Source: an uncultured Gemmatimonadaceae bacterium
GTDB lineage: Bacteria; Gemmatimonadota; Gemmatimonadetes; Longimicrobiales; RSA9
Direction of reading: 5' to 3'
Length of the DNA: 64,000 nt
Assembly (NCBI GenBank): GCA_964430275.1
Contig: CAYSGF010000027.1
Location: forward strand, 8,133-72,132
Part shown: positions 1-64,000 of the stretch, one piece after another
How positions within the stretch are numbered: the stretch's first letter is position 1
Layout of the letters: each line of letters starts with the position of its first letter
Notes under the pieces: generated by a model
What the model was told of the DNA's origin: nothing
Database searches by the model: none
The model's input: the letters and a program-made list of their open reading frames with translations, nothing else
Translations under genes and position numbers: made by a program

Positions 1-93
1 AGAAGCAGCCGACGCGGTCCCAGTCCTCGTCGTCGTGCGACGCGTTGCCGGCCGGGCGCTCGCGGCGGTCCTGCGGGGGATGCTCGGGCGTCG

Positions 94-363
94 TCAGACC
101 GCGTGGCGCGCCATGTAGTGATACAGGAACGAAAAGAACGAGGCGCCGGCGAGTGCGCCGAGCAGCGCGCCGAAGCGCAGCGGTGTGGGGTCGTGGAAGA
201 TGTACGGAGACGTGCCGAGCATGCCGCCGATGAAGGCGCCGAAGACGCCGAACGTGAACGTCATGAAGGTGGTCGTGCCCTCGGCGCGGTAGAGCGTGCG
301 CACGAGGAACGGCGCAACCAGACCGAACGTGATCCACACGAGAAATCCGGCAACGAACTCCAT
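94..363 (-). CDS. GlsB/YeaQ/YmgE-family (transglycosylase-associated) small membrane stress protein
   Basis: Last 89 codons of track ORF 94..1176. ATG at 363-361 gives MEFVAGFLVWITFGLV...FGAFIGGMLG..., with Gly-rich TM helices typical of this family. The rest of the long ORF is Arg/Ala junk antisense to the MFS gene. Confidence 0.75.
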   Translation of the reverse strand: MEFVAGFLVWITFGLVAPFLVRTLYRAEGTTTFMTFTFGVFGAFIGGMLGTSPYIFHDPTPLRFGALLGALAGASFFSFLYHYMARHAV

Positions 364-443
364 ATCGACCTCCGCCAGTGGCGTATGCGGGCGGGCGCAC
401 GTTATGGCGGCGCCCGGTGCGTCGCAAGTGGCCGCCACGGGCC

Positions 444-1670
444 TCACTCGGCAGCGCCGGGCGTGCCGACGGGCTCCTCGTTCATCCTGACCGGGGCCGC
501 CGGCCGCTCGACACCGGCGCGCGGGATGCGCAGCGCGAGCAGAAAGGCGACGCCGACCACGGTGGCCCCCACGACGAACGGGCTGCGGATGCCGACCTGC
601 TGGAAGAGCCAGCCGGCCCAGAGCGGACCGAGGACGCGGCCAGTGCCGCCCACGACCTGGCTGCCGCCGAGCACAGAGCCCTGCGAGCCGGCGTCCGTGG
701 CACGAGAGACCAGGCTGGCCAGGGCGGGAAAGAGTGTGCCGGCGCCGAATGCATAGAGCGGCGCGACCGGCCAGAGCCAGGCCGCGCTCGGCACCAGCGG
801 CAGAGCGACGAGCGCCGCCAGCAGACCGATCACGCCGACCCGCACCGTCACCGGCTCGCCGAAACGCCTGACGAGCCAGCCCAGCAGCACCCCGCGCACG
901 AGCACCGTGGTCGCACCGGACAGCGTGAAGAGGAGCCCGACGTCGCTCGCATCCAGCCCGAAGCGCGCATCGGCATACAGCGCGAGCAGTGCCGTGATCG
1001 TCGTGAACGACGAGATGCTCAGGAAATAGACCGGGAACAGGAGCGAGAGCGGATAGCGCGTCATCGTGTGCAGCCAGCCCCGCAGCGTTGCAGCCTGCGA
1101 GCTGCGCAGGTCCCGCTGTGCGCGCGGCCGGGATTCCGGCAGCAGCACGATCGCGGCGAAGCCGTTCAGCGTGCACAGGCCCGCGGCGACGAAGCCCGGC
1201 GCCGCCAGCCCGCCCCAGCTGCTGACGAAGCCGCCCAGTGCGGGACCGAGCATGACGCCGAGCCCCGACGCGGCACCGAGCAGGCCGAGACCGTGCGCGC
1301 GCTTCTCCCCCGTGGTCGTGTCCGCGATGTACGCCTGCGCTACGGAGACCGTGCCCCCGGCCGCACCCGCGGCCATCCGCGAGAGCAGCAGCACTCCGAT
1401 GGATTCCGCCAGCCCGAAGATCAGGTAGGAGAACGCGGACGCGAACAGCCCGGCAATGATCAACGGACGGCGGCCACGCCGGTCCGATACACGCCCCCAG
1501 AGCGGCGCCGCCGCCAGCTGCATCGCGGAGAAGGACGCGATGATCAGCGTCACCTGCAACGGTGTCGCGCTCAGCTCCGTGGCATAGAACGGCAGGACGG
1601 GCATCACGATGCCGAACCCCAGCATGTCGATCAGCACCGCCGCGAACAGCACCCCCTCCGACTTCCTCAT
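444..1670 (-). CDS. MFS transporter (DHA1/TetA-like)
   Basis: Track ORF 444..1715. Multi-TM sequence with the MFS loop motif GRVSDRRGRRP. Start moved to ATG 1670-1668, which has GGAGG 5 nt upstream. Confidence 0.85.
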   Translation of the reverse strand: MRKSEGVLFAAVLIDMLGFGIVMPVLPFYATELSATPLQVTLIIASFSAMQLAAAPLWGRVSDRRGRRPLIIAGLFASAFSYLIFGLAESIGVLLLSRMAAGAAGGTVSVAQAYIADTTTGEKRAHGLGLLGAASGLGVMLGPALGGFVSSWGGLAAPGFVAAGLCTLNGFAAIVLLPESRPRAQRDLRSSQAATLRGWLHTMTRYPLSLLFPVYFLSISSFTTITALLALYADARFGLDASDVGLLFTLSGATTVLVRGVLLGWLVRRFGEPVTVRVGVIGLLAALVALPLVPSAAWLWPVAPLYAFGAGTLFPALASLVSRATDAGSQGSVLGGSQVVGGTGRVLGPLWAGWLFQQVGIRSPFVVGATVVGVAFLLALRIPRAGVERPAAPVRMNEEPVGTPGAAE

Positions 1671-1820
1671 CCGCCTCCGGCCGACAGTGAGTGCAGATTC
1701 CCCGTTTCGGCGCAAGCTAACGGCGACCGGTAGGACCGGCCACGCGGATTGGCCGATTCTGCCATGGGCCTGCCGTCACCCGCGCGACATCTTTGCCTGA
1801 CCTGGTGAACGGAGGAAACG

Positions 1821-2666
1821 ATGAACGACGATCCGCGCCCACCCGAACGCCGCCGCGGCGAAGAGCCGGAACGGCCGCCCCGCCGCCGGCGCCGCCCACG
1901 CGAGCTGTGGGAAACCGAAACCGAGCCGTTCCCCGGTGCGCTCGCACTCTGGGACCTCGAGGATGCTCCCGCCGACGACGCCGCCACCGTCCTCGCGCGC
2001 TTCTCGGTGCTGCGCTGTCTCGCGGCGGTCACGGCCGGCCGCCGGGCGGCGGGCCGGCACGCCCGGCGCGCCGCGAAGGGATACCTGGATGTCACGCCGG
2101 AGGCGGCCGCCCGTCCGCTGCGCCGGCTGCTCGGCCGCCGTCGCGCGGCGCCGGCGCCACTGTACCGCGCGCTCGTGGACGCTGGACTTCAGGCCGCGGA
2201 GCGGGGGCACGCGGGCGGGGCGTACGCACTGCTCCGCTGGGCGTACGAGGTGGCGATGGTCGCGGGAAAGTCCAGGCCGGCAGCACGCGTTGCCGCATGC
2301 ATGACGCGCCTCGCCGCGGAGGACGACGCGCCGTACTCCGCCCGACGATGGACCGTCCGCGTCCATGCACTCGTCGGCGACGACGGCGTACCCGGACCGC
2401 TGGTCCGGTCCTACGTTGCAGGCATGAAGCCGAACGAAGAAGCGAAGGGCGGCGGGTACGATGCTGACGCGCGCCGCCGCCTGGCGGCGTCGATTGCCGC
2501 CGGCACACCCGCGATGTGTCCGGTGTGCAATGCCCCGGTCAGCATGACGGAGGTAAGGCCGCCAGAGGGTGTGTCCTACGTACGCCGCCGCGTCTGGGTG
2601 CTGTGCACGGGGTGCCGGCGCACGGCAGCGCTGGACGACCCCGGCCGGGCAGGCGGCGGCGTCTAG
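1821..2666 (+). CDS. hypothetical protein, Arg-rich N-terminus, C-terminal zinc-ribbon-like CPVC...CTGC
   Basis: ATG 1821 preceded by GGAGG at 1811-1815. No family recognised. C-terminus carries CxxC-x27-CxxC. Confidence 0.6.
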   Translation: MNDDPRPPERRRGEEPERPPRRRRRPRELWETETEPFPGALALWDLEDAPADDAATVLARFSVLRCLAAVTAGRRAAGRHARRAAKGYLDVTPEAAARPLRRLLGRRRAAPAPLYRALVDAGLQAAERGHAGGAYALLRWAYEVAMVAGKSRPAARVAACMTRLAAEDDAPYSARRWTVRVHALVGDDGVPGPLVRSYVAGMKPNEEAKGGGYDADARRRLAASIAAGTPAMCPVCNAPVSMTEVRPPEGVSYVRRRVWVLCTGCRRTAALDDPGRAGGGV

Positions 2667-3580
2667 GGCTGCTGCGGGCGCGCGACCATGATGCCGTCCT
2701 GCCCGTCGATGCCCACGATCCGTTCGGCCAGCGGCAGCTCGCTGATCTCCACGCTGCGGCCGACCAGCGGCGCGTGCATGAGGTGCAGCCGTCCGTCCAC
2801 CCAGAGCGCGAAGCCGGTGTGCGCGATGTCGAGGCCGGGCTGCGTGCTGGTGGCGGCAATGACGTCGCCGGAACGGATCTGATCGGCAATGCCTCCGATC
2901 CGATCCTCCGGGATATAGAAGCGCGGCACTTCCGTCAGGTCCCCTTCCCGCTCGCGGATCGCCGCCAGGTTCACCGAGTCGGCGAGCTGCCGGTACGCGT
3001 CGACGTGCGACGTCATGAAGTCGATGCCGGTGCTGTCCTGCACGCCGCCGAGTGCACGCGTAAGGTTCTCGACCACCCCCTTCTCCGCGTTGTCCGAGAT
3101 CCACTCACTGAAGTAGTGCAGGCGGCTGGGGTAGCCGGCGAGCTCGCCATCGCGGTAGCGGATGCGCCGGAGCTGGTTCTTGAACTCGGCGTACGTCGGG
3201 TCCTCTCCGAGCGCCGTGCGCGCCAGCGCGAGCATGTGCTCGACGTAGGTGACGCAGTCGAACTCGCGCAGGTTCACCACCAGCTGCTCCGTCTGCGGCA
3301 CCTCGAGGAGCCCCGGCGTATAGGGCGCACCGACGAACTCGCGCGCGATCTCGGCAGTGAGCGTACCGATCGCGAGCGTATCCAGCCGCTCCTGCGCTAC
3401 CCGTGTCATCGTGCGCTCGAAGATGAGCGAGTCCTCCGGTGTGTCGCTGACCGGCTGCGGCGCCGCATCGTCAGGCTGTTCCTGTGCCGGCGGCGCGGCC
3501 TGGTCGTCGGTATCGGCGGGCGCGCAGGCGGCACCCAGGAGCAGAGCGATGGCGAGCAGCGAGCTGGTGACACGGTTCAT
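2663..3580 (-). CDS. DUF1460-like lipoprotein (amidase-like fold family)
   Basis: AGGAG upstream of ATG 3580. Lipoprotein signal LLLGAAC. The body (FDCVTYVEHMLALA ... HTGF ... HLMHA) matches my recollection of DUF1460. Confidence 0.75.
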   Translation of the reverse strand: MNRVTSSLLAIALLLGAACAPADTDDQAAPPAQEQPDDAAPQPVSDTPEDSLIFERTMTRVAQERLDTLAIGTLTAEIAREFVGAPYTPGLLEVPQTEQLVVNLREFDCVTYVEHMLALARTALGEDPTYAEFKNQLRRIRYRDGELAGYPSRLHYFSEWISDNAEKGVVENLTRALGGVQDSTGIDFMTSHVDAYRQLADSVNLAAIREREGDLTEVPRFYIPEDRIGGIADQIRSGDVIAATSTQPGLDIAHTGFALWVDGRLHLMHAPLVGRSVEISELPLAERIVGIDGQDGIMVARPQQP

Positions 3581-3756
3581 TTTCGAACTCCTGTCGAATC
3601 AGCATACGACCGGCGAAACCGGCCGCACGCATGGCAGTCGAATCCGTCGAAACGGCAAGGATAGCGGGCACACGCGATGCGGTGACGCACGCCGCGCGCC
3701 GCTGTACGGATGCGGCGCTCGTGAGAGAGGAACCAGGTAGACCACAGGAGGACACC

Positions 3757-4230
3757 ATGCTGCCAACGACGAGGCGTGCCAACGGGGGCTGGGGGATGAG
3801 CGACGTGCACAGTCTCCGCCGCGACATGCAGGACCTGATGGACACGTTCGGGCTCAGCCGCCCGCCGGAAGGAACCCTCGTCTGGTCGCCGCCGATCAAC
3901 GTGCGTGAGGATGGCGACCAGGTGATCGTGGAGGCGGAGCTGCCCGGCGTTCGACCCGATGACGTGGACATCAGCGTGGAGAACGGGATGCTGACGATCA
4001 CGGGCGAGAAGCGCGCGGAGCAGGAGAAGAAGGACGCGAGCTGGCACGTGGTCGAGCGCCGGTACGGGCGCTTCGAGCGGACCTTCACGCTCGGGCGGGC
4101 AGTCGACGTCGACAACATCCGCGCCGGCTTCCACGATGGTGTGCTGACGATCCGCATGCCGAAGCGGGAGGAGGCCAGGCCGCGGCGGATCCGTGTCGAT
4201 GCGGGCCAGGATGCGGGCAGGAACGGCTGA
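3757..4230 (+). CDS. Hsp20/alpha-crystallin family small heat-shock protein
   Basis: Alpha-crystallin domain (VREDGDQVIVEAELPGVRPDDVDISVENGMLTITGEKR ... GVLTIRMPK). Start set to ATG 3757, with AGGAG at 3746-3750, inside track ORF 3631..4230. Confidence 0.9.
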   Translation: MLPTTRRANGGWGMSDVHSLRRDMQDLMDTFGLSRPPEGTLVWSPPINVREDGDQVIVEAELPGVRPDDVDISVENGMLTITGEKRAEQEKKDASWHVVERRYGRFERTFTLGRAVDVDNIRAGFHDGVLTIRMPKREEARPRRIRVDAGQDAGRNG

Positions 4231-4274
4231 CGTCCGGGCGTGCCGGTGACCAGCACCGGCGGCTGTCGATGTTC

Positions 4275-4310
4275 GGGCGGGTGAGTCGCGACGCGGCTCA
4301 CCCGCCCTTT
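4275..4310. terminator. GC-rich hairpin between convergent genes (probable bidirectional terminator)
   Basis: Stem GGGCGGGTGAG (4275-4285) pairs with CTCACCCGCCC (4297-4307), followed by TTT. It touches the stop codon of the minus-strand cytochrome gene. Confidence 0.6.
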
Positions 4311-4780
4311 CATGCGCCATCCGGCGCCGACTGCTGCAGTGCCTCGGGCCGCAGCAGTGCGTCGATGTAGTACGCCACGGCGTCGATCTCCCTGAGACTC
4401 AGTCCCGCCACGCCCCAGGTCGGCATGCCTCGCGGGTGGCCGACAAAGATGCGACGGCGTATCGCGTCGAGGTCGCCGGCATGCGGCCAGTCCGGCTCGA
4501 CGAGCGACGGTACGTCGATCTGCTCGCCACGCACCTCCGCCGGACCTCCCCGCCCCAGGTATCCGTGGCAGCGACGGCAGCGTGCGGCGAACAGGTCGTT
4601 GCCGGCCGCCAGCCGCACGCTGTCTCCGTTCCAGGCGATGGTATCGAACATCGCCGGGTCGAACATCGAGTCCGCTTCCGCGACCTGCGCGGCGCGCGAC
4701 GGCGGCTCGAACTCGTGCGACTCGCACGCCGCCAGCGTCGCGGCGAAGAGCATCAGGGTGGGCGCGGCGGCAGGTCTCAT
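4310..4780 (-). CDS. monohaem c-type cytochrome, lipoprotein
   Basis: Single CRRCH motif and a downstream GMPTWG Met-ligand-like motif. Lipobox TLAAC. ATG overlaps the upstream stop (ATGA at 4777-4780). Confidence 0.8.
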   Translation of the reverse strand: MRPAAAPTLMLFAATLAACESHEFEPPSRAAQVAEADSMFDPAMFDTIAWNGDSVRLAAGNDLFAARCRRCHGYLGRGGPAEVRGEQIDVPSLVEPDWPHAGDLDAIRRRIFVGHPRGMPTWGVAGLSLREIDAVAYYIDALLRPEALQQSAPDGA

Positions 4781-5178
4781 GGATGGCCGGGAGGCAGACT
4801 GTCGCCCGCAGGGCTTTCCTCCGGATGGATCAGCGAGGCGCCCGGCGAGATCTCCTGCGTTCGCCGCATTGCGGACTCGGCAGCCTCGAGGTTGCCCAGC
4901 TGCCGCTCGACCATGTAGACGCCGAACCAGACGGCGGGCTCATCCGGTCCGGCTTCGCTCGCCGCATAGTAGTGCCGGCGCGCGCGCTCATAATCCTGCG
5001 CGCGAAATGCCGCATTGCCGCTGTCGAGCTGCGCCTGCACGACGGCCGGCAGCGCACGCGCTTCGACCCAGCTCGTCGAATCGATCGAGCCGGTCGCCTG
5101 GTCATCCGGCGGCCCGTCAGGGCCGCACGCCGCGACGACACCAATCGTCAGCACTGCGATTACCTGCCTGCCCGTCAT
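4777..5178 (-). CDS. TPR-repeat lipoprotein
   Basis: Lipobox VVAAC. Two TPR-like units (GNAAFRAQDYERARRHYYAA..., VYMVERQLGNLEAAESAMRR). ATGA overlaps at both ends (5175-5178 and 4777-4780). Confidence 0.7.
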   Translation of the reverse strand: MTGRQVIAVLTIGVVAACGPDGPPDDQATGSIDSTSWVEARALPAVVQAQLDSGNAAFRAQDYERARRHYYAASEAGPDEPAVWFGVYMVERQLGNLEAAESAMRRTQEISPGASLIHPEESPAGDSLPPGHP

Positions 5179-6686
5179 AGGCTTCCTCCGTCCAGCGGAT
5201 CACCAAGATGGCAGACCTGGCAGATCGCGGCATTGCGCGCCTGTGCGCGCGCCGGATCGAAGCCCGGCCCGTGGGGACTGACCTTGAATGCGCCCAGCAC
5301 CGAGTGGCACTGCATGCACTCGTTCTGCTGGTGACAGCTCGCGCAGCTCTCGAGTCCCTGGCGTGCGGCCTGTCCGTGCCGCAGCAGCCAGAGCGGCTCC
5401 GCATCGTGGAAGCCGGGGCCGAGTCGGCCCGCCACGCGGGCAGAGCTCATGCCCGAGGTCTCGTGGCAGTCGGCGCAGAAGGCACGGCTGTCGTGACAGT
5501 TCGAGCATTCGAGCCGGCGGCCGTACGCCTCTGCCGAGTGACGTGCCAGGTAGTTGGGTGGATGGAATGCACCCGGCCGCAGCGTACGCGACGTGTCGCT
5601 CGCCAGCCCGCCTGCCACCAGCGCCGGTGCACCGGTCGCCGCCGCGTCATGGCACTCTACGCACATCGTGCGGGTGTGGCAGGCCAAGCACGATGCGCCG
5701 CCGGTGGCGGCGACATTGCCGTGATCGAGCGCGAAGAGCGGCGCCTCGTGCGAGGGCGGCCGCTGGCGCTCCACGCCAACGCCGGGTGCGCGCACGTCGC
5801 GCCGCGGCGGCAGCCCGGCAACCGCGTCCGGTTGCGGTGGCACATGACACGACAGGCAGTCCTCCCGTGTGTGACACCGGCTGCAGCGCGCGATGCTTGC
5901 ATTCGCGCCGTGATCCTCGAGGAAGCCCGGCCGCTCGTGTGAGGGGGGAATCGGATAGTGCGCCGCGAAGCGTGGCAGCTCGCGCGCTACGACACCCTGT
6001 GCCGCCGGCATGGCCTGGATCGCCGCGACCTGCGCCGCATCCACGTGGCAGTCGGCGCAGCGCTCACGGGTGTGACACGTCGCACAGCGCGCGAGGTCGG
6101 CCTCCGCCAGCTCCCCATGCAGGTCGCGGATGAACTCGCCGCTCTCGTGGTCCGCCGGATAGGGCAATCCCACGATGCCCGCGCGCTCGAACGGCGCGTC
6201 CGCGAGCGGCATGTGACATGTCTCGCAGTCCGCGTCCACGAAATGGCTCGCGGCCTCGTGCGCGTGGCATTCCAGGCACTGCGGCACGATCGGCTCCTCC
6301 GCTACCGCCATGCGCGGCGCGCCGTCGGGCGTGTGACAGGTCGTGCAGTCGATCGTGACCCCGTCGCGCTCGCCCATCGGGTGGCGCGGATGCTCGAAGA
6401 CGACGTTGTCGGGGTCCTCGATCGGCGCCTCCCATGCGACCCGCTCCTGCTCCACACCGTCGTGGCAGCCGGTACATGTCTCCGCGGGCGGATAGAACCG
6501 GCTGCGATCGCCGGCAGGAACGCCCTCGTGGCAACCTTCGCACAGCGGGAAGAGCCCCGCGTGCTCCTCGTGCGGGAAGTCCTGCTGCCGCTGCGCGACC
6601 ACGGTGAGCGCGATCGCGCTCAGTGCTGCGACGACGGCTGCAGCGGCAAACACCGCAGGCCCCTGGAAGCGCGTGAGCGAGCTCAC
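5175..6686 (-). CDS. multihaem c-type cytochrome, 16 CxxCH motifs
   Basis: I counted 16 CxxCH in the 503-aa translation. N-terminal hydrophobic signal/anchor. GTG start overlaps the upstream stop (GTGA at 6683-6686). Confidence 0.9.
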   Translation of the reverse strand: MSSLTRFQGPAVFAAAAVVAALSAIALTVVAQRQQDFPHEEHAGLFPLCEGCHEGVPAGDRSRFYPPAETCTGCHDGVEQERVAWEAPIEDPDNVVFEHPRHPMGERDGVTIDCTTCHTPDGAPRMAVAEEPIVPQCLECHAHEAASHFVDADCETCHMPLADAPFERAGIVGLPYPADHESGEFIRDLHGELAEADLARCATCHTRERCADCHVDAAQVAAIQAMPAAQGVVARELPRFAAHYPIPPSHERPGFLEDHGANASIARCSRCHTREDCLSCHVPPQPDAVAGLPPRRDVRAPGVGVERQRPPSHEAPLFALDHGNVAATGGASCLACHTRTMCVECHDAAATGAPALVAGGLASDTSRTLRPGAFHPPNYLARHSAEAYGRRLECSNCHDSRAFCADCHETSGMSSARVAGRLGPGFHDAEPLWLLRHGQAARQGLESCASCHQQNECMQCHSVLGAFKVSPHGPGFDPARAQARNAAICQVCHLGDPLDGGSL

Positions 6687-8146
6687 GGTGTGGCTCCACC
6701 GGCCAGCCCCGGATCACGGCCGAAGCCCAGACGCAGAGAGGCAAACGCACGCACCTGGTTCCAGTCCGTGTCGCCGGCGCGATTGTCCCAGCTCTGCCGG
6801 TACACGTGAGCGCCGCCGCTCAGGCGCGCATACGTCGTCACATCGAGATCGACCGCTGCGCCGCCACCGAGCACGACACCATCGCCGAGCCGGAACTCCT
6901 CGATCTGCTGGAACGCGCTCGCATCGACCGTCACCGCGACGCGTTCGTGCACGCTCCAGCGCGCACTCACGTCGCCCGAGCCGAGGTACGCACCGAATCC
7001 GCGCTCGACACGTGCGGAACCATCGAGCCTGAGCGCTGGTGAAGCCGTCCACGACGCGAGCAGCGTTGCGAACACGGCATCGTCCGGGAGGCGGCGGCCG
7101 ATCGTCGTCGTATGGGTGTCGCCATACCTGCGATAGCCGACGGAGCCGCGCAGCTGCACGGCATCGCGGGTGCGCCACGCCGCGCGTCCTTCGATCTCGT
7201 GATAGGCGACCGGGCTGAAGTATCCCCAGATCGTCCACAGCTCGAAGTACGGCACGTAGCGCGAGCCGACCGCCTCCAGCATGACGCGACCGTCGGCGAG
7301 AGGCACGCCGACGTTCAGATTCGCCTTGCCGATGTGGCCGAAGGCGAAATCATAGTCGAGACCGGCAGCCAGCCGTACCGGTGCGAGTGCGCTCGAGTGG
7401 ATGTCGACCGAGCCGCGCTCCGATACGAGGGCCGAGCGGTCCGTCCAGATCTCACGCTGGTAGCGCGCCGCGACACTCGTGTGCGCCCATGGCTCACCCG
7501 CCACCATTCCGCCGAAGATCAGCGCGTTGCGCTCCGGGAAGAACCGCTCGATGCCGGCGAGCACCTCGTGGCGGGGCTCGTAAACGCCGCGTGCGAGGCT
7601 GCGGCCACCGAACAGCTCGAGCCGAAGTGCGCGCCCGGGCGCGTAGTACACACTCGCACCGTCGAAGCTGTTGAAGCCGAGCCCGCTCGTGCTCAGCAGT
7701 CGTCCGCCCCGTGCGCGCCAGTCCCCACGCACGAACTCCGCATAGGCATGGATCACGTCCAGCGGATCGTCGCTGCGCGGCCAGTCGAAGCAACCGCCGG
7801 CCGTTGCGCGCGCGCGCAACTGCACGGTCGCGCTCAGCCCCTCCACGCCGAGTCCCCATGCGGTCATGCCGACGTCCTGCGTCAACGCGACCGCGCTCTC
7901 CGTGTCCGCCGCGAGGTAACGCACACAATGGCTGTCGGGCGCGCAGCTGATCGGCCGCCCCTCGAAGCGGTACGTGCCATCACCCGCCCGCTCCACGGCG
8001 TCGAAGGCAACAGTGTCATGGCGGAGCGGCCGCAGCTCGAAGTAGCGGGCCGTGGTCAGTGCCGAGCCGCGCACCCCCTGCGCCTGCGCGCCCGACGTGC
8101 CCATGAGCATCAGCGCAGCAGCGGCCAGGAGGCGCGGCGCATTCAC
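6683..8146 (-). CDS. predicted outer-membrane beta-barrel protein (porin-like partner of the cytochromes)
   Basis: Start set to GTG 8146-8144, which overlaps the upstream TGA (GTGA). This gives the signal peptide VNAPRLLAAAALMLMGTSGAQAQ. The rest is alternating amphipathic strands rich in Y/W/R/G, with an LRLGF motif near the C-terminus. No haem motifs. Confidence 0.7.
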   Translation of the reverse strand: MNAPRLLAAAALMLMGTSGAQAQGVRGSALTTARYFELRPLRHDTVAFDAVERAGDGTYRFEGRPISCAPDSHCVRYLAADTESAVALTQDVGMTAWGLGVEGLSATVQLRARATAGGCFDWPRSDDPLDVIHAYAEFVRGDWRARGGRLLSTSGLGFNSFDGASVYYAPGRALRLELFGGRSLARGVYEPRHEVLAGIERFFPERNALIFGGMVAGEPWAHTSVAARYQREIWTDRSALVSERGSVDIHSSALAPVRLAAGLDYDFAFGHIGKANLNVGVPLADGRVMLEAVGSRYVPYFELWTIWGYFSPVAYHEIEGRAAWRTRDAVQLRGSVGYRRYGDTHTTTIGRRLPDDAVFATLLASWTASPALRLDGSARVERGFGAYLGSGDVSARWSVHERVAVTVDASAFQQIEEFRLGDGVVLGGGAAVDLDVTTYARLSGGAHVYRQSWDNRAGDTDWNQVRAFASLRLGFGRDPGLAGGATP

Positions 8147-9783
8147 GACCCGGCCTCCGTCTGCAGAGCGTCGGGCAGTGCATGGCACGCCTCGCAGCGC
8201 CTGCCCGGCTGGTGGTCGGTCATGTCCTGGTGGCAGCCGAGACAGAGTGTGCGCGTACGCTGCGCCGCATTGACGGGTGGCGACGAATGGCAGCCCGACC
8301 CCGCGCAGGTCAGATGAGACGCGCGCGTGTGTGCGCCCTGGCGCGGCGTCCGGTGGCACGCCATACAGTCATTTGCCGGCTCGTGGTGCTGCTCATGACA
8401 GAAGGCACAGTCGATGCGCGCGGCACTCAGGTCGGGGCTACGACTGTGGCACGACGCACACGCGACGTCCGTGTGCGCCCGATGATCGAACGGAAAGCTG
8501 CGATCCGCCGCACGACCCACCGTCGGCGTGAACGGGCGCGTCGCCTGGAAGCGCTGCGATGCATACTCGGCCGGCTGATGACACCGCTCGCAGCGCTGCA
8601 CTACGGGACCACTATGGTGACACGCGCGGCATTCGCGCAGGCCGCTCACCGTGACACTGCCGTGCGTGCTCTCCACGTCGTGGCACGCGAGACACTCGAC
8701 CTGTACATGCCGTGCATGGTCGAAGTCCGCCGGAACGTCCGGCTCCGGCTGCTGCGCCGCCGCGCGCGCAGGCAGCACGAGCGCGGCGAGGAGGCGCAAC
8801 GCGCGCGCCGGCGCACGGGAGACCGTGGTGGTCCCGCCAGCCTCCGTGTGGCACGCCTGGCAGTCGCTTCCGTCCGCATGGAAGGTGTGCGCACCATGGC
8901 AGCGGCTGCACGTCTCGAGCACACCGGCATCGAGGCCACGATGGAACGGCGTGAGGGTGTCCGCCTGGCTGTGGCAGCCCGCACAGGTCGCGAAGGCATC
9001 CGCCGGCTGCGCCTGCTCGTGCGGATTGTGACACGCCCCGCACGCACCACCGTGCGGATCGTCACCCGCGAGCGGAAAGTCCGCCAGCCGCTCGCGCATC
9101 GCGTGGCAGCTCAGGCACTCCTCGCGCTGGGGCTGGAGCGCGAGCTGGGCGGAGTCCGCAGCGGCCGAGGCGACCTGCTGGTTGAAGTCGTGACACGTGG
9201 CGCAATGGATCGTCAGTGCGCCCATCTCACCGAGCTGGATGCGCTGGTCCTCATGACAGCCGGACTGGCCGCACGTCTCGTCCGTTGCCGTGAACTCGTG
9301 CACGGACGAGGAATGGCACTGCACACACTCCAGCTCCGCGATCGACGGGTCACCGCTTTCGAGGTGAACGCGATGGCCCGCCGACGACGCAATGTTGCGC
9401 CAGGCGATCGGGTCGCCCTCGACATGGCATTCGACGCACACGCGGTTCGGCACCTCCGCGTGCGCTTCCAGGCTGTCGGGGTTCTCGAGCACCTGTGTCA
9501 GCGCCATCGTGCTGCGCGTCACGAGCGTCGGCTGATGACACGCCTTGCAGCCGAGCCCACGATGCGCACTGCGCGCGAACCGCTCGAACGGATCCACCAT
9601 CAGGTGGCAGGAGAGACAGAAGTCGTTGTCGTGCTGGATGTAGTCGTACGTGCGGTAGAGCTGGAGGCCGCCTGCCACGGCGATGGCGACAACGCCGGCC
9701 CCGATGGCCACCAGTACGGCGGCCGGGAGCCGGCGGACGCGTGCCACGATGCGCTTGGTGAAGCCAGGCTTTTGTTCGGTCAA
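8143..9783 (-). CDS. membrane-anchored multihaem cytochrome, 20 haem motifs (NapC/NirT-like N-terminal module fused to c7/c3-like module)
   Basis: N-terminal TM helix followed by FCLSCH...GCKACH, as in NapC/NirT/CymA. 18 CxxCH plus 2 CxxxxCH. The C-terminal half has FDHARH...CxxCH and FPFDHRAH...CxxCH units like cytochrome c7. The start is TTG 9783; an alternative is an in-frame GTG about 36 nt downstream. Confidence 0.9.
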   Translation of the reverse strand: MTEQKPGFTKRIVARVRRLPAAVLVAIGAGVVAIAVAGGLQLYRTYDYIQHDNDFCLSCHLMVDPFERFARSAHRGLGCKACHQPTLVTRSTMALTQVLENPDSLEAHAEVPNRVCVECHVEGDPIAWRNIASSAGHRVHLESGDPSIAELECVQCHSSSVHEFTATDETCGQSGCHEDQRIQLGEMGALTIHCATCHDFNQQVASAAADSAQLALQPQREECLSCHAMRERLADFPLAGDDPHGGACGACHNPHEQAQPADAFATCAGCHSQADTLTPFHRGLDAGVLETCSRCHGAHTFHADGSDCQACHTEAGGTTTVSRAPARALRLLAALVLPARAAAQQPEPDVPADFDHARHVQVECLACHDVESTHGSVTVSGLRECRACHHSGPVVQRCERCHQPAEYASQRFQATRPFTPTVGRAADRSFPFDHRAHTDVACASCHSRSPDLSAARIDCAFCHEQHHEPANDCMACHRTPRQGAHTRASHLTCAGSGCHSSPPVNAAQRTRTLCLGCHQDMTDHQPGRRCEACHALPDALQTEAGS

Positions 9784-9852
9784 TGCCCTGTTCGTTCCAT
9801 CGACTCACGTCGCTGCGGGTGAAGCAGCAGCCGCTTCACCCGCTCGGCCGCA

Positions 9853-11304
9853 TCAATCGACGCCCAGCTCCCGCTTCAACGAGACCGTCGACGTCGCCGC
9901 GATCGGATAGTCCTCCTCGACCTGCTGGATGGAAGCGATCAGCAGCGCCTCCATGAGGAACGGGTTGTGGATCGCCGAGCCGTCGAAGCCGGTTGCGAGC
10001 TGATAATTGAACAGCGCGCCCTCACCAGTACTGTAGCGGCCGTCGCCGGCGTCGAACTCGGTCTCCGGGATCTGCTCGATCAGCGTGTTGAGCTGACCGG
10101 CCAGCAGGGCGATGCGCTGGCGCGCGACCTGGCGCAGGCTGCGCGCGACGGCTTCCGTGCCGTGGCAACCCGCACCCGTGCACGTCTGGAAGGTGCGCTC
10201 CGTATCCGCGCACTCGCCGCCCGCCTGCGGCACGCCCTGTTCGTCCAGGCAGGGGATCGCCTCGAACAGGTGACCCGTCGACTGCAGCACGAACTCGCCG
10301 GTGATCTGGTCCGTGACCTCGAAGCGGTTCACGTGGCAGCCGGCGCACAGCTGCGGATTCACTTCCGAGCCATGCGTTGCCGCGATGCGCGCGGTGTCAC
10401 CTTCGCCGCCGGGGAACGTGAGGTTGGGTGGCCACCAGCCGCCGTAGCCGAGCAGCACCGGCCCCTCGGGCGAGTGCGGTCCGCGCGACTGCGAGGCGAG
10501 GTCCGGCGTGCCGCGCTTGTGGTGGCACTTCATGCACAGGTTCTGCTCTTCGTTCGGCAGGTCCACCGGATAACGAAGCTGGCGGTCCGTATCGCTCGAA
10601 TGCGGATCGTGGCAGACGCCGCAGGTGATCGCCAGGTGATTGTCGGGCTGCGCGGTTTCCTCCTTCTCGAGGAAATCCGCACGGATGCCCCACGCCCGCA
10701 AGGCGCCCTCTCCCGAGTGGCAGCTCTCGCACTCGGCCCGGCCCGCGGCGGACGCCACCACCTGCCCGTGGCCCGACTGCTCCCACTCCTCGACGAACGG
10801 GTGGTGCGAGCCCTGGTGGCACTCACCGCAGCCGATCGTCAGGTCGAGACCGACGGCCAGGGGCGCGAGAGGAATGTTGTCATCGCCCGGATCGAGAATG
10901 TGGCTCAGTCCCGGACCGTGACAGCTCTCGCACTGGACGTTGTGGTAGCGCGTGTCCTCGACGGCTAGGAAGCCGCCCTCCTCGGTCGCGACATTGCCGA
11001 GCTGGTTCACCGTGTGGCAGCCTTCGCACGTCTCGGCCGCATGCCCGCTCGCCTGCAGAGTCGCCCATGCATCCGCGTGCGCGGTCTGCTCCCACTGCCC
11101 CTGGAAGCTCACGTGGCAGTTGCCACACACCGTCAGGTTCGTCTCTTCTTCGCTCAGACCGACAAACCCGCCGGCTCCGTCGGGCAGCTCGCCGACCAGA
11201 TCGCGATCCCGGAACACGATCCGCTCGTCCACGCACGCGCCGCCCGCCACGACCACGAGCGCCAGCACTGCCACACCGATCGTTCGCTGCACCTGACGTG
11301 TCAT
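9853..11304 (-). CDS. multihaem c-type cytochrome lipoprotein, 9 haem motifs
   Basis: Start moved to ATG 11304 (MTRQVQRTIGVAVLALVVVAGGAC, lipoprotein-type signal). 8 CxxCH plus CTGAGCH. About 100 aa of haem-free helical C-terminus. Confidence 0.9.
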   Translation of the reverse strand: MTRQVQRTIGVAVLALVVVAGGACVDERIVFRDRDLVGELPDGAGGFVGLSEEETNLTVCGNCHVSFQGQWEQTAHADAWATLQASGHAAETCEGCHTVNQLGNVATEEGGFLAVEDTRYHNVQCESCHGPGLSHILDPGDDNIPLAPLAVGLDLTIGCGECHQGSHHPFVEEWEQSGHGQVVASAAGRAECESCHSGEGALRAWGIRADFLEKEETAQPDNHLAITCGVCHDPHSSDTDRQLRYPVDLPNEEQNLCMKCHHKRGTPDLASQSRGPHSPEGPVLLGYGGWWPPNLTFPGGEGDTARIAATHGSEVNPQLCAGCHVNRFEVTDQITGEFVLQSTGHLFEAIPCLDEQGVPQAGGECADTERTFQTCTGAGCHGTEAVARSLRQVARQRIALLAGQLNTLIEQIPETEFDAGDGRYSTGEGALFNYQLATGFDGSAIHNPFLMEALLIASIQQVEEDYPIAATSTVSLKRELGVD

Positions 11305-11642
11305 ACATCCCCCGAAGGTGGGACGGTTACTGAACCCGCACCGACGAATCCACGACCCGCATACTGCCTGCAGCTGCGTCTTGAGACTGCGCCTCCAACT
11401 AGCGCACTGCAAGCCCCTGGCGCATCAGGAAAAGCACCCGACTCCTGTAGTCGAACGCCTCCGGTACATACCGAGGAGCGATCTGGACCATGCGTGTGGC
11501 CGCTCGCAGGACTGCCGGGCCGCACGATTCGCGCCGGTCAGCGCTCACACGCCGGACAATCGCCTTGCCGTTTGGGACGATATTGCGTTCGCGGAGGCGC
11601 GCCTGCGAAAAGCGCTGCGGCCGAATCACGCTCGTGCGTCGC

Positions 11643-12434
11643 TCAGGCGCGCGCCATGCGCGCCCGGCGCACGCCCGCCAGGTAATGCGCCCCGAGCAGG
11701 ATCAGCACGATCGCGAAGACGGCCCGCAGTGCTCCACCCGGCATCCCGAGCGCGAGCCGGCCGCCTGCCCAGGAGCCGGCGGCAATGCCGGGCACGAGGC
11801 CGAGCACGGCGTCGCGGCGAACGCTGCGGTGACGGAGGTGTGCGACGGTGCCGCTCGCGCCGGCGGGCACCATGGCGGCGAGCGACGTACCCTGTGCGAG
11901 GTGCTGTGTCATGCCGACGCCGATCACGAGCAGCGGCACCATGAGCGAGCCGCCGCCGACGCCGAGCAGCCCGGCAGCGGCGCCGACGATCAGACCGGTC
12001 GCGAGCAGAAACACGATCGTCCACGGGCCCTCGGGCGCGTGGAGCGCGAGCAGCTCGTCCTTGATCACGAGCAGGACCGCGGCGACGATCAGGAATGCAC
12101 CGAAGTAGCCGCGCAGGCGGAGTGCGGGGATGCGTCGCGAGTAACGCGCGGCGGTGTACGTCGAAGCGACGGAGATCGTTGCGAGCACGAGCGCGGTGCT
12201 CCAGTCGACGGCATCCTGGTTCGCATAGGTGAGTGCACCGGCGATCCCCGTCGCGACGACGCCGGCGAGGCTGGTCGCGTGCGCCTCGTGTTGGGTGAGG
12301 CGCGCCCAGCTGGTGAGCAGCGGAATCATCACGACGCCGCCGCCCAGCCCCACGAGCCCGCCGAACACGCCGGCGAGCGCACCGATGAAGAAAGACCGCG
12401 TCGTGCAGCGCCGCCATACCGGACCGTCGCTCAT
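11643..12434 (-). CDS. TauE/SafE family sulfite-exporter-like membrane protein
   Basis: Duplicated GGG(V/S)xMxPLL motifs in a multi-TM protein. ATGA overlap with the upstream copCD stop (12431-12434). Confidence 0.85.
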   Translation of the reverse strand: MSDGPVWRRCTTRSFFIGALAGVFGGLVGLGGGVVMIPLLTSWARLTQHEAHATSLAGVVATGIAGALTYANQDAVDWSTALVLATISVASTYTAARYSRRIPALRLRGYFGAFLIVAAVLLVIKDELLALHAPEGPWTIVFLLATGLIVGAAAGLLGVGGGSLMVPLLVIGVGMTQHLAQGTSLAAMVPAGASGTVAHLRHRSVRRDAVLGLVPGIAAGSWAGGRLALGMPGGALRAVFAIVLILLGAHYLAGVRRARMARA

Positions 12435-13714
12435 TCCGGCAGCGGCGTGAACGAGAGGGCGGCCGAGACGACGATGAGCCCGATGAACACCACGGTCTCG
12501 AGCCGCACCGAGGAGCGCAGGATCGCGCCGTCGCCATCCTTGGGCAGCGTCGCGATGATTCGGCGGTGGCGGTAGCCGAACGCGGCGAGCGCGATGAGCC
12601 CCGTCGCCTTCACGAGGACGACCCGCCCGTATCCCGTCTGCAGGAGAGCTGCCGGCGATCCGAGCAACACGAGCGCCTGCGACAGACCAGTCACTGCAAT
12701 GACGCCGAAGGACCAGAGTGCCGCGGTCGAAACGGCGCGCAGCTGCGGCAATCGAGCGGGGCCGCTACGCAGCATGCTCGACAGTGTGATGAGCCCGCCG
12801 AGCCAGACGGCGGCAGCGGCCATGTGCACCGCCCGCAGCGGGATCGCGAGAGCGGACGATACGGCCGCTGCGTGCCCGAGCGCACCGCCCGCCAGCACCG
12901 CGACGAACGCGAGCAGTGCCGCGGCACGCGCCGAGCGGGTCAGCACCCAGACGGCGAGGGCGGCCGCGGCCAGCACCATGCGGGCGAGCAGCGCCTTCCC
13001 CGTTGCGAGCTGCAGCGAAACCGACAGGTCCACGGTGCCCGCGACGTGCGTCGTCCACGTAACGAGCTCCGCGAAGACGGCGAACGGGGCCGCGAGCGCG
13101 AAGGCGGTGAGCAGCCGCTGCAGTGCGTCGGCGGCAGGTACCGAGCGGCTCGCGAACAGCAGACCACCGGCGAGCGCCAGCAGGAGTCCCGTACCCAGCG
13201 CGCGCAGGAGCGGCAGTATGGGCGCAAAATCCGTGGTCGATGGCGGCGGCGCTTCCACCACGAGGATCGGCGCAGCACGCGCGGAATCCGGGTCCGTCAT
13301 TGCCGGCGGCGACGGCACGGCTTCCGGCGACACGAGGAACGGGATTGCGCCACTCAGGACGTGGCCGTCCGCGGACGTGGTACGCCAGCGCAGCACGTGC
13401 GCGCCGGCACCGAGCGACGGCGCGGCTGCAACGATCACGCTGCCGTCGGCGCTGCCCGAGCGCGCGGCCAGTACCACGCTGTCGCGGTCGGGACGTACGA
13501 GCACGAGGCGAGTCGCGTCCACCATCACGCGAGCGCTGAACTCGAGACGTACGGTATCGAGCGGAAGGCGTAGCGTGTCGTCCTCCGCCGGCGTGGACGC
13601 ATCGAGCTGCGCGTGCAGAATGGTATGCGGAAGATTACTGCTGTCCCGTGCCGCGGAGAGCAGCACGAGACTCAGCGCCGGCAGCGCGAGCCAGGTACGT
13701 CGGTTCAGTGGCAT
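12431..13714 (-). CDS. CopC-CopD fusion copper resistance/transport protein (YcnJ-like)
   Basis: Signal peptide, then a CopC-like periplasmic domain (HAQLDASTPAEDDTL ... WRTTSADGH), then a multi-TM CopD-like domain. Confidence 0.8.
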   Translation of the reverse strand: MPLNRRTWLALPALSLVLLSAARDSSNLPHTILHAQLDASTPAEDDTLRLPLDTVRLEFSARVMVDATRLVLVRPDRDSVVLAARSGSADGSVIVAAAPSLGAGAHVLRWRTTSADGHVLSGAIPFLVSPEAVPSPPAMTDPDSARAAPILVVEAPPPSTTDFAPILPLLRALGTGLLLALAGGLLFASRSVPAADALQRLLTAFALAAPFAVFAELVTWTTHVAGTVDLSVSLQLATGKALLARMVLAAAALAVWVLTRSARAAALLAFVAVLAGGALGHAAAVSSALAIPLRAVHMAAAAVWLGGLITLSSMLRSGPARLPQLRAVSTAALWSFGVIAVTGLSQALVLLGSPAALLQTGYGRVVLVKATGLIALAAFGYRHRRIIATLPKDGDGAILRSSVRLETVVFIGLIVVSAALSFTPLPE

Positions 13715-13781
13715 GGTCCCCGTTCGAAGGTCGTGAACGGGTCGTAGTATCGAGCTTCCGCCGCGGTCTCACAACCACGGC

Positions 13782-14396
13782 TCAGCCGCGGAAGCGCGCG
13801 CCCTCTCGCCGGAGCGCGGCCGGCAGCCGAGTCAGGGCGAGCTCTGCCACCAGCAGGTCATCGGCATCGAACGGTCCCCGCGCGAAGCCGCGCAGCAGGC
13901 TCAGCACCACCGTACGCCGGTCCAGAACCGTCGGTGCGACCAGCACATGCACGCACCCCGCAAGGGCTGGCGGGCCGTCTGCCGGGCAGGCGTCGAGCAG
14001 TCGCAGCAGCGCGGTGGACGTCGTTGAGAACAGCAGGGATTCGCGGCGCTGCGCACATTCCCGCAGCGGATGCCCGTCCGGCAGGGAGCCGAAGCGAAGG
14101 CCGTGCGCGCCGGCAAACGCTTCCGTCTCGCCGCGTCGCACGGCCGCATGGATGACGCAGCGGTCGGCCAGCGCCGGGACGAGCGCCGCGCGCAGCGCGG
14201 AGAACGACTCGGCCAGCGACGCCGCACGCGCGATCCGGCGGCTTGCATTCGCGACGATCAGAAAACGACGGCCCTCGTCCTGCTCGCGTGGTCGATCCGC
14301 TCGTATCAGCTGCAGCCGTGCCGCCCTCGTAAGCTCTCCGACGGGGCTGCCCATGCCCTCTTCGCGGGCGCCGCCGTCTACGGCCGTCGTGCTCAT
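13782..14396 (-). CDS. hypothetical protein, GAF-like pattern
   Basis: Best-looking ORF in this interval. The sequence pattern loosely resembles a GAF domain. No firm family call. Confidence 0.5.
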   Translation of the reverse strand: MSTTAVDGGAREEGMGSPVGELTRAARLQLIRADRPREQDEGRRFLIVANASRRIARAASLAESFSALRAALVPALADRCVIHAAVRRGETEAFAGAHGLRFGSLPDGHPLRECAQRRESLLFSTTSTALLRLLDACPADGPPALAGCVHVLVAPTVLDRRTVVLSLLRGFARGPFDADDLLVAELALTRLPAALRREGARFRG

Positions 14397-14487
14397 TTCC
14401 CGTCCTGTTCTGCGAGGTGATGCCGGACTGTAAATGAGCAGAAAACGTACCAGACGAAGGGTCCAGCGGGCGGTCGGAGGCGGGTGT

Positions 14488-15369
14488 TCAGTTCGGTGTT
14501 GCAGGCAGCTCGCGGGCGACGGTCAGGTGGAAGACGGGCTGTTGCCGCTCGAGCGTGACCATCAGAAGACCTTCGTTCTCCATGTCGCGCAGGAGCAGCC
14601 CGAGCACCTTTTTCAGCTCACGCGACTTCCGGGCGGCAACCCGCTCGAGCGCGAGCCGTGCGCTGCGCTGCGCGAACGCCGCGAGCTGCGGGTCGTCCGG
14701 CAGCTCGAGTGAGAGGCGCGCGGGCGCAGCGTACCCTTCATACGCGATGTCGAGCGTAGTGCCGAACTCGTGCGTGCTCGTGCCGACCGCGGCATTCACG
14801 TTCGACTCCCGCAGAGCGGCCTGCGTTTGCGGCGTGCGCAGTGCCGACGTGATCTCGAGCCGGTACGGCGGCAGCCCCATCGTGCCCAGTCGCTCCTGGA
14901 AGCGCGTGCCGATCTGCTCGAGCAGAGCGCGGGCAGCGGGTGTCACGACCGGAAGGGAGTACCCGAGGTCCCGAACGATCCACAGGTCCGTCGAGTCCTC
15001 GAGAACGAGCAGCCGCCCCGCGCCGATCAACTGCTGGAGCTGGGTAGAGTCGCGCACCTGAACCCCGAGCGCCCGCGCGCGTGCCAGCTGCCGCGCATTC
15101 GAGGAGCGTCGAAGCGACGCCTCCTCGCCCGGCGTCAGCAGCGGCACCGGCCGCAGCAGCTCCTCGATGGAGTCTGCCAGCGAAGTCGCAACCTCGATCG
15201 TTCGGTCGAGGGCGACGAGCCGACCTGCACCGGCGTCCGCGTCAGGGGAACCGCCGCTGCGCACTGCATCAGTGTCACTGTCCGGCGTGCACGCAGCCGT
15301 GGCGAGCAGGATGCACATGGCGGCCGGAAAAAAACGGGAGGGTGATATCGGCATGCTGAACCGCGCCAT
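14488..15369 (-). CDS. LAS/M15-type peptidase-like lipoprotein (DUF5715-like)
   Basis: Lipoprotein signal (CILLATAAC). ITSALRTPQTQ and STHEFGTTLD resemble the SxHxxGxAxD zinc site of VanY/M15 peptidases. The start may instead be the second Met (15354). Confidence 0.6.
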   Translation of the reverse strand: MARFSMPISPSRFFPAAMCILLATAACTPDSDTDAVRSGGSPDADAGAGRLVALDRTIEVATSLADSIEELLRPVPLLTPGEEASLRRSSNARQLARARALGVQVRDSTQLQQLIGAGRLLVLEDSTDLWIVRDLGYSLPVVTPAARALLEQIGTRFQERLGTMGLPPYRLEITSALRTPQTQAALRESNVNAAVGTSTHEFGTTLDIAYEGYAAPARLSLELPDDPQLAAFAQRSARLALERVAARKSRELKKVLGLLLRDMENEGLLMVTLERQQPVFHLTVARELPATPN

Positions 15370-15454
15370 GGAAGAACCGCGCCGCGCTGGCCGCCACGCC
15401 CACCGTCGTGCATTGCGTCGACCGGAGTTGACGTGCGGCGGTCCTGCCAGCCGA

Positions 15455-17431
15455 CTACGGCGGGTTGCCCAGGCGGCGCACGCGAATGTTGCGGAACCAG
15501 ACCGGATTGCCGTGATCCTGCAGTCCCAGATGCCCGCTCATGGCCGTGCCATAGCCGGGCCATGCGGCGAACTTGCTCGCCGCCACCCGCTCGCGCCAGT
15601 CCTCGCCGCCCTGCTCGTACTCGAGCAGCTTTACGCCATTCAGCCAGTGCTCGACGTGCGCACCGTGCGCAAGGATGCGCGCTTCGTTCCACTCGCCGAC
15701 CGGATGCGTGACATCGCGTTCGGCAGCGTACAGGGCATAATTCGATCCTGCTGACGTGAGCGGACTCGCGCCGTCCGCGTGTGCGCCATTGTCGAGCACC
15801 TGCATCTCGGCACCGGTCTCGTACATGTAATCGGCATCCTCGCTGCCGCGGTAGAAGATGCCGCTGTTGCCGCCGGGCGAGACCTTCCACTCGAGCACCA
15901 GCTCGAAGTCGTCGAACTCCTCGCGTGTGACCAGGTCGCCGCCATCGCCGGCGGACGGCGCGAACGCGAGCACGTCGTCCTCGATCCGCCACCCGGCGGG
16001 CACGTCGTCACGACGATAGCCGCGCCACGCGTCGAGGTCGGTTCCGTCGAACAGCACGATCCAGGCAGTGTCCATCGTGGTGTCGTCCTGCTGCAGCCCG
16101 TCCGCCGCTGCGGCCTCACCTCCCGGTGCCGCATCGTTGGCGGGATCACCGCCAGCGCCCGTGCCGCCGTCGCAGCCGGCCAGGAGGATCGCGGCGAGTG
16201 CGGCAGTGACGGCAGTGGTGCGGCCGCGGGCGAGCCGCTCGCGGAACGCGAAGCCGAAGTAGATCATGACGAGTGCGGCGAATCCGGCGGGCAGCAGCCA
16301 GAACTGCTGCCACTGCCCGAGCGTGAGCGCGTCGGCGCCGTCCAGAAAGCGATTGTAGACCGCGCCCGCGATCTGCGCGCCGATCAGCATGCCGACGCCG
16401 TACGTCATGAGCACGAGGAATCCCTGTGCCTGGCCGCGCACGGCGGGCGTCGATTTCTTGTCCACGTAGATCTGTCCGGTGACGAAGAAGAAGTCGTAGC
16501 AGACGCCGTGCAGCAGGATGCCGGCGGCGATCAGGGAGAACGTGCCGGCCGGTGCGGCGAGTGCGAACAGCACGTAGCGCACGACCCACGCGGCCATGCC
16601 GGTGAGCAGCATCCACTTCACGCCGAGGCGGGCGAAGAAGAAGGGGATGAGCAGCATGAACGCGACCTCGGACATCTGTCCGAGCGTCTGCGTCGCCGCG
16701 ATGTTCTCGACGCCGGCTGCGCCGAGGAACAGCTGCGTGAAGTTGTAGTAGGCGGCGAGCGGAATCGAGATGAGCAGTGAGCTCAGGATGAAGACGTAGA
16801 AAGACGGGCTGCCGAGTGTGCTCAGCGCGTCGAGACCCACGATGCTGCGCAACGACACGCGCTCGCCCGCGGCCGGCGGCGGCGTATGCGGCAGCGTGAG
16901 GCTGTAGAACCCGAGCAGCAGGCTCGCCACCGCTGCCGTGTAGAGCGGCAGCGGCGATTCCTCGGCGATGCCGCCCGTGACGAACCCACCCAGCACGAAG
17001 CTGATCGCGAGACCCGCCACGATCCAGCCGATCGTGCCGAAGACGCGGATCAGCGGAAACTGCCGCTCCTGCTCCGTGATGTGATGGAACGCGAGCGAGG
17101 TGGACAGCCCGAGCGTCGGCATGTAGCACAGGTTGTAGAGCAGCAGCACGACGATGAACGCGACCGGATCGCCGATCATCGACGGCGCGAGCGCGAGCAG
17201 GCCGGCACCGAGCAGATGCAGCACGGCAAGTACCTTCTCGGTGGCGAAGTAGCGGTCCGCGACGAGCCCGAGAAAGAAGGGCGCGGCAATCGCCGCGATC
17301 GGATTCACCGTGAACGGCCAGTGCGTCAGCGTCTCCATCCCGCTGCTCGTCATGAACACGGCGATCGTCGTGTACCAGGCGCCCCAGATGAAGAACTGGA
17401 GGAACATCATCGCGCCGAGACGCACGGTCAT
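15455..17431 (-). CDS. NupG-family MFS permease fused to a C-terminal DUF1080 (3-keto-disaccharide hydrolase-like) domain
   Basis: Start moved to ATG 17431. The N-terminus MTVRLGAMMFLQFFIWGAWYTT closely parallels E. coli NupG. The C-terminal ~200 aa (WIVLFDGTDLDAWRGY ... GLQDHGNPVWFRNIRV) is a DUF1080 signature. An extra hydrophobic helix ending LLAGC links the two parts. Confidence 0.85.
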   Translation of the reverse strand: MTVRLGAMMFLQFFIWGAWYTTIAVFMTSSGMETLTHWPFTVNPIAAIAAPFFLGLVADRYFATEKVLAVLHLLGAGLLALAPSMIGDPVAFIVVLLLYNLCYMPTLGLSTSLAFHHITEQERQFPLIRVFGTIGWIVAGLAISFVLGGFVTGGIAEESPLPLYTAAVASLLLGFYSLTLPHTPPPAAGERVSLRSIVGLDALSTLGSPSFYVFILSSLLISIPLAAYYNFTQLFLGAAGVENIAATQTLGQMSEVAFMLLIPFFFARLGVKWMLLTGMAAWVVRYVLFALAAPAGTFSLIAAGILLHGVCYDFFFVTGQIYVDKKSTPAVRGQAQGFLVLMTYGVGMLIGAQIAGAVYNRFLDGADALTLGQWQQFWLLPAGFAALVMIYFGFAFRERLARGRTTAVTAALAAILLAGCDGGTGAGGDPANDAAPGGEAAAADGLQQDDTTMDTAWIVLFDGTDLDAWRGYRRDDVPAGWRIEDDVLAFAPSAGDGGDLVTREEFDDFELVLEWKVSPGGNSGIFYRGSEDADYMYETGAEMQVLDNGAHADGASPLTSAGSNYALYAAERDVTHPVGEWNEARILAHGAHVEHWLNGVKLLEYEQGGEDWRERVAASKFAAWPGYGTAMSGHLGLQDHGNPVWFRNIRVRRLGNPP

Positions 17432-17530
17432 GGGATCCGCTCTGTCGTGGAGAGTCCGCGCTGCGCCAGTGATGACCCGCACATCGTAGTGCGCCGGCGG
17501 GGCAGGGGCAACGCCGCCCCGCCTCCCGCC

Positions 17531-17596
17531 CGCTTCCGCTTCCGCCCGCTTCCGCTTCCCCGCTGCTTCCGCTTCCCCACCGCTTCCGCTTCCGCC
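17531..17596. repeat. imperfect tandem repeat (CGCTTCCGCTTCC core, 4 units) in a divergent intergenic region
   Basis: Read directly: cgcttccgcttccgcc / cgcttccgcttcccc / gctgcttccgcttcccca / ccgcttccgcttccgcc. It lies between the gene starts at 17431 (-) and 17664 (+). Confidence 0.8.
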
Positions 17597-17663
17597 TCCG
17601 TACGCTTGCGCCGCCCGCCATCCCCGCTCCACTATCCCCGGACCCCACAAGACATCGAGCGCG

Positions 17664-19361
17664 ATGATCCAGATCCAGCAGAACCGCCAGGATTACGACG
17701 TCTGCATTGTCGGCTCCGGTGCAGGAGGCGGCATGGCGGCGTACATGCTGACGAAGGCCGGTGCGCGTGTGGCGCTGCTCGAGGCGGGCCCGAAGTGGTA
17801 CGCCTCCGAAGACAGCGCGATGCTCACATGGGCGTACGAATCGCCGCGCCGCGGCGCATCCACACCGGACAAGCCGTTCGGCGAGTTCGACGGGTGCATT
17901 GGCGGCTGGCAGGTGGAGGGCGAGCCATACACGACGGCGCCCGATACCCGCTTCGACTGGTGGCGCGCGCGCATGCTCGGTGGCCGCACGAATCACTGGG
18001 GCCGCATCTCCCTGCGCTTCGGGCCTGACGATTTCCGCCGCGCGAGTATGGACGGCCTGGGCGACGACTGGCCGATCGGCTACGACGACGTCGCACCGTA
18101 CTATGACGCGGTCGACCGGCTGATCGGCATCTTCGGCAGCCGTGAGGGGCTGCCGAACGATCCGGACGGCATCTTCCAGCCGGCGCCGCGCCCGCGCTGC
18201 TACGAGCTGCTCATCAAGGATGCCTGCGACCGGCTCGGCGTCACGTGCATTCCGGCGCGGCTGTCGGTCCTCACGCAGCCGTTTGGCGACCGTGTGCCGT
18301 GCCACTACTGCGGCCAGTGCGGGCGCGGGTGCATGACGAACTCGAACTTTTCGAGTCCCGAAGTCCTGATCCGCCCCGCACTCGCGACCGGCCGTCTCAC
18401 GCTCCTGCTCGGCGCCATGGTCCGCGAGGTCGATGTGGATGCGCGCGGCCATGCGACCGGTGTGTCGTACATCGACAAGGCGAGCGGTGAGGAGCGCAGT
18501 GTACGTGCGCGGGTGGTGGTGCTCGCGGCAAGTGCCTGCGAAAGCGCGCGCCTGTTGCTCAACTCGAAGTCCTCGCTCTTCCCGGATGGACTCGCGAACG
18601 GCAGCGGCAAGGTGGGGAAATACCTGACGGACACGACCGGCGCGGGCGTATCCGGCTTCATCCCCAGCATGATGGAGCGGCCGCCGCACAACGAGGACGG
18701 CGCCGGCGGCGGCCACGTCTTCATGCCGTGGTGGCTCGACAACAGCACGCTCGATTTCCCGCGCGGCTACCACATCGAGGTCGGCGGCGGCTTCCACATG
18801 CCCGGCTACGGGTTCATGGGCGGTATCGAGCGCTATCCGTCCGGTGGCGGGTACGGCGCGCAGCTCAAGGAGGACTACCGCCGCTACTTCGGCGCGAGTG
18901 TCGGCTTCGCCGGCCGCGGTGAGATGGTGCCCAGCGAGGACTGCTACTGCGAGATCGATCCGCAGGTCGTCGACCGGTGGGGTATCCCGGTGCTTCGCTT
19001 TCACTGGAAGTGGAGCGACTACGAGATCGCGCAGGCGAAGCACATGCAGGACACCTTCCGCGCGATCATCGATGCGATGGGCGGCGAGGTGTTCTCGCCG
19101 ATGCCGCCGCGCGAGGAGCACTACGGCCTGATGAACGGCGGCTCGATCATCCACGAGCTCGGCTGCGTGCGCATGGGCAACGATTCTGACGCCTCGGTCG
19201 TGAACGCGTACTGCCGCGCCCACGAAGTGCCGAACCTGTTCGTCGCCGACGGCGGGCCGTTCGTCAGCCAGCCCGACAAGAACCCGACCTGGACGATTCT
19301 CGCGCTGTCCATGCGCACGAGCGAGCACATCGCGGACCTGATGAAGCAGGGGGCACTGTGA
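17664..19361 (+). CDS. GMC-family FAD-dependent oxidoreductase (gluconate 2-dehydrogenase flavoprotein-like)
   Basis: N-terminal DVCIVGSGAGGG FAD-binding motif. GMC-type C-terminus (HELGCVRMG). Confidence 0.9.
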   Translation: MIQIQQNRQDYDVCIVGSGAGGGMAAYMLTKAGARVALLEAGPKWYASEDSAMLTWAYESPRRGASTPDKPFGEFDGCIGGWQVEGEPYTTAPDTRFDWWRARMLGGRTNHWGRISLRFGPDDFRRASMDGLGDDWPIGYDDVAPYYDAVDRLIGIFGSREGLPNDPDGIFQPAPRPRCYELLIKDACDRLGVTCIPARLSVLTQPFGDRVPCHYCGQCGRGCMTNSNFSSPEVLIRPALATGRLTLLLGAMVREVDVDARGHATGVSYIDKASGEERSVRARVVVLAASACESARLLLNSKSSLFPDGLANGSGKVGKYLTDTTGAGVSGFIPSMMERPPHNEDGAGGGHVFMPWWLDNSTLDFPRGYHIEVGGGFHMPGYGFMGGIERYPSGGGYGAQLKEDYRRYFGASVGFAGRGEMVPSEDCYCEIDPQVVDRWGIPVLRFHWKWSDYEIAQAKHMQDTFRAIIDAMGGEVFSPMPPREEHYGLMNGGSIIHELGCVRMGNDSDASVVNAYCRAHEVPNLFVADGGPFVSQPDKNPTWTILALSMRTSEHIADLMKQGAL

Positions 19362-19957
19362 GTGCGCTGAACCGCCGCGAGATGCTGCGCGTCATGGCGG
19401 CCGTGCCGCTGGCGCAGGCGCTGGGCGTGCCGCTGCCGACACTCCAGGGCGCCGCCGCACACGCGCACCATGCGACGCAGCAGGCCGCACCCTTCGTCGC
19501 CGAATTCTTCACGCCCCACGAGCTGCGCACCGTCACCCTCCTCGGAGACCTGATCATCCCGCGCGACGAACGCTCCGGCAGCGCGAGTGATGCCGGTGTT
19601 CCGGCGTTCATCGATTTCATGATGATCGACCGGCCCGCGATGCAGGTGCCGATGCGCGGCGGAATCGCATGGCTCGACGGCGAGACGCACGACCGCTTCG
19701 GCGTCGCCTTCGTCGATGCGAGCGACACGCAGCAGGCAGCGATCCTGGACGACATCGCGTGGCCCGCGCGTGCGCCGGCAGCGCTGAGCCAGGGCGTCGC
19801 GTTCTTCAATCGCTTCCGCGACCTGGTCGCATCCGGCTTCTGGTCGTCGCGCATGGGCGTCGAGGACGTGCGCTTCATGGGCAACACCGTCGTGCCGCAG
19901 TGGCAGGGCTGCCCGGAGCCCGCATTGCGACACCTCGGCGTCGCGTACGACGACTGA
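19358..19957 (+). CDS. gluconate 2-dehydrogenase subunit 3 family protein, Tat signal
   Basis: GTG start overlaps the GMC stop (GTGA at 19358-19361). Twin-arginine-like signal (NRREMLRVMAAVPLAQALG). Confidence 0.8.
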   Translation: MSALNRREMLRVMAAVPLAQALGVPLPTLQGAAAHAHHATQQAAPFVAEFFTPHELRTVTLLGDLIIPRDERSGSASDAGVPAFIDFMMIDRPAMQVPMRGGIAWLDGETHDRFGVAFVDASDTQQAAILDDIAWPARAPAALSQGVAFFNRFRDLVASGFWSSRMGVEDVRFMGNTVVPQWQGCPEPALRHLGVAYDD

Positions 19958-19961
19958 CGCC

Positions 19962-21134
19962 ATGGCGGAATCGACGGGCGTGCTGCGCTACGGCATGATC
20001 GGCGGCGGGCCGGGCGCCTTCATCGGCGCCGTGCACCGGCGCGCGATCGAGTACGACGCACGTGCTCGCCTGGTCGCCGGCGCGTTTTCGTCCGATCCGG
20101 AACGCTCCCGCGCGCACGGCCGCACGCTCGGCCTCGACGACGCACGGGTGTATGGCGATTACGCGACCATGGCGGAGACAGAAGCGGCACGACCGGAAAG
20201 GGACCGGCTCGACTTCGTCGTCATCGTCACGCCGAACCACCTCCACCATGACGCCGCTGCCGCCTTCCTCGAGCGCGGGTTCCACGTCGTGTGCGACAAG
20301 CCGCTCACGACGACACTCCCCGACGCCGAAGCGCTCTGCCGGCTCGCAGTGAAGTACGACCGGTTGCTCGCGGTCACGTATGTATACTCCGGCTACCCGA
20401 TGGTTCGGCAGGCGCGTGCGCTCGTCGCGGCGGGCGCACTCGGCCGCATCCGTCGGGTGAGTGTGCAGTACACGCAGGGCTGGCTCGCGCAGCCGGTCGA
20501 GCGCACGGGGCACGGCGGCGCCGAATGGCGGACCGATCCCGCGCGCGCGGGTGCCGGTGCGCTCGGCGACATCGGTGTGCATGCCTTCCACCTGATGTCG
20601 TGGGTAAGCGGGCTGGCGCCGGAGCGCCTGTTCGCGGACGTCGCGACCCACGTCGAGGGCAGACGCGTCGATGATGACGCGTGCGTGCTGCTGGAGTATG
20701 CCGGCGGCGCGCGCGGCCTGCTCGTGTGCACGCAGGTGGCCGGCGGTGTCGAGAACGACGTCCGGCTGCGCATCTCGGGCGAGCAGGGTACACTCGACTG
20801 GTCGCATGCGGAGCCGGAGCGGCTGGTACTGCACGAGGCGAGCGGCGGACAGCGCGTGTATACACGCAGCGGTCCGGACCTCGCGCCTGCCGCGGTGCGC
20901 GCGGCACGCCTGCCGCCGGGACATCCGGAAGGCTTTCACGACGCGTTCGCCAGCCTGTATGCGGGCGTTCTGCGCGTCATCGGCGCGCACGCCGCCGGCA
21001 CGCCGCCGGACCGCCTCGACCTCGAGTTCCCCGACGGTGTGGCCGGCGCGGCAGGTGTGCACTTCATTCACACGGCGCTCCGCAGCAGCCGCGAGCGCGC
21101 GTGGGTGGATGCGACCTACACGCCGCCGTCCTGA
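19962..21134 (+). CDS. Gfo/Idh/MocA family oxidoreductase
   Basis: N-terminal Rossmann motif (LRYGMIGGGPGAFIG) and typical family body. Confidence 0.9.
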   Translation: MAESTGVLRYGMIGGGPGAFIGAVHRRAIEYDARARLVAGAFSSDPERSRAHGRTLGLDDARVYGDYATMAETEAARPERDRLDFVVIVTPNHLHHDAAAAFLERGFHVVCDKPLTTTLPDAEALCRLAVKYDRLLAVTYVYSGYPMVRQARALVAAGALGRIRRVSVQYTQGWLAQPVERTGHGGAEWRTDPARAGAGALGDIGVHAFHLMSWVSGLAPERLFADVATHVEGRRVDDDACVLLEYAGGARGLLVCTQVAGGVENDVRLRISGEQGTLDWSHAEPERLVLHEASGGQRVYTRSGPDLAPAAVRAARLPPGHPEGFHDAFASLYAGVLRVIGAHAAGTPPDRLDLEFPDGVAGAAGVHFIHTALRSSRERAWVDATYTPPS

Positions 21135-21203
21135 TGGCACAGCCGCACGCATCCCAATGCCTCCCTTGCCGTTGATCGCAATCCATACGGAGCCAGGAGC
21201 AGC

Positions 21204-22208
21204 ATGATACGACCCGTCACGCTCTTCACGGGACAGTGGGCGGACATGCCGCTCGCGGAGCTCGCCGCGAAGGCACGCAGCTGGGGCTATGACGGTCTGG
21301 AGCTGGCGTGCTGGGGCGATCACTTCGATGTCCGCCGCGCACTCGATGACGACGACTACTGTGCCGAGCGCCGCGCACTCCTCGGCGACCATGGCCTGGA
21401 CGTCTGGGCGATCAGCAACCATCTGGTCGGGCAGGCCGTGTGCGACCCGATCGACGAGCGGCACCGCGCGATCCTGCCAGCGCACGTGTGGGGTGATGGT
21501 GATCCCGATGGCGTACGGGCGCGCGCGGCGGACGAGATGATCGCGACCGCCCGCGCGGCCGCACGCCTGGGCGTGCGGATCGTCAACGGCTTCACCGGCT
21601 CACCGATCTGGCACCTGCTCTACAGTTTTCCGCCTGTGCCGATGGCGACGATCGACACCGGGTTCGCCGACTTCGCGCGCCGGTGGCAACCGATTCTCGA
21701 CGTGTTCGGTGAGGTGGGCGTCGGCTTCGCACTCGAGGTGCATCCGACGGAGATCGCGTTCGACAGTGTCACTGCCGAGCGTACGCTCGCCGCCCTCGAC
21801 GGCCATCCGGCCTTCGGCTTCAACTACGACCCGAGCCACTTCGGCTATCAGGGCGTGGATTACATCGGCTTCATCGAAGCACTCGGCGCGCGCATCCGCC
21901 ACGTCCACATGAAGGACGCGTGGTGGGCGCATGCACCGCGCGCATCCGGCGTGTTCGGCGGCCACCTCGACTTCGGCGACGCGCGCCGTGCATGGGACTT
22001 CCGCTCACCCGGGCGCGGCCGCATCGACTTCGACCGTGTGCTCCGCGCACTCCACCGCATCGGCTACGAGGGACCGCTGTCCGTGGAATGGGAGGACGCC
22101 GGCATGGACCGCGAGCATGGCGCGCGCGAGGCGTGTGCGTTCGTGCGTCGCATGGACTTCACGCCGTCGGTTCAGGCCTTCGACGCCGCGTTCGCGCGTG
22201 ACGACTGA
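21204..22208 (+). CDS. sugar phosphate isomerase/epimerase (xylose-isomerase-like TIM barrel)
   Basis: AGGAG at 21195-21199. Family pattern ([13 protein letters not shown] ... [11 protein letters not shown] ... HVHMKD ... LSVEWED). Confidence 0.9.
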
Positions 22209-23703
22209 GCCGCGGCACGGCATCAGCTCGGTCGCGGAGGCAGTCGCGCCCGTCGCTGCGATGTTCGTGCTGTTCGTGTCCGGTGCACTCGCGTTCGGCG
22301 CCAGCCAGGAGCTGCTCGTCGCTGTGCTGCTCGCCGCGGCCGCCATCGCCGGTGCGAGCGCGGTGCGCCACGGTGCCTCGTGGAGCGAAATCCAGAGCGC
22401 GACGGGACGACGGCTCGCGGAAGTGCTCCCCGCCCTGCTGATCCTGCTGTCAATCGGCATCCTGATCGCGACGTGGGTGCTCGCCGGCACGATCCCGTTC
22501 CTCGTGTACTGGGGCGTTCGCCTGGTCAGCCCCGAGCTGCTCGTGCCGACCGCTTTCCTCGCCACGGCAGCGATGTCGCTGTTCACCGGCACGTCGTGGG
22601 GCTCGGCCGGGACGATCGGCATCGCGCTCGTGAGCACGGCAATCGCGCTCGGCGCACCAGTCGGCGCAACGGCCGGGGCCGTCGTGTCCGGCGCGTACTT
22701 CGGGGACAAGATCTCGCCGCTCTCCGACACGACGAACATCTGCGCGATCGCCGCCGACGTCTCCCTGTACCGGCACATCCGACACCTGCTCTACACGACC
22801 TTGCCTTCGTTCGTCGTCGCGCTGCTCGTGTACGTCATTGCCGCGCGCATCGGCGGAAGCGGTGCGTCGGGCGCGGTCGCCGCCGGCGCCGTCCTCACGG
22901 ACATCGCGCACGTGTACTCGCTGCATCCGGTGGTGCTGCTGCCGCTCGCAGTCGCGGTCTGGGGCATTGCGCGCCGCACGCCAGCGGCCCTCGCGATCCT
23001 GATGTCATCCGTTGTCGCTGCAGCGCTCGGCGTGCTGCTCCAGGGCTTTGGCGTACACAGCGCGATTCTCGCGGCCGTGACGGGGTTCCGGGTCGAGATG
23101 ATCACCCAGGCGGGCGTGGACGCGACAGGTCTGAGTGACGCGTTCATGCGACTCGCCGAGCGCGGCGGCCTCTATGGCATGGCGACGACCCTCATCGTGA
23201 TCCTCGCCGCGTTCCTGCTCGCCGGCGCCATGGAGGTGTCGGGAGCGCTCGACCTGATCATCGGACGCATGCTCGGCGCCGTCGATTCCGTGTTCGGCCT
23301 CATTGCTGCAACGATGGCGGCCGGCGCGACGACGGTCGCGGTCACGAGCCATGCTGGTGTGACAGCCCTCGTGGTCGGCGGGCTCTTCAAGGATGCGTAC
23401 GCGCAGCGCGGCCTGGCACCGGAGAACCTGTCACGCTCACTCGAGGATTCCGTCACGATTACGGAGCCGCTCATGCCGTGGTCCGTATCGGGCGTCTTCA
23501 TGGCCGGCACCCTCGGCGTGCCGACACTCACATACGCACCGTGGGCCGTCTTCTGCTATGCGGGTCCGCTCTTCTCGCTGCTGATTGCAGGACTCTACCG
23601 CCGAACCGGTTACGGCATTCGCCGCACACCGCCGCCGCCTGCGGAGGATCCCCGCGCGGCGACGACGGCTGCGGCTGCACCGGCTGTTCCTGTTTCGCGC
23701 TGA
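22198..23703 (+). CDS. NhaC-family Na+/H+ antiporter
   Basis: Multi-TM protein with NhaC-like motifs ([30 protein letters not shown]). Start uncertain: GTG 22198 completes the first TM helix; the alternative is ATG 22261. The track ORF start at 21931 lies inside the previous gene. Confidence 0.8.
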
Positions 23704-25644
23704 TCAGCGCTCGTCCGACGCATCCGCGGTAATGCCGCTCAGCCGCCGGGCGATTTCGACCATGCGCACGAACTCCGCGCGGTAGCCGTTCGGATCGGCG
23801 CCGAGCGCACCGCGCGCCAGCGTCAGCACGTCACCGTAGCTCGTGGTGCCACGGTGCTCGGAATCGCGCAGCAGCATACCGAACGCCGCAACGGACGCCG
23901 CAAAGCGCAGGTCCTCGGATGCCTTGCTGCGTGGCGTGCGAACGGGCACCTCCAGCAGCCGGCTGGTCGTTCCGGTCGGCGGCTTGTAACGCAGCTTCAC
24001 GAACGCCAGCTCGGGGCCATTGCGCACGGCGTCGCCAGTGCGCTCCTGGTAGCGCAGCTCACCGGGCTCGCGGACCTCGACGGTGCCCTCGACGCCGACG
24101 GGCACGAGCTCGTACAGAGCCGTGACGGTGTGGCCTGCACCCAGCTCGCCAGCGTCCTTGCGGTCATCATCGAAATCTTCCGCGGCGAGCAGCCGGTTCT
24201 CGTAGCCGATCAGCCGATAGGAACGCACGTGTGCGGGGTTGAACTCGACCTGCAGCTTCACGTCCTTGGCAATCGTGACGAGGGTACCGCCCAGCTCGGT
24301 GACGAGGACCTTGCGTGCTTCCGCGAGATCATCAATGTACGCATAGTTGCCGTTCCCGTGGTCGGCCAGCGCCTCCATCTTCGAGTCCTTCAGGTTGCCC
24401 GTGCCGAAGCCGAGCACGGTCAGGAACGTGCCCTGCTCGCGCTTCGCCTCGATCAGCCGCCGCATCTCCGCATCGCTCGACACGCCGACGTTGAAGTCCC
24501 CGTCGGTGGCCAGGATCACGCGGTTGTTGCCGTTGCGCAGATGACTGGCGCGCGCGATGTCGTACGCGAGCCGGATCCCCGCTCCGCCCGCAGTCGAGCC
24601 GCCCGCCTCGAGGGCTTCGATCGCGTCCAGGATCTCACTCTTCTCGCTGCCGGGCGTCGACTCGAGAACCACGCCGGCACTGCCGGCGTAGACGACCAGC
24701 GCGACACGGTCCTGCGGCCGCAGCTCCTCGACGAGCAGCCGAAGCGCCTGCTTCAGCAACGGCAGCTTGTTCACTGGCGTCATCGAGCCGGATACGTCGA
24801 TGAGGAACACGAGATTGTTCGGTGGCAGATCGCTCATGTCGATGCGCCGCCCCTGCAGACTGATCCGAACGAGCTGATGCTGCGGCTGCCAGGGCGCCGA
24901 CATTGCCTCCGTCACCACCGCGAACGGCTCCTCGCCGCGCGGCTGCGCCACCCGGTAGGGGAAGTAGTTGACCATCTCCTCGATGCGGACTGCGTCCTTC
25001 GGCGGCAGCGCACCGTCCTTCAGGTAGCGACGGATGTTGCTGTATGATGCACGGTCGACGTCGATCGAGAACGTCGACAGCGGATTCGCGCGCACGGACA
25101 GGAACGCGTTCTCCTCGATCGCTGCGTACGATTCCGTGTTCCACGCCTCGCGGCGCAGACGGTAGGACTCGAGACCCGGTGGTGCAGGAGACACGGGCGG
25201 CATCGCGACGGAGCTCTGCATCGCTTCCGTACGCACGGCCGCTCGGTGCCTGCCCTCGCCGGGCAGCACTGGTGATTTGCTGGATGCATCCTGGGCCGTG
25301 ACGGCGAGTGTTTCGAGCGTCACGCCAGCCGGCGTGAGCGCGAAGTCGACCGCCAGCGAGTCACGGGTCAGCGCGAGCTGACGCTGCTGCGTCTCGTAGC
25401 CGATCGTCTGCGCCACCAGCGTGATCGTACTGCCACGCAGGGAAGCCGGCAGCTGCAGCCGGTACTCGCCGCCGGATCCGCTCAGGGTGCCGTGGTGCTG
25501 GCCGGCAACGAGAATCTGCACGCCGGCGACCGGCGTTCCCGCGCCCGCATCGGTCACGTGTCCCGTGACCACGACCGTACGAGTGTGCGCAGCACCCGCC
25601 GCCAGCAGGGCGAGCAGGGGGATGGCGAGGAGTGGTTTCATCAC
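23704..25644 (-). CDS. von Willebrand factor type A domain protein (YfbK-like) with N-terminal CarboxypepD_reg-like domain
   Basis: Signal peptide. A GHVTDAGAGTPVAGVQILV beta-sandwich. vWA MIDAS region (VFLIDVSGSM). Long conserved C-terminal domain. Confidence 0.85.
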   Translation of the reverse strand: MMKPLLAIPLLALLAAGAAHTRTVVVTGHVTDAGAGTPVAGVQILVAGQHHGTLSGSGGEYRLQLPASLRGSTITLVAQTIGYETQQRQLALTRDSLAVDFALTPAGVTLETLAVTAQDASSKSPVLPGEGRHRAAVRTEAMQSSVAMPPVSPAPPGLESYRLRREAWNTESYAAIEENAFLSVRANPLSTFSIDVDRASYSNIRRYLKDGALPPKDAVRIEEMVNYFPYRVAQPRGEEPFAVVTEAMSAPWQPQHQLVRISLQGRRIDMSDLPPNNLVFLIDVSGSMTPVNKLPLLKQALRLLVEELRPQDRVALVVYAGSAGVVLESTPGSEKSEILDAIEALEAGGSTAGGAGIRLAYDIARASHLRNGNNRVILATDGDFNVGVSSDAEMRRLIEAKREQGTFLTVLGFGTGNLKDSKMEALADHGNGNYAYIDDLAEARKVLVTELGGTLVTIAKDVKLQVEFNPAHVRSYRLIGYENRLLAAEDFDDDRKDAGELGAGHTVTALYELVPVGVEGTVEVREPGELRYQERTGDAVRNGPELAFVKLRYKPPTGTTSRLLEVPVRTPRSKASEDLRFAASVAAFGMLLRDSEHRGTTSYGDVLTLARGALGADPNGYRAEFVRMVEIARRLSGITADASDER

Positions 25645-25817
25645 GACCTCCGTGTGGGCAGCAGGCCGGCGTAGCAGAGTGCGCGGCCGGTCGATCTGCT
25701 GCTTTCACCCCGCAATGACGCCGGACCCTCTATTGCTTGCACATCCGCCTGCGCGTTTGCGGTCATCGAGGTCGGCGGGCATTATCCCGCAGCCACTTAC
25801 CCGAGACCCGCCGCCCC

Positions 25818-27335
25818 ATGAGTGACGCAGCGCCCACCAGCCTCCATGCCCTGCTCGCAGCTGCCGGCCTGCCGGCCGCAGGCCTCCCCGACCGCCAGGT
25901 GCACAGCATTACTGCGGATTCGCGGGAGGTGCGCCCGGGCTCCCTGTTCGTCGCGATTCCCGGCACGCGCGTGGATGGGCACCGCTTCGTTGCCGACGCC
26001 GCGCGCGCAGGCGCAGTGGCGGTGGTCCTGGAGCGGCTGCCCACCGGGCCGCTCGACCTGCCCATCCTGCGTGTCGACGACGCACGCAGCGCCATCGCCC
26101 GCCTCGCCGCCGCATGGCACGATCACCCCGCACGGCGGCTGCCCCTGATCGGGATCACCGGTACCGTCGGCAAGACCTCCGTGCTCACCATGGTCGAGGC
26201 GATCCTCAAGGAAGCGGGCATGCGCGTCGGCTCGATTGGCTCGCTGGGACTGCGCATCAACGGCAGCACCGTCGAGGAAAGCAGCTACACGGTGCCGGAG
26301 CCCCTCATGCTGCACCGGCAGCTGGCGCAGCTCGTGGCCGCGGACTGCGACGTGGGCGTCATGGAGGTGACGTCGCATGCGCTCGTGCAGCAGCGCGTCG
26401 CGGGAGTACAGTACGCGGCCGGCGTGTTCACGAACCTGGTGCCGCTCGAGCACGCGGAGTTCCATCGCAACTTCCGCGCATACGTGGAGGCGAAGACCCG
26501 CTTCTTCGACCACCTGGTGGACTGCGCGCCACTCGTGTACAACGCGGACGACCGCACGGTGCGCCGAATCGTTCCCGGCCCGTCCGTGTTACCTGTCGGG
26601 TGTGGCGCTGCGCGCACTGCCATGGTACGGACGGAAGCCGCCGAAGTGACGCCCGGCGGTACCACACTCGTGCTCGACGTGCGACGTCCGCTCCCGCGCC
26701 TCTCCGGTGACACCCTGCCAGAAGTGCAGCTGCCCCTGGAGCTGAAGCTGATCGGCCGCTCGAACGTGACGAATGCGACGCTCGCCGCCGCTACAGCACT
26801 CGTCGCAGGCGCGTCCGGCGCCGCCGTGCAGCGGGCACTCGCCATGCTGCCGGCGCCGCGCCGGCGTATGGAGGTCGTGCATCGGGGCGACTTCGTCGTG
26901 CTCGACGATACGGTCGGCCATCCGGACAGCGTGAGCGTTGTCTTCGAGACCGTCGAGCGGCTGGCACCACGCGCCATCCACGTGGCGTGGGCGGTGCGCG
27001 GGCAGCGCGGGGGCCGCATCAACCGCTACAACGCGGAGGCGCTCGCGATCTGGACTCGACGGCTTCCTGTCGCATCCCTGGTCGTCACGCGCAGCCGCGA
27101 GACCACCGATGAGCGCAACCGCGTCGATGACAAGGAGTACGCCGCGTTTCTCGGACCACTGCAGAAGGCGGGCATCGTGTTCGAGGCCGCTGACGACCTG
27201 CGGCCCGCGATCACGACGGTGCTCGACCGCGCCCGTGCAGGGGACGTCGTGCTGCTGCTCGGCGCACAGGGCATGAACGAGGGCGCCACGATCGCACGGG
27301 AGTGGCTGAGTGCCCACGCGTCGCCATCGGGGTGA
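25818..27335 (+). CDS. Mur ligase family protein (MurE-like paralogue)
   Basis: Start moved to ATG 25818. GITGTVGKTS P-loop and MEVTSHALVQQR. The canonical MurE DHLDYH region reads EHAEFH. It is not in a dcw cluster. Confidence 0.8.
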   Translation: MSDAAPTSLHALLAAAGLPAAGLPDRQVHSITADSREVRPGSLFVAIPGTRVDGHRFVADAARAGAVAVVLERLPTGPLDLPILRVDDARSAIARLAAAWHDHPARRLPLIGITGTVGKTSVLTMVEAILKEAGMRVGSIGSLGLRINGSTVEESSYTVPEPLMLHRQLAQLVAADCDVGVMEVTSHALVQQRVAGVQYAAGVFTNLVPLEHAEFHRNFRAYVEAKTRFFDHLVDCAPLVYNADDRTVRRIVPGPSVLPVGCGAARTAMVRTEAAEVTPGGTTLVLDVRRPLPRLSGDTLPEVQLPLELKLIGRSNVTNATLAAATALVAGASGAAVQRALAMLPAPRRRMEVVHRGDFVVLDDTVGHPDSVSVVFETVERLAPRAIHVAWAVRGQRGGRINRYNAEALAIWTRRLPVASLVVTRSRETTDERNRVDDKEYAAFLGPLQKAGIVFEAADDLRPAITTVLDRARAGDVVLLLGAQGMNEGATIAREWLSAHASPSG

Positions 27336-27401
27336 CGACGTGTACGATTGTTGCAAAGCGGCTCAGCCTCGCACACGCCGAGACCCGGCCGGAGGCAGAA
27401 C

Positions 27402-27887
27402 GTGGACAGACGACGCTGGATGCTGCTGCTCGCAGCTGCACTGATCGGCATTGCGATCGGACTCGGCAGCTTCACGTTCGTGTACGCGAAGGGCTATTCC
27501 TACCTCGGCACTGATCCGGCCGCCTGCGCCAACTGCCACATCATGGATGAGCACTACAGTGCGTGGCTGAAGTCGAGCCATCAGCCCGTCGCCACCTGCA
27601 ACGACTGCCACACGCCTCACGCGCTCGTGCCGAAGTATGCGACCAAGGCACGCAACGGCTTCTGGCACTCGTTCTACTTCACCACCGGCAACTTCCCCGA
27701 TCCGCTGCGCATCACCGAGCGCAATCACGAGATCGTCGAGCAGGCGTGTCGCGACTGCCACGAGGGGCTGGTCGAATCCATGCATGCCGGCGCCGATGCG
27801 CCCCCTGACGAGGTGCGCGGCTCCACCAGCAGAGCCGGAGTGGAATGCACACACTGCCATCGTTACGCAGGACACTGGGTGCGATGA
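27402..27887 (+). CDS. nrfH: cytochrome c nitrite reductase small subunit NrfH (NapC/NirT tetrahaem quinol dehydrogenase)
   Basis: One TM helix plus four CxxCH (CANCH, CNDCH, CRDCH, CTHCH). Start set to in-frame GTG 27402, with GGAGG at 27391-27395. Confidence 0.85.
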   Translation: MDRRRWMLLLAAALIGIAIGLGSFTFVYAKGYSYLGTDPAACANCHIMDEHYSAWLKSSHQPVATCNDCHTPHALVPKYATKARNGFWHSFYFTTGNFPDPLRITERNHEIVEQACRDCHEGLVESMHAGADAPPDEVRGSTSRAGVECTHCHRYAGHWVR

Positions 27888-27923
27888 CTACGCGTACGAG
27901 CACGGACTGAGGAGGCGCAGGGC

Positions 27924-29450
27924 ATGAACGACGCAGCAGACGGCCGACCCAAGATTCGCGCGGAGTGGCTCATCGTTGCGGCGATCGTTGCGGGCGTGGT
28001 CACACTCGGCCTGGCGGCGCTGCTTACGAACATCTTCGAGCGGCGGGCGGAAGCGCGCGACCCCTTCCATCGCGTGGTCGAGCTCAATGACAGCATCGTC
28101 GATCCGGCCGTCTGGGGTCAGAACTTCCCGATCCAGTACGACCTCTACAACAACACCGTCGACATGGTACGTACACGCTATGGCGGCAGCGAGGCACTTC
28201 CCCGCCAGCCGAGCGTCGAGGACCCGCGTGCGGAGGTCTCGACGTCACGGCTGGTCGAGGACCCGCGCCTGCGCGAGTTCTGGGCGGGCTATGCGTTCGC
28301 CGAGGATTTCCGTGAAGAGCGCGGTCACGCCTACATGTTCATCGATCAGGTGTTTACGGAGCGCCAGCAGGTGGTACAGCAGCCCGGTACCTGCCTGCAC
28401 TGCCACGCCTCCGTCTACACCGTGTACCGCGATGCCGGGGACGGCGACCTGATCGCCGGCTTCGAGCGCGTCAACCAGATGCCCTACCAGGAAGCAGCCG
28501 CGCTCGCCGAGCATCCGATCGCATGCATCGACTGCCACGACCCGGAAACGATGAACCTGCGCGTGACCCGCCCCGGCTTCATCGAAGGGATACGCTCGTA
28601 CATGACGGCGCGCGGCGATTCCAGCTTCGATGTGAACGAGGACGCAACCCGCCACGAGATGCGCACCTTCGTGTGTGCGCAGTGTCATGTCGAGTACTAC
28701 TTCCAGGGGCCCGAAAAGCGGCTCACGTACCCCTGGGCCAAGGGGCTGCGCGCCGACGAAATCCTCGCGTATTACGAGGAGACCGGCTTCAGCGACTGGA
28801 CGCACGCGATCAGCCAGGCGCCCGTCCTCAAGGCACAGCACCCCGAGTTCGAGCTGTACATGCAGGGCATCCACGCGCGCAGCGGTGTCATGTGTGCCGA
28901 TTGTCATATGCCCTACATCCGCACGGGCGCCATGAAGGTCAGCGACCACTGGGTGCGCAGCCCGCTGCTGAACGTGGACCGGGCGTGTCAGACCTGTCAC
29001 CGATGGTCGGAGGACGAACTGCGCAGCAGAGTGCATACCATGCAGGATCGCACATACCAGCTTCGGAATGTCGCGATCGATGCAGTGCTCGACCTGGCGA
29101 AGGCGATCCGCACGGAGTCCGCGAACGCAGCGGACGCAGCGCGCCTCACTGCAGCGCGCACCTACCAGCGACGCGCCCAGTTCCTGACGGACTTTATCGA
29201 AGCCGAGAACTCGATGGGTTTCCACGCCGACCAGGAAGCCGCGCGCGTGCTCGGCCTCGCGATCAACTACGCCCGACTCGGCTCGCTTGCGCTCTATGGC
29301 GACGCCATACCGCCCGCCGAGCTGCCGCTGATCCAGCCGCCGCCGCAAACGGTGGCGCCGGCCGAAGGACGACCCGGCGAGGTGTTCCGGCATCGCACCC
29401 AGCTGGATATGGCGCATCCGGAGAACAGGAACCAGGGCAATGATCCCTGA
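27924..29450 (+). CDS. nrfA: ammonia-forming pentahaem cytochrome c nitrite reductase NrfA (CxxCH-type active-site haem)
   Basis: Five haem motifs (CLHCH, CIDCH, CAQCH, CADCH, CQTCH). NrfA hallmarks: RGHAYMFIDQ, KAQHPEFE, AENSMGFHADQEA. N-terminal signal anchor. Confidence 0.9.
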   Translation: MNDAADGRPKIRAEWLIVAAIVAGVVTLGLAALLTNIFERRAEARDPFHRVVELNDSIVDPAVWGQNFPIQYDLYNNTVDMVRTRYGGSEALPRQPSVEDPRAEVSTSRLVEDPRLREFWAGYAFAEDFREERGHAYMFIDQVFTERQQVVQQPGTCLHCHASVYTVYRDAGDGDLIAGFERVNQMPYQEAAALAEHPIACIDCHDPETMNLRVTRPGFIEGIRSYMTARGDSSFDVNEDATRHEMRTFVCAQCHVEYYFQGPEKRLTYPWAKGLRADEILAYYEETGFSDWTHAISQAPVLKAQHPEFELYMQGIHARSGVMCADCHMPYIRTGAMKVSDHWVRSPLLNVDRACQTCHRWSEDELRSRVHTMQDRTYQLRNVAIDAVLDLAKAIRTESANAADAARLTAARTYQRRAQFLTDFIEAENSMGFHADQEAARVLGLAINYARLGSLALYGDAIPPAELPLIQPPPQTVAPAEGRPGEVFRHRTQLDMAHPENRNQGNDP

Positions 29451-29542
29451 GGAACACTTCCTGCCCGCTGCGCGTACTGCAGGCCGCCCCGCATAATGCA
29501 TCGAGTGGGCGGAACACGTATCCAGCATCATGGAGTGGCTTC

Positions 29543-30430
29543 ATGCTTCGGAAACGCTTGCTGTTCGCACCTCTGGCCGCAGCGGCGCTGGTCCTGGGCG
29601 CCTGCGAGGACACCTCTGGACCCGGTGACGGCGACGCACACCTCAGGGTGCTGCTGACGGATGCGCCGGCGGACTACCTCGAGAGTGCCGTCGTCGAGAT
29701 CGGCCGTATCGAGCTTCTGCCGGCCGACGAGGATGACGAGCGCGTCGTGATCGTCGAGGATGGCGGGGTATTCGACCTCCTCGACCTGCAGCATGGTGTG
29801 ACCGCGGAGCTCGCCTCGCTGACGCTCGAGCCAGGCGCGTATCGCGAGATGCGCATGATCGTGGAGAGCGCGGAGCTGACGCTCGCCGAGCCGTACACGT
29901 TCGAGGACGGTTCGATCACGCAGTCGCTCAACGTGCCGAGCGGCGCGCAGAGCGGCATCAAGGTCCGGCTGCATGACGGCGAGGAGGACGGCGATGACGG
30001 TGTCGAGATCCGGCCGGGTGAGACCGTGCTGGTCGTCGATTTCGATGTCTCGCAGAACTTCGTAATGCAGGGGAACGCCGAGACGCCGGCAGGCATCAAG
30101 GGCTTCCTCTTCACGCCGCGGCTGCATGCCGTCGTCCGCGACGTGGCCGGCTCGATCTCCGGTACCGTCAGTGCACCGGCGGAAGTCGAGCTGGAAGGCT
30201 TGCAGGTCACCGCCCTGCCGGTCGGAGCGGATGCGGATGACACCCCCCGCACGGCACTCGTCGAGGCGGACGGCACATACACGATCCACTTCGTCGCCCC
30301 GGACGTCTACGACGTCACGGTCGCTGCGCCCGCCGGGTACGTGGCCACGACCGTGGAGGTGGATGTGGACGAGGACGAGGACGTCAGCGATGTCGATCTG
30401 GAGATAAGTGCCGAGGAGAGCAGCGGCTGA
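29543..30430 (+). CDS. DUF4382-like lipoprotein with C-terminal CarboxypepD_reg-like beta-sandwich
   Basis: Lipobox LVLGAC. LRVLLTDAP ... FDLLDLQ pattern. GGAG-like RBS upstream of ATG 29543. Confidence 0.75.
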   Translation: MLRKRLLFAPLAAAALVLGACEDTSGPGDGDAHLRVLLTDAPADYLESAVVEIGRIELLPADEDDERVVIVEDGGVFDLLDLQHGVTAELASLTLEPGAYREMRMIVESAELTLAEPYTFEDGSITQSLNVPSGAQSGIKVRLHDGEEDGDDGVEIRPGETVLVVDFDVSQNFVMQGNAETPAGIKGFLFTPRLHAVVRDVAGSISGTVSAPAEVELEGLQVTALPVGADADDTPRTALVEADGTYTIHFVAPDVYDVTVAAPAGYVATTVEVDVDEDEDVSDVDLEISAEESSG

Positions 30431-30453
30431 GCCGGCTCTGCACCGGAATGAGA

Positions 30454-30490
30454 AACGGGGGCGGATCGCACGATCCGCCCCCGTTCGTTC
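30454..30490 (+). terminator. rho-independent terminator
   Basis: AACGGGGGCGGATCG (30454-30468) pairs with CGATCCGCCCCCGTT (30471-30485), followed by CGTTCGTT. It starts 24 nt after the DUF4382 stop. Confidence 0.8.
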
Positions 30491-30608
30491 GTTGAGCCGC
30501 TTCCCGCACTGCGCCTGGCGCTTGCATTGTCGCGGCCCGGTCGCGCAGGTTGTTGCCCGCCGTTACAATGCCAGCACCCGCTGACCCGGATCCGATGAGA
30601 CGACGGCC

Positions 30609-32333
30609 GTGAGTGCAGTCCTGTCAGCCGCGATCCCGATCGCCATGGCCGTGATCGGCGGCCTCGGCATCTTCATGCTCGGCATGAAGTTCATGTCGGA
30701 GGGGGTGCAGGCGGTGGCCGGCGGCTCGCTGCGGCGGCTCATCAGCCTGGTGACCGACAACCGGGTCATGGCGGTCGGCGTCGGAACGCTCGTGACGATG
30801 ATGGTGCAGTCGTCGTCCGTCACGACCGTAATCGTCGTCGGGCTCGTGAACGCCGGCCTGATGCAGCTCCACCAGGCGGTCGGCGTGATGGTCGGCGCGA
30901 ACATCGGCACGACGATCACCGGCTGGATCCTGGTCCTGAAGATCGGCGTGTACGGGCTGCCGCTCCTTGGCATATCCGCACTCGTCTACCTGTTCACCCG
31001 CTCCGATCGCCCCCGCTTCATTGCCATGGCCGTCATGGGCCTGGGCATGATCTTCTTCGGACTGGAGCTGATGAAGGACGGCTTCGCCCCGATGGCGGAC
31101 AACCCCCGCTTCGTCGAGGCGTTCTCCTGGTTCCAGGCCGACAGCTACTTCGGTGTGCTGAAGAGCGTCGCCGTCGGCTGCATCCTGACGGTGCTCGTAC
31201 AGAGCAGCTCCGCGACGCTCGGCATCACGATCGGTCTCGCGTCCACCGGCGTCATCCCCTTCACGACCGCCGCTGCGCTCGTGCTGGGCGAGAACATCGG
31301 TACCACGATCACGGTCCTGCTCGCGTCGATCGGCGGAACCACGGATGCGAAGCGCGCCGCCTATGCGCACGTCCTCTTCAATGTCTTCGGTGTGCTCTGG
31401 ATCACTGCGGTCTTCCAGTGGTATATCCGCGTGATCGCCGGCCTCGTGACGGGCCTGCAGGGACTCGATCCGATGCTGCTCACGCTGCCGACCGCCCCCA
31501 GCCCCGAGGTCTTCGCCGCCGTCGTCACGGCTGGCATCGCACTGACGCACACCGGCTTCAATGTCACGAATACCCTGCTCTTCCTGCCCTTCCTGCACCG
31601 CTACGCCGGGTTACTCGAACGGATCGTGCCGGAGCCGGCGCACAAGGAAGTGTCGAAGCTGCGCCACCTCGATGCGCGCGGCGTCGACTCGCCCGTCCTC
31701 GGCGTCGAGGCGAGCCGCCGCGAGGTCGTGCAGATGGCCACCGGCCCCGTCAAGATGATGGACTGGATCCGCACCATCGCCTTCGACGAGCCGGACAACG
31801 AAGAGCTCATCAAGAAGACGTTCCACCGTGAAGAGATCCTCGATGACGTGCAGAAGGAGGTCGTCGCGTTCCTCACGGAAGTGCTCGACGCGAACGTGCC
31901 CTACGCGGTCGCGGAAGAGGGCCGCCAGCAGTTCCGTCTCGCCCACGAGTTCGAGTCGATCAGCGACCGCCTCGCCAGCGTGCTGAAGAGCTACATCCGC
32001 TTGCGTGACCAGAAACTGGAGCTGCCGCCCGAACAGCGCGAGGAGTTGCTCACCCTCCATGACAGTGTCGCGGACTTCCTGCGCCGTGTCACCGAGGCCT
32101 ACGGCGAGCGTCGAACCATCAGCGACGCCGAAGCGGGCGCCGCGAACGGCCGGATCTCCCAGCAGGTCCGCCGGCTGCGCAATGAGCACCTGCAGCGCAT
32201 GACCGACGGCCACATCGACCCGAACATCAGCCTCGTGTTCACCGGCCTGCTCACCGAGTACCGGCGCATTCGCGCACACATCACCAACGTCCACGAGGCC
32301 GCCGCTGGCATGAAGGTCGCCGGCATCGCCTGA
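30609..32333 (+). CDS. Na/Pi cotransporter family protein with PhoU-like C-terminal domain
   Basis: GTG start at 30609. Duplicated Na/Pi-cotransporter motifs (QSSSVTTVIVVGL and QSSSATLGITIGL). Helical PhoU-like tail. Confidence 0.9.
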   Translation: MSAVLSAAIPIAMAVIGGLGIFMLGMKFMSEGVQAVAGGSLRRLISLVTDNRVMAVGVGTLVTMMVQSSSVTTVIVVGLVNAGLMQLHQAVGVMVGANIGTTITGWILVLKIGVYGLPLLGISALVYLFTRSDRPRFIAMAVMGLGMIFFGLELMKDGFAPMADNPRFVEAFSWFQADSYFGVLKSVAVGCILTVLVQSSSATLGITIGLASTGVIPFTTAAALVLGENIGTTITVLLASIGGTTDAKRAAYAHVLFNVFGVLWITAVFQWYIRVIAGLVTGLQGLDPMLLTLPTAPSPEVFAAVVTAGIALTHTGFNVTNTLLFLPFLHRYAGLLERIVPEPAHKEVSKLRHLDARGVDSPVLGVEASRREVVQMATGPVKMMDWIRTIAFDEPDNEELIKKTFHREEILDDVQKEVVAFLTEVLDANVPYAVAEEGRQQFRLAHEFESISDRLASVLKSYIRLRDQKLELPPEQREELLTLHDSVADFLRRVTEAYGERRTISDAEAGAANGRISQQVRRLRNEHLQRMTDGHIDPNISLVFTGLLTEYRRIRAHITNVHEAAAGMKVAGIA

Positions 32334-32336
32334 ACC

Positions 32337-32461
32337 CGGACCATGATTGACTGTTCACTTTTGGCCGTATCGAGCATGCCTCGTTTTGGGCGCTTTCCCT
32401 GCGACCGGCCTGCACTCGTGGGATGGCGCCAACGGCCAAAAGTGAACAGTCAATCATGGTC
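32337..32461. repeat. REP doublet (REPIN-like): two perfect 30-nt inverted copies separated by 65 bp
   Basis: GGACCATGATTGACTGTTCACTTTTGGCCG at 32337-32366 and its exact reverse complement at 32432-32461. It sits between convergent genes and shares the ends GGACCATGATTGA...TTGGCC with the repeats flanking the RAYT gene at 44836 and 45845. Confidence 0.9.
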
Positions 32462-32986
32462 CGGAGTCGGGGTCCGCAGCGTGAACCACGACTGGCGCAC
32501 GATGGCGATGACGCCCCAGGCGAGGGCCGCGGCGACCGCAAAGTCGATGATGCCGCGCCAGGGCTCCGGGAGCCGGCTGACGGTGAGCACGGCGGCGATG
32601 ATGGCGGTGACGCCGGCCCAGGGGCGAGCGACGCCGCGGGCAGAGGGCGCGACGAGCCCCATGGCGAAGAGCGGCGCGAGCACGCGCAGGTCGCGACGCG
32701 GCTCGGTCTGCAGGGCGGCGGACCGAGCCACGGCGCGAGGCACCCATCGGCGGGCGAGGCCGAGGATTCCTTCGCCGTAAACGAACGCGGCGGTGAGGAC
32801 GAGGAACACGACCCACTCGCCGGTGGTAAGTCCTGCGCGTAACGTGGCAATGCCGCGCCCACCCAGGCGCAGGACGGCGCTGAGGAAGAGCAGCACGAGG
32901 CCGGCAACGGCCCACCAGGACGCGAGCTTCACCGCCGAATCCTGCCGGTGCGGCCGTTCAGCCACAAGACCGGCTCGGCAGTTCAC
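32450..32986 (-). CDS. hypothetical membrane protein (about 4 TM helices)
   Basis: Hydrophobic helices throughout. Start uncertain: ATG 32986 or GTG 32932 (AGGA upstream). The last four codons and the stop (PDHD*) are encoded by the REP sequence. Confidence 0.5.
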   Translation of the reverse strand: MNCRAGLVAERPHRQDSAVKLASWWAVAGLVLLFLSAVLRLGGRGIATLRAGLTTGEWVVFLVLTAAFVYGEGILGLARRWVPRAVARSAALQTEPRRDLRVLAPLFAMGLVAPSARGVARPWAGVTAIIAAVLTVSRLPEPWRGIIDFAVAAALAWGVIAIVRQSWFTLRTPTPDHD

Positions 32987-33061
32987 GCGCTTTGCCGGAA
33001 CGGGTCGATGATATCAAGTTGCCGATGGACGTACAGGACGATTCTCGATCAGGGGGCACGG

Positions 33062-34033
33062 ATGATCAGTCGACGTGAATGGCTGGGGCTCACACTTGGC
33101 GCGGGCGCTGCCCTGACACTGGACCCGCGCATGCTGCGCGGGGCGCTGGCACAGGCGCACCCCGGCAATCTCATCACGCGCGCGGTCCCGTCGACAGGCG
33201 AGCAGCTGCCGCTCGTGGGACTCGGCAGCTCCGCGACGTTCTCGCGCGTGGCTCGCAGCGAGGACGTGAGCGCACTGCGTGAGGTCTTCAGCACGATGCT
33301 CGAGCTGGGCGGCACCGTCTTCGACACGGCACCCGGCTATGGTGCGTCCGAGGAGGTTGCGGGCCAGCTCGCGCAGGAGCTCGGCCTTACAGATCGCATC
33401 TTCTGGGCGACCAAGGTGAATGTCGCCGGTCGCGGCGGCGGCGACGCGGACCCGGCGGCCGCGCGCGCGCAGATCGAAGCGTCCTTCGCGAAGCTGCATA
33501 CGCCGGTGATCGATCTGATCCAGGTGCACAACCTGGGAGACGTGCCGACGCAGCTCGCCATTCTGAAGGAGTACAAGGCGCAGGAGCGCGTCCGCTACAT
33601 CGGCGTCACGACCACGAGCGAGAGCCGCTATGGCGATCTCGCCGACATCATGCGCAACGAGCCGATCGACTTCATCGGCGTCGACTACGCGATCGACAAC
33701 CGCGCTGTCGAGGAGACCATCCTGCCGCTCGCCATGGAACGACGCATTGGTGTGCTCGTCTATGCACCATTCGGCCGCACCCGGCTGTGGAGTCGGGTCG
33801 AAGGACGCGAGGTGCCGGCATGGGCGAGTGAGTTCGGCGCGAGCTCGTGGGCGCAGTTCTTTCTCAAGTTCGTCGGGGCACATCCTGCCGTGACCGTGAT
33901 CACGCCCGCGACGAGTCAGGCGCGCCACATGCGTGACAACATGGGTGCTGCCATGGGAACACTGCCCGACGAGGCAACGCGTCAGCGCATGATCGAGCTG
34001 GTCGACAGCCTGCCGGAGGCAGAGCGAGGCTGA
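33062..34033 (+). CDS. aldo/keto reductase with twin-arginine signal
   Basis: Start moved to ATG 33062 (MISRREWLGLTLGAGAALTL). AKR body (FDTAPGYGASEE ... LIQVHN ... YIGVT). Confidence 0.85.
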   Translation: MISRREWLGLTLGAGAALTLDPRMLRGALAQAHPGNLITRAVPSTGEQLPLVGLGSSATFSRVARSEDVSALREVFSTMLELGGTVFDTAPGYGASEEVAGQLAQELGLTDRIFWATKVNVAGRGGGDADPAAARAQIEASFAKLHTPVIDLIQVHNLGDVPTQLAILKEYKAQERVRYIGVTTTSESRYGDLADIMRNEPIDFIGVDYAIDNRAVEETILPLAMERRIGVLVYAPFGRTRLWSRVEGREVPAWASEFGASSWAQFFLKFVGAHPAVTVITPATSQARHMRDNMGAAMGTLPDEATRQRMIELVDSLPEAERG

Positions 34034-34071
34034 GTTCAACGGGCCGTGACCGGGATCGCCCGGTCACGGCC

Positions 34072-35892
34072 TCATGCGCTGTTCGTCGCGAGGAGCCTCG
34101 AGCGCGCTGCCGCCCTGACCGCTGCCACACAGCCGGCTGCACCGACCACCACGACGAAGGCGCCCAGTCCAGGGCGACCCAGCAGCAGCCACCCCACACC
34201 GAACAGCAGCGAGAACACACCCACATTGCCGGCCACCCACGCGAGCGCCGTCCACGCGATCGCACGTCGCGGTGCTGCACCGGGGATGTCTTTCCACCAA
34301 CCTGGCGGACGGACGCGCTCCGCAAAACGGGTGAGCTGCTCGCGTGGTACGGGCGCCGTCAGGAACGTCGCTGCGAGCGCCGCGGTCATCGCAATCGCGA
34401 CGATCGCGACGAGCAGGTACTCGTCACGTGCGTCCGGGAACAGCGGATAGAGCACGATCGCGGTGATCGTCGCGACGATCATCCCGACGATCTCCGTCCA
34501 GGCGTTCACGCGCCACCACAGCCAGCGCAGCATCGAGGGCAGCCCCAGCCCGGCGCCGAGCGCGACGAAGAACCTCCACGCCTGCTCGATGCTTTCGATC
34601 TGCGCTGCGATCACGACTGCCAGCGCAGCGAGCAGGAAGACGCAGGTGCGGCTGACACGGATGAGCTCCTGCTGGCTCGCGTGCGGACGCAGGAACCGGC
34701 GGTACAGGTCACTCGTCAGGTAGCTCGCGCCCCAGTTCAGGTGCGTGTCCACGGTGCTCATGAACGCCGCGAGCAGCGAGGCGAACAGCATGCCGAGCAC
34801 GCCGACGGGCAACAGCATCGCCATGAGCACGGGGTACGCCATTTCCCGGTCGCCTGCGACGATGGCGGCGGCGCCGTCGCCCGTGACACCGAGCGGAAAC
34901 ACCACCATCCCGACCAGGCCGATCAGCACCCACGGCCACGTTCGCAGCGAGTAGTTCGCGATCGCGAACCAGATGCCGCCGGCCTCGGCATGCGCGTCGT
35001 CCTTCGCGGTGAACAGACGCTGCGCGAGATAGCCGCTGCCGTCGCTGAAGTACTGCGCCCACCACTGCACAGCGACGTAGATCAGGAACACCTGCACCGG
35101 CAGCCACGCCGCCTGTGCTCCGGGGAAAAAGGCGAGGACCTGATCGGCGTCGTAGTGCTGCGCGAGCGAGACCCGCAGCTCGCCCAGCCCGCCGACGCTG
35201 TCCACCGCGAACCATGCGAACGTGATGCTGCCGACCAGCGCGAGCACGAACTGCAGCAGGTCCGTCAGGATCACACCGCGGATACCGCCCAGGCTCGAGT
35301 ACAGCGCAATCAGTCCGAAGAGCACGAGCACCGTCAGCGTGTCACCGGCTCCGCCGATCGTGAGCACGTCGGGCCATGTCCGCTCGAATGCCGCGAGCGC
35401 GTCCGCACCGATCCACGTTTCCCAGCGCGCGAACGGCGCGGCGATCTTGACCATCGCACGGATCACCCAGCCGAGCACGATGCCGTTGATCAGCAGGGCG
35501 AAGAACACCGCCTTGAAGCCGCGCAGCAGCGTCGCACTGCTGCCGCCATAGCGCAGCTCGACCAGCTCCGCATCCGTCATGACGCGCGCACGCCGCCACA
35601 GCGCGGCGAATACGACGGCCATCGACACGTGCGAGATCGCCCACGACCACCAGAACCAGTTGCCTGCAATCCCGTGCTCCGCGACCAGCCCTGCAACGAC
35701 CAGCGGCGTATCGGCAGCGAACGTCGTCGCGGCCATCGACGTGCCGAGCCACCACCAGGGCAGCGTGCGGCCAGCTACGAAATACGATTCGAGCGACGTG
35801 CCGGCGCGCCGCGATACCAGCACACCCACCGCCAGTGCGAGCACGAGGTACAGGATGACGATCGCCCAGTCGAGCGGTGCGAGTGCGGCCAT
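34072..35892 (-). CDS. sodium:solute symporter (SSS) family transporter
   Basis: 606-aa multi-TM ORF with an SSS-type N-terminus (DWAIVILYLVLALAVGVLVSRR...YFVAGR). Confidence 0.9.
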   Translation of the reverse strand: MAALAPLDWAIVILYLVLALAVGVLVSRRAGTSLESYFVAGRTLPWWWLGTSMAATTFAADTPLVVAGLVAEHGIAGNWFWWSWAISHVSMAVVFAALWRRARVMTDAELVELRYGGSSATLLRGFKAVFFALLINGIVLGWVIRAMVKIAAPFARWETWIGADALAAFERTWPDVLTIGGAGDTLTVLVLFGLIALYSSLGGIRGVILTDLLQFVLALVGSITFAWFAVDSVGGLGELRVSLAQHYDADQVLAFFPGAQAAWLPVQVFLIYVAVQWWAQYFSDGSGYLAQRLFTAKDDAHAEAGGIWFAIANYSLRTWPWVLIGLVGMVVFPLGVTGDGAAAIVAGDREMAYPVLMAMLLPVGVLGMLFASLLAAFMSTVDTHLNWGASYLTSDLYRRFLRPHASQQELIRVSRTCVFLLAALAVVIAAQIESIEQAWRFFVALGAGLGLPSMLRWLWWRVNAWTEIVGMIVATITAIVLYPLFPDARDEYLLVAIVAIAMTAALAATFLTAPVPREQLTRFAERVRPPGWWKDIPGAAPRRAIAWTALAWVAGNVGVFSLLFGVGWLLLGRPGLGAFVVVVGAAGCVAAVRAAARSRLLATNSA

Positions 35893-35973
35893 CAGCAGAG
35901 TTCGGAGTGCGCGTGCGGAGATTGCATCGGCCTAGGGTAAGGCGAAAGCGCGTGCAGGACAAATCGGGATGCG

Positions 35974-36019
35974 GCGGAATCCGGAGGCGGAATCCGGAGT
36001 GCGGAATCCGGAGTGCGGT
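35974..36019. repeat. short tandem repeat, 13-14-bp unit GCGGAATCCGGAG(T) x3 plus a partial unit
   Basis: Read directly in the intergenic space between the SSS start (35892) and the UbiD-family stop (36024). Confidence 0.85.
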
Positions 36020-36023
36020 ACGC

Positions 36024-37862
36024 TCAGATCACGCCATGGAGGGACCCGCCCGGGGCGCCGAGACGATCCACGCGACGCTCGACGGCGGGATCGGCGGCGA
36101 GCACCGGGGCGTGATGCGGCTTGATGCGCGCGTCGATGATGAGCGGACCGCGGCAGCCCCAGTGCTTGTGCTCGATGAATGCATCCACGCCGTGTATGTC
36201 GTGTGACGGGTTGCTGCGCGTGAACGTCACCCAGAGGAAGTCGTTCAAGGAACGCGCTGTGAATGCCGCATCGTCACAGAGCACGAGTAGTGGCAGACCG
36301 GCGAGGTCATGACGGGAGAGCTCCGCCGTGAGTGCTGCGATCTCGCGTGCCGCCGCGTCGTACGTCGTGAATGGCGGCCCCTCGAGGGCGACGACGCCGG
36401 GCATCACCAGCGCGCTTCCATCGAACGGTCGCGGCAACCGCACGTGGTTGGGGACCTCGTCCCACAGCTCCCGGCGGCGCGGACCCGCCGCCGCGATCGC
36501 CACCTTCGAGCCCGCATTCAGCCCGGTGCCGCTGTAGTCGAGTGTGTCGATCGTCGTGTTCGTCTGGAAGTGCAGGTCCCTCGTCAGGTCGATCCGCTCC
36601 AGCATGTGTCGCAGGAACGCTGCGACGTTGTGAATGTCGAGCGTCGGATCATCCTCGTGCGCGCAGATCCACAGGTACTTCGCGAGGCTGAGCTGATTCT
36701 TGCCGAAGATGTGGTTCGCAATCGTCAGGATCTCCTGCGGCCGGCGCTCCCGCTCGTACGGCGTATAGCGCTCGCTGCCGATTGCGAGCAGCAGTGGGTG
36801 CACGCCCGCGGCGTCCACGGCATGCACGGCCTGCAGCCCGGGAATCTCCTGCGGGATCGCATCGCCCGTGAGCTCGTGGATGAGCGCGCCGAAGCTCGTG
36901 TCTTCCTGCGGCGGCCGACCGACCACGGTAAACGGCCAGATCGCGCCCGGACGGTGGTGCACCTGATGCACACGCATGACCGGGTAGTCGTGCACCAGGC
37001 TGTAGTAGCCGAGGTGATCACCGAACGGCCCCTCCGGCCTCGTATCGTGCGGCTGGACCGTGCCCGTGATCACGAAATCGGCATCGGAGGAGATGCAGAA
37101 GCCGGCATCGTCACGTGTGTAGCGAAAAGCACGGTTGCCGAGCACCCCCGCGAACACGAGCTCGGGCAGTCCTTCCGGCAGCGGCATGACGGCAGCCAGC
37201 GTATGAGCGGGCGGCCCGCCGACGAAGATGCTTACCCGCAGCGGCTGGCCTGCCGCATTCGCGCGGGCCTGGTGCACGCCGATACCACGGTGGATCTGGT
37301 AGTGGAGGCCGATCTCGCGATCCTGCTCGTAGGCGTTGCCACCGAGCTGCACACGGTACATCCCGAGGTTCGCGCCCATCACACCCGGCCTGGCGACGTC
37401 CTCCGTGTACACCTGCGGCAGCGTGATGAACGGACCACCGTCGTCCGGCCAGTGCACGATCTGCGGTAGATCGCTGATGCGCGCCGTGCCCTGCAGGACC
37501 GGCGGCGTGCGTCGCACGCGGCGCGGCAGCGCAGCCGTCGCCAGTGCCGCGGCGGATGCATGCTGAATCGGATGGCGCAGTGCGCGCATCGGATCGTACT
37601 TCAGCCCGACGAGCGTCTGTACACGCGCCAGTGTGTCGCGGAAGAGGAAGCGCGCCCGCTCGAGCGTGCCGAACAGGTTGGACACCGCAGGGAATCGGCA
37701 GCCTTTCACATTCTCGTAGAGCACGGCGGGACCGCCTGCGGCGAACACCCGCTGATGGATCGCCGCCATCTCGAGCCGCGGGTCGACCTCTTCCCGGACG
37801 CGCACGAGATGACCGTTCGCTTCCAGGTCGCGGACGCACGCTTCGAGGGTGGAGTAGCCCAT
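36024..37862 (-). CDS. UbiD family decarboxylase
   Basis: 612-aa ORF. The N-terminus (LEACVRDLEANGHLVRVREEVDPRLEMAAIHQRV) and body are typical of UbiD-family (prenylated-FMN) decarboxylases. Confidence 0.9.
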   Translation of the reverse strand: MGYSTLEACVRDLEANGHLVRVREEVDPRLEMAAIHQRVFAAGGPAVLYENVKGCRFPAVSNLFGTLERARFLFRDTLARVQTLVGLKYDPMRALRHPIQHASAAALATAALPRRVRRTPPVLQGTARISDLPQIVHWPDDGGPFITLPQVYTEDVARPGVMGANLGMYRVQLGGNAYEQDREIGLHYQIHRGIGVHQARANAAGQPLRVSIFVGGPPAHTLAAVMPLPEGLPELVFAGVLGNRAFRYTRDDAGFCISSDADFVITGTVQPHDTRPEGPFGDHLGYYSLVHDYPVMRVHQVHHRPGAIWPFTVVGRPPQEDTSFGALIHELTGDAIPQEIPGLQAVHAVDAAGVHPLLLAIGSERYTPYERERRPQEILTIANHIFGKNQLSLAKYLWICAHEDDPTLDIHNVAAFLRHMLERIDLTRDLHFQTNTTIDTLDYSGTGLNAGSKVAIAAAGPRRRELWDEVPNHVRLPRPFDGSALVMPGVVALEGPPFTTYDAAAREIAALTAELSRHDLAGLPLLVLCDDAAFTARSLNDFLWVTFTRSNPSHDIHGVDAFIEHKHWGCRGPLIIDARIKPHHAPVLAADPAVERRVDRLGAPGGSLHGVI

Positions 37863-37971
37863 CAGATTCGTCGCATCGCTGACGCTGTGCTCATGCCGGG
37901 TTCATCCTCCATGGGAGACGTCCGGTTTCCGGCGTTTGTCGAGTAACGCGGGTTCGTGGCGTCTGCAGGCT

Positions 37972-38254
37972 GCCGGTACAACATCTTCACCACGGAGCCC
38001 GCGGAGCGCACACAGTCATCATTCGCTGAAGACGAAGACTGCGCGGGCGTGCCCGGCGATACCGACGCCTGCTCGTGATCACCATCCGCATTTTTTTCTG
38101 TCAACATACGGCTGCGAACGTTCCGTGCGCGTCGTCGCCAGCCCGGCGGGTCACCAACCAGGAAGCCCGGTCCCTGCTCGACCCCGCAGATACGTCCTCC
38201 GCCGCGAACCCTCTGCGTGCTCCGCGCGCTCCGTGGTGAAAACGCTGTTCCGGC
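37972..38254. repeat. MITE-like element, copy 1 (about 283 bp, long terminal inverted repeats)
   Basis: Left arm GCCGGTACAACATCTTCACCACGGAGCCCGCGGAGCGCAC (37972-38011) is the inverted match of the right arm GTGCTCCGCGCGCTCCGTGGTGAAAACGCTGTTCCGGC (38217-38254). The interior aligns with copy 2 at 42313-42580 (shared core TCAACAyACGGCyGCGAACGTTCsGTGCGCG). Confidence 0.8.
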
Positions 38255-38344
38255 ACGCTGACACGCCGAGCACGCCGAGCACGCCGACGCGCCCGCCAGG
38301 TGCGAGCCCGGCCTGACCGCGAGACCGGGCCCGCACTCTCACCC

Positions 38345-39265
38345 TCAGCTGCAGCAGTCCGGACCGCAGCACGCGGACGAAGAGGCTACAGGCAGCGCAC
38401 CGGGTGTCGCAACCGCAGCCGTGGACCCACCGGCCATCGCATGCTCCGCCGACACCGGCTTGCGCGCCCGAACGAACGCGGACATGAAGCGCCCCTGCAC
38501 CGCTTCCGCGACGGCGTCCACCTCCAACCCCGCCTCCTCGAGAAACGCACGCGCATCCTCGATGTCGTAGATGCGCGTCGGCTCCAGGCTCGCGGCCTCG
38601 AAGCCCGCCTCCTGCAGCAGCGCCTCGAACTGCCGCTCCTCCAGCGCACCCGCGACACACCCGACCCACAGCTCCAAGCTCCGCCGCACTTCCGCAGGTA
38701 CTTCACCACGCACGACGACGTCGGAGACCGCGAACCGCCCGCCCGGCTTCAGCACCCGGAACGCCTCGCGCAGTACCTGCCGCTTGTCCGCCGACAGGTT
38801 GATCACGCAGTTCGAGATGATCACGTCCACGGACGCGTCCGGCAACGGAATCTGCTCGATCTCACCCTTCAGGAACTCGACGTTCTCCGCCCCCGCCGCC
38901 GCCGCATTGCGACGCGCCAGCGCCAACATGTCATCCGTCATGTCCAGGCCGTACGCCTTGCCCGTCGGTCCGACGCGCTTCGCCGAGAGCAGCACGTCGA
39001 TGCCGCCCCCGCTTCCCAGGTCCAGCACCACCTCGCCCTCCTTCAGCTCCGCCAGCGCCGTCGGATTCCCGCACCCGAGCGACGCCAGCACGGCATCCGC
39101 CGGCAGCGTCGACGTCGTCACCGCATCGTACAGGTCCCGCGTGATCGGATCCGTCGAGCCACAGCCGCACGACGTGCCGCAGCAGCTTCCCTTCTCACCC
39201 TCGGCCACGCGCCGCGCTGCCTCCCCGTACTTCTCCCGTACCACTGCCTTCACATCCGCGCTCAT
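38345..39265 (-). CDS. arsM: arsenite S-adenosylmethionine methyltransferase ArsM
   Basis: SAM motif VLDLGSGGGID. Conserved Cys pairs (SCCG, GCGNP, NCVINL). Cys-rich tail ACCGPDCCS. AGGAG RBS upstream. Confidence 0.9.
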   Translation of the reverse strand: MSADVKAVVREKYGEAARRVAEGEKGSCCGTSCGCGSTDPITRDLYDAVTTSTLPADAVLASLGCGNPTALAELKEGEVVLDLGSGGGIDVLLSAKRVGPTGKAYGLDMTDDMLALARRNAAAAGAENVEFLKGEIEQIPLPDASVDVIISNCVINLSADKRQVLREAFRVLKPGGRFAVSDVVVRGEVPAEVRRSLELWVGCVAGALEERQFEALLQEAGFEAASLEPTRIYDIEDARAFLEEAGLEVDAVAEAVQGRFMSAFVRARKPVSAEHAMAGGSTAAVATPGALPVASSSACCGPDCCS

Positions 39266-39276
39266 CGTTCTCTCCT

Positions 39277-39292
39277 ATCAATGAATGTTGAT
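39277..39292. promoter_or_regulatory. candidate ArsR operator upstream of arsM (ATCAATGAATGTTGAT)
   Basis: 6-4-6 near-palindrome ending 12 nt upstream of the arsM ATG. Nearly identical to the site upstream of arsR. Confidence 0.5.
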
Positions 39293-39319
39293 GGGTCTGC
39301 TGAAAAAAAACCGCCACCG

Positions 39320-39655
39320 CTAGCCGCAGCACGTCGGGCCCCGGGCCGCCTCACGCCATGCGGCCGCGTCGCCCGCGTTCACGTCACCCAGAAAGGCGCG
39401 CAGGTCCTCGAGCGCCCCTGGAACGAGGGAATAGTAGACCCAGCGCCCCTCGCGCCGGTCCGTGACGACTCCTGCGTCCTTCAGCTTCTTCAGGCGGAAC
39501 GAAAGCCGTGACTGCCCTGCCCCGAGGTCCGCCTGGAGCTCGCACACGCACCGATCCCCGGCGGTGAGGAGCTGCACGATGCGCAGCCGGGTCTCCTCGG
39601 CAATCGCCTGGAAGCGCTGGAGCAGGACGTCGTTCGAAGGAATCGTCGTGGTCAT
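39320..39655 (-). CDS. arsR: ArsR/SmtB family metalloregulator
   Basis: 111-aa C-terminal part of track ORF 39320..40567, starting at ATG 39655. Winged HTH with the CVCEL metal-site motif and a C-terminal TCCG. Confidence 0.9.
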   Translation of the reverse strand: MTTTIPSNDVLLQRFQAIAEETRLRIVQLLTAGDRCVCELQADLGAGQSRLSFRLKKLKDAGVVTDRREGRWVYYSLVPGALEDLRAFLGDVNAGDAAAWREAARGPTCCG

Positions 39656-39668
39656 GGGACGATGATAT

Positions 39669-39684
39669 ATCAACGCTTGTTGAT
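39669..39684. promoter_or_regulatory. candidate ArsR operator upstream of arsR (ATCAACGCTTGTTGAT)
   Basis: Perfect 6-4-6 palindrome 14 nt upstream of the arsR ATG. Confidence 0.5.
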
Positions 39685-39853
39685 TCGTCAAGGGGGGACG
39701 CCTGGCGTGGTGCGCGGACCGCGGCTGCAGCCGGGGGCGCCACGATGTGCCGCCTGGGCGGCTGCCGTTTGCGCGCGACCTACCGACGGGCGGCGTGACC
39801 GGCGAAATTGCAGGAGTCACCTGATTCTGCCGCAGCCCTGGCGCCGAGATCTC

Positions 39854-40654
39854 ATGCTTCATCACCGCACCTATCTGCTCGATGACGAGGCGGACTGGGT
39901 CGTGCTCGTGCACGGTGCGGGCGGCAGCTCGTCGATCTGGTTCCGGCAGCTGCGCGCCTACCGGCAGGCGTTCAACGTCCTGCTGGTGGACCTGCGGGGG
40001 CATGGTGAATCGGCGAAGCTGCGCGACGGGCGGGAGCGGATGCCCTACACCTTCGACGCTCTCGCGCGCGAGGTGCTGGAGGTTCTGGACGAGGTTGGGA
40101 TCGAGCGCGCCCATTTCGTCGGCATCTCGCTCGGTTGCCTGATCATCCGCACGATTGCCGAGCTGGCGCCCGGGCGAGTGCGCTCGATGGTGCTGGGAGG
40201 GGCGATCCTGCGGCTGAACCTGCGCTCGCGGGTCCTTGTCGTGCTGGGCAACCTGGTCAAGCGGTTCGTGCCGTTCATGTGGCTGTACCGCCTGTACGCG
40301 TGGATCCTGATGCCGCGGGTGGGTCACCGGGAGAGCCGCATGATCTTCGTGCGTGAGGCGCAGAAGCTCGCGCGCCAGGAGTTCCTCCGCTGGTTCCGCC
40401 TCACGATGCAGCTTACGCCGCTGCTGCGCCTCTTCGAGGAGCGTGCACCGGAGATTCCGACGCTGTACCTGATGGGTGACCAGGACCACATGTTCCTGCC
40501 TGCGGCGCGGCGCGCCGCGGAGCGCCACCCGCAGGCGGTGCTGCGCGTGATCCGCGAGTGCGGTCACGTCTGCAACATCGAGCGGCCGGGCGCATTCAAC
40601 CGCCTTTCGATCGAGTTCATGCGCGACCCGCTCGCGGCTGGTGCGGCCGGCTGA
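39854..40654 (+). CDS. alpha/beta hydrolase
   Basis: Start moved to ATG 39854. HGAGGSSSIW oxyanion region and a nucleophile elbow GISLG. Confidence 0.8.
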   Translation: MLHHRTYLLDDEADWVVLVHGAGGSSSIWFRQLRAYRQAFNVLLVDLRGHGESAKLRDGRERMPYTFDALAREVLEVLDEVGIERAHFVGISLGCLIIRTIAELAPGRVRSMVLGGAILRLNLRSRVLVVLGNLVKRFVPFMWLYRLYAWILMPRVGHRESRMIFVREAQKLARQEFLRWFRLTMQLTPLLRLFEERAPEIPTLYLMGDQDHMFLPAARRAAERHPQAVLRVIRECGHVCNIERPGAFNRLSIEFMRDPLAAGAAG

Positions 40655-40704
40655 AGCACTGCGCCCGCCTCTTCAGCGACGCGTCTCGTAATCAAGTGAC
40701 CGGC

Positions 40705-41103
40705 CTACGCGGCGGCCGACGGCAGGGTGCGCCGCCGCAGCCCGTCCTCGACGCGCTCGAGCAGCTCCGTCGCCGCTGCCAGGTCCGCGCGGCTGCCGAG
40801 CCCCGCGTCCTTCAGGATGCGCAGACCGTCGCGCGACGCGTCGACGGCCTGCAGCCCGATCTCGCGGAAGTTCTCACGATCCTCGCGCGTGGGGCCGCGC
40901 GCCGGCGGCGGTGGCTGGTCCGCATGCGCCCCTACGATGCACATCGCCATCAGCATCGCGGCCCGGGTCAGCGGCTTCGCGAAGCGTCGCTGCGCGCGAC
41001 GCGGCAGGCTGCCGAAGATGCGGCCGAGACAGCGGCTGTACTGCTGGGTAGCGATGTACTCCGGGAAGTGTTCCCACGCGTAGACGGTCGGACTCGATGC
41101 CAT
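40705..41103 (-). CDS. hypothetical protein
   Basis: Reasonable third-position GC bias in this frame. No family recognised. Start (ATG 41103 versus 41199) uncertain. Confidence 0.4.
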   Translation of the reverse strand: MASSPTVYAWEHFPEYIATQQYSRCLGRIFGSLPRRAQRRFAKPLTRAAMLMAMCIVGAHADQPPPPARGPTREDRENFREIGLQAVDASRDGLRILKDAGLGSRADLAAATELLERVEDGLRRRTLPSAAA

Positions 41104-41331
41104 TGGCGCGCTCCGGCTGATGACGCGCGCAGAATCGCGCTCGCATGCGTGCGCGGACATAGCGGGATCGGCCGACTTTCGCGGCGTGCGACGACGCACC
41201 TCGGCACGTGCCGCTCGCGCCGCCCTTCGGGCGCACGACGCTCAGTGCGTACGACGCCGCTCATGACGTGCGACGGCGCGCGACGCCGATCAGGCGCAGC
41301 GCCTTCCCGCCCTCGCACGCGAGCCCCGGGG

Positions 41332-42258
41332 TCAGGGAGCGGAAAGGACCGGCAGCGGGGGCAGGATCACGTCCGGGTTGTAGTGCCGGAAGACCGCTCT
41401 CCCGATCCTCGCGATCAGCAGGTGGGCGGCATTGTCTACCGCATACGTCGTGTCCTCGTTCTCGCGCGTCATCACGCACAGTGCGATCGGCGCCGCGGGC
41501 GAGTAGATGATGCCGCAGTCGTTGCGCGTCTCATCGACGGACCCCGTCTTGTGCGCGACACGCGTACCAGCCGGCAGCCAGCGCGTCATCATGTTCGCGT
41601 CCTGATTCGCACGCAGCATCACGAGCGCGAGCGAGTCCAGCGCAGGCGAGACCGCACGCCCCTCGTGCAGCTGTGCGAAGAGCTGCGTCGTCTCGCTCGG
41701 CGTCATGACACCGAAGCCATACAGCACCGATGAATCCATCGCGATCGATGTCTGCCGCCGGAACGTCTTCGAGTGCACCTTGCTGTGCGGCAGCCCGAGC
41801 GCTTCCATCTTCTCGCCGACGGTCGCAATGTCGAGCTTGTCGAGCAGCACATTCGTCGCCGTGTTGTCCGACAGCGTGATCATGAGCCACGCGTAGTCTT
41901 CGAGTGTCAGGTTCAGACCGGAGGCCATGTGCTTCAGGATCCCCGACCCGCCGACGCGGTCGCGCGCGATCAGCGAGGCCCGCTCCTCCAGCCGCATGCG
42001 CCCCTGCTCGACCTCGTCCAGCAGCGTCACCAGGATCGGCACCTTCACGAGCGAAGCAGACGGAAACGTCTCATCCCCCCGCATCGAGATGCTCTCCCCC
42101 GTGCTCAGGTTGCGCACGCTGAGCCCGACGACACCCGCATGGCTCCCCGCAATCCGCTCCAGCTCACTCTGCAGCTGCGCGGATGCGGGCAAAGAGCCAG
42201 CGACCGACATGAGCGCCGCCGCGACGATGAGACCGGCCGACCTTTGACGTGTTCGCAT
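41332..42258 (-). CDS. class A beta-lactamase-family serine hydrolase
   Basis: Start moved to ATG 42258 (signal peptide MRTRQRSAGLIVAAALMSVAGSLPASA). SxxK (SASLVK), SDN and KTG motifs in the correct order. Confidence 0.8.
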   Translation of the reverse strand: MRTRQRSAGLIVAAALMSVAGSLPASAQLQSELERIAGSHAGVVGLSVRNLSTGESISMRGDETFPSASLVKVPILVTLLDEVEQGRMRLEERASLIARDRVGGSGILKHMASGLNLTLEDYAWLMITLSDNTATNVLLDKLDIATVGEKMEALGLPHSKVHSKTFRRQTSIAMDSSVLYGFGVMTPSETTQLFAQLHEGRAVSPALDSLALVMLRANQDANMMTRWLPAGTRVAHKTGSVDETRNDCGIIYSPAAPIALCVMTRENEDTTYAVDNAAHLLIARIGRAVFRHYNPDVILPPLPVLSAP

Positions 42259-42312
42259 GTTCAGTCCAGTTCGTTCATCTCGAGTAGAGCGGGCGTCGTC
42301 TCGGTTCAGGCT

Positions 42313-42580
42313 CCGGAACAACATCTCATCACAGTGCCCGCTGAGCGCGCAGAGGGCTTACCGCGTAGGACGCAGGTGCGGTCCACGGCGAAGCCCGACG
42401 ATCGCCGTTATCATCCATGTACGTCTTTGATCAACACACGGCCGCCGAACGTTCGGTGCGCGACGTCGTCTGGCAGGCCGCGAACCAACGAACAGAAAGG
42501 GCCTGCTCCACCAGGCATCGGCGTCCTCCGCCACGAACCCTCCGTGCGCTCTGTGGGCTCTGTGGTAGAGCTGTTCCGGC
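42313..42580. repeat. MITE-like element, copy 2 (about 268 bp)
   Basis: Left arm CCGGAACAACATCTCATCACAGTGCCCGCTGAGCGCGCAGAGGG is the inverted match of the right arm ...CCCTCCGTGCGCTCTGTGGGCTCTGTGGTAGAGCTGTTCCGG. Same orientation and core as copy 1. Confidence 0.8.
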
Positions 42581-42643
42581 ACGCCGATGACACCAGCGAC
42601 TCGACTCCGCCAAGGACGAGATTGCAGCGCACCATTCCCCAAT

Positions 42644-44767
42644 TCACCAATTCGCAAGATGCCGCTCGAGAAAGTCTGCCGTCGCCTCGTTCACCCGCAC
42701 CCAGTTCGCGTGGCGCAGGAAGTGATGCGTATCGTCGGGGATGATGAGCGTCTCGAAATGTACGTCGGTGTCCTCGAGCCGCCGGGCGAGGTCGACGGTT
42801 TCGGAGAAGCGGACATTACGGTCGTCGTCGCCGTGGATGAGCAGCACCGGCGAGCGCCAGCTGTCGATGTAGGCGATCGGCGACGACGTCCACCCGATCT
42901 CGGCCGCGCGTTCGCGGTCCGTCGGCTCGTAGCGCTCGGCCGGCCCGACGAAGCGATCCGCGTAGTTGTGCACGCCGTGGATGTCGACGCCGGCGGCGAC
43001 CAGGTCGGACTCGCGCGCGAGTGCCATCGCGGTCAGGTACCCGCCATAGGACCCGCCCCACACGCCGATCCGCTCGTCATCGACCTGCGCCAGCGATTGC
43101 AGGTACTCGCCCGCTGCGACGATGTCGCGGTACTCCGATGCCCCGCGCGAGCCGGCACTGTCCGGGAAATGGAAGTCGTAGCCGTAGCCGATGCCGAGCC
43201 GGTAGTTCACCGACAGCGCCACGAAGCCGCGACTCGCGAAGTACTGCTGCGCTGCGTAGGCGTTCGCGTAGTAGTCGGAGTAATGCCAGCCGGCGAGCAT
43301 CTGCCGCGGCGGCCCGCCATGGATGAAGATGACGGCCGGCCTGGGACCGTCCGAGCCGCCGCGCTCGAAGACCTGGCCGTAAACGGTGACGCCGTCGCTC
43401 GCCTCGAACGTCACGCTCCTCGGAACGACGAGCTGCTGCGTCGGAAAGTCGGCGGGGATGCGATCCTGCGCGAGCCAGGTCACGTCGCCGCCCGACGCAG
43501 GCATGACGGCCGGAAGGGGCGGGCGCTGCGCCGTCGCACCGATGAACGCGATCGACGCACCGTCACCCGTGACGACGGGCCCCCATTCCAGCCCCGTCCC
43601 GGGCGTGAGCACCTCCGGCGCCGCGCGATCCACCGGAACCTTCACGACGTGCCGGCGGTCGACGTCGCCGGGGGTCGTCCCCGCGTTCGCCGCGAACACG
43701 AGGAAGCGGCCGTCGCGCGACAGCGAAATCTGCTCCGCCATGTACTCGCCGGGCGTGAGCAGCAGCGGCTCGCCGCCCTGCTCCGTGATCGAGTACAGGT
43801 GCGGCCACCCGTCCACATACGAGACGAACACGATGCGGTCGCCTGCCGCATAGTGCAGGTTCGTGCCCCCCTGGGTGGAAGGCGACGACCCGCGCAGCGT
43901 TTCCGGTGCGCGCCACAGCTCCCGTGCCTCGCCAGTCCGCGCGTCCGCGCTCCACACGGCCCAGCGCTGGTGCGTGCGCTCGAGGATCGGATCCGGCGGC
44001 CCGCCGCGTCCCGCCCGGCGCACGAACGCGATGCGCTCACTGTCCGGTGACCAGCGCGGCGATGCGTCGCGATCCGTGCTCGGCGCAATCCACAGGATCG
44101 GCGTCGTGCCGTCCTGGTAGACCCCGATGAATGCATGATCGCCGCGGCTCGAGACGAACGCGACGCGCGCGCCGTCGGGGGAGAAGCGGGCGTCGCCGTT
44201 CACGCCACGCGCGAAGAAGAGCTGCGTCGCGTCCGCGGAGCCGTCGATCGGTACCGACCAGATCTGTCGATTGCGCTCGAAGAGCACGACGTCACTCGCC
44301 GGGGAGATCACCGGACCGTCGCCGCCCTCCGCCAGCGCGCGTGCGGTTCCCCCCTCGAACGGCGCCGCCCACAGCTCGATCTTCGGGCGCATCGGCAGGG
44401 ACGCGGCGTTTACGCCGGCCAGGCCCCAGTTGTCCTCGTCCCAGTTCGCGTCGTCGCCGCCGCGCCGGAACACCACCCAGCGGCCGTCCGGCGAGAGCTG
44501 CACGCGTGAGAGCATCTGACCGTCGTCGCTATCGAACGACGTCAGCTTGCGCGCCTCCCAGTGCGGGCCTTCCGCGACGTAGATGTTGCGGCGGCCTTCC
44601 TCGTTGAATGCCCACGCGATTCGCTGACCCGTCGGCGCCGCCGCGAGCTCGTTCGGGAACGGGTAGCTCCTGACCTGCTCCATCGTGAAGGAGACGCTCT
44701 GGCCGGCGACCGGCAGCGCCATCGCCAGGCCGAGCACGAGCATGGAGAGCACGCGCGTCTTCGTCAT
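42644..44767 (-). CDS. S9 family peptidase (prolyl oligopeptidase/dipeptidyl-peptidase type with beta-propeller)
   Basis: Start moved to ATG 44767 (signal MTKTRVLSMLVLGLAMALPVAGQ). TolB-like propeller repeats. Catalytic GGSYGG and a C-terminal HGDDD...H triad region. Confidence 0.9.
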   Translation of the reverse strand: MTKTRVLSMLVLGLAMALPVAGQSVSFTMEQVRSYPFPNELAAAPTGQRIAWAFNEEGRRNIYVAEGPHWEARKLTSFDSDDGQMLSRVQLSPDGRWVVFRRGGDDANWDEDNWGLAGVNAASLPMRPKIELWAAPFEGGTARALAEGGDGPVISPASDVVLFERNRQIWSVPIDGSADATQLFFARGVNGDARFSPDGARVAFVSSRGDHAFIGVYQDGTTPILWIAPSTDRDASPRWSPDSERIAFVRRAGRGGPPDPILERTHQRWAVWSADARTGEARELWRAPETLRGSSPSTQGGTNLHYAAGDRIVFVSYVDGWPHLYSITEQGGEPLLLTPGEYMAEQISLSRDGRFLVFAANAGTTPGDVDRRHVVKVPVDRAAPEVLTPGTGLEWGPVVTGDGASIAFIGATAQRPPLPAVMPASGGDVTWLAQDRIPADFPTQQLVVPRSVTFEASDGVTVYGQVFERGGSDGPRPAVIFIHGGPPRQMLAGWHYSDYYANAYAAQQYFASRGFVALSVNYRLGIGYGYDFHFPDSAGSRGASEYRDIVAAGEYLQSLAQVDDERIGVWGGSYGGYLTAMALARESDLVAAGVDIHGVHNYADRFVGPAERYEPTDRERAAEIGWTSSPIAYIDSWRSPVLLIHGDDDRNVRFSETVDLARRLEDTDVHFETLIIPDDTHHFLRHANWVRVNEATADFLERHLANW

Positions 44768-44835
44768 CGCACACCTGCGTGAGGGGGACCTGCCGCGGAG
44801 ATTGCGACGACGGAGCGAACCCCGCAAGCACAACC

Positions 44836-45845
44836 GGACCATGATTGATCTTTGCGCGTTGGCCGGTCTCGCCATTCCAGCGCCCCGGGAGGCCAGCCAG
44901 GTTCCGACCATGAGCCGCGTCATCCGCCATCAGCAGCCGGGGTGTGTATTTCACATCACGTCCCGAACCCAGGGCCACGAGCCATGGTTTACCGCTAATC
45001 TGCGCGGTCCGGTTGTCAGCATGATCGTGGACGGCGTAGCGTCAGCCGGCGCGGCACTCATCGCGTATGCCGTTATGCCCAACCATCTCCACATAATTCT
45101 GGCGCAGGGACATCAGACTCTCGGCTGGACGCTGCAGCCGATCCTTCGACGCATCGCGCTGCTCGTACAGCGCGCTCACGGCGTGACCGGGCATGTTTTC
45201 GAGCGACGGTTCCGCAGCAAACCCTGCCTGGATCAGGATTACGTCCGGACAGCGGTTCTTTATACGCACTTCAATCCTGTCAAGGCGGGAATCTGCTCGA
45301 GCATACACGACTACTCCTGGACGTCGCATCCGGCATACTGTTCGGAGGGAGAGGCGTTCCAGGGCATCATTCCGGATGACGCGCTCCGACTCTTCGCAGC
45401 CGACGGTCGATGCACCAGTCGTGACGAGCTGCGCAGAGATTATCTGGCGCACGTCGACGCCTGGCAGCGCGTGCTGCGCGTATCCAGCGCGCCCCCCTCG
45501 TTGCCACCTCCGAACGGCAGCTCATTCTTTGCCCAACGCTTCTGCACACAACTCGACCATCCCCACACGCTGGCAAGGATCGATCTGCGAGACCGTGCAC
45601 AGCGAATTCTGCAGTCGATCGCACGCGACTGCGACCTCGACCTGCTGCGCGGCTCGTACGTCGGTCGACATGCAGCCGAAATACGACGCCAACTGATCGC
45701 CGCCCTTCTCACGGCGGACTATCCGGGCAGCGCTATCGCACACTTCTTCAAGATCAGCCCTTCCGTCGTATCGCGGATCAGCACGCAGATGCGCTGGCAC
45801 CGGTCATAGATGAATAGGCCAAAACGCAAAGTTCAATCATGGTCC
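44836..45845 (+). mobile_element. RAYT unit: REP-associated tyrosine transposase gene flanked by inverted REPs
   Basis: Left REP GGACCATGATTGATCTTTGCGCGTTGGCC (44836-44864). Right REP GGCCAAAACGCAAAGTTCAATCATGGTCC (45817-45845) is its inverted near-copy. The interior is visibly lower in GC than its surroundings. Confidence 0.85.
44910..45809 (+). CDS. REP-associated tyrosine transposase (IS200/IS605 Y1 HUH family) with C-terminal DnaA-C-like HTH
   Basis: Start moved to ATG 44910. HUH motif MPNHLHIIL, FERRFRSK, and catalytic-Tyr region YTHFNPVKAG. The C-terminal ~70 aa resemble the DnaA domain IV HTH. Confidence 0.85.
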   Translation: MSRVIRHQQPGCVFHITSRTQGHEPWFTANLRGPVVSMIVDGVASAGAALIAYAVMPNHLHIILAQGHQTLGWTLQPILRRIALLVQRAHGVTGHVFERRFRSKPCLDQDYVRTAVLYTHFNPVKAGICSSIHDYSWTSHPAYCSEGEAFQGIIPDDALRLFAADGRCTSRDELRRDYLAHVDAWQRVLRVSSAPPSLPPPNGSSFFAQRFCTQLDHPHTLARIDLRDRAQRILQSIARDCDLDLLRGSYVGRHAAEIRRQLIAALLTADYPGSAIAHFFKISPSVVSRISTQMRWHRS

Positions 45846-45901
45846 GGGTCCGCAACTTGCCCAGATCAGGCCGGGCCCACAAACGCCAGTCAGGAGCACG
45901 C

Positions 45902-46654
45902 ATGTACCTGCAGGACCGCACTGCAATCGTTACGGGCGCAGCATCCGGTATCGGCCGCGCAATTGCCCTCGCCTATGCACGGGAAGGGGCGCACGTCATC
46001 GTCTCCGATATCGATGAGAAGGGCGGCCAGGAGACCGTCCGCCTGATCGACCAGGCGACGCCCGGCTCGAAGTCCCTGTTCGCCCGCGCCGACGCTGCCA
46101 GCCCCGAGGATCACGAGCGCCTGGTGCAGACCGCGCTCGACCAGTTCGGCGCACTGCACATTGCGTGTAACAACGCAGGCATCGGCGGTGAGCTGAAGCC
46201 GGTCGGTGAGCTCAGCATCGATGGCTGGCGTAAGGTCATCGAGATCAATCTGTCCGGTGTGTTCTACGCCATGCGCGCACAGATTCCGCGCATGCTCGAC
46301 GCAGGCGGCGGTGTGATCGTGAACATGGCATCGGTGCTCGGACAGGTGGGATCGGCGACGGCATCCGGCTACGCCGCTGCGAAGCACGGAGTGGTGGGCC
46401 TCACGCAGACCGCTGCAATCGAGTACGCCGCGCAGGGTATCCGCATCAACACGGTCGGTCCGGGTTATATCGACACGCCCCTGCTCGAATCACTCCCGAC
46501 GGACGCGCGCAATGCGCTGGTCGAGCTCCACCCGATCGGCCGGCTCGGCACTGCCGAGGAGGTCGCCGAGCTCGTCCTGTGGCTGAGCAGTGATGCGGCG
46601 AGCTTCGTGACCGGGGCCTACTATCGCGTCGATGGCGGCTACCTCGCGCGGTAG
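45902..46654 (+). CDS. SDR family oxidoreductase
   Basis: AGGAG at 45891-45895. TGAASGIGRA cofactor motif, NNAG, and catalytic YxxxK (YAAAKHG). Confidence 0.9.
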   Translation: MYLQDRTAIVTGAASGIGRAIALAYAREGAHVIVSDIDEKGGQETVRLIDQATPGSKSLFARADAASPEDHERLVQTALDQFGALHIACNNAGIGGELKPVGELSIDGWRKVIEINLSGVFYAMRAQIPRMLDAGGGVIVNMASVLGQVGSATASGYAAAKHGVVGLTQTAAIEYAAQGIRINTVGPGYIDTPLLESLPTDARNALVELHPIGRLGTAEEVAELVLWLSSDAASFVTGAYYRVDGGYLAR

Positions 46655-46683
46655 CCGAGCGGCGCGCGCCGTATCGAACTCTG

Positions 46684-47118
46684 CTACATCGCGCGCTGGC
46701 CGGCGACGTAGTCGCGCAGCACGCCGGTCTCGACTTCCAGCTCTTCCAGCCGCCGCTTCACGATGTCGCCGACGGAGATGATGCCGCGCAGCTCCTCGCC
46801 GTCGACGACCACGAAATGGCGCAACCGCTCGCCGGTCATGCGTGCCATCAGATCGCGTACGTCGTCATTTGCATTGCACGTCGGTGCCCGGCGCATGATG
46901 CGGGCGACTTCGATACCGCGGACGTCGCCATGTTCGCGCCCCAGCGTTTCCACCACATCACGCTCGGCAATGATGCCCAGGAGCCGGCCGCCCTTCATGA
47001 CGGGCAGTGCACCGACATTGTGATCGAGCATCATCCGGATCGCTCCGGCAACGCGGGTGTCCGGCTCGACGGTCACGACCCGCGCGGGCCGCTGGCCCAA
47101 CAGTTCTCCGACACGCAT
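46684..47118 (-). CDS. CBS domain pair protein
   Basis: Start moved to ATG 47118. Two CBS units (VGALPVMKGGRLLGIIAERDV and HFVVVDGEELRGIISVGDI). Confidence 0.85.
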   Translation of the reverse strand: MRVGELLGQRPARVVTVEPDTRVAGAIRMMLDHNVGALPVMKGGRLLGIIAERDVVETLGREHGDVRGIEVARIMRRAPTCNANDDVRDLMARMTGERLRHFVVVDGEELRGIISVGDIVKRRLEELEVETGVLRDYVAGQRAM

Positions 47119-47201
47119 CTGATCACCTCCATCGTCGTGCAGGGGTCGCACGGGAGGGACGCAATCCACATACCCGGCGTCGGCTGCGGAACGGCCTGCG
47201 C

Positions 47202-47867
47202 TCAGTCGCTCGACGCATTCCGGACGTCATCGACCATCGCCTGCACTCGCGCGATCTCGTCCGCGTTCACGCTGTGCCCCATGCCCGGATACAGCCGCGA
47301 TGCGACGCTGGCACCCAGCCGCTCCAGCACGCGTGCACTCGACGCCACCCGTTCCACCGGAATGTGCGGATCGGGATCGGAGCTGCCGATGAACACCGGC
47401 GTGCCCGCGAGCGAACCGGCGTAGTCGCGCGGTGTGTCATCGGGCCCGATGAGCCCGCCGGTCAGCGCGACGACACCGCCGTAGCGCCGGGCGTTGCGCG
47501 CCGCGAACTCGAGCGTCAGACATGCCCCCTGGGAGAAGCCGAGCAGGACCAGGCGCTCCGGCGGGATCCCACCGGCCGTGACCCGCTCGACCACCGTGCC
47601 GAGCAGCGCGAGCGCGGAGCTCAGGTACGGCTCGTTCTGCGCGATCGGCGCGAGAAAGCTGTAGGGATACCACGTATGGCCGGCCGCCTGCGGCGCGAGG
47701 TACGCGACGTCCGGGCTGTCGAGCTCGCCGGCCAGACCGAGGATGTCTTCCGCACTCGCTCCGCGGCCATGCACGAGAATCATTGCGACGTCCGCATCCG
47801 CCAGGGCGCGGCCAGCGCTGAGCACCGGCTGGCCGCTGTGTGGATCGTTGGAGTTCACTCGATGCAT
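47202..47867 (-). CDS. phospholipase/carboxylesterase-family alpha/beta hydrolase
   Basis: GFSQGA nucleophile elbow. Start set to ATG 47867, with AGGAG 6 nt upstream. The track start at 47873 is a GTG. Confidence 0.8.
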   Translation of the reverse strand: MHRVNSNDPHSGQPVLSAGRALADADVAMILVHGRGASAEDILGLAGELDSPDVAYLAPQAAGHTWYPYSFLAPIAQNEPYLSSALALLGTVVERVTAGGIPPERLVLLGFSQGACLTLEFAARNARRYGGVVALTGGLIGPDDTPRDYAGSLAGTPVFIGSSDPDPHIPVERVASSARVLERLGASVASRLYPGMGHSVNADEIARVQAMVDDVRNASSD

Positions 47868-47883
47868 CTGCACTCCTGGAAGC

Positions 47884-47919
47884 GAAAACGGGCCCGACAG
47901 CGATCTGCTGCCGGGCCCG
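47884..47919 (-). terminator. rho-independent terminator after susD-like gene
   Basis: CGGGCCCG (47889-47896) pairs with CGGGCCCG (47912-47919), with a 15-nt loop. On the minus strand it is followed by GTTTTCGCTT. Confidence 0.6.
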
Positions 47920-47938
47920 CTCGGTACTTTACCTCACG

Positions 47939-49261
47939 TCAGGCGGGGCACAGCCACACCTGGCCGGTCGGCGCGTTCGGGTTGAGGTTGCACTCGCTCG
48001 TGGGAATCGGCAGCCATGGATACTTCAACGGCTCGCCGAATCGACGCTGATCCTCGTAGTGCAGGCCCAACAGGTACAGCTCGTAGCGGCGCTGCCGGAA
48101 GATCTCGTCCAGCACTTCCTCCTGCGTGGAGTGCGTGACGATCGTGATCTCGTCGAGGCACGGCATCGGCTCCTCGGGATCATCACCCGCCGCGCACTGC
48201 GTGCGGACCTCGTTGATCAGGTCGATCGCCTCAGGCAGCTGATTGTTGCGCGCGAAGATCTCCGCCTGGATCAGCCGGATCTCGTCGTACGTGTACGCCG
48301 GAATCGGCGGATTCGCCGATGGCCCGTAACTCGCCAGCGAGTCCATCGGAGCCACGGCCCCTGGCACATCGTCCGCGACGACCCAGAAATCGACCCGCTC
48401 GTCACCTGCTTCGGCTTCGAGACGGAACGTCTGCTCGGGCCTCATCTGATACGCGTTCTGCGATCGGTACATGATGTTGAAGATCGGATTGCCATCGGAG
48501 CTGGAGAATCGGAACTCGGATGTTGCGGTCGGATCCACGCGCTGCGCCCCGGCCGCCGCCTGTGCCAGATCGCCTGCCGACAGCGCGTAGCGGGCAATCA
48601 TCGCCTCGATCGTGTTCTCCAGGTCGAACCCGTCGGCAACTACATCCGCATTGAACTCGTCGGATGCCGGCGTGGCGGCCAGCTCCTGGCGCGCCTCGTT
48701 CAGCAGACGCAGTGCTTCCTCGAGCGCAGCCTGCCGGCTCACGAACGCAGCTTCCGGGTTGTCCAGCCCGGTCGAGATCGGCAGCTGCTCGTAAAGGTAG
48801 GCGAGGTTCCCGATCGCCATGGCCTTGTAGAGCTTCGCCAGCGCCGAGAGACCCGACGCCGTACCCGGCACGAAGTCGACGTTCGGAATCGCCGCAAGCA
48901 GCTCGTTCGCGAGCGTGACTACCCGGTACATCCCGATCCAGGGATCGTTCGCGATGCCAGTCGTGGGCAGATCCAGCACGTTGCCGGCATCCGCATTCTG
49001 GTAGTTCGCAAACGACGCCGAACCCGCGCCGATCTCGTCCGATACCAGACCCACGCTGGTGATGTACCAGCCGAGCTGATTGCTGTACTCGGCCTGCAGG
49101 CCGACGCCCAGCGATTTCACACCCGCCGGATTGTTGAGTGTCACCTCCGCAGACGGAAAGTTCGGATCGACCAGGTCCAGGTTGCACGCGGTCGTGGACC
49201 CGGCCAGGGCAATTGTCAGTGCGAGCGTTGCGCGTCGCATCTTCATGATTGGCATCCTCAT
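47939..49261 (-). CDS. RagB/SusD family nutrient-binding outer-membrane lipoprotein
   Basis: Lipobox GSTTAC. SusD-like helical body. It lies directly downstream of the SusC-like gene. The start may be a later Met (49246), which has GAGGA upstream. Confidence 0.85.
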   Translation of the reverse strand: MRMPIMKMRRATLALTIALAGSTTACNLDLVDPNFPSAEVTLNNPAGVKSLGVGLQAEYSNQLGWYITSVGLVSDEIGAGSASFANYQNADAGNVLDLPTTGIANDPWIGMYRVVTLANELLAAIPNVDFVPGTASGLSALAKLYKAMAIGNLAYLYEQLPISTGLDNPEAAFVSRQAALEEALRLLNEARQELAATPASDEFNADVVADGFDLENTIEAMIARYALSAGDLAQAAAGAQRVDPTATSEFRFSSSDGNPIFNIMYRSQNAYQMRPEQTFRLEAEAGDERVDFWVVADDVPGAVAPMDSLASYGPSANPPIPAYTYDEIRLIQAEIFARNNQLPEAIDLINEVRTQCAAGDDPEEPMPCLDEITIVTHSTQEEVLDEIFRQRRYELYLLGLHYEDQRRFGEPLKYPWLPIPTSECNLNPNAPTGQVWLCPA

Positions 49262-49262
49262 G

Positions 49263-52184
49263 TCAGTAGCTCATCCGCACGCCGAAGGTGAACTGGCGCG
49301 GAATCGGATAGACGGCGAAGTCAGTCCCCCGCTCGACGGTGTTCGTGCCGAACATGTTGATCTCGGGATCGTAGCCCGTGTAGTCGGTCCACGTGTACAG
49401 GTTCCGGCCGCCGACTTCCACCTGCGCAGTGCTGACCCCGAGGCCACTCACCATGTCGGAGATGTCGTAGGTGACATTCAGCTGACGGAGCTTCACGTAC
49501 GAGGCATCCTCGACGTACGGCTCGAACATGCCCTGGATACGCGTCTTCGTGTCATTCGAGATGTCGCCGCGGTCACGGGCCTCGGCGAGCGGGCCCGCCT
49601 GGAAGAGGTCCATGATGCGGACCGTCTGATTCCACATATCGTGACCGAACATGCCGTCGAGCAGGAAGTTCACGCGCAAATTGCGTCCAATCCGGAAGTC
49701 GTTCAGCAGGGAGCCCTGCCAGTCCGGGTTCGGATCACCGATGTACAGCGACGTCGGTGCGCGGACCGGCCCGATTTCATCGGTCACGATTCGGCCATTG
49801 TCGTCACGCAGGTAGCCGGAGTTGAAGAAGACACCCAGGGGCTTGCCTTCCGCCACTCGATTCAGGTACCCCACCGTGAAGTCGCCACCCGCAAGCGTCA
49901 CGACTTCATTGCGGTTGCGCGAGTAGTTCGCGGTCGCGTTCCAGCCGAAGCTCTCCCCGTCCATGATGACGCCGGTGAGCTGCAGCTCCAGCCCCTTGTT
50001 CGTCATCTCGCCGACATTGTCCAGGATCGACGTGTAGCCGGTGCTGGGTGCGAACACGCGCGACAGCAGCAGGTCCTCGATGAACTGGTCGTAGTACGTG
50101 AACGCGATTCCAACGCGATCATCGAGCACCGACGCGTCAAAACCAGCCTCCCATTCGCGCTGGCGTTCCGGCTTCAGGTTCAGATTGCCGGGATTGCCGA
50201 GGTGCGTGAGCCCCGTGCGATCGATGTTGATCGTGTTCTGGTAGCGGGGGAATCGCGCATATGCCGACCCGGTTGGCGGCTGGTTGCCCGCGTAGCCGAG
50301 TGCGCCGCGAACCCGGAAGTTCGTGAACAGGTTGCCCAGCCCGCCATCAGCGAAGAAGGACTCCTCGGAGACCACCCAGGAGCCGCTCAGCTTCGGATAC
50401 AGCTGCCAGCGCTCGTCGTCACCGAACGTGGACGACGCGTCCCAGCGAAGCGCACCCGTCAGGAAAAGGCGGTCGTTGAACGCGACCTGCTGCTGTCCGA
50501 AGAACCCGAGTGTGGCTGTCTCGAATCGACTCTGCGACACGAACTGGTTCGCACCGCGCGCCAGATCCACGAACAGCGGAAGGTCCGTGACGACCGCACT
50601 CACGTTCTCTTCGTGCGTGTACGTGTGATTCATCCCTGCGGTCGTCGTCAGGCCGATGCTCTCGCCGGCACCGAACCGATAATTGGCTATCAGGTCGTTG
50701 TTGACGAGATACTGGTTGCGCGCCACATCGTTCGACTCGCCCAGCGGCTGTGCGGGCGTACCGCGCGGTATGTAGAGCCGCGTCTGCATGTCGTATGTGT
50801 CGTAGCCGAACCGGTAGTCGAGACTGAGATTCGTGATCGGCGTCGCCCGCGCCTGGAACGAGCCCACGAAGCGGCTCACGTTCTGTGGCGTCAGCCAGTT
50901 CTCCACCACCTCGAGCGGATTCGGGAACGTCGTTGCACGCACCACGAACTCGCCCGTGACCGGGTCGCGCTCGGAAAAGTCAACCGTCGTCGGCGTGAAC
51001 ACGATCGCCGTCAGCAGACCGCCGCGCCCCTGCTCGCCGTTGATGACCAGGTCGCTCTCGGAGCGGATGTAGTTCGCACCACCCGATAGCGTCAGCCAGT
51101 CGCCCAGCCCCTGCTCCAGGTTCAGCCGCACACTCTTCCGCTCATTGTTCGAGCCGATCATGATCCCGTTGTCGACGGTGTAGCCGCCGGACAGGAAGTA
51201 GCGCGTCTGATCCGCACCGCCCGAAACAGACACGTACGTGTCGCTGCCCCAGCTGTCGTCGAAGATCAGGTCCTCGTGATTGAACCGCTCGACCGGCGTG
51301 CCCGTAGCGTCCGTCGGCGCCATGTTCCATGGCAGCTCGCTCGCGAGCTGGCCCAGTGTCGCGCGCGTCTCGACCGTGATCACCGGACGGCCGGCCGCCC
51401 CGCGCTTCGTGAAGATCTGAACCACGCCATTGTTCGCACGCGAGCCGTACAGCGCCGCAGCTGCCGCGCCCTTCAGCACTTCGATGCGTTCGATATCGTT
51501 GGGGTTCAGATCGGAGAGGCGGTTCGAAGGATTCGAGCGGTAACCGAAATTGATCTGCTGGTCCGATCCATTATCGACAATCACGCCGTCGATAATGTAG
51601 AGCGGCTCCGCGCCGCCCGTAATCGAGCTCGTGCCCCGAAGCCGAACCGACACACCGCCACCCGGTGTGCCGCTGTTCGTCATGACCTGCGCGCCGGCCA
51701 CCTTGCCCGAGAGCGCCGCGTCGATCGTCACCGCGTTCGACCGGGTAAGCTCCGGACCGCCCACCACTGCGACGGAGTTTCCCAGCGCACGCCGCTGCGT
51801 CGGTGCACCCGTACCCGTCACGACGATGCCCTCCAGCGTCACCGCGGATTCGCGCAGCGCGATCTGCGGCACCTCTACCGTACGCTCCGTGCCAAGCGTC
51901 ACTTCCTGCGTCGCCTCGCCCCGCCCGATCAGCGAATAGCTCAGCGAATACGTACCCGCAGGCAGCCGCGCCTGAAGTGAAAATCGGCCCGACTGGTCCG
52001 TCAGCGTGCCGAATTGCGTGCCTGACACCGTGACCGCCACGGATGCCAGCGGCCGCTCCGTCGCCTGGTCGACGACGGTGCCGTTGATGATGTAGGCCTG
52101 GCTCGCCTGTCCTGCTGCTGGCGCGGCTACAGCCGCACTGAGCAGCACGAGCAGCGCGAAGCTCGTTGATCGCCCGGCAAACAT
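49263..52184 (-). CDS. SusC/RagA family TonB-linked outer-membrane transporter
   Basis: Start moved to ATG 52184 (GAGGTGG RBS). Signal peptide, CarboxypepD_reg domain (INGTVVDQATERPLASVAVTV), TonB plug (IDGVIVDN), and a C-terminal barrel ending in aromatic residues. Confidence 0.9.
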   Translation of the reverse strand: MFAGRSTSFALLVLLSAAVAAPAAGQASQAYIINGTVVDQATERPLASVAVTVSGTQFGTLTDQSGRFSLQARLPAGTYSLSYSLIGRGEATQEVTLGTERTVEVPQIALRESAVTLEGIVVTGTGAPTQRRALGNSVAVVGGPELTRSNAVTIDAALSGKVAGAQVMTNSGTPGGGVSVRLRGTSSITGGAEPLYIIDGVIVDNGSDQQINFGYRSNPSNRLSDLNPNDIERIEVLKGAAAAALYGSRANNGVVQIFTKRGAAGRPVITVETRATLGQLASELPWNMAPTDATGTPVERFNHEDLIFDDSWGSDTYVSVSGGADQTRYFLSGGYTVDNGIMIGSNNERKSVRLNLEQGLGDWLTLSGGANYIRSESDLVINGEQGRGGLLTAIVFTPTTVDFSERDPVTGEFVVRATTFPNPLEVVENWLTPQNVSRFVGSFQARATPITNLSLDYRFGYDTYDMQTRLYIPRGTPAQPLGESNDVARNQYLVNNDLIANYRFGAGESIGLTTTAGMNHTYTHEENVSAVVTDLPLFVDLARGANQFVSQSRFETATLGFFGQQQVAFNDRLFLTGALRWDASSTFGDDERWQLYPKLSGSWVVSEESFFADGGLGNLFTNFRVRGALGYAGNQPPTGSAYARFPRYQNTINIDRTGLTHLGNPGNLNLKPERQREWEAGFDASVLDDRVGIAFTYYDQFIEDLLLSRVFAPSTGYTSILDNVGEMTNKGLELQLTGVIMDGESFGWNATANYSRNRNEVVTLAGGDFTVGYLNRVAEGKPLGVFFNSGYLRDDNGRIVTDEIGPVRAPTSLYIGDPNPDWQGSLLNDFRIGRNLRVNFLLDGMFGHDMWNQTVRIMDLFQAGPLAEARDRGDISNDTKTRIQGMFEPYVEDASYVKLRQLNVTYDISDMVSGLGVSTAQVEVGGRNLYTWTDYTGYDPEINMFGTNTVERGTDFAVYPIPRQFTFGVRMSY

Positions 52185-52577
52185 TGCCACCTCATGGTAT
52201 GGGTAGTTGATGCGCATGATTCTCGAAGATGCTGCGCAGGAACATCTTATCGGGCTTTACGCTGTGCTCGATGACGCTCCCGCGCAAGAGTGACGTCCCG
52301 GCGCGCCTCGCCATTGCAGCGCCCCATGATGCCTTGCGCTCGACGATCGAGCAACAGGCCAGGCGCAGAATAACATGCGCGCGCGCGATATCGCGCAAGC
52401 GCCCTGTTGCCATCGCATCGCTGCGTGTGGCGTGCGTACTCGACGCGGACACGGCCGCCACGGTGATTCGGCGCACATCGCCGCCCTCAATGAACGTTTC
52501 AACAGCGGTTCGACGGACGATCGCAGCGGGCACCGTTCGACCGACCCGCCGATCCGGCCAGTCGCAGTCCACCAGCG

Positions 52578-52595
52578 TGTAAAGCACGCTTTACA
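52578..52595. promoter_or_regulatory. 18-bp AT-rich perfect palindrome TGTAAAGC-AC-GCTTTACA (candidate operator)
   Basis: Read directly. It lies in the unassigned 490-bp region between the divergent susC-like start (52184) and the histidine kinase start (52675). Confidence 0.45.
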
Positions 52596-52674
52596 TTCGC
52601 GCAAGACTGTCCCCACCCACGGAACGCCGGGTTCGGTCTTTGCAGCACCCGCCGCGAATGTTTCCTGACCGTCT

Positions 52675-54291
52675 TTGAAAACGATGCAAGTCGAGACTGC
52701 GGATACACTGTTCATCGGTGCGGGCGAAATGTTCGAACGCTGTCGCGCGTTCGACTGGGCCGCCACGCCGCTCGGTCCAGTGGATCGGTGGTCGCAGAGC
52801 CTGCGCACGATGGCGTCTGCCGTGCTCGCCTCGCGGAATCCGATGCTGCTGTTCTGGGGCCCGCATCTCATCCAGATCTACAACGACGCGTTTCGTCCGA
52901 GTCTGGGGCCGTCCGAGGGCGCGGCATCACGCCATCCGCGTGCGCTGGGGATGCCTGCGGCTGAGTTCTGGAAGGATGTGTGGGAGACGGTGGGTCCGCA
53001 GATCGAGGGTGTGATGGAGCGGGGCGAGGCGGTGTGGTTCGAGGATCTGTACCTGCCGATCGAGCGTGGCCGCGGCGGTCTCGAGGATGCGTGGTGGACG
53101 TACAGTTACAGTCCTGTACGCGACGATGACGGCCGGATCAATGGGACGCTCGTCGTGTGTCTCGAGACGACGTCGTCCGTGCGAGCGCGCGCCGCAATCG
53201 AGTTCGAACGCACTCGCCTGGCCGATCTTTTCCGGCACGCGCCGGCGTTCATGGGTGTGCGGCGCGGTCCGGACCACATTTTCGATCTCACGAACGACAA
53301 CTACCAGAGGCTGATCGGGTTTCGTGATGTGATCGGCCGGCCGGTGCGTGAGGCGCTTCCGGAGCTCGAGGGACAGGGGCTGTTCGGGCTGCTGGACCGC
53401 GTTCTCGACACCGGCGAGCCGTACGTCGGGGAAGCGGTTCCGATCGACGTTCCCATGACGGCGGATGGTCCGCCGGAGCGACGGCACCTGAGCTTCGTAT
53501 ACCAGGCGATCACCGAGCCGGACGGCTCGCGTTCCGGGGTGTTCGTGCATGGCGTCGACCTGACCGAGGCCATCCGGGCGCGCGCGGCGGCGGAAGCCGC
53601 GAGTCGTGCGAAGAGCGAGTTCCTCGCGATCATGAGTCATGAGTTGCGCACGCCGCTGAATGCGATCGAGGGGTATGCAGAGCTGCTCGAGCTGGGCGTG
53701 CACGGGCCGTTGACAGCCCAGCAGCGCGAGGACGTGGCGCGCATCCGCCGGAGCGAGCGGCACCTCCTGGGTCTGATCAATGAAGTCCTGAACTACTCAC
53801 GACTGGAGGCCGGTGCTCTGCAGTACGACGTAGGCGACGTCATGCTGGACGATGTCGTCCGGACATGCGAGGCACTCATCGAGGCGCAGCTCCGCGCCCG
53901 TCGGCACGTATTCGAGTTTGGGGGCTGCCCGCCGGAGCTGCGTGTCCGGGCCGATCGGGCGCGGCTCCAGCAGATCCTGCTCAACCTGCTGTCGAACGCG
54001 ATCAAGTTCACGGATCCGGGTGGTCGCATCGCGGTCACCTGCGAGGCCGACGAGCAGCTCGTGCGGATCTCCGTCACGGATACGGGCCGCGGCATCGCGC
54101 CGGAGGAGATCGCGCGGATCTTCGAGCCGTTCGTCCAGGTGGATGCCCGCTATGCACGGGAGCATGAAGGTGTCGGACTGGGGCTGACGATCAGTCGTGA
54201 CCTGGCCGGCGGCCTGGGCGGCGAGCTTGGAGTCGAAAGCGTCCCCGGCGTTGGCAGCACCTTCACACTGACTCTGCCGCGCGCGCAGTAA
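52675..54291 (+). CDS. cytoplasmic PAS-domain sensor histidine kinase
   Basis: Two PAS-like regions. H-box SHELRTPLNAI. N, G1 and G2 boxes (LLNLLSNAIKF, DTGRGI, GVGLGL). No TM segment and no receiver domain. Confidence 0.9.
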   Translation: MKTMQVETADTLFIGAGEMFERCRAFDWAATPLGPVDRWSQSLRTMASAVLASRNPMLLFWGPHLIQIYNDAFRPSLGPSEGAASRHPRALGMPAAEFWKDVWETVGPQIEGVMERGEAVWFEDLYLPIERGRGGLEDAWWTYSYSPVRDDDGRINGTLVVCLETTSSVRARAAIEFERTRLADLFRHAPAFMGVRRGPDHIFDLTNDNYQRLIGFRDVIGRPVREALPELEGQGLFGLLDRVLDTGEPYVGEAVPIDVPMTADGPPERRHLSFVYQAITEPDGSRSGVFVHGVDLTEAIRARAAAEAASRAKSEFLAIMSHELRTPLNAIEGYAELLELGVHGPLTAQQREDVARIRRSERHLLGLINEVLNYSRLEAGALQYDVGDVMLDDVVRTCEALIEAQLRARRHVFEFGGCPPELRVRADRARLQQILLNLLSNAIKFTDPGGRIAVTCEADEQLVRISVTDTGRGIAPEEIARIFEPFVQVDARYAREHEGVGLGLTISRDLAGGLGGELGVESVPGVGSTFTLTLPRAQ

Positions 54292-54346
54292 CCTGCCGGA
54301 GCACGGGCGCTCCGCCAGCCACCAACCGAATGGACGGATCGTGCGA

Positions 54347-55651
54347 TCAGGTGCCCGGTCGCGTCAGCCGATAGATCAGTACTGCAGCGCGCTGCGCCGC
54401 TCGTTCGATGGAGTTCAGGTTCACGGTCTCCTCGACCGTGTGCGACCCCCTGCCATCGGGGCCGAGCCCGTCGATGCCGGCATCGATGACGGCTGCGACG
54501 AAGGAGATGTCGGCCGCCCCGCGGCGTCCGGGATCGAACGGTTCGACCGGACCCATGGCGAGAGCTTCACTGACGTTGCTGAGAACGCCGAGCAGCTCCC
54601 GATTCGCGGCAGTCGGGGGCATGGACGGGTAGCCATCGTAGAACGTGATGCGCGACGTCGCGCCCGGCAGCGGCCGCGCGACGATCGCGCGCATCTTCTC
54701 GCGCGTGCGCTCGAGCTGCTCATCCGTGAGCGTGCGGATGTCGCCAGTGATCACGGTGGTCGGAGGCACGACGTTCGTCTTGCCGAATGCACTGCCGCGC
54801 GCACGTTCATCGTCCCAGCTCGCCTCCGTGCCGCCGACGATCGTCGCGGCATTGAACGTCAGGTTCTCCTCACCGCGGATCTCTGCATAGAAGTCTTCCA
54901 GAATTCGCGCCGCCTCGTAGATCGCACCCGCACCGACGCGATCGTTGAACACGCCGGACGAGTGCGCCGTCGTCGCTTCGACGTCCACCCGCCATGCGCT
55001 CGCACTGCGGCGCGCGATGACGCCAATGCCCTGCGTGCCGCCCTCGAAGCCGAGGGCGATGTCCGCCGCCGCGCCCGCTTCCACGAGCGCGCGCCGCGCT
55101 TCCTCGAGCGGATCGCCCGGCCGTTCCTCGTCGCCCGTCATGACGATCGTGATCGACGTGCCTTCCAGCGCGCCTTCGTCGTGCAGCGCTTCGAGTGCGG
55201 ACCAGATCACGACGTCGCCGCCCTTCATGTCGGCCGCGCCCGGACCGTGTGCGACGCTGTCGTTCACGAGCTCCCACGCCTGGAACGGGCTGTCCTCCTC
55301 GAAGACCGTATCGAGGTGGCCGATCAGCAGCAGATGGCGGCCCTGTCCGCCGTTCCGCGTGGCGACGAGGTGACCGCCCCGGTTCGCGACCGCCGGATTC
55401 TCGACGTAGCGCACCGCGAAGCCGAGCGCCTCGAAGCGCGGGGCGAGCACGTCGTGCACACGGCGCACACCCGCCGCATTCAGCGTCCCGCTGTTGATGT
55501 TCACGATCTGCTCCAGCAGCGCGATGGCGTCCTGCTGGTTCGCGCTCACCGCGGCTGCGATGCGGCGTTCTTCGTCGCTCAGCTGCTGCGCCGTCAGAGG
55601 CGCCGCTGCCATGAGGAGTGCCGCAATGGTCGTAATCACATGGGAGGTCAT
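54347..55651 (-). CDS. M20 family metallopeptidase (carboxypeptidase G2-like)
   Basis: Signal peptide. M20 motifs (LLIGHLDTV, GPGAADMKGG, TGDEE). Confidence 0.9.
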   Translation of the reverse strand: MTSHVITTIAALLMAAAPLTAQQLSDEERRIAAAVSANQQDAIALLEQIVNINSGTLNAAGVRRVHDVLAPRFEALGFAVRYVENPAVANRGGHLVATRNGGQGRHLLLIGHLDTVFEEDSPFQAWELVNDSVAHGPGAADMKGGDVVIWSALEALHDEGALEGTSITIVMTGDEERPGDPLEEARRALVEAGAAADIALGFEGGTQGIGVIARRSASAWRVDVEATTAHSSGVFNDRVGAGAIYEAARILEDFYAEIRGEENLTFNAATIVGGTEASWDDERARGSAFGKTNVVPPTTVITGDIRTLTDEQLERTREKMRAIVARPLPGATSRITFYDGYPSMPPTAANRELLGVLSNVSEALAMGPVEPFDPGRRGAADISFVAAVIDAGIDGLGPDGRGSHTVEETVNLNSIERAAQRAAVLIYRLTRPGT

Positions 55652-55753
55652 GACTGTCCGGGTGCTGGTTCACGTGGAGCAGCGCCGCGCCTCTTGACGC
55701 GTCGCGTTTCAACCGCAATGCTCGACGCCCTATTCCTCTGCGACGGGCATTCC

Positions 55754-56911
55754 ATGACGACGAACCGACGGGACTTCCTCAGGTCCGCCTCGATTGCCGG
55801 TGGACTCTCGCTGCTGCGCCCGCCTGCGCTGAGCGCATTCCCCGGTACACGCTCGGTCGAGCGCGCCGATGCGCCGCTGCGCATCCTGATCCTCGGCGGC
55901 ACCGGCTTCATCGGCCCCCACCACGTGGCGTACGCGGTTGCACGCGGTCATCAGGTCGCGGTGTTCAACCGCGGCCGTCAATCGACGGTGCTTCCTGACG
56001 GTGTCGAAGAACTCATCGGCGACCGCAACAGCGACCTGCGCGCGCTGGAGGGCCGCGACTGGGACGCCGTGATCGACCTGCCCACCACGCTGCCGAAGTG
56101 GGTGCGCGATGCCGGCGCGGTGCTGCGAAAGCGCACGCCGCACTACACCTTCATCTCCACGCTCGGTGTCAACGCCGATTTCTCTGGCGACACGCTCACC
56201 GAGGACGGCCCGGTCCAGGAGTACAGTGGGGCCGAAGACCCGTTCTCGCTGACGCAGCTCGACCCGCAGTACTACGGGTCGCTCAAGGCGATCTCCGAGC
56301 AGGAGGCCGAGCGCCAGTTCCCAGGCAGAACGCTCATCGTGCGGCCCGGCCTGATCGTCGGGCCGCGCGATCCGACGGACCGCTTCACCTACTGGCCGGT
56401 CCGCATGGAGCGCGGCGGCGAGATCCTCGCACCCGGCGATCCGACCGATCCCGTGCAGCTGATCGACGCCCGCGACCTGGCCGGCTGGGTGATTCGCAAT
56501 GCCGAGGCGCGCACGACCGGTGTGTACAACCTCGTGGGTCCGGCGCAGACGCTCACGATCGGCGAGATGCTCGGGGGAGTGCGTGCCGTATTCGGGGAGC
56601 CGATGCACCTCACCTGGGTTCCGTCCGACTTCCTGCTCGCACAGAACGTTGCGCCCTGGCACGGCGCCGCAGGACCGCTGCCGCTCTGGACACCGACGCC
56701 GCAGGTCCGTGCACTCATGCGCGCCGACAACAGCCGCGCGTTGGCGCAGGGACTGACCTTCCTGCCGCTGGCCGAGACGAGCCTGGATACGATTACCTGG
56801 CACAATACGCGACCGGCAGAGCGCCGTGCTGCGATGCAGTCCGGTATGAGCGCCGAGCGCGAGCGCGAGCTGCTCGACGCCTGGCACGCCGCGCGGCGGA
56901 GTGGTGGATGA
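55754..56911 (+). CDS. NAD(P)-binding epimerase/dehydratase-family protein with twin-arginine signal
   Basis: Only the C-terminal 385 codons of track ORF 54341..56911 are credible. ATG 55754 gives MTTNRRDFLRSASIAGGLSLL, then ILILGGTGFIGPH. Confidence 0.8.
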   Translation: MTTNRRDFLRSASIAGGLSLLRPPALSAFPGTRSVERADAPLRILILGGTGFIGPHHVAYAVARGHQVAVFNRGRQSTVLPDGVEELIGDRNSDLRALEGRDWDAVIDLPTTLPKWVRDAGAVLRKRTPHYTFISTLGVNADFSGDTLTEDGPVQEYSGAEDPFSLTQLDPQYYGSLKAISEQEAERQFPGRTLIVRPGLIVGPRDPTDRFTYWPVRMERGGEILAPGDPTDPVQLIDARDLAGWVIRNAEARTTGVYNLVGPAQTLTIGEMLGGVRAVFGEPMHLTWVPSDFLLAQNVAPWHGAAGPLPLWTPTPQVRALMRADNSRALAQGLTFLPLAETSLDTITWHNTRPAERRAAMQSGMSAERERELLDAWHAARRSGG

Positions 56912-56949
56912 CCCTTCGCGGTACGCTCCGATCGACCGCGGACTGAGAC

Positions 56950-56982
56950 GATCGCCACGTCGCACACGACGACGTGGCGATC
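56950..56982. terminator. 13-bp-stem hairpin between convergent genes (probable bidirectional terminator)
   Basis: GATCGCCACGTCG (56950-56962) pairs with CGACGTGGCGATC (56970-56982), with a 7-nt loop. No clear U-tract. Confidence 0.5.
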
Positions 56983-57008
56983 GCTGATACTCCCGATCCC
57001 CGTTTCCG

Positions 57009-58784
57009 CTACCGCGACTCGTTCGCGAGGTCCCGCACCGCCGCGGCCATGGCGCGGACGCGCGTGCCGTCCGCCGCGTTCGCCACGTCCGCGTCGAGCG
57101 CGACCGCGAGCCGGTTGAGCTGATCCCGACGTGCTGCACCCGTGGCCGCTTCCGCTGCGCTGAGCGCTCGGTCGATGGCAGCCGTCCGCTCCGCGGACAG
57201 ACCGTCGTTCCGCTCGAGCTGGTCGAGGTACGAACGGATCACCGGAAATGCGGCCGGCCATTCGAGCAGCGGCTGGCTCTGCGGATTGTACTGCTCCATC
57301 GTGACGAGCTTCGCGGCATCGATCTCGTTCTGCGACAGGAACTCGCTGGGCACGAGCTCGAGCACGTCGAGGCCGCGCGACAGCTCGGACGAGTAGATCT
57401 GACCGTTGTACCAGTATGCCCCCCACGATCCGCCCACGACGAGCTCCTCGTCATCGACGGGCCCGCGGTCGAAGTACGCAATCTCGATGGGGTTCTCCGG
57501 ATCGGTGAAGTCGAACACGTTCACGCCGCCCTGATACCAGCCCTGCACCATGATGTCGCGCCCGGGCACCGGGATCAGCCCGCCATTGTGCGATACGCAG
57601 TTCTCCGTTTCCGTCTGGGCAGCCAGCATCTTGAAGTAGCCGTGCTGCGTCATCGCACCGTCGTCGATGGACAGAATCGTGTTGCCGCCCAGCCGCTGCG
57701 GATCCGTGATGCGGCAGCGCGGCGACGTCCCGCCGCCCCATTCGTCCGTGAACACGACCGACTCCGCGTCGTTGCTGAAGACTGCCGTGTGCCAGAGCGA
57801 GAAGTTCAGGTCGGACTTCGCGTCCAGGACCACCGGCTTCTCGGGGTCCGCAGCGTCGAGCAGGATGCCGAAGGTCCCGCACGAGCCGGCGACGAGGTTG
57901 AACGCCGGGTAGGCAGTCAGATCGTGGCACCCGCGCGGCCCGCTGGCGATGCGACCGGTCGCGGTGTCACTCAGTGCGACGCCCGCACGCCCCGGCGGCC
58001 GCGGCAGATCTTCGAAGATCCGCGTGAAGCCGACTACCGATGCCTGCGCGGGCTCGGACAGCGGCACGCGGATGATGTCTACGCGGTACTGCGCCGTGTT
58101 CGGGTTCTCCGCCACCGTGCCGTCCGAGCACTCGGCCATTTCCGCCGCGTCACGCACACCGGAGGATCCGCCGACATAGATGTAGACCACGTTCGCGTCC
58201 GAGGGATCCGGCACGAGCGTGTGCGTATGCGAACCGCGGCACGTCTGCACGTTCTTCACCAGCCGCGGACTGCGTGGATTGCTGACGTCGAAGATGCGCA
58301 CACCACGCATCCGGTCCGCACCGTCCTCGACACCCTGTGTGCCGCAGTCGGTCCGCGAGCGCAGTGACTCGGCGGAGATGAACAGCAGGTCACCGTAGAT
58401 CGTGGGGTCGCCCTGATCGGTGGCACACACGACCGTCGCCAGGAGCGCCGGCTGCGTCGCGTCGCTGACGTCCCAGACGGAGAAGCCGCTGAAGTTGCCC
58501 TGGTAGACGATGTCGCCGCGGAACGCGAGATCCGAGTTGATGTAGGCCAGCCCGCTGGCCGAGTCGAACTCCATCGGCTTCGATGAATACGAGACGAGCC
58601 GCATGTTCTCCAGCGCGATGCCCGCCGTATTCTCCGCCCCCGGACCCAGTCCCACGCGCGGATCCTCCATGGTCGCGATCGTGTCCTGCTGCGCGACCAG
58701 CGGCGCCGTCCATGCCGCCGTAAGGAGGATGGCGACCGCGCTGATGCACCGGCCGCGTCTGACGCTGCTTCCCTGCTCTCTCAT
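57009..58784 (-). CDS. LVIVD-repeat beta-propeller protein, secreted
   Basis: Start moved to ATG 58784 (signal ...AVAILLTAAWTAPLVAQQ). Repeats such as GFSVWDVSDATQP, GVRIFDVSNPRSP, GVNVFDFTDPENP. Helical C-terminal tail. ATGA overlap with the upstream stop. Confidence 0.8.
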   Translation of the reverse strand: MREQGSSVRRGRCISAVAILLTAAWTAPLVAQQDTIATMEDPRVGLGPGAENTAGIALENMRLVSYSSKPMEFDSASGLAYINSDLAFRGDIVYQGNFSGFSVWDVSDATQPALLATVVCATDQGDPTIYGDLLFISAESLRSRTDCGTQGVEDGADRMRGVRIFDVSNPRSPRLVKNVQTCRGSHTHTLVPDPSDANVVYIYVGGSSGVRDAAEMAECSDGTVAENPNTAQYRVDIIRVPLSEPAQASVVGFTRIFEDLPRPPGRAGVALSDTATGRIASGPRGCHDLTAYPAFNLVAGSCGTFGILLDAADPEKPVVLDAKSDLNFSLWHTAVFSNDAESVVFTDEWGGGTSPRCRITDPQRLGGNTILSIDDGAMTQHGYFKMLAAQTETENCVSHNGGLIPVPGRDIMVQGWYQGGVNVFDFTDPENPIEIAYFDRGPVDDEELVVGGSWGAYWYNGQIYSSELSRGLDVLELVPSEFLSQNEIDAAKLVTMEQYNPQSQPLLEWPAAFPVIRSYLDQLERNDGLSAERTAAIDRALSAAEAATGAARRDQLNRLAVALDADVANAADGTRVRAMAAAVRDLANESR

Positions 58785-59449
58785 CTGGATCGGCTCCCTC
58801 GATTGGTACCGAGCATGTCCAGCATGCTCTGCATGACATAGATCTCGTCGCGCTGATCGGCGTCGACGTCCGTGACGAAGCGGAAGATCTCGGAGTCCTG
58901 TCCCGCACCCGGGCTCGCGAAGAGATCCTCGACCATCTCCAGCGCCCCACGATGGTGCTGGATCATGAAGCTGAGGAACAGTCGCTCGAACTCGGTGCCG
59001 CGCGCCCGATCGAGCTGCACGAGCTGCTCGGGAGTCAGCATGCCCGGCATGCGCATGGCGCGCGCGTGGGCGTCGTCCGGCACCACCTGGTCCCGCTCCC
59101 GCAGCCATCGCTCCATGAATGCAATCTCGTCGCGCTGCGAGATGTCGATCTTCCCGGCCAGCGTGCGCAGTTGTTCCCCGGCCCCGTGCGTGGGGACCAT
59201 CGCCGTCATCGTGAGCGCCTGTGCGTGGTGTCCGATCATGTGCTGCATGAAGCGAACATCGGCCGCCGTGTAGCCGGGACCGTCGCTCGCAGGCAGCGCC
59301 ATCGCGTGGCCTTGCTCGTGCGCGTGTGCATCTGGCGACCGGGCGGCGTCCTGCGGCGGCGCGGCGGTTCCCCGCGCTGCACTGCGGGAACCACACGCCG
59401 CGAAAGCCAGACAGGCGACGAGAGACGTCGCTCGGAGGAATCGATTCAA
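58781..59449 (-). CDS. DUF305 family lipoprotein
   Basis: Two DUF305 units (FMQHMIGHHAQALTM and FMIQHHRGALEM). Start proposed at TTG 59449 (AGGAG 8 nt upstream), giving the lipoprotein signal MNRFLRATSLVACLAFAAC. Confidence 0.8.
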   Translation of the reverse strand: MNRFLRATSLVACLAFAACGSRSAARGTAAPPQDAARSPDAHAHEQGHAMALPASDGPGYTAADVRFMQHMIGHHAQALTMTAMVPTHGAGEQLRTLAGKIDISQRDEIAFMERWLRERDQVVPDDAHARAMRMPGMLTPEQLVQLDRARGTEFERLFLSFMIQHHRGALEMVEDLFASPGAGQDSEIFRFVTDVDADQRDEIYVMQSMLDMLGTNRGSRSR

Positions 59450-59594
59450 TTGCTGGACGCTCCTGCTCGATCCACTCGCCGGGGGGCCCGGAAAGCCCGT
59501 TCGGCAACGGATGCATCCTAAGCCCGCAGGGCGAACGGCGCTACTCGTGGCACGCACACCTCCCCTGTGCGTGCCAGCGCGCAGGCAGGGATCC

Positions 59595-60530
59595 TCAGTG
59601 TCGGATGTTGTTGCCGCGCCGTAGCCACTCCCCGAAATCGGCGGCACCCGGAATGTGACGCAGCTTGTCCGGATTCACGACCGAACGCACGGCGGCGACG
59701 CCGTCGTCCGTGACATCCAGCGCCCATACCCCGACGACCGCCCCTTCCGCGCTCAGGATGAGCGCACCAGGCTGTCCGTTCACGGTCGTGCGACGTACCT
59801 CGTAGCCGCCGGATCGTGCACCGGCGCGTGACCAGCCGCGCAGCACCCGCGCGACTGCGCGTCTGCCGTGCACCGACTGCGCGAGCGCCGGCACGCGGCC
59901 GCCACCGTCGCCGTGCAGGGATACGTCCTCCGTGAGCAGAGCCTCCAGCGAGGCCAGCTCCCCTTCGTCGATGGCGGCAAAGAACCGGTCGACGAGTGCC
60001 GCCTGCTGCTCTGGCCGTGCATCGAAGCGGGGACGTCGCTCCAGAACGCGCGCACGCGCGCGTACCGCGAGCTGTCGACATGCAGCCTCCGTTTTCCCGA
60101 CGATGCGCGCGATCTCCGCAAACCCGTAGTCGAAGACGTCGCGCAGCAGGAACACGGCGCGCTGCTCCGGCGACAGCGTTTCCAGCAGTACGAGGAACGC
60201 CATGCCGAGCGAGTCGCCCAGCTCCGTGCGTTCGACAGCATCCGCGCCCGGTGTCTCGAGGAGCGGCTCGGGCAGCCACGAACCCACGTAGGTCTCGCGG
60301 CGCACCCGCGCCGAGCGCAGCTCATCGATGCACAACCGGGTCACGACCGTGGCGAGGTACGCCTGCGGCGATGCGATCGTTTCCCCCTGCTGCATCGTAC
60401 GATGCAGTCTCAGCAGCCCTTCCTGGACGATGTCTTCCGCATCGCTCACACTGCCGAGCATCCGGTAGGCGATCCCGAACGCGTTCGGCCTCAGCTCCTC
60501 CAGCAGCGTGGCCATCTCATTCGAGTCCAT
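59595..60530 (-). CDS. ECF RNA polymerase sigma factor, SigJ-like with C-terminal SnoaL-like domain
   Basis: Start moved to ATG 60530. Region 2 (FGIAYRMLGSVSDAEDIVQEGLLRL) and region 4 (AVFLLRDVFDYGFAEIARIVGKTEAACRQL), followed by about 130 extra residues. Confidence 0.85.
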   Translation of the reverse strand: MDSNEMATLLEELRPNAFGIAYRMLGSVSDAEDIVQEGLLRLHRTMQQGETIASPQAYLATVVTRLCIDELRSARVRRETYVGSWLPEPLLETPGADAVERTELGDSLGMAFLVLLETLSPEQRAVFLLRDVFDYGFAEIARIVGKTEAACRQLAVRARARVLERRPRFDARPEQQAALVDRFFAAIDEGELASLEALLTEDVSLHGDGGGRVPALAQSVHGRRAVARVLRGWSRAGARSGGYEVRRTTVNGQPGALILSAEGAVVGVWALDVTDDGVAAVRSVVNPDKLRHIPGAADFGEWLRRGNNIRH

Positions 60531-61467
60531 GGACGAACCCCTCGCGCCAGCTGCGATACTGCGGCTCCCACGCCAGCTCCCGGCGGGCCTTCGCATTCGA
60601 CGCGCCGCTCGATTCCGTCATCATCGTTACTGCCGCCGGACCCGCCGCGATCCGCGCGAGCCACTTCGGCACCCGCCGCGGCGGCTTCGCACCGAGCGCT
60701 GCGGCGAGAGCGGGCAGCCACTCGAACGCAGCGGCCGGTTCGTCGTCCGTCACGTGGTAGATGCCGCGCCGGCCCCGCTCGATCGCGAGCGCCGTGGCGC
60801 CCGCAACGTCGTCGATGTGGATGAAGGACATGATGCCGGCCCCATCGCCGATGATCGGGAACTGCCGCTTCCGCACCGCCTCGCTCTGCACGCCCGGCGG
60901 CCGCACGGACATCGAGGTGCCGGGGCCATAGAACGCACCGTAGCGCAATACGATGCCTTCCGTCCAGGACGCGCCCGTCACCGCGGTTTCCATGTGCCGG
61001 TGCACCGACATGATGCGACGAAACGGCTTCGGCGGATCAGGATCGAGCGCATCGTCTTCACTCAGGATGCCGCGCTCGCCTGCAGCGAGCAGAAAGCCCG
61101 CGTAACTCTGTGCAATGAAGCGACGCACGCCCGCAGCGCGACTCGCCGACAGCAGGATGTCCGTGCCCTCGCCGCGCAGGCGCGCCGTCTGTGCGAACGC
61201 GCGGTCGAAATTGCGCACACTGCTGAGGTCCGATAGCGCCGTGAGCTGCTGCACGACCACTTCCGGCGCCGCTTCACTGATGGCACGACCCACTGCATCG
61301 GGATCGAGTGCATCCGCCACGACCGGCCGCGCGCCCAGGCGCTGCAGCAGGTCGCGCTTCGACGGTGTCCGGGTCGTGCCCGTCACGTCGTGCCCGCCCT
61401 GCACGAGGAGAGGCACGAGGCGCGCACCTACAGCGCCCGTAGCTCCCGCAATGAAGACCCTCATCAT
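60517..61467 (-). CDS. NAD(P)H-binding (NmrA/atypical SDR-like) protein
   Basis: MRVFIAGATGAVGARLV Rossmann motif. ATGA overlap with the upstream gene. 14-nt overlap with the sigma gene start. Confidence 0.85.
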   Translation of the reverse strand: MMRVFIAGATGAVGARLVPLLVQGGHDVTGTTRTPSKRDLLQRLGARPVVADALDPDAVGRAISEAAPEVVVQQLTALSDLSSVRNFDRAFAQTARLRGEGTDILLSASRAAGVRRFIAQSYAGFLLAAGERGILSEDDALDPDPPKPFRRIMSVHRHMETAVTGASWTEGIVLRYGAFYGPGTSMSVRPPGVQSEAVRKRQFPIIGDGAGIMSFIHIDDVAGATALAIERGRRGIYHVTDDEPAAAFEWLPALAAALGAKPPRRVPKWLARIAAGPAAVTMMTESSGASNAKARRELAWEPQYRSWREGFVHGLE

Positions 61468-61964
61468 GCACCTCCTGGCCTGCCGAAGAGCACGGCCGGC
61501 TCACCCTCGTGCCACACAGTGCGGATCACCATCGATGTGATCTGCCATCCTGCACCGGCGCGCGCGAGCGCAACGTCGTAGAAGTTCTTCAACAGCAGGC
61601 GGCGTTCCGGCGCTGCTCGTACGACGTGCTGCGCTTCGACCAGTGCGTGCAGCATCGCGTCGTCGCCGTCCACCGCCACGCGCGGGTTGCTCACCGTATG
61701 GGTCGTGTCGAGCGGTGCGAGCGTCGTCAGGATCCCGCTGATCGCATCACGGCCGCTCATCAGCGGGACCTCCGCGCCGAAGCGGCGGGCCGGCTGCGTG
61801 AAGTCCAGACGGGCATCAGGCGCGAATGCGGACAGGAAGAGCTCGGCCCGGCGCAGGTCCTGGCCCGCTGCGAAGCGGTAGAGCGCGTCTACGACCTGCT
61901 GCTCGTCGCGCAGCGCGCGGACCTCCGCAGCCAGGTTAGTGTCATGTATGGATGTCGTGGTCAT
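61464..61964 (-). CDS. SnoaL-like / NTF2-family protein
   Basis: 166 aa. Pattern DEQQVVDALYRFAAGQD ... H.VSNPRV ... typical of SnoaL_4/NTF2-like proteins. GGAG RBS upstream. Confidence 0.75.
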   Translation of the reverse strand: MTTTSIHDTNLAAEVRALRDEQQVVDALYRFAAGQDLRRAELFLSAFAPDARLDFTQPARRFGAEVPLMSGRDAISGILTTLAPLDTTHTVSNPRVAVDGDDAMLHALVEAQHVVRAAPERRLLLKNFYDVALARAGAGWQITSMVIRTVWHEGEPAVLFGRPGGA

Positions 61965-61980
61965 GAATCGACTCCGTCAG

Positions 61981-62003
61981 GTTGTAGTGTCGCTGTCTAC
62001 AAC
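61981..62003. promoter_or_regulatory. 7-9-7 inverted repeat GTTGTAG-N9-CTACAAC upstream of the SnoaL/NAD-binding/SigJ operon
   Basis: Read directly. It lies 17-39 nt upstream of the first start codon of the operon. Confidence 0.35.
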
Positions 62004-62043
62004 TCTAGACGGGAAGGCCTGCAGTCCTGTGACAGGAGAGCGG

Positions 62044-62415
62044 TCACAGAGGCTTGTAGATCGCGATGCCGGCAGCCAGCAGCGCGAGCAGCGGGGCCGC
62101 AACGACCACGGCGCGGGCGGCAGCAGTCGTGCGCAGGGCGAGGGTGAGTGCGAGCGAGAGCACCAGCCAGATCGTGAGCTTGACCAGGATCCAGCCCGGC
62201 AACCCGTCCTGCACGATGCCCAGCCGGGCGAGCATGCCGAAGCCACCGAGCAGGATCAGGAACGATGCGGCAGCGTGCGCGGTTACGAGCGTGCGCCGGC
62301 GTGGAAAGTCAGTGCGCGTGCCGCCGCGCAGCAGGTGCATGCAGGGCAGCGCGAGCGTCGTCAGAAGGACGAAGATGCCGAGCAGATGGACGAGCTTGTA
62401 GATGGAGTAGGGCAT
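62044..62415 (-). CDS. small 4-TM membrane protein (SirB2-like)
   Basis: Start set to ATG 62415 (MPYSIYKLVHLLGIFVLL...). Hydrophobic throughout. The family call is tentative. Confidence 0.6.
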   Translation of the reverse strand: MPYSIYKLVHLLGIFVLLTTLALPCMHLLRGGTRTDFPRRRTLVTAHAAASFLILLGGFGMLARLGIVQDGLPGWILVKLTIWLVLSLALTLALRTTAAARAVVVAAPLLALLAAGIAIYKPL

Positions 62416-62508
62416 TCGATCGCCTCGCACCCGGTCCGTGAAACCTCAACGCGCAAGCGGTGCCGAGGTCTCCGCATACCCCCAGCGCCTTCCGGCCGGC
62501 GAGCAACG

Positions 62509-64000
62509 CTATTCCGCCCTCAGTGCCTGCGTCGGCTGCACCCGCAGTACGCGCAGCGTGGGCACGACACAGGCGAGCATACACACGCCGAGCATGAGGA
62601 TCGCGTAGCCCATCAGCAGCGCGACCCCGCCGGACGTCAGCCCACCGGTCTCGGTCCCGCGGAACTGCTCTGTGTTCTGAATGGCAATCGCCGCCAGCGC
62701 AATCAAGCCGCTTCCCGCGAGCACGCCCAGCGTGACCTGGATCAGCGGGCGCTTGAAGATCGACGTGATCACTAGCCGCGCGCTGGCACCCAGCGCAACC
62801 CGCACTCCGATCTCGCGCGTACGGCGGGCGACGATGTACGACAGCACCGCGTAGATCCCGGCAAGTGAGAGCAGAAGGGCGACCGCCGTAAGACCGAGGA
62901 TGATTCGCATCCACAGGCCGAGGAACCAGAGCAGGGGTGCCACCACCTGGTCGAGGCGCGTCATCTGCTCGATCCGTAGCGCCGGGTCGACGGCCGTCGC
63001 CAGTTCGCGGACACGTGGAGCGAGCGCTGCTGGGTCGCCGCGGCCGTGCACGATCATGTGGAGGGCGCCCTGGCTTCCAGGAACGGCCGGCAGGTACACG
63101 CCCGCCGGCCGCTGCGACTGTGCGGCGCTCCCCATGCCGAGGTCCGGGACCAGCCCGATGATCTCGTACCACGGCTGCTGTACGGCGTTCGAGTCGGGCA
63201 TCTGCCCCGCGCTGAAGCGCACGCGATGTCCGACCGGATTCCGCCCGGGCATGACGAGGTCCGCGAAGCCCTGATCGACGATCACTACATGGGCGTCCGG
63301 AGAGAGGTCGCCGCTGGTGAACGCGCGACCCGAGATCATCGGTGCCTGCAGCACGGCAAAGTACGACGGATCGATCGATGCCGTTGTCACCCAGGATCCC
63401 GGGTTCCCCGGGAGGGACACCACTTCGAGGCGCCGGTGGACGTGACTGTCTCGCGGCAGCGCATCGACGAATGTCACGCCGGCAATACCCGGCTCCGCTT
63501 CCAGCCGTTGGCGCAGTGCTTCGAGCGAGGTGCTGACCCGCGCGTCCGGCGCGGCGCCGGTAACGGGGGTCAGCGCTTCCTCCGGCAGAGCGTCGATGCC
63601 AATGGTCACGCCAAGGTACTCCTCAATTGGAAAGCCGGGTTCGTACGAGGCGACGCGTTTGCTCTCACCGCGCACGATCATCGCGACCGACGGCAACATG
63701 ACGGTGAGTGCAACCTGCGTGATGATGACCGCCGTCCATACGCCCCCGAAGCTCACGCCACCGCTGCCGGCGGTTCCCGCCCGAAGCCGCGTCCCGAGCT
63801 CACCTGTGATCTTCCGCGCCGGCATCACGCCAGCCACGACTGCGCCGATCACGGCGAGCGCGAGCCCGTACGCGATGGTGGTCGGCGACAGATTGAAGTC
63901 GTACCAGAAGGGCAGCAGCCCGTAGTTCATCTCGAGATACGGCTCGCCCCAGCGCGTCAGTGCCAGCTGGGCCGCCCCCAGCCCCACCACCGCCGCAACG
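62509..64000 (-). CDS. ADOP-type duplicated FtsX/MacB-like ABC transporter permease (5' end beyond the window)
   Basis: C-terminal FtsX domain ending RVQPTQALRAE. An upstream periplasmic domain and the tail of a first FtsX repeat (GVMPARKITG). The ORF stays open to the window edge. Confidence 0.85.
   Translation of the reverse strand, partial: VAAVVGLGAAQLALTRWGEPYLEMNYGLLPFWYDFNLSPTTIAYGLALAVIGAVVAGVMPARKITGELGTRLRAGTAGSGGVSFGGVWTAVIITQVALTVMLPSVAMIVRGESKRVASYEPGFPIEEYLGVTIGIDALPEEALTPVTGAAPDARVSTSLEALRQRLEAEPGIAGVTFVDALPRDSHVHRRLEVVSLPGNPGSWVTTASIDPSYFAVLQAPMISGRAFTSGDLSPDAHVVIVDQGFADLVMPGRNPVGHRVRFSAGQMPDSNAVQQPWYEIIGLVPDLGMGSAAQSQRPAGVYLPAVPGSQGALHMIVHGRGDPAALAPRVRELATAVDPALRIEQMTRLDQVVAPLLWFLGLWMRIILGLTAVALLLSLAGIYAVLSYIVARRTREIGVRVALGASARLVITSIFKRPLIQVTLGVLAGSGLIALAAIAIQNTEQFRGTETGGLTSGGVALLMGYAILMLGVCMLACVVPTLRVLRVQPTQALRAE

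Follow-up and report, generated by a model that had tools for sequence, protein, structure and literature searches.

Gemmatimonadota belong to the most abundant bacteria in soil, and their respiratory range is poorly known. The cytochrome b-c1 precursor FbcH of Bradyrhizobium is a respiratory polyprotein that contains, internally, the signal peptide of its downstream c-type cytochrome; since the upstream part ends in the cytoplasm, this signal has the right orientation, and cleavage takes place there. Among electron conduits, the PCC3 and PCC4 clusters of He et al. 2017 (as cited in PMC13264449) are porin-cytochrome conduits, and the Geobacter inner-membrane quinone oxidoreductases ImcH and CbcL have 7 and 9 c-type haems (PMC6295460). 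The window (the whole stretch of DNA analysed, 64,000 nucleotides) has a five-gene operon whose second gene, B, encodes a 20-haem cytochrome (Table 1). In our reading, to which we give a probability of roughly 0.55, B is a two-module cytochrome of an electron-conduit operon, and a segment between its modules comes from the signal peptide of an old fusion.

Table 1. Features of the operon and of the gene B product in the window
Feature	Position	Strand	Remarks
Gene A, ~483-aa cytochrome, 8 CxxCH + 1 CxxxxCH	9853..11304	(-)	probable start ATG 11304; orthologues found
Gene B, 20-haem inner-membrane-anchored c-type cytochrome, 546 aa	8143..9783	(-)	start TTG; stop overlaps gene C start
B residues 1-41, Lys/Arg-rich cytoplasmic N-terminus, then single TM helix (signal anchor)	9661..9783	(-)	hydropathy, AlphaFold2
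B residues 42-316, N-module, 11 haem motifs	8836..9660	(-)	ends CH-x-[D/E], where the L008 stand-alone N-module stops
B residues 43-93, conserved YxxYxYxQHDNxFCxxCHLM...GCKACH block	9505..9657	(-)	NrfH/NapC-type membrane-proximal di-haem region, putative quinol site
B residues 313-353, inter-module linker	8725..8847	(-)	hypervariable across the family, 20-105 aa
B residues 322-345, signal-peptide-like segment (SRAPARALRLLAALVLPARAAAQQ)	8749..8820	(-)	helix 327-336 predicted
B residues 354-538, C-module, 9 haem motifs	8170..8724	(-)	homologous to free-standing secreted 9-haem cytochromes of Gemmatimonadota
Gene C, 487-aa outer-membrane beta-barrel, signal peptide	6683..8146	(-)	start GTG 8146 overlaps B stop (GTGA)
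Gene D, 503-aa cytochrome, 16 CxxCH, N-terminal hydrophobic signal/anchor	5175..6686	(-)	start overlaps C stop
Gene E, 133-aa TPR lipoprotein (VVAAC lipobox)	4777..5178	(-)	start overlaps D stop

The operon and the two modules of its 20-haem cytochrome

The gene order A-B-barrel-D-E is conserved across loci, B invariably coming second, and start and stop codons overlap by 4 nt at the B/C, C/D and D/E junctions; the operon is translationally coupled. The gene A product has a lipobox-like VVVAGGAC after its signal sequence. The model of the gene C product (pLDDT 84.5, pTM 0.75) is almost all beta, with ~22 long strands, and Foldseek matched it to outer-membrane barrels (E ~1e-9); neither Pfam nor NCBIfam had a match for this barrel. 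Against TIGR03508, proteins A and D scored 36 and 16.7 bits, both below the cut-off of 192, and against PF22113 protein A scored 28.2, below the cut-off of 30.

The gene B product is made of two evolutionarily separable modules, an N-module with 11 haems and a C-module with 9. Motif counting revealed 18 CxxCH and 2 CxxxxCH motifs (the latter at residues 171 and 493), 11 of them before residue 320 and 9 after residue 346, which confirms the 20 motifs given in a preliminary description of this DNA; the protein has 40 Cys and 43 His altogether. In an alignment of 120 full-length homologues (45-69% identity) every Cys and His of the 20 motifs is invariant, so the pattern is more than chance. Each half of the protein has 11 additional invariant His in this alignment, and these could be distal haem ligands. 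The single transmembrane (TM) helix described earlier was also recovered: the sole Kyte-Doolittle peak of TM strength lies at about residues 19-41, and the AlphaFold2 model has a helix at 21-59 (pLDDT >93). A Foldseek search of the PDB with this model gave no match. At least 120 full-length fused clusters were found, all from Gemmatimonadota/Longimicrobiales, and the fetched loci include 50 fused genes of the F1 type and 17 of the F2 type.

The four short motifs named in the preliminary description are all present, FCLSCH at residues 55-60 and GCKACH at 78-83 in the N-module, and FDHARH (354-359) and FPFDHRAH (430-437) ahead of CxxCH motifs in the C-module. Residues C56, C59, H60, L61 and M62 (CxxCHxM) are invariant in the 120 homologues and align to FCTSCHIM of NrfH; CxxCHxM is reportedly, from the NrfH structure paper, the NrfH-type first-haem signature. 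The similarity to NrfH/NapC spans residues 19-93. TIGR03153 matched with E = 7e-7 (29.3 bits, with a cut-off of 134.2), the alignment with NrfH of PDB 2j7a covers residues 19-86, and PF03264 reached 23.4 bits over residues 31-93 only, just below its cut-off of 24.1; note that a precomputed PF03264 match is present in many gene B homologues. The NapC/NirT-type start proposed earlier was upheld by these comparisons, but this likeness is confined to the first ~65 residues, and the remainder of the 11-haem N-module belongs to no named family.

As for the C-terminal half, its description as typical of cytochromes c7/c3 holds for the FxHxxH...CxxCH units, which are common to these cytochromes and their polymers (PpcA; PF14522, PF02085; PDB 3H4N, 3BXU). 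Local c7/c3 matches lie at residues 347-377, 353-403 and 426-478, but they span 30-60 residues only, at E = 0.02-0.04 against the PDB; PDB matches altogether had E = 0.02-0.9, and no c7/c3 domain matched over most of its length, PF02085 giving 41 bits over profile positions 16-46 of 101 only. PF14522 matched residues 220-272, within the N-module, and hhalign of the N-half against the C-half of B gave multi-register haem-motif matches only. By these comparisons the C-module is a distinct 9-haem family, which resembles c7/c3 at the motif level only. Its pattern is a conserved unit of ~185 aa and not a c7 repeat array, with 8 CxxCH and its own CxxxxCH site in fixed order, an FxHxxH start and HH pairs after motifs 2 and 5, and B conforms to it.

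An exhaustive search with residues 340-546 returned 409 matches, many of which are proteins of 225-250 aa with an N-terminal signal peptide and all 9 motifs. These free-standing proteins are 38-49% identical to B over their full length, and 23 stand-alone C-module proteins have invariant columns in common with residues 354-538 of B. In relatives, a free 9-haem C-module often occupies the operon position of gene B, and independently secreted C-modules occur in unrelated contexts (a Nap-like cluster, a [NiFe] hydrogenase cluster, lipoprotein paralogues). The existence of free C-modules with real signal peptides confirms that there are two separable modules, and their boundary lies exactly where it had been placed.

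The signal-peptide-like segment of the linker

Residues 322-348 of the gene B protein read SRAPARALRLLAALVLPARAAAQQPEP. The placement of residues 322-345 on the DNA in the preliminary description was correct (Table 1), the string quoted there having 27 residues and not 24. The segment sits at the C-terminal end of the hypervariable linker, has a full n-h-c layout with AxA-QQ and a hydrophobic core of 9-12 residues, and is modelled as helical (pLDDT 66-78); its consensus within the window's clade is LxxLAxLxLPxxxxAQQ. The maximum 9-residue hydropathy of the window's linker is 2.58, above that of shuffles of the same linker (p = 0.016). Against genuine signal peptides this linker had median scores of 26-31, in the range of signal peptides among themselves (28), compared to 17 for haem-domain windows, which confirms the likeness to signal peptides noticed at first. 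It was most similar to the signal-peptide region of the split relatives P0334 and P0192, with scores of 63 and 61, compared to a maximum of 47 against 120 unrelated signal peptides. Among 117 long linkers, the hydrophobic patch is at the C-terminal end, and the median distance from its end to the FxH start of the C-module is 18 aa, versus 24.5 aa in real signal peptides. A profile HMM of the clade's linker found no signal peptide above decoys, so homology of the segment to signal peptides is unestablished at the profile level.

Our preferred reading, part of the explanation whose probability is given above, is that a downstream gene, formerly on its own, would have been joined to an upstream N-module gene, and that its signal peptide was the ancestor of the segment. 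The segment would then be the same element as the genuine N-terminal signal peptide of the split versions of the operon. It had been called a relic at the joint, and in this respect its resemblance to signal peptides stood. The word relic fits less well: within the window's clade the segment, unlike the remaining linker, matches the folded domains in conservation, and in the family 73 of 206 distinct linkers (about a third) are shorter than 30 aa and have no hydrophobic motif. Conservation of this strength suggests a present function and argues against a neutral or decaying relic; the segment may be functional instead of a passive remnant.

Another possibility could be that signal peptidase I cuts at AAA/QQ, between the third A and the first Q, freeing the 9-haem C-module into the periplasm as in FbcH. 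An AxA-Q site does follow the hydrophobic core, and split relatives use the equivalent site at their true N-terminus. We consider such cleavage very unlikely, since haem attachment requires the upstream 11-haem domain to be in the periplasm; the N-terminal side of the segment is thus already outside the membrane, in the wrong orientation for the peptidase, and the core has just those 9-12 residues. These objections rest on established Sec and signal-peptidase topology.

That the segment is a second TM helix, or the fusion a product of assembly, has nothing in its favour beyond the hydrophobicity of the segment, and we hold this to be extremely improbable. In none of the 120 aligned homologues does the segment have a 19-residue hydropathy above 1.5, a second helix would put nine conserved haem motifs in the cytoplasm, and the segment is missing from a third of the family. 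The fused ORF, in turn, recurs in well over 100 independent assemblies (NCBI, JGI, ENA, Logan), and the Gemmatimonadota assemblies with the fused form number in the hundreds.

Split relatives and the direction of change

Split versions are present inside the conserved operon at L008, L009, L011, L028, L038, L047 and other loci. At L008, a stand-alone C-module stands at B's position and a stand-alone 11-haem N-module follows D. At L100, the two halves are adjacent genes 7 nt apart, an arrangement that the preliminary description had proposed to look for. The N-module ORF ends with TGA, the ATG of the second gene is preceded by the Shine-Dalgarno sequence GGTGAGGA, and its product opens with the signal peptide MKTAHHVAAVLAALLSAAGPLRSQQ; the C-module, barrel and D then follow. 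Note that L100 is a single metagenome contig in which the two ORFs are one reading frame apart, and a sequencing frameshift is possible.

In trees of A+barrel+D and of barrel+D, the split loci fall inside fused clades, and do so at three or more points, so by parsimony the fused state is ancestral for the sampled operons. This state is found in two deep operon families, F1 and F2; the fusion is neither recent nor an assembly artefact. At L028 and L038, what serves as signal peptide is clearly the TM anchor of B itself (Smith-Waterman z = 7.8 and 13.9, respectively), which makes at least these loci deletion derivatives and not ancestral forms. P0132/L005 is a deletion derivative with the N-module only, and it retains a remnant of the C-module start, RRFEHARE. 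Given the nested loci and the deletions in L028 and L038, fission is as well documented as fusion. The original proposal that two formerly separate genes were fused is supported by the separable modules and the split loci, but the split forms are nested in fused clades and some derive by deletion. Of the two findings that would have spoken against that proposal, a conserved second TM helix and a lack of split homologues, neither was obtained.

The same data could be explained by fission only. The fused 20-haem form would be original, and the segment a functional element arisen within the linker, perhaps an amphipathic or hydrophobic helix docking on the membrane, the C-module or a partner protein; upon deletion of the N-module, the segment or B's TM anchor would be co-opted as signal peptide of the C-module. 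In support of this are the nesting of the split loci, the anchor retained in L028 and L038, the remnant in P0132/L005, the fused state of both deep families, and the conservation and predicted helicity of the segment in its clade. However, fission only leaves unexplained why the patch always closes the linker, about as far ahead of the C-module start as a signal peptide would be, and why it has the complete n-h-c layout with AxA-QQ. The wide occurrence of independently secreted C-modules and the clean start of L100, with Shine-Dalgarno sequence, ATG and signal peptide directly past the N-module stop, are not accounted for either. We regard this explanation as possible but doubtful.

If, as we prefer, the segment descends from a signal peptide, the fusion would be old, older than the sampled operon diversity, and would have been followed by repeated fission and deletion, with the segment or B's TM anchor again acting as export signal. 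The family offers a natural series: the genes may be adjacent, fused through a signal-peptide-like linker or fused through a short one, and deletion derivatives re-use the linker element or the TM anchor for export. It illustrates how secreted proteins can undergo fusion and fission and still be exported.

A start just upstream of the hydrophobic core would account for the retention of a competent signal peptide: by internal translation initiation, one gene would give both the anchored 20-haem form and a separately secreted 9-haem cytochrome, and so supply the periplasm with two electron carriers, one fixed and one diffusible. A Met is found at the N-terminal edge of the core in 6 of the 17 clade members (for example MRVLATLVLPQRAAAQQ, MLRVLAALVLPARATAQE and MPRHPLLRSLASLVLPQRAAAQV), candidate codons are TTG 329 in the window and GTG 332 in L001, and L100 indicates that such a start can be real. 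On the other hand, no Shine-Dalgarno-like sequence precedes the window's TTG, the candidate starts of the window and L001 are at non-aligned positions, and, as the clade members are related, their recurring Met residues do not count as independent observations. Internal initiation is in our opinion unlikely. We see a slim chance that a cryptic competent signal peptide in the linker makes the architecture reversible, possibly already a one-gene switch.

Proposed role and comparison with known systems

The operon is most likely a porin-cytochrome electron conduit wired straight to the quinone pool, the probable role of B being to bring electrons from the cell membrane to the outer-membrane pore in soil Gemmatimonadota. 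The analysis showed the anatomy of B, its conservation and modularity, the structure of the operon, the fold of the barrel and that split forms exist; we infer the electron-transfer role, the direction of the electrons and the polarity of the fusion alike. The membrane-proximal haem of B would oxidise quinol, and the 20 bis-His haems of the protein would conduct the electrons across the periplasm to D. Seated in barrel C, D would pass them on to A at the surface, and reverse flow through the conduit would result in electron uptake. If this is true, Gemmatimonadota would gain a self-contained electron exchange with minerals, humics or partner cells, and the compact one-chain design would be of interest for bioelectrochemistry.

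Like FbcH with its internal signal peptide, B has a signal-peptide-like stretch within its chain. Unlike in FbcH, the upstream domain of B is periplasmic, which makes cleavage at the segment topologically unlikely. With NrfH, NapC, NirT and CymA, B has in common one N-terminal TM helix that anchors a periplasmic haem domain, FCxxCHxM right after this helix, and a second CxxCH ~20 residues on. However, just the first two of that family's four haems align, B has 20 haems (11 in the N-module) compared to 4-5 in the compact NapC/NirT/NrfH domain, and, unlike in NrfH/NapC-type systems, there is no partner reductase gene nearby.

The design idea of a membrane quinol module with extra periplasmic c-haems on the same chain is common to B, ImcH and CbcL, and ImcH, like B, has partial NapC/NirT similarity. 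B differs from both in having one TM helix instead of 3 or 6 and two linker-joined modules that together carry 20 haems, and its protein had no NCBIfam or Pfam match to the ImcH/CbcL families.

Finally, the operon resembles MtrCAB+CymA of Shewanella, Pcc/Ext of Geobacter and the PCC3 and PCC4 clusters in its parts: next to an outer-membrane barrel it encodes multihaem cytochromes, one a putative lipoprotein and one long and periplasmic, together with an inner-membrane cytochrome that is a putative quinol oxidase. The matches of the operon cytochromes to DmsE/MtrC-type models are weak and below cut-off, and barrel C, which packs ~22 strands into 487 aa, does not match MtrB/PioB in sequence. What sets B apart from the Mtr and Pcc systems is that the putative quinol dehydrogenase and the periplasmic haem module are on one polypeptide, so that dehydrogenase and wire together would dispense with soluble shuttles such as PpcA, FccA and STC.

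Gene B and its two modules

The product of gene B, the second gene of a conserved five-gene operon, carries 18 CxxCH and two CxxxxCH motifs (residues 171 and 493), 11 of them before residue 320 (N-module) and nine after residue 346 (C-module), and contains 43 His and 40 Cys. Just one segment reaches transmembrane-level hydropathy (around residues 19-41, behind a Lys/Arg-rich N-terminus), and AlphaFold2 places a long helix at residues 21-59 (pLDDT > 93). In an alignment of 120 full-length homologues, all Cys and His of the 20 motifs are invariant, as are M62 of CxxCHxM and eleven further His in each half. Motif count, hydropathy and alignment thus bear out the 20 haems, 11 + 9, and the single TM helix of the preliminary description, and the strings FCLSCH, GCKACH, SRAPARALRLLAALVLPARAAAQQPEP (residues 322-348), FDHARH and FPFDHRAH all occur where it had placed them. 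The block Y43-x-x-Y46-x-Y48-x-Q50-H51-D52-N53-x-F55-C56-x-x-C59-H60-L61-M62 is invariant or nearly so among homologues, and would lie at the membrane interface, where the quinol site would be. At the ninth haem site the window and a few close relatives have CAGCH (CxxCH), most homologues a CxxxxCH (C-A-x-x-G-C-H), so that the family norm is 17 CxxCH plus three CxxxxCH motifs.

The N-half had been proposed to be a NapC/NirT quinol dehydrogenase and the C-half a c7-type haem wire. The first identity is supported for residues 19-93, which resemble NrfH/NapC (TIGR03153, E = 7e-7; the alignment of PDB 2j7a NrfH runs through FCxxCHxM and the second CxxCH), with PF03264 reaching 23.4 bits against a cut-off of 24.1; it does not extend to the other nine haems of the N-module, which matched no named family. 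The c7/c3 character of the C-half goes as far as local c3/c7/QrcA-type matches and no further. The PDB sequence search did not return NhcA, the nine-haem cytochrome of Desulfovibrio, which had been a candidate relative of the C-module. Tandem duplication of one half into the other was rejected because hhalign of the N- and C-module profiles produced only multi-register haem-motif alignments; BLASTP of the two halves against the neighbouring cytochromes also gave multi-register matches only, driven by haem motifs. Foldseek found no match in the PDB for the model of the 20-haem protein (best E = 2.3), and since this model has a pTM of 0.42 and contains no haems, it was not used for fold assignment or length estimates.

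Fused and split forms of gene B

A search of 5.8 billion proteins gave at least 120 full-length relatives of B (510-625 aa, 45-69% identical, > 90% query coverage), and every named one belongs to a Gemmatimonadota or Longimicrobiales assembly. The window has a G+C content of ~69%, and its own B protein had no exact match in the contig index. An assembly-induced fusion, a concern of the preliminary description, is excluded, as the fused ORF recurs in independent NCBI, JGI, ENA and Logan assemblies. Over all fetched loci, the fused gene is of the window's type (F1) in 50 cases and of a second, divergent type (F2) in 17; split genes occupy the B position in 13 cases (possibly 16), and 33 C-modules lie elsewhere. 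The F2 operons, a more divergent family with the gene order of the window's operon, have a fused B of 600-700 aa. Its N-terminus is of a two-helix type, with two hydrophobic segments (PLPGG..QWLQIGG..), and its linkers reach ~105 aa in the examined loci.

Split homologues were also found. An exhaustive HMMER search with B residues 340-546 against 1.84 billion cluster representatives yielded 409 matches, of which 67 fall below 1e-30. Numerous matches are 225-250 aa long and cover the complete C-module, with the alignment beginning at about residue 35-55, behind an ordinary N-terminal signal peptide that in many cases ends AxA-Q(Q) a few residues ahead of FxHxxH (for example, ...RLAAAALPLLLAGAVPSNVDAQQPPPETEDFSHRQH in P0192); lipoprotein versions exist as well. 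In a Gemmatimonadota MAG (L008), the order is A (lipoprotein cytochrome), stand-alone C-module, barrel, D (16-haem cytochrome) and then a stand-alone N-module, with identities to the window of 55% for A, 42% for the C-module, 47% for the barrel and 48% for D. This N-module, 378 aa long and of the F2 type, contains 11 haem motifs, shares 43% identity with residues 22-314 and stops four residues past haem 11. Other loci read A, C-module, barrel, D and contain no N-module within the fetched sequence, and in L070 the C-module comes after D. The most informative locus is L100 (contig Ga0335070_10036433), where the two halves are separate adjacent ORFs, as the preliminary description had predicted, with the junction around nt 380-400: the N-module ORF ends ...CLRCHQNVLREGAPVRGAAGAGAPPAAASPVAGAW-TGA and an ATG 7 nt later, behind GGTGAGGA, opens MKTAHHVAAVLAALLSAAGPLRSQQPATPRP...RDFRHAIH, with C-module, barrel and D following; this state is represented by one contig, whose two ORFs differ by one reading frame. 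Six short N-half-only proteins (P0121, P0126, P0132, P0143, P0151, P0167) were rejected as split forms, since they proved to be genes cut off at contig ends, a gene with a frameshift or, for P0132, a deletion derivative.

Outside the operon, C-modules occur beside a [NiFe] hydrogenase (P0353), within NapD/NapA-like molybdoenzyme clusters (L048, L009) and, in the form of lipoprotein paralogues, downstream of E, the TPR lipoprotein gene. On the P0353 contig (JGI 3300043331) the module adjoins the hydrogenase small and large subunits and a cytochrome b. The lipoprotein paralogues, found just downstream of E in many fused-B genomes and absent from the window, carry an extra N-terminal haem motif and a conserved RRFLPDEMxRSTRxESFPHxAH. 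The hydrogenase and molybdoenzyme contexts suggest that the nine-haem module serves Gemmatimonadota as a general electron carrier of the periplasm.

Two well-resolved trees, one built from A+barrel+D (1372 columns) and one from barrel+D (920 columns), place split loci within fused clades at three or more positions: L008/L011 group with L012, L040, window/L001 and L002/L015, L009 is sister to that clade, and L028 and L038 group with L029. The N-module tree is broadly congruent, with F2 as a separate clade (200/200) that includes the stand-alone N-module of L008; the neighbour-joining tree of the C-module (187 columns, deep bootstraps < 30%) is too poorly resolved for polarity. By parsimony the fused state is ancestral for the sampled operons. 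In support of fission, the apparent signal peptides of L038 and L028 are B's own TM anchor (GRLAPAILAALGLVIVTGAGG vs GRLSPAVLAVVGVLIAAGVGGG of the sister locus L029; z = 13.9 and 7.8), which identifies these two genes, by sequence comparison, as products of in-frame loss of the 11-haem domain. P0132 reads as the mirror case, with C-module, barrel and D deleted: an intact 11-haem N-module is followed by a remnant of the C-module start, RRFEHARERAIDRASL, a stop and directly the TPR gene. Downstream of P0132 (L005 and L006), at a distance of 3 kb and behind a two-component system, a different cluster encodes a cytochrome, a 300-aa protein and a second cytochrome.

Fission and deletion are well documented, and the original fusion has to be sought deeper. 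That the modules were fused at some point is the simplest account of their origin because C-modules circulate independently, as secreted proteins, in several respiratory contexts, and NrfH/NapC relatives exist without them. Near the window's clade the earliest branches, L009 and L047, are split, and there a history of splitting followed by re-fusion would be as parsimonious as three independent fissions.

The segment between the modules

The linker from H312 to F354 is hypervariable (20-105 aa, median 49.5 across the family). In the window's clade (P0002-P0017, 62-69% identity) a variable P/S/T/A-rich stretch precedes a conserved L-x-x-L-A-x-L-x-L-P-x-x-x-x-A-Q-Q; other clades have short hydrophobic patches (VRLASAG..PALARLALAAHA, GMLPxLW, VGIGWW, GFGLGLPP); and 73 of the 206 distinct linkers have 20-30 aa without a hydrophobic patch. 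The segment is not a TM helix, since its 19-residue hydropathy never exceeds 1.5 in the 120 aligned homologues; such a helix would moreover strand nine conserved haem motifs in the cytoplasm. A conserved second TM helix, which by the preliminary description would have refuted its reading of the segment as a signal-peptide relic, is not present.

Hydrophobic residues in the window's linker cluster more than in shuffles of it (p = 0.016), and residues 327-336 are modelled as a helix (AlphaFold2 pLDDT 66-78). Across 117 long linkers, the 9-mer of highest hydropathy sits nearer the C-terminal end (median relative position 0.66), and its last residue precedes the FxH start of the C-module by a median of 18 aa, vs 24.5 aa for the genuine signal peptides of stand-alone relatives; kinship among the sequences inflates the Wilcoxon p-value. 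Median Smith-Waterman scores of the window's linker were 31 against 74 stand-alone C-module signal peptides, 26 against 120 unrelated barrel signal peptides and 17 against haem-domain windows; signal peptides scored 28 against each other. Its best matches were the signal-peptide regions of P0334 (63) and P0192 (61), the maximum over the 120 unrelated ones being 47, with the alignment AGARRTISRAVRLAAILPLLLAATVPASLDAQQVPPETEA vs AGGTTTVSRAP--ARALRLLAALVLPARAAAQQPEPDVPA. P0334 is the stand-alone C-module of L047, the earliest branch of a 199/200-supported clade that includes the window in the barrel+D tree. Because a profile HMM of the clade's linker did not score signal peptides above reversed or shuffled decoys, we regard it as likely but not proven that linker element and signal peptide are one element in two states.

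We give a probability of roughly 0.55 to descent of the segment from the signal peptide of a once-separate gene. The proposal of two fused genes with a signal-peptide relic stands in that the modules are separable, split forms exist and the segment resembles a signal peptide; against it, split loci are nested in fused clades, and the motif, which in the window's clade equals the folded domains in conservation, unlike the adjoining linker, is probably under present-day selection, whatever its origin. That the segment was a linker element, co-opted later, is the less likely reading. Two further readings concern present function. Cleavage between AAA and QQ is unlikely, as the N-terminal side of the segment would already be periplasmic and the core has only 9-12 residues. 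Internal translation initiation is a minority possibility: the window has a TTG at codon 329, L001 a GTG at codon 332, and 6 of 17 clade members a Met at the edge of the hydrophobic core, but neither start has a convincing Shine-Dalgarno sequence and their positions are not aligned.

The operon and a model of electron transfer

Positions of the features of the operon and of related loci (window positions unless a locus is named)
Feature	Position	Strand	Remarks
A	9853-11304		cytochrome, 8 + 1 haem motifs, lipoprotein-type signal VVVAGGAC
B	8143-9783	minus	546 aa, TTG start; ORF translation
C	6683-8146		carries signal peptide
D	5175-6686		16 CxxCH motifs
E	4777-5178		small TPR lipoprotein
B/C overlap	8143-8146		GTGA
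C/D overlap	6683-6686		GTGA
D/E overlap	5175-5178		ATGA
Ninth haem site of B	8983-8997		residues 263-267
Cys pair of C	7923-7943		barrel residues 68-74
A-B inverted repeat	9817-9841	minus	between A stop and B start
TauE/SafE-family and CopC-CopD genes	11643-13714	minus	263 aa and 427 aa
AmiA-like amidase	2663-3580
MFS transporter	444-1715
Rnf region beside the operon	L002:1-6387
NapD/NapA-like clusters with C-module	L048:3524-8435, L009:11940-16350
Lipoprotein C-module paralogues	L016:14690-15991, L028:13295-14341, L029:12579-13481, L043:10613-11596, L046:9881-10732
P0132	L005:8001-9478, L006:3425-4902
Order A, C-module, barrel, D	L009/L010, L011, L028, L038, L047, L051, L054, L057/58, L059, L098, L122
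F2 members	L067, L071, L078, L082, L094, L099, L106, L111, L112, L118, L124; P0245, P0246, P0250, P0283

The 4-nt overlaps suggest that four of the five operon genes are translationally coupled. The real start of C is the GTG at 8146, ahead of the signal peptide VNAPRLLAAAALMLMGTSGAQAQG; the listed 558-aa ORF (from 8359) is too long. C had no Pfam or NCBIfam match. Its AlphaFold2 model (45-sequence alignment; pLDDT 84.5, pTM 0.75) is almost all beta, with ~22 long strands behind the signal-peptide helix, and Foldseek returned outer-membrane barrels only (MOMP and AlgE, E ~1e-9; FimD usher, TM-score 0.50; FepA and PfeA, ~0.45). A gave weak, sub-threshold matches to MtrC domain II/IV and DmsE-type models. 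With this barrel fold and its cytochromes, the operon thus comprises the components expected of a porin-cytochrome conduit.

Two invariant cysteines of the barrel, C68 and C74, in a small three-strand insert near its N-terminus, are candidates for a disulphide bond within a plug or a periplasmic loop. The 69-nt A-B spacer contains a perfect 9-bp inverted repeat, GGGTGAAGC-N7-GCTTCACCC, and L047 has a comparable hairpin 3' of its A gene; the A-B hairpin could set the A:B ratio, whether as an attenuator or through mRNA processing or stability. On its upstream side the operon directly adjoins genes for a TauE/SafE-family membrane protein and a CopC-CopD fusion; downstream of E lie an AmiA-like amidase, also found downstream of the operon in L002, and an MFS transporter. 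Next to the L002 operon are genes for an Rnf complex (RnfC/D/G/E/A), ApbE and a pyruvate:ferredoxin oxidoreductase, a hint that energy metabolism in this organism is anaerobic and ferredoxin-linked.

In the arrangement we propose, the N-terminus of B would be cytoplasmic and everything after residue ~41 periplasmic, as haem attachment requires. Quinol would be oxidised at the NrfH-like haem 1 and electrons would run along the 20 haems, for nearly all of which, by the His counts of the alignment, bis-His ligation is available. Haems are spaced ~0.8 nm apart in MtrA and OmcS; at this spacing a fully extended 20-haem chain would span ~15 nm, of the order of the periplasm width. D probably threads the barrel, with A as the outer lipoprotein terminal. 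Electron flow could serve either reduction of external acceptors or uptake from donors. Such a compact, shuttle-free, envelope-spanning design would occur in an abundant soil phylum. The family also shows fusion and fission states, with a signal peptide involved, in a natural series of unusual completeness.

Our literature search found no description of the 20-haem fusion or its operon. For Gemmatimonadetes, a 2018 survey listed one homologue of CbcL, two of ImcH and none of CymA, and a 2026 metagenome paper, in which the window's family is not described, reported porin-cytochrome clusters with NapC/NirT-like or ImcH-like inner-membrane cytochromes. The operon falls outside the sequence families MtrB/PioB, MtrA/DmsE and MtrC, and narrowly outside PF03264. 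It is predicted to work like a porin-cytochrome conduit with a CymA/NrfH-type quinol dehydrogenase, and a membrane quinol module with extra c-haems on one chain has precedents in Geobacter ImcH and CbcL (PMC6295460).

Follow-up and report, generated by a model that had tools for sequence, protein, structure and literature searches.

Organization of the locus and domain architecture of the fused gene

The window (that is, the whole 64,000-nucleotide stretch of DNA that was analysed) contains, at positions 15455 to 17431 of the minus strand, a single uninterrupted ORF that begins with an ATG at 17431, ends with a stop codon at 15455-15457 and encodes a protein of 658 aa, as seen from the ORF list and the translation. 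A preliminary description of this DNA had already reported the ORF to be continuous, leaving the strand unstated, and had read it as a transporter followed by an extra helix and a DUF1080 domain. A longer ORF with a TTG start, extending up to 17650, was rejected, as its additional part consists only of a translated CCGCTT tandem repeat and the homologues all begin at the ATG position. The components of the fused gene are as follows.

15455 to 17431, minus strand: the complete fused gene, encoding a YegT/NupG-family MFS transporter, a lipoprotein-type signal segment, a linker and a DUF1080 domain (ORF list, translation, Pfam, identical product P0001)
16244 to 17431, minus strand: MFS core of the NHS family, residues 1-396, with 12 TM helices (Pfam, PDB sequence matches, AF2, Foldseek)
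16220 to 16243, minus strand: n-region RERLARGR, residues 397-404, on the predicted cytoplasmic side of the junction (charge counts in ten fused proteins)
16175 to 16219, minus strand: uncharged h-region TTAVTAALAAILLAG (the '13th helix'), residues 405-419, ending in the lipobox residues L-A-G (length, AF2, PS51257 core)
16172 to 16174, minus strand: Cys420, the lipobox cysteine and predicted Lgt acylation site, with the predicted LspA cut directly before it (invariance in 10/10)
16064 to 16171, minus strand: disordered, acidic Gly/Ala/Asp tether, residues 421-456 (low pLDDT, charge counts)
15476 to 16063, minus strand: beta-jelly-roll domain of the DUF1080 family (3-keto-glycoside 1,2-lyase / 3-keto-2-hydroxyglucal hydratase), residues 457-652 (Pfam, PDB matches, AF2, residue mapping)

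Both domains are essentially full length in Pfam. The Nuc_H_symport family (PF03825) matched residues 2-398 over HMM positions 4-397 of 400 (E 6.7e-101; 338.6 bits against a cut-off of 25.9), and the 3keto-disac_hyd/DUF1080 family (PF06439) matched residues 457-652 over HMM positions 2-187 of 187 (E 2e-53; 181.7 bits), so that a complete DUF1080 domain does indeed follow the Gly/Ala/Asp linker. TM helices were assigned from the AF2 secondary structure together with homology to the solved NHS structures; a Kyte-Doolittle sliding window on the fused protein gave overlapping peaks that could not be interpreted, and missed the short junction segment.

Conservation and origin of the fusion

Looking for the same architecture in other genomes, as had been proposed in the preliminary description, yielded at least 10 protein clusters (P0001, which is the present product, and nine orthologues) that are 71-78% identical and originate from independent NCBI, ENA, JGI and Logan assemblies, this count being a minimum as the word-index search with the C-terminal 264 aa missed the fused proteins themselves. 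All ten fused clusters agree in reading frame and in their neighbouring genes. Relatives that bear a taxonomic name are assigned to Longimicrobiales or Gemmatimonadota. The locus is therefore one real, evolutionarily conserved gene joining a YegT/NupG-type importer to a DUF1080 enzyme, a true fusion and not two genes. The nearest relatives have split pairs of an MFS gene and a lipoprotein-type DUF1080 gene separated by a spacer of 2-4 nt, so that a single indel could in principle mimic a fusion by merging two separate genes, be it through a frameshift in sequencing or assembly or through a deletion that recently disabled them. However, the ten clusters come from independent samples and assemblers and share one frame, both halves are strongly constrained (0.83 and 1.2 parsimony steps per column, versus 4.1 in the junction), and the junction is about 30 codons shorter than in the split arrangement, a difference that a slip of 1 nt does not account for. 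An artefact or pseudogene is thus extremely improbable.

In the NJ tree of either half, the fused proteins form one monophyletic group, pointing to a single origin of the fusion. The genes of the closest free DUF1080 proteins, P0285 (69% identity) and P0292, lie 2-4 nt behind an unfused MFS gene and have the same surroundings, and the two proteins possess their own lipoprotein signals; the split MFS-then-DUF1080 order was found at loci L085-L087 as well as at L006 and L014. Since an MFS gene and a separate DUF1080 lipoprotein gene lie so close together, in this order, in the nearest unfused relatives, the fusion is explained by one in-frame deletion between adjacent genes, and the junction is indeed the shorter by the ~30 codons mentioned above. 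Read-through from the commoner DUF1080-then-MFS order (L001 and 13 other loci) was rejected as an origin because that order is the wrong one, whereas the order at L085-L087, L006 and L014 fits.

Several other candidates for such fusions were discarded. Locus L073 (Roseibacillus) has stop codons between the two genes, and the second of them encodes a tandem DUF1080 protein with a signal of its own. Four proteins that matched in two stretches (P0123, P0128, P0136 and P0155), and could have been reverse-order DUF1080-MFS fusions, were found with Pfam to be tandem DUF1080 proteins. No further MFS-DUF1080 fusion was present among the best 150 representatives. Among 80 species-representative loci with the closest MFS homologues, a DUF1080 gene lies within 6 kb in 39 and is directly adjacent in 28.

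The MFS half is a YegT-like transporter

The 12-TM MFS core recognized in the preliminary description proved to be a complete NHS-family transporter. The AF2 model consists of 12 long helices with a pLDDT of ~90, and Foldseek aligned it with 8zoj (E 3e-21, TMt 0.86) and 7dla (TMt 0.82). The more specific identification as a NupG nucleoside symporter was too narrow. That is, the family assignment holds, but YegT is the closer match in the PDB (8zoj, E 1e-80, versus E 7e-55 for NupG, 7dl9), with 39% identity to YegT and ~30% to NupG, and the fused protein falls below the nucleoside-permease cut-off of the NCBIfam model TIGR00889 for NupG/XapB (327.5 versus 446.1 bits).

At the level of single residues, R129, T133, E255 and D313 occupy the positions of NupG R136, T140, E264 and D323 and are invariant in 10/10 fused proteins. 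The first three correspond to sugar-ring contacts, and D313, in the GxxxD motif of TM10 (G309-x-x-x-D313), to the proton-coupling Asp. In contrast, the NupG residues that contact the base (Q225, N228, Y318, F143 and F322) are absent, being replaced, in the manner of YegT, by A226, Y229, H308, W136 and Y312. YegT did not bind any standard nucleoside in ITC, and its ligand is not known. Given this YegT-like character, nucleosides are unlikely substrates of the MFS half. A search of the literature for a described MFS importer of 3-keto-sugars found none.

The DUF1080 half and its active site

The DUF1080 half matched 3osd/8tda (BT2157), 8v31 (AL2), 8rr2 and 9fbe in the PDB with ~36-40% identity, and its AF2 model (pLDDT >95) matched 8v31, 8tda, 8rr2 and 3osd in Foldseek with E-values of about 1e-15 to 1e-16. 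Residues N522, E542, Q544, K620, Q638 and H640 are invariant in 10/10 fused proteins and correspond to N134, E164, Q166, K245, Q273 and H275 of BT2157. The equivalent of BT2157 Y190 is a Tyr (Y565) here and in P0002 and a Phe in the other 8/10 fused proteins; the position equivalent to BT2157 E103 falls in a gapped loop rich in Asp, with no one-to-one match. The active-site residues are thus conserved, and the domain is predicted to be enzymatically competent. As to the reaction, DUF1080 enzymes are now described as 3-keto-glycoside 1,2-lyase/hydratases and not as hydrolases, so the hydrolase label given in the preliminary description no longer applies.

A divergent operon with a predicted role in sugar oxidation

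Upstream of the fused gene lies a divergently oriented set of genes, as listed here.

17432 to 17663, no strand: divergent intergenic region, with a tandem array of the CCGCTT hexamer at 17519-17600 (sequence)
17664 to 19361, plus strand: GMC-family FAD oxidoreductase, candidate catalytic subunit of a glycoside 3-dehydrogenase, without its own signal peptide (Pfam GMC_oxred_N/C)
19358 to 19957, plus strand: small subunit of the Gluconate_2-dh3 type with a twin-arginine motif, NRREML (translation; PF13618 on the orthologues in L001, L002, L088 and L089; tblastn)
19962 to 21134, plus strand: Gfo/Idh/MocA oxidoreductase with the N-terminus MAESTGVLRYGMIGGG, without signal peptide and predicted to be cytoplasmic, candidate 3-keto-sugar reductase (Pfam)
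21204 to 22208, plus strand: xylose-isomerase-like TIM barrel (AP_endonuc_2), without signal peptide and predicted to be cytoplasmic (Pfam, N-terminus)

No match to a sigma-70-like promoter was detected in 17432 to 17663, and promoter and terminator scans and Rfam searches around the fused gene gave nothing. All fused and split relatives that were examined have the GMC gene as a neighbour, and the GMC / Gluconate_2-dh3 / GFO / AP_endonuc_2 context is identical across the fused relatives examined. Judging from its twin-arginine motif, the small subunit is likely the Tat 'hitch-hiker' partner that carries the GMC subunit to the periplasm. The pair adjoins the fused gene and is syntenic in all relatives; its regiospecificity for C3 is presumed. 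Dehydrogenases of the LacABC type act together with DUF1080 proteins (Price et al. 2022, PMC9007349). BT1/AL1 homologues in the AP_endonuc_2 TIM-barrel family are 3-keto-beta-glucoside lyases. The operon genes and the conserved DUF1080 active site together place the fused gene in a proposed periplasmic pathway of 3-keto-glycoside catabolism, the substrates of which would be glycosides oxidized at C3.

The database annotation would instead make the protein a genuine nucleoside importer, in which case DUF1080 could be a non-catalytic, lectin-like domain capturing nucleosides or glycosylated nucleosides. The family-level Nuc_H_symport match, the conservation of the NupG ribose contacts R136, T140 and E264 and of the proton site D323, and the ConA-like fold of DUF1080 are all compatible with such a role. 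It is nevertheless very unlikely: besides the TIGR00889 score and the YegT-style replacement of the base contacts (A226, Y229, H308) described above, the catalytic and metal-binding residues of DUF1080 are intact, and the neighbouring genes are all concerned with sugar oxidation and 3-keto-sugar chemistry, none with nucleoside metabolism.

The junction carries a conserved lipoprotein-type signal

The preliminary description regarded the segment following TM12 as a 13th helix, and as a fossil lipoprotein signal that would place DUF1080 in the periplasm. An extra hydrophobic segment does exist, but it is short, comprising 15 uncharged residues here and 13-19 across the fused orthologues; AF2 models only a 13-residue helix (405-417) with a pLDDT of ~50, residues 419-454 being below 50. 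For comparison, the h-region has a median of 14 residues in 63 free-standing DUF1080 lipoproteins, and TM13 of the unrelated fusion P0172 has 24. The derivation from a lipoprotein signal peptide is indicated by the split relatives, which bear exactly such a signal at the start of their separate downstream DUF1080 gene.

The n-region has 3-4 K/R against 1-2 D/E in 10/10 fused proteins, and the linker (residues 421-456) has no K/R and eight D/E, with a mean pairwise identity of 28% among the fused proteins and a length of 29-41 residues. The resulting charge bias is +2 to +3 inside (n-region) and -3 to -8 outside (linker) in all ten. Since the segment follows the cytoplasmic end of TM12 and is flanked by positive charges on its N-terminal side and by the acidic linker on the other, the DUF1080 domain is predicted to face the periplasm, as had been proposed; likewise, the free DUF1080 homologues are predicted to be exported lipoproteins.

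The qualification of the signal as a fossil is, on the other hand, doubtful. G419 and C420 are invariant in 10/10 fused proteins (0 parsimony steps), whereas the other 48 junction columns required 4.1 steps on average and none of them 0; by a rough Poisson estimate, the probability that both residues remained unchanged by chance is about 3e-4. Moreover, C420 is the sole Cys of the periplasmic part. The PS51257 core, {DERK}(6)-[LIVMFWSTAG](2)-[LIVMFYSTAGCQ]-[AGS]-C, matches the junction in 10/10 fused proteins, but it also matches TM3 by chance in six fused orthologues, so that the pattern alone proves nothing and the weight rests on conservation only. The lipobox Cys thus appears to be selectively maintained. 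The usual position of a lipoprotein signal, with the Cys within about the first 15-35 residues, is not found here, the Cys being residue 420, after 12 TM helices.

An internal start that would yield a separate lipoprotein was also considered. The statement in the preliminary description that no ATG, GTG or TTG precedes the segment in frame holds insofar as there is no usable start; an ATG (M389) does lie 16 codons upstream of the hydrophobic stretch. It is the only in-frame candidate near the segment and is located inside TM12, and was therefore rejected; the next ones, M453 and V459, follow the Cys.

Permanent tether or processed precursor

With the Gly-Cys dipeptide as the sole invariant pair, and a signal-peptide length retained around it, the signal may still be lipidated and even cleaved. 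We consider that C420 is probably still modified with diacylglyceryl by Lgt; that the precursor is then cut by LspA has, in our estimate, an even chance. Since cleavage is possible, it is not guaranteed that the physical coupling of enzyme and importer proposed in the preliminary description is permanent. A search of the literature for an internal lipobox, or for type II processing of an internal signal, found nothing relevant, and thus no precedent for lipidation or cleavage after 12 TM helices.

Alternatively, the signal could have become an uncleaved signal anchor, i.e. a 13th TM helix, with the ~36-residue flexible linker holding DUF1080 to the importer so that 3-keto-sugar would be made at the transporter mouth in 1:1 stoichiometry. 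Several observations would agree with this: the ORF is continuous and lacks a usable internal start codon, the fusion has been kept across a clade with ~20-27% divergence, and the linker has retained its length. Channelling would moreover be useful, 3-keto-glucose being unstable and prone to isomerization. Other NHS-family MFS proteins also bear external domains, P0172 via its long TM13 and P0203/P0210 inside the TM11-12 loop. Chimeras such as OpuABC, in which a signal anchor links a membrane domain to an external one, provide a precedent. OpuABC of Lactococcus lactis likewise combines a membrane domain, one crossing segment that stems from an export signal and an external domain existing as a protein of its own in other organisms; it is, however, an ABC transporter with a fused binding protein, whereas here an MFS protein carries an enzyme-family domain with an intact active site. 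The OpuABC anchor is reportedly a genuine signal anchor that stays uncleaved and has no conserved lipobox. What a permanent tether leaves unexplained is why Gly-Cys should be the only invariant pair amid a saturated junction, and why the hydrophobic stretch has stayed at 13-19 residues, which is not a normal TM span. We therefore regard it as possible but somewhat improbable.

The other reading, which we favour tentatively and with slightly less than even confidence, is that of a membrane 'polyprotein', in which the internal signal after the 12-TM transporter would be recognized by Lgt and LspA and one product would give rise to an MFS importer with a 13th segment and an N-acylated lipoprotein lyase/hydratase. 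A case of comparable layout is said to be the FbcH cytochrome b-c1 precursor of Bradyrhizobium japonicum, which Thony-Meyer et al. are reported to have described in 1989/1991: one ORF encodes a polytopic protein with its end in the cytoplasm, then an internal signal peptide and finally a domain located in the periplasm, and the precursor is cleaved into two proteins, reportedly by type I signal peptidase. A literature search for the FbcH precedent found nothing relevant. To our knowledge, an internal type II (lipoprotein) signal, unlike that of FbcH, is an undescribed case. If the polyprotein reading is correct, this would be the first natural instance in which type II signal peptidase acts internally, at a site that follows a polytopic protein, and it would mean that gene fusions of such a kind can be functionally silent. 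A released domain, perhaps sorted to the outer membrane, would gain no co-localization benefit from the fusion, which would then be neutral and not adaptive.

Proposed origin and function

Taken as a whole, a deletion fusion with a periplasmic DUF1080 domain acting in a 3-keto-glycoside pathway and with a working lipoprotein signal seems to us the best explanation, at about fifty-fifty confidence for the entire combination. The ancestral pair would have comprised the gene of a YegT-like, H+-coupled MFS importer and, directly downstream, that of a DUF1080 lipoprotein; the deletion would have removed the cytoplasmic tail of the MFS protein together with the stop codon, as well as the start codon and some of the n-region of the signal. 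In the resulting 658-aa product, the 12 MFS helices would be inserted so as to end in the cytoplasm, and the former signal peptide (n-region 397-404, h-region 405-419, lipobox LAG-C420) would cross from inside to outside, so that the acidic linker, and with it the DUF1080 domain, would be exported to the periplasm. A cut by LspA would yield two proteins, a transporter with the signal helix still attached and a lipoprotein enzyme anchored in the membrane. The Tat-exported GMC/small-subunit dehydrogenase of the divergent operon would oxidize a glycoside at C3, the DUF1080 domain would then eliminate the aglycone and hydrate the product to a 3-keto-sugar, the labile 3-keto-sugar would be imported by the MFS half, and the cytoplasmic Gfo/Idh/MocA and TIM-barrel enzymes would complete the conversion.

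The fusion would act as a natural 'Rosetta stone' which, together with the adjacency of the two genes in 28 of the 80 species-level loci, links an orphan YegT-like branch of the NHS family to DUF1080 enzymes and makes YegT-like transporters candidates for the importers still missing from oxidative, non-Koshland glycoside breakdown, namely those for 3-keto-sugars or related products. It would also correct a widespread annotation, such proteins going under the names 'nucleoside transporter' or 'MFS transporter' in Gemmatimonadota, Rhodothermota, Bacteroidota, Planctomycetota and other groups. Furthermore, the conserved internal lipobox offers a natural test case for the action of Lgt and LspA on a signal peptide that has no free N-terminus and is attached to a 12-TM protein; were the domain simply tethered, the protein would still be a rare MFS importer bearing its own periplasmic catabolic enzyme.

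Comparison with known systems

The periplasmic proteins BT2157 (BT2) of Bacteroides thetaiotaomicron and AL2 of Alistipes (PDB 3osd, 8tda, 8v31; also 8rr2, 9fbe) share with the DUF1080 half the full-length Pfam family, the jelly-roll fold, a lipoprotein-type export signal, a periplasmic location and a gene adjoining those of sugar 3-oxidizing enzymes (the last two being predictions here). They differ in that their signal is N-terminal, whereas here it is internal and follows a 12-TM transporter, and in that their partner dehydrogenase is a Tat-exported Gfo/Idh/MocA protein, whereas here a GMC flavoprotein is paired with a Tat small subunit and the Gfo and TIM-barrel proteins lack signals. In Caulobacter, the lactose 3-dehydrogenase LacABC, a periplasmic GMC-type enzyme with a small subunit, is likewise encoded beside a DUF1080 protein having a signal peptide, CCNA_01705, and it has been proposed that oxidation takes place in the periplasm before cleavage does (Price et al. 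2022, PMC9007349). What becomes of the 3-keto-sugar, and by which transporter, is stated to be unknown there, and no MFS gene is linked (PMC9007349), whereas here a candidate importer is fused to DUF1080 itself. Finally, YegT and NupG of E. coli (NHS family; 8zoj, 7dl9) have in common with the MFS half the 12-TM fold, the GxxxD proton site and the R/T/E sugar-ring contacts, but they lack the additional signal-like helix and the 240-residue external part, and the context of the fused gene is one of sugar oxidation and not of nucleoside salvage.

A single reading frame for transporter and enzyme

The gene at window positions 15455-17431 proved, as the preliminary description had it, to be a single unbroken ORF; it lies on the minus strand, running from an ATG at 17431 to a stop codon at 15455-15457 and encoding 658 amino acids. 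A longer ORF starting from a TTG at 17650 was rejected, since it only adds a translated CCGCTT tandem repeat and all homologues start at the ATG position. Two complete Pfam domains were identified, Nuc_H_symport (residues 2-398, E 6.7e-101) and 3keto-disac_hyd/DUF1080 (residues 457-652, E 2e-53), with the following elements between them:

Residues 397-404, minus strand, RERLARGR
Residues 405-419, minus strand, uncharged stretch TTAVTAALAAILLAG
Nt 16174-16172, minus strand, Cys420, directly after the uncharged stretch
Residues 421-456, minus strand, acidic Gly/Ala/Asp linker between Cys420 and DUF1080

The sole in-frame start codon near the junction is the ATG of M389, within TM12. When 5.8 billion protein clusters were searched, the fusion was recovered at full length in ten of them (P0001-P0010, 71-100% identical), which stem from NCBI, ENA, JGI and Logan assemblies, one being named Longimicrobiales; below these came unfused MFS proteins, hundreds in number and about 420 aa long (73-79% identity). 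None of the ten fused proteins has lost the reading frame, and each retains the hydrophobic segment as well as a lipobox that ends in G-C, which confirms a true gene fusion; four fused loci from different samples have a neighbourhood identical to that of the window. Among the best 150 matches of an exhaustive, profile-free scan covering 1.84 billion representatives, there was no further MFS-DUF1080 fusion. The architecture is therefore genuine, yet restricted to a single narrow Gemmatimonadota clade. Its occurrence in other genomes, which the preliminary description had set against split pairs, holds for the ten clusters of that clade, with split pairs in relatives and none fused outside it among those 150 best matches. 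Both domains and the pathway are already known; it is the fused architecture that is rare, and no description of it was found in the literature searched.

Origin of the fusion

Whether the NJ tree is built from the MFS half or from the DUF1080 half, the ten fused sequences group together to the exclusion of all others. All of the closest free-standing DUF1080 proteins (58-71% identity) carry an N-terminal lipoprotein signal peptide, in agreement with the earlier proposal that the hydrophobic segment derives from such a signal. In the case of P0285 (69% identity) and P0292, an unfused MFS gene precedes the DUF1080 gene with a gap of only 2-4 nt, and the loci adjoin the same divergent GMC/small-subunit pair as the fused gene; the same split order, MFS then DUF1080, is seen at loci L006 and L014. 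The split junction consists of FHDR, a tail of about 20 aa and a stop codon, followed by a start codon, an n-region and LLTAVAC, whereas the fused junction reads FRERLARGR-TTAVTAALAAILLAGC. Judged from this comparison, the fusion deleted roughly 30 codons in frame, taking out the tail together with the stop and start codons and a portion of the n-region. Gemmatimonadales more often have the reverse order, with DUF1080 ahead of MFS, but this cannot yield the fused product and was rejected as the source. In a third recurrent arrangement, found in a second Gemmatimonadales set, the MFS gene is closely followed by a convergent gene for a more distant DUF1080 paralogue (31-34% identity; loci L020-L022, L032, L033, L036, L037, L039, L042, L048, L050, L058, L065 and L070).

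Structure, topology and the junction

MFS transporters of the NHS type have 12 TM helices, with the N- and C-terminus both cytoplasmic. The MFS half matched YegT (8zoj, E 1e-80) and NupG (7dl9, E 7e-55) end to end, and the YegT paper describes helices TM1-12. The AlphaFold2 model of the fused protein (mean pLDDT 88) has 12 long helices in the MFS half, a 13-residue helix at the junction (405-417, pLDDT about 50), disorder over residues 419-454 and a C-terminal beta-sandwich (pLDDT above 95). Foldseek recovered YegT and NupG with the first part of the model and the DUF1080 lyase/hydratases AL2, BT2 and 8rr2 with the last. The 'hydrolase' label initially given to the domain needs revision. In all ten fused proteins the segment ahead of the hydrophobic stretch contains 3-4 K/R and the linker behind the Cys has a net charge of -3 to -8. 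With TM12 ending in the cytoplasm, this charge distribution points to a DUF1080 domain facing the periplasm, like its free homologues, and sequence-based prediction thus agrees with the location first proposed.

Compared pairwise, the ten fused proteins have a mean identity of 83% over the MFS half and 78% over the DUF1080 half, falling to 53% for the n/h region and 28% for the linker. In the NJ tree of these proteins G419 and C420 require zero parsimony steps, against an average of 4.1 for the other 48 junction columns, every one of which has changed; by a rough Poisson estimate, the probability of both G419 and C420 remaining unchanged is about 3e-4. The description of the signal as a 'fossil' is difficult to maintain given this invariance. 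C420 is also the only cysteine of the periplasmic part, and the uncharged stretch measures 13-19 residues, compared with a median of 14 (n=63) for free DUF1080 lipoprotein signals. On the simplest interpretation, C420 is probably still lipid-modified by Lgt, in which case cleavage by LspA would be expected to follow; we give even chances to this predicted cleavage into two mature proteins. A permanent tether between the two halves, as in the preliminary description, is nearly as likely as a lipidated and cleaved junction, and has a precedent in the signal-anchor design of OpuABC. For processing, the FbcH cytochrome b-c1 precursor is a precedent at an internal site by the type I route; no precedent for internal type II processing was found in a literature search. 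The fused junction is thereby a natural test case for the processing of internal lipoprotein signals.

The PS51257 core pattern also occurs in TM3 (LAVLHLLGAAC, residues about 69-81) of six fused orthologues (P0003-P0008), and is absent from the window protein and from 110 of 110 unfused homologues. This match is presumably due to chance, so the pattern alone is no evidence of processing. Moreover, NF058595 ('lipo-invert putative C-terminal anchoring domain') gave a sub-threshold NCBIfam match at residues 374-438 (nt about 16118-16312; 21 bits against a cut-off of 37, E 3e-4), which runs from TM12 across the junction into the first part of the linker and is probably compositional.

Transporter half and its putative substrate

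The sugar-ring contacts and proton site of NupG are kept in the MFS half (R129, T133, E255, D313). The base-contact positions have YegT-type residues and the score lies under the nucleoside-permease cut-off, and the initial assignment as a NupG nucleoside symporter needs to be revised. None of the standard nucleosides was bound by YegT. For the closest MFS homologues, 80 species-representative loci were examined; a DUF1080 gene lies within 6 kb in 39 of these and is adjacent in 28. From the YegT-type residues, the sub-cut-off score and this linkage we infer that the MFS clade comprises putative importers of a product of 3-keto-glycoside cleavage, the substrate itself being deduced. The fusion thereby connects transporters of the YegT-like kind with the catabolism of 3-keto-glycosides.

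Gemmatimonadota and Rhodothermota (P0041, P0110, P0117, L005, L008; Rhodothermus/Rhodothermaceae) share 73-76% identity in the MFS half, and for some Gammaproteobacteria, Verrucomicrobiota and Bacteroidota the figure is 65-72%. Such values are unusually high for an MFS compared between phyla and suggest either strong constraint or that the cluster has spread horizontally. In two NHS-family proteins, P0203 and P0210 (606 and 625 aa), the periplasmic TM11-TM12 loop is enlarged by about 180-200 inserted residues, which weakly match Laminin_G_3 (ConA-like); in P0124 and P0132 the inserts in this loop are charged and coiled-coil-like. In P0172, an NHS fusion unrelated to that of the window, a 24-residue TM13 without a lipobox is followed by a C-terminal domain about 120 aa long. 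The NHS family seems to have acquired external modules several times by different routes.

Enzyme half and neighbouring genes

The DUF1080 proteins BT2157/BT2 and AL2 are periplasmic lipoproteins. BT2157 residues N134, E164, Q166, K245, Q273 and H275 correspond to N522, E542, Q544, K620, Q638 and H640 of the fused protein, all invariant in the ten sequences; the equivalent of Y190 is Tyr in the window protein and Phe in eight of the ten. The divergent operon beside the fused gene encodes:

GMC oxidoreductase
Gluconate_2-dh3 small subunit, with a twin-arginine motif (NRREML) in the window
Gfo/Idh/MocA protein, without signal in the window
AP_endonuc_2 TIM-barrel protein, without signal in the window

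In Caulobacter, a DUF1080 protein acts together with the periplasmic GMC-type LacABC dehydrogenase (PMC9007349). A likely order of events is that the GMC/small-subunit enzyme would oxidise the substrate in the periplasm, where the DUF1080 domain would perform elimination and hydration, after which the MFS half would import the product for reduction or isomerisation in the cytoplasm.

An NhaC-type Na+/H+ antiporter family gene (window 21931-23703, plus strand) follows the TIM-barrel gene, as it does in the fused relative L088; as listed, the antiporter ORF overlaps the TIM-barrel gene at the latter's end, which makes a start further downstream probable. Upstream of the region lies a copper-resistance gene in which CopC and CopD are fused (window 12431-13714, minus strand). 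The gene of a 293-aa DUF5715 protein (window 14488-15369, minus strand), with a lipoprotein-like N-terminus (...AAMCILLATAAC), is located 85 nt downstream of the fused gene and may be co-transcribed with it; at loci L002 and L003 a gene of comparable length lies downstream of the fused gene. The intergenic region that separates the fused gene from the GMC gene contains a tandem array of about 12 copies of the hexamer CCGCTT (window 17519-17600), absent from the equivalent intergenic regions of the fused relatives L002 and L088. A 14-mer from the array occurs 5 times against 0.03 expected, and translation of the array accounts for the spurious N-terminal extension, rich in Gly/Ser/Glu/Ala, of the 731-aa ORF with the TTG start.

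Follow-up and report, generated by a model that had tools for sequence, protein, structure and literature searches.

The nrfHA locus

In what follows, the window is the whole 64-kb stretch of DNA that was analysed. On its forward strand it carries, at positions 27402-29450, a nrfH gene followed by a nrfA gene, and open reading frames, haem motifs and profile matches all agree with a preliminary description of this DNA, which had read the pair as a tetrahaem NrfH with one transmembrane helix and a pentahaem NrfA. The nrfH gene (27402..27887) encodes a membrane-anchored tetrahaem quinol dehydrogenase of 161 amino acids, as judged from profile matches and from alignment to chain C of the Desulfovibrio vulgaris NrfHA structure 2J7A. 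It starts at a GTG codon (27402), with GGAGG 7 nt before it, and ends at 27887. After a gap of 36 nt comes nrfA (27924..29450), which starts at an ATG (27924) preceded by GAGGAGG, ends at 29450 and encodes a pentahaem cytochrome c nitrite reductase of 508 amino acids, of the CxxCH haem-1 type; the assignment is based on Pfam PF02335, PDB chains, Foldseek and dN/dS. Both open reading frames are intact, and the dN/dS of nrfA against its relatives (0.15-0.32) indicates purifying selection. We therefore rejected a pseudogene reading.

NrfH has a single hydrophobic helix, predicted to span the membrane, at its N-terminus, and four CxxCH motifs: CANCH (27525-39), CNDCH (27597-611), CRDCH (27747-61) and CTHCH (27846-60). 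The first is part of the sequence CANCHIM and thus has the CxxCHxM form expected at haem 1. The protein matches the Pfam family NapC/NirT and reaches 161.4 bits with the NCBIfam equivalog model TIGR03153 (cut-off 134.2), so that profile score, haem motifs, membrane helix and haem-1 form all identify it as NrfH. In the alignment with D. vulgaris NrfH, the equivalents of Met49 and Lys82 are retained, whereas the position of Asp89 is occupied by a conserved His in the NrfH proteins of the clade to which the window pair belongs.

NrfA is a member of the pentahaem family

NrfA has five CxxCH motifs (CLHCH, CIDCH, CAQCH, CADCH and CQTCH) and no CxxCK motif. In alignments with NrfA from E. coli and W. 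succinogenes, they fall one by one on the motifs of haems 1-5, and their number and spacing are those of NrfA and not those of an eight-haem protein. The protein matches PF02335 (Cytochrom_C552) over residues 60-457 (E = 1.1e-127, 427 bits, cut-off 24.1), and HMMER aligns it with the solved NrfA chains in the PDB with E-values from 1e-51 to 2.4e-66. Octahaem nitrite reductases match it weakly (E = 1e-31 to 8e-22), and every pentahaem NrfA structure scores better. The predicted fold gives the same ranking: when the AlphaFold model (pLDDT 73.9, pTM 0.74) was searched with Foldseek, ranks 1-26 were all pentahaem NrfA (E = 5e-19 to 1e-14; TM-score 0.61-0.71, normalised to the target), ahead of the octahaem enzymes. 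Given five haem motifs, a pentahaem-first ranking in both sequence and fold, and an intact catalytic triad and calcium site (see below), an octahaem, Hao-like or MccA/OTR identity was rejected.

The window NrfA lacks what defines the canonical lysine-ligated enzyme, a CxxCK motif together with an equivalog score above cut-off; it scores 274.7 against NF008339 (cut-off 595) and 214 against TIGR03152 (cut-off 692.5). By the NCBIfam equivalog standard, it would thus be classed as a divergent member of the family. In NCBI, close homologues carry the annotation ammonia-forming nitrite reductase.

At the N-terminus, AlphaFold predicts a hydrophobic helix over residues 13-45 (27960..28058, + strand) that includes a conserved juxtamembrane segment, LLTNIFER, in which L33-I37 and R40 are invariant among 51 sequences. 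This helix may be a signal peptide, although an uncleaved membrane anchor is the more likely reading.

Haem-1 motif and active site

The motif of the catalytic haem, haem 1, is CLHCH (28392..28406, + strand), in which H161 stands where the canonical enzyme has its proximal lysine. The preliminary description had assigned CLHCH to the haem-1 site at exactly this position, and the alignment bears it out, matching the motif column by column with CWNCK of D. vulgaris, CWTCK of W. succinogenes, CWSCK of E. coli and S. oneidensis, and CLTCK of Geobacter. All 13 distinct NrfA sequences among the PDB sequences searched have CxxCK, and none is of the CxxCH type.

Alignment with the W. succinogenes and E. 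coli enzymes, which the preliminary description had proposed as a check, places the Arg/Tyr/His triad and the calcium ligands in the window protein. The catalytic arginine is R147 (28362..28364, + strand; W. succinogenes Arg114, E. coli Arg106), in the sequence FTERQQ, an assignment based on an invariant column of the multiple alignment and on the HMMER pairwise alignment to 1FS9. The haem-3 motif CAQCH (28674-28688) is directly followed by E257 and Y258 (28692..28697, + strand), the calcium ligand Glu and the catalytic Tyr (W. succinogenes Glu217 and Tyr218), and further on K303, Q305 and H306 (28830..28841, + strand) correspond to Lys274, Gln276 and His277 of W. succinogenes, that is, the Lys and Gln of the calcium site and the catalytic His. 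Y258 and H306 also align with Y216 and H264 of E. coli. The KxQH motif that these residues form is the definition of the calcium-dependent NrfA type (PMC10716430). Of the two signatures that had been put forward as marking the catalytic pocket, KAQHPEFE does hold K303, Q305 and H306; RGHAY is conserved among NrfA proteins, but its arginine is R133 (28320-28322), which is separate from the catalytic R147.

Another residue of interest is K338 (28935..28937, + strand), which is invariant in the clade and aligns, in HMMER comparisons with 2VR0 and 2J7A, with Lys331 of D. vulgaris NrfA. In the D. vulgaris NrfHA complex, this lysine is a ligand of NrfH haem 4 (PMC8840924). H161, R147, E257, Y258, K303, Q305, H306 and K338 are all 100% conserved in 199 relatives. 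Only three lysines, K265, K303 and K338, are conserved in at least 97% of these 199 clade members. K303 and K338 are present in both lysine-type enzymes compared, and K265 is present in the E. coli enzyme and replaced by Trp in that of W. succinogenes. None of the conserved lysines is thus specific to the clade, which leaves no candidate for a remote lysine ligand of haem 1. Together with homology to the structure of Campylobacter jejuni NrfA (discussed below), this points to H161 as the probable proximal ligand of the catalytic haem.

Relatives and phylogeny

The CxxCH form of haem 1 is found in all 120 of the closest database proteins and at 80/80 related genome loci, which span the Gemmatimonadota, Acidobacteriota, Rhodothermales and Myxococcota (Corallococcus, 63% identity). 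The window NrfA is 78-84% identical to proteins from other Longimicrobiales and from Gemmatimonadaceae MAGs, and the nearest named relatives of the host are Longimicrobiales. In each of the 80 loci, nrfH lies directly upstream of nrfA. The flanking genes are not conserved: those of the window (vWA, Mur ligase, Na/Pi transporter) recur at a single one of the 80 loci (L002), so these neighbours are not functionally linked to nrfHA, and clustering of the flanking open reading frames in relatives found no universally associated partner gene.

The preliminary description had proposed placing the protein among the NrfA clades. A neighbour-joining tree of 55 representatives does so, with the window NrfA inside the CxxCH cluster and its core group recovered in 179 of 200 bootstraps. 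Neighbour joining is a crude method, and in this tree, whose reference set did not include the C. jejuni and Anaeromyxobacter dehalogenans proteins, the CxxCH grouping as a whole is weakly supported (91/200 bootstraps), with one CxxCK sequence nested within it. The CXXCH clade is monophyletic in a published maximum-likelihood tree (PMC10716430).

Genomic surroundings

The neighbours of nrfHA are a Mur-ligase-family gene, a DUF4382 gene, a Na/Pi cotransporter and a vWA/YfbK gene, according to Pfam. As had been claimed beforehand, Pfam annotation of the adjoining genes detects neither nrfBCD nor a gene for a dedicated haem lyase (nrfEFG or nrfI). The search for lyases covered the 64-kb window and the flanks of the 80 related genomes. 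Within the window, no open reading frame has the WWD motif, rich in tryptophan, by which haem lyases are recognised, and none of the 45 open reading frames scanned with Pfam belongs to the Ccm, Ccs or Nrf accessory families. One of the 80 related loci (L077) has a general ccmEF pair near nrfHA. Its WWD-motif open reading frame, the only one near nrfHA in the relatives, was considered as a lyase of the NrfE or NrfI type and rejected, as it is a general CcmF beside CcmE and a sugar-kinase gene lies between it and nrfA.

The multihaem cluster that the preliminary description had called a conduit operon, some 16 kb away, is indeed present and ends at 11424, 15,978 nt upstream of nrfH. We found no formate dehydrogenase in the 64-kb window, nor a nitrate reductase or other nitrogen-cycle gene; a complete nitrate-to-ammonium pathway would need a nitrate reductase encoded elsewhere. 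A scan of positions 26900-30700 for sigma-70 promoters and terminators gave nothing above the shuffled background, and no site of the FNR/CRP type (TTGAT-N4-ATCAA, at most two mismatches) lies upstream of nrfH.

Comparison with known NrfA systems

Among solved structures, the best sequence match to the window NrfA is D. vulgaris NrfHA (PDB 2J7A and 2VR0; E = 2.4e-66), which consists of the same nrfH-nrfA pair and shares the CxxCHxM form at NrfH haem 1 and the lysine equivalent to K338. It differs in the CWNCK motif and lysine ligation of its catalytic haem. The E. coli NrfABCDEFG and W. succinogenes NrfHAIJ systems have a catalytic subunit of the same family with identical triad and calcium ligands, but they combine CxxCK with dedicated lyase genes (nrfEFG and nrfI, respectively), and E. 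coli has NrfBCD in place of NrfH. The 64-kb window contains no nrfBCD, nrfEFG or nrfI. Before haem 1, the window NrfA has a loop that lacks about 4 residues compared with D. vulgaris and 6 compared with E. coli and W. succinogenes; after haem 1, it has an insertion of 7 residues that is absent from the latter two. The LLTNIFER helix, the short loop before haem 1, the 7-residue insertion and the change of the distal Asp to His at NrfH haem 1 are features of the Gemmatimonadota/Acidobacteriota sub-clade's own.

A characterised enzyme with the same type of haem-1 motif is C. jejuni NrfA (CMNCH). Its 1.6 A crystal structure, published in 2026, has the motif histidine, His154, as proximal ligand at 2.26 A from the iron, and its activity of 1382 U/mg is above that of the W. 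succinogenes enzyme (PMC13562315). Both it and the window NrfA are pentahaem proteins with five CxxCH motifs, the Arg/Tyr/His triad, a calcium site formed by E, Y, K and Q, and an NrfH partner. C. jejuni has no dedicated CxxCK lyase, and none was found in the window. The two come from different phyla, however, and the C. jejuni protein is far larger (73 kDa), with an extended C-terminal domain and three calcium sites; the catalytic Arg and the ligand His are 25 residues apart in C. jejuni and 14 in the window protein. In both C. jejuni and A. dehalogenans, the CXXCH NrfA works with an NrfH partner and carries out DNRA (PMC12285233).

Saghai et al. (2023) described the CXXCH clade as monophyletic, taxonomically diverse and calcium-dependent, and as accounting for about 90% of soil nrfA reads (PMC10716430). 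With its CxxCH haem 1, its KxQH motif and relatives in soil-type phyla, the window NrfA shows no substantive difference from this clade. The preliminary description had spoken of a minority clade, which is correct for cultured and characterised enzymes but not for soil reads. NrfAH has also been reported in Gemmatimonadota genomes (PMC9426454, PMC11316326).

Discussion

These observations make it very probable that the window carries a self-contained nrfHA operon for nitrite ammonification of the CxxCH type, in which haem 1 is held by the histidine of its own motif, and none of them speaks against this reading. In the mechanism that we propose, NrfH would sit in the membrane, oxidise (mena)quinol at haem 1, its Met-ligated haem, and relay the electrons through its four haems. 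NrfA would dock onto NrfH, with K338 as the likely counterpart of the Desulfovibrio lysine that ligates NrfH haem 4. From there, electrons would cross the four bis-His haems of NrfA to the catalytic haem 1, where nitrite would be reduced to ammonium in a six-electron reaction. The pocket would be formed by R147, Y258 and H306 and stabilised by Ca2+ bound by E257, Y258, K303 and Q305, and H161 of CLHCH would serve as the proximal haem-1 ligand in place of the CxxCK lysine. With a proximal His in CLHCH instead of a CxxCK motif, general cytochrome c maturation should suffice to attach all five NrfA haems, and an NrfEFG or NrfI lyase would be unnecessary.

A protein of another multihaem family (octahaem nitrite reductase, Hao-like or MccA/OTR type), or the product of a decaying gene, might be suspected from the scores below the NCBIfam equivalog cut-offs and from the weak octahaem matches. 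The protein has exactly five haem motifs, spaced as in NrfA, and pentahaem structures precede every octahaem enzyme in sequence and fold. With the triad, the calcium site and both open reading frames intact, a dN/dS of 0.15-0.32, and an nrfH partner kept at every one of the related loci, either version is extremely improbable. It is also very unlikely that a remote lysine ligates haem 1 and that the enzyme is functionally of the lysine type despite its CxxCH motif, a possibility that a 2025 review raised for CXXCH NrfAs (PMC12285233). The 199 clade members offer no lysine of their own for this role, K303 and K338 already have roles in the calcium site and as NrfH haem-4 ligand, and in the C. 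jejuni structure it is the motif histidine that sits on the iron (PMC13562315); the remote ligand was rejected on the lysine conservation and this structure.

A different question is what the enzyme, if it is the His-ligated NrfA that we favour, does for the cell. Its main job might be detoxification of nitrite, NO or hydroxylamine under nitrosative stress and not energy-conserving nitrite respiration. For C. jejuni NrfA, a protective role against nitrosative stress has been suggested; NO, hydroxylamine and sulfite are further substrates of NrfA enzymes (PMC8840924, PMC13562315); and surveys find that nitrate and nitrite are seldom terminal acceptors in Gemmatimonadota (PMC9426454). The position of the genes, as an isolated two-gene module amid unrelated housekeeping genes and with neither nitrate reductase nor formate dehydrogenase in the 64 kb, would fit such a role. 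We nevertheless consider it rather unlikely as the main function: coupling to the quinol pool through NrfH is the respiratory arrangement, a CXXCH NrfA supports DNRA in A. dehalogenans (PMC12285233), and a nitrate reductase may be encoded elsewhere in the genome. The two roles are in any case not mutually exclusive.

The His-type NrfA is not a new finding. The phylogeny and ecology of the clade are already mapped (PMC10716430), structure and kinetics are known for one member (PMC13562315), and the window protein is one more sequence in it; the preliminary description therefore rated its interest too highly, as the feature was already described in the literature. We think it improbable that the Gemmatimonadota/Acidobacteriota sub-clade of His-ligated NrfA is mechanistically unlike both the C. 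jejuni enzyme and the lysine-type enzymes. If it were, the differences might concern tethering to NrfH or to the membrane, or substrate preference and product spectrum (for example, the handling of N2O or NO), and this would matter because the clade dominates soil nrfA. Despite that dominance, hardly any of its members beyond Campylobacter and Anaeromyxobacter have been cultured or studied biochemically. The value of the present locus is modest and contextual: it marks a Gemmatimonadota genome as that of a potential nitrite ammonifier, which would favour the retention of nitrogen and not its loss.

The nrfHA gene pair

Two adjoining ORFs on the forward strand of the window (27402-29450; the G+C content of the window is 67.9%) encode NrfH and a pentahaem NrfA. 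The nrfH gene (27402-27887, 161 aa) most plausibly starts with the GTG at 27402, 7 nt after a GGAGG, and its product has a positively charged N-terminus, then a single hydrophobic helix, and four CxxCH motifs (CANCH, CNDCH, CRDCH and CTHCH). This protein scores above the NCBIfam NrfH equivalog threshold (161.4 bits, cut-off 134.2). Alignment to chain C of 2J7A, the D. vulgaris NrfH, shows that it retains the Met of the haem-1 CxxCHxM and the equivalent of Lys82, but Asp89, which lies distal to the haem at the quinol site, appears to be replaced by His. By alignment, this His lies in an NGFWHS motif (residues ~85-90), and at least 90% of 74 NrfH sequences from the clade share it at the Asp89 position.

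The nrfA gene (27924-29450, forward strand, 508 aa, ATG start at 27924) follows after a gap of 36 nt that contains GAGGAGG. Its product contains five CxxCH motifs, lacks CxxCK, and matches Pfam Cytochrom_C552 (PF02335, E = 1.1e-127) and all solved pentahaem NrfA (E = 2.4e-66 to 1.7e-50), with the octahaem nitrite reductases well behind (E = 1e-31 or weaker). Likewise, a Foldseek search with the AlphaFold model (51 input sequences, mean pLDDT 73.9, pTM 0.74) returned pentahaem NrfA structures at all of ranks 1-26 (target-normalised TM-scores 0.61-0.71), followed by octahaem enzymes. The score against the NCBIfam NrfA equivalog models, which derive from lysine-type enzymes, is far under the cut-off (275 versus 595), in keeping with a divergent clade. 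At the level of sequence, both proteins belong to their respective families and conserve the expected residues.

NrfA residues 13-45 (27960-28058) are predicted to form a single long N-terminal helix. The juxtamembrane LLTNI..R (in full LLTNIFER) is invariant in 51 relatives, and the clade consensus ERQQEAR places a Gln at -3 of the would-be AXA cleavage site, so the helix is probably an uncleaved membrane anchor and not a cleaved signal peptide. At the other end, residues ~473-508 (29340-29450) form a proline-rich tail with predicted disorder (pLDDT < 50), in which PPQTVxP is partly conserved among Longimicrobiales relatives and missing in more distant clade members.

Haem 1 and the catalytic pocket

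The first of the five NrfA motifs, CLHCH, lies at nt 28392-28406 (forward strand), exactly where the preliminary description had placed it. We aligned the protein pairwise with HMMER against NrfA of D. vulgaris, W. succinogenes, G. lovleyi, G. metallireducens and S. oneidensis, and with MAFFT together with NrfA of E. coli (MG1655) and W. succinogenes. CLHCH shares columns with CWNCK, CWTCK, CLTCK and CWSCK in every alignment, confirming its proposed homology to the haem-1 CxxCK site. The W. succinogenes numbering was checked in the alignment, where K134, E217, Y218, K274, Q276 and H277 have the residue numbers of the literature. H161 occupies the position of the haem-1 proximal ligand (W. succinogenes K134, E. 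coli K126), and we infer that it ligates this haem. The catalytic Arg is R147 (R114 and R106, respectively), the Ca ligand Glu and catalytic Tyr are E257 and Y258 (E217/Y218 and E215/Y216), and the Ca-site Lys and Gln and the catalytic His are K303, Q305 and H306 (K274/Q276/H277 and K261/Q263/H264). In alignment, K338 corresponds to Lys331 of D. vulgaris NrfA, a ligand of NrfH haem 4 within the NrfHA complex (PMC8840924). All of these residues are 100% kept in a 199-sequence clade alignment, in which no clade-specific conserved Lys was found.

The alignments show an intact catalytic pocket, as had been proposed from an RGHAY signature, but the catalytic Arg is R147 in FTERQQ, not R133 of RGHAY; this is a detail and does not affect the conclusion on the pocket. 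Loop lengths near haem 1 are altered in this clade. The NrfA structures in the PDB (entries to April 2026) are all CxxCK. In the C. jejuni NrfA structure solved at 1.6 A (PMC13562315, July 2026), His154 of CMNCH binds the haem-1 iron at 2.26 A, which closes a gap left by a 2025 review (PMC12285233). In that enzyme the Arg/Tyr/His triad and Ca site are conserved and the activity (1382 U/mg) exceeds that of the W. succinogenes enzyme, of which an engineered K134H variant is impaired (PMC13562315).

Relatives in the CXXCH clade

An identical protein is present in NCBI (P0001, 100% identity); the next best matches share 70-84% identity, and those with a name come from Longimicrobiales or Gemmatimonadota MAGs and are annotated as 'ammonia-forming cytochrome c nitrite reductase subunit c552'. 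All of the 120 homologues listed have five motifs with CxxCH at haem 1 (CLHCH in 114). Among 50%-identity cluster representatives, the nearest full-length sequences are CxxCH, and CxxCK representatives start at about 48% identity and extend down to about 34%. Placed phylogenetically, the window NrfA falls inside the CxxCH cluster of a crude neighbour-joining tree, in which the core group is found in 179/200 bootstraps and the whole cluster, which includes a single CxxCK sequence close to its base, weakly in 91/200. The dN/dS against eight relatives is 0.15-0.32.

In a screen of ~1 million genomes by Saghai et al. 2023 (PMC10716430), the CXXCH clade was calcium-dependent and took up ~90% of nrfA placements from soil metagenomes. 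The earlier term 'minority clade' therefore holds for cultured organisms only. All-CXXCH NrfAs partner NrfH, and the C. jejuni and A. dehalogenans enzymes of this type carry out DNRA (PMC12285233). NrfAH has been reported from Gemmatimonadota MAGs in 2-10% of 326 genomes (PMC9426454) and in 8/245 (PMC11316326).

Gene neighbourhood and haem maturation

A scan of species-representative genomes gave 326 relatives, of which the best 80 were analysed. These come from Gemmatimonadota, Acidobacteriota (Vicinamibacterales, Thermoanaerobaculia), Rhodothermales, one Phycisphaerae MAG and a Corallococcus sp., the sole isolate. Two MAGs labelled 'uncultured Bifidobacterium sp.' (L049) and 'uncultured Acidimicrobiia bacterium' (L068) carry nrfHA 69% identical to that of the window, and these labels look doubtful. 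In all of the best 80 loci, haem 1 is CxxCH and nrfH lies directly upstream of nrfA. The flanking genes of the window are common to only one of them (L002), and clustering of the flanking ORFs of the 80 loci found no universally associated gene besides nrfH, indicating that the two-gene module is the conserved unit. Within 8 kb of nrfHA, a multicopper-oxidase-like ORF (10/80 loci) and a histidine kinase (16/80) occur in some relatives, but neither association is seen in the window.

The four immediate neighbours, identified with Pfam, encode a vWA/YfbK protein (23704-25644, reverse), a Mur-ligase-family protein (25737-27335, forward), a DUF4382 lipoprotein (29543-30430, forward) and a Na/Pi cotransporter (30609-32333, forward), and have no tie to nitrogen metabolism. 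Pfam scans of 45 window ORFs gave no match to Ccm, Ccs, NrfBCD, Nap or Nar families, and none of the ORFs in the 64-kb window has the WWD motif, rich in tryptophan, of haem lyases of the CcsA/CcmF/NrfE/NrfI type; the earlier observation that neither a lyase nor nrfBCD adjoins the pair thus stands. Since all five NrfA haem sites are standard CxxCH, a general maturation system would be enough for all of them.

A WWD protein was detected in the nrfHA flanks of only one of the 80 loci, L077 from a Gemmatimonadales MAG (7296-13588), where the order is nrfH, nrfA, FGGY sugar kinase, ccmE and ccmF. We rejected it as a dedicated lyase because CcmF adjoins CcmE and the sugar-kinase gene separates this pair from nrfA; it is part of the general System I (Ccm) machinery, which at least this relative therefore uses. 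System II is expected in nrfHA organisms according to the 2025 review (PMC12285233).

Elsewhere in the window, the 'conduit operon' of the preliminary description does exist, as a c-type cytochrome gene cluster on the reverse strand (4310-11424) ending 15,978 nt upstream of nrfH. Besides the gene for a monohaem cytochrome c (4310-4939), it has ORFs whose products contain 16 (5175-6713), 18 (8143-9804) and 8 (9853-11424) CxxCH motifs; a 561-aa ORF with no Pfam match (6683-8368, reverse) could be a porin-like partner. UbiD-family decarboxylase and UbiE-like methyltransferase genes (36024-39274, reverse), 6.6-10 kb downstream of nrfA, are candidates for quinone biosynthesis. Genes for a SusD-like protein and a SusC-like TonB-dependent receptor form a pair at 47939-52256 (reverse); this uptake system is in the style of Bacteroidota, and the genome is Gemmatimonadota-like.

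Possible role

By homology, NrfH would oxidize quinol within the membrane and pass electrons to NrfA, where nitrite would be reduced to ammonium at the His-ligated haem 1. The main live alternative concerns the role and not the identity of the enzyme: NrfHA may serve detoxification rather than respiration. Gemmatimonadota are largely aerobic, and no nitrate reductase lies within the window, both of which favour detoxification; the arrangement with NrfH as coupling partner, however, is the respiratory one, and an enzyme could serve both roles.

The observation itself is confirmed, and the interpretation of this pair as nrfHA of an already well-described kind is supported, with minor corrections. 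The points of residual interest are the probable N-terminal anchor with LLTNIFER, the altered loop lengths near haem 1, and the His at the Asp89 position of NrfH.
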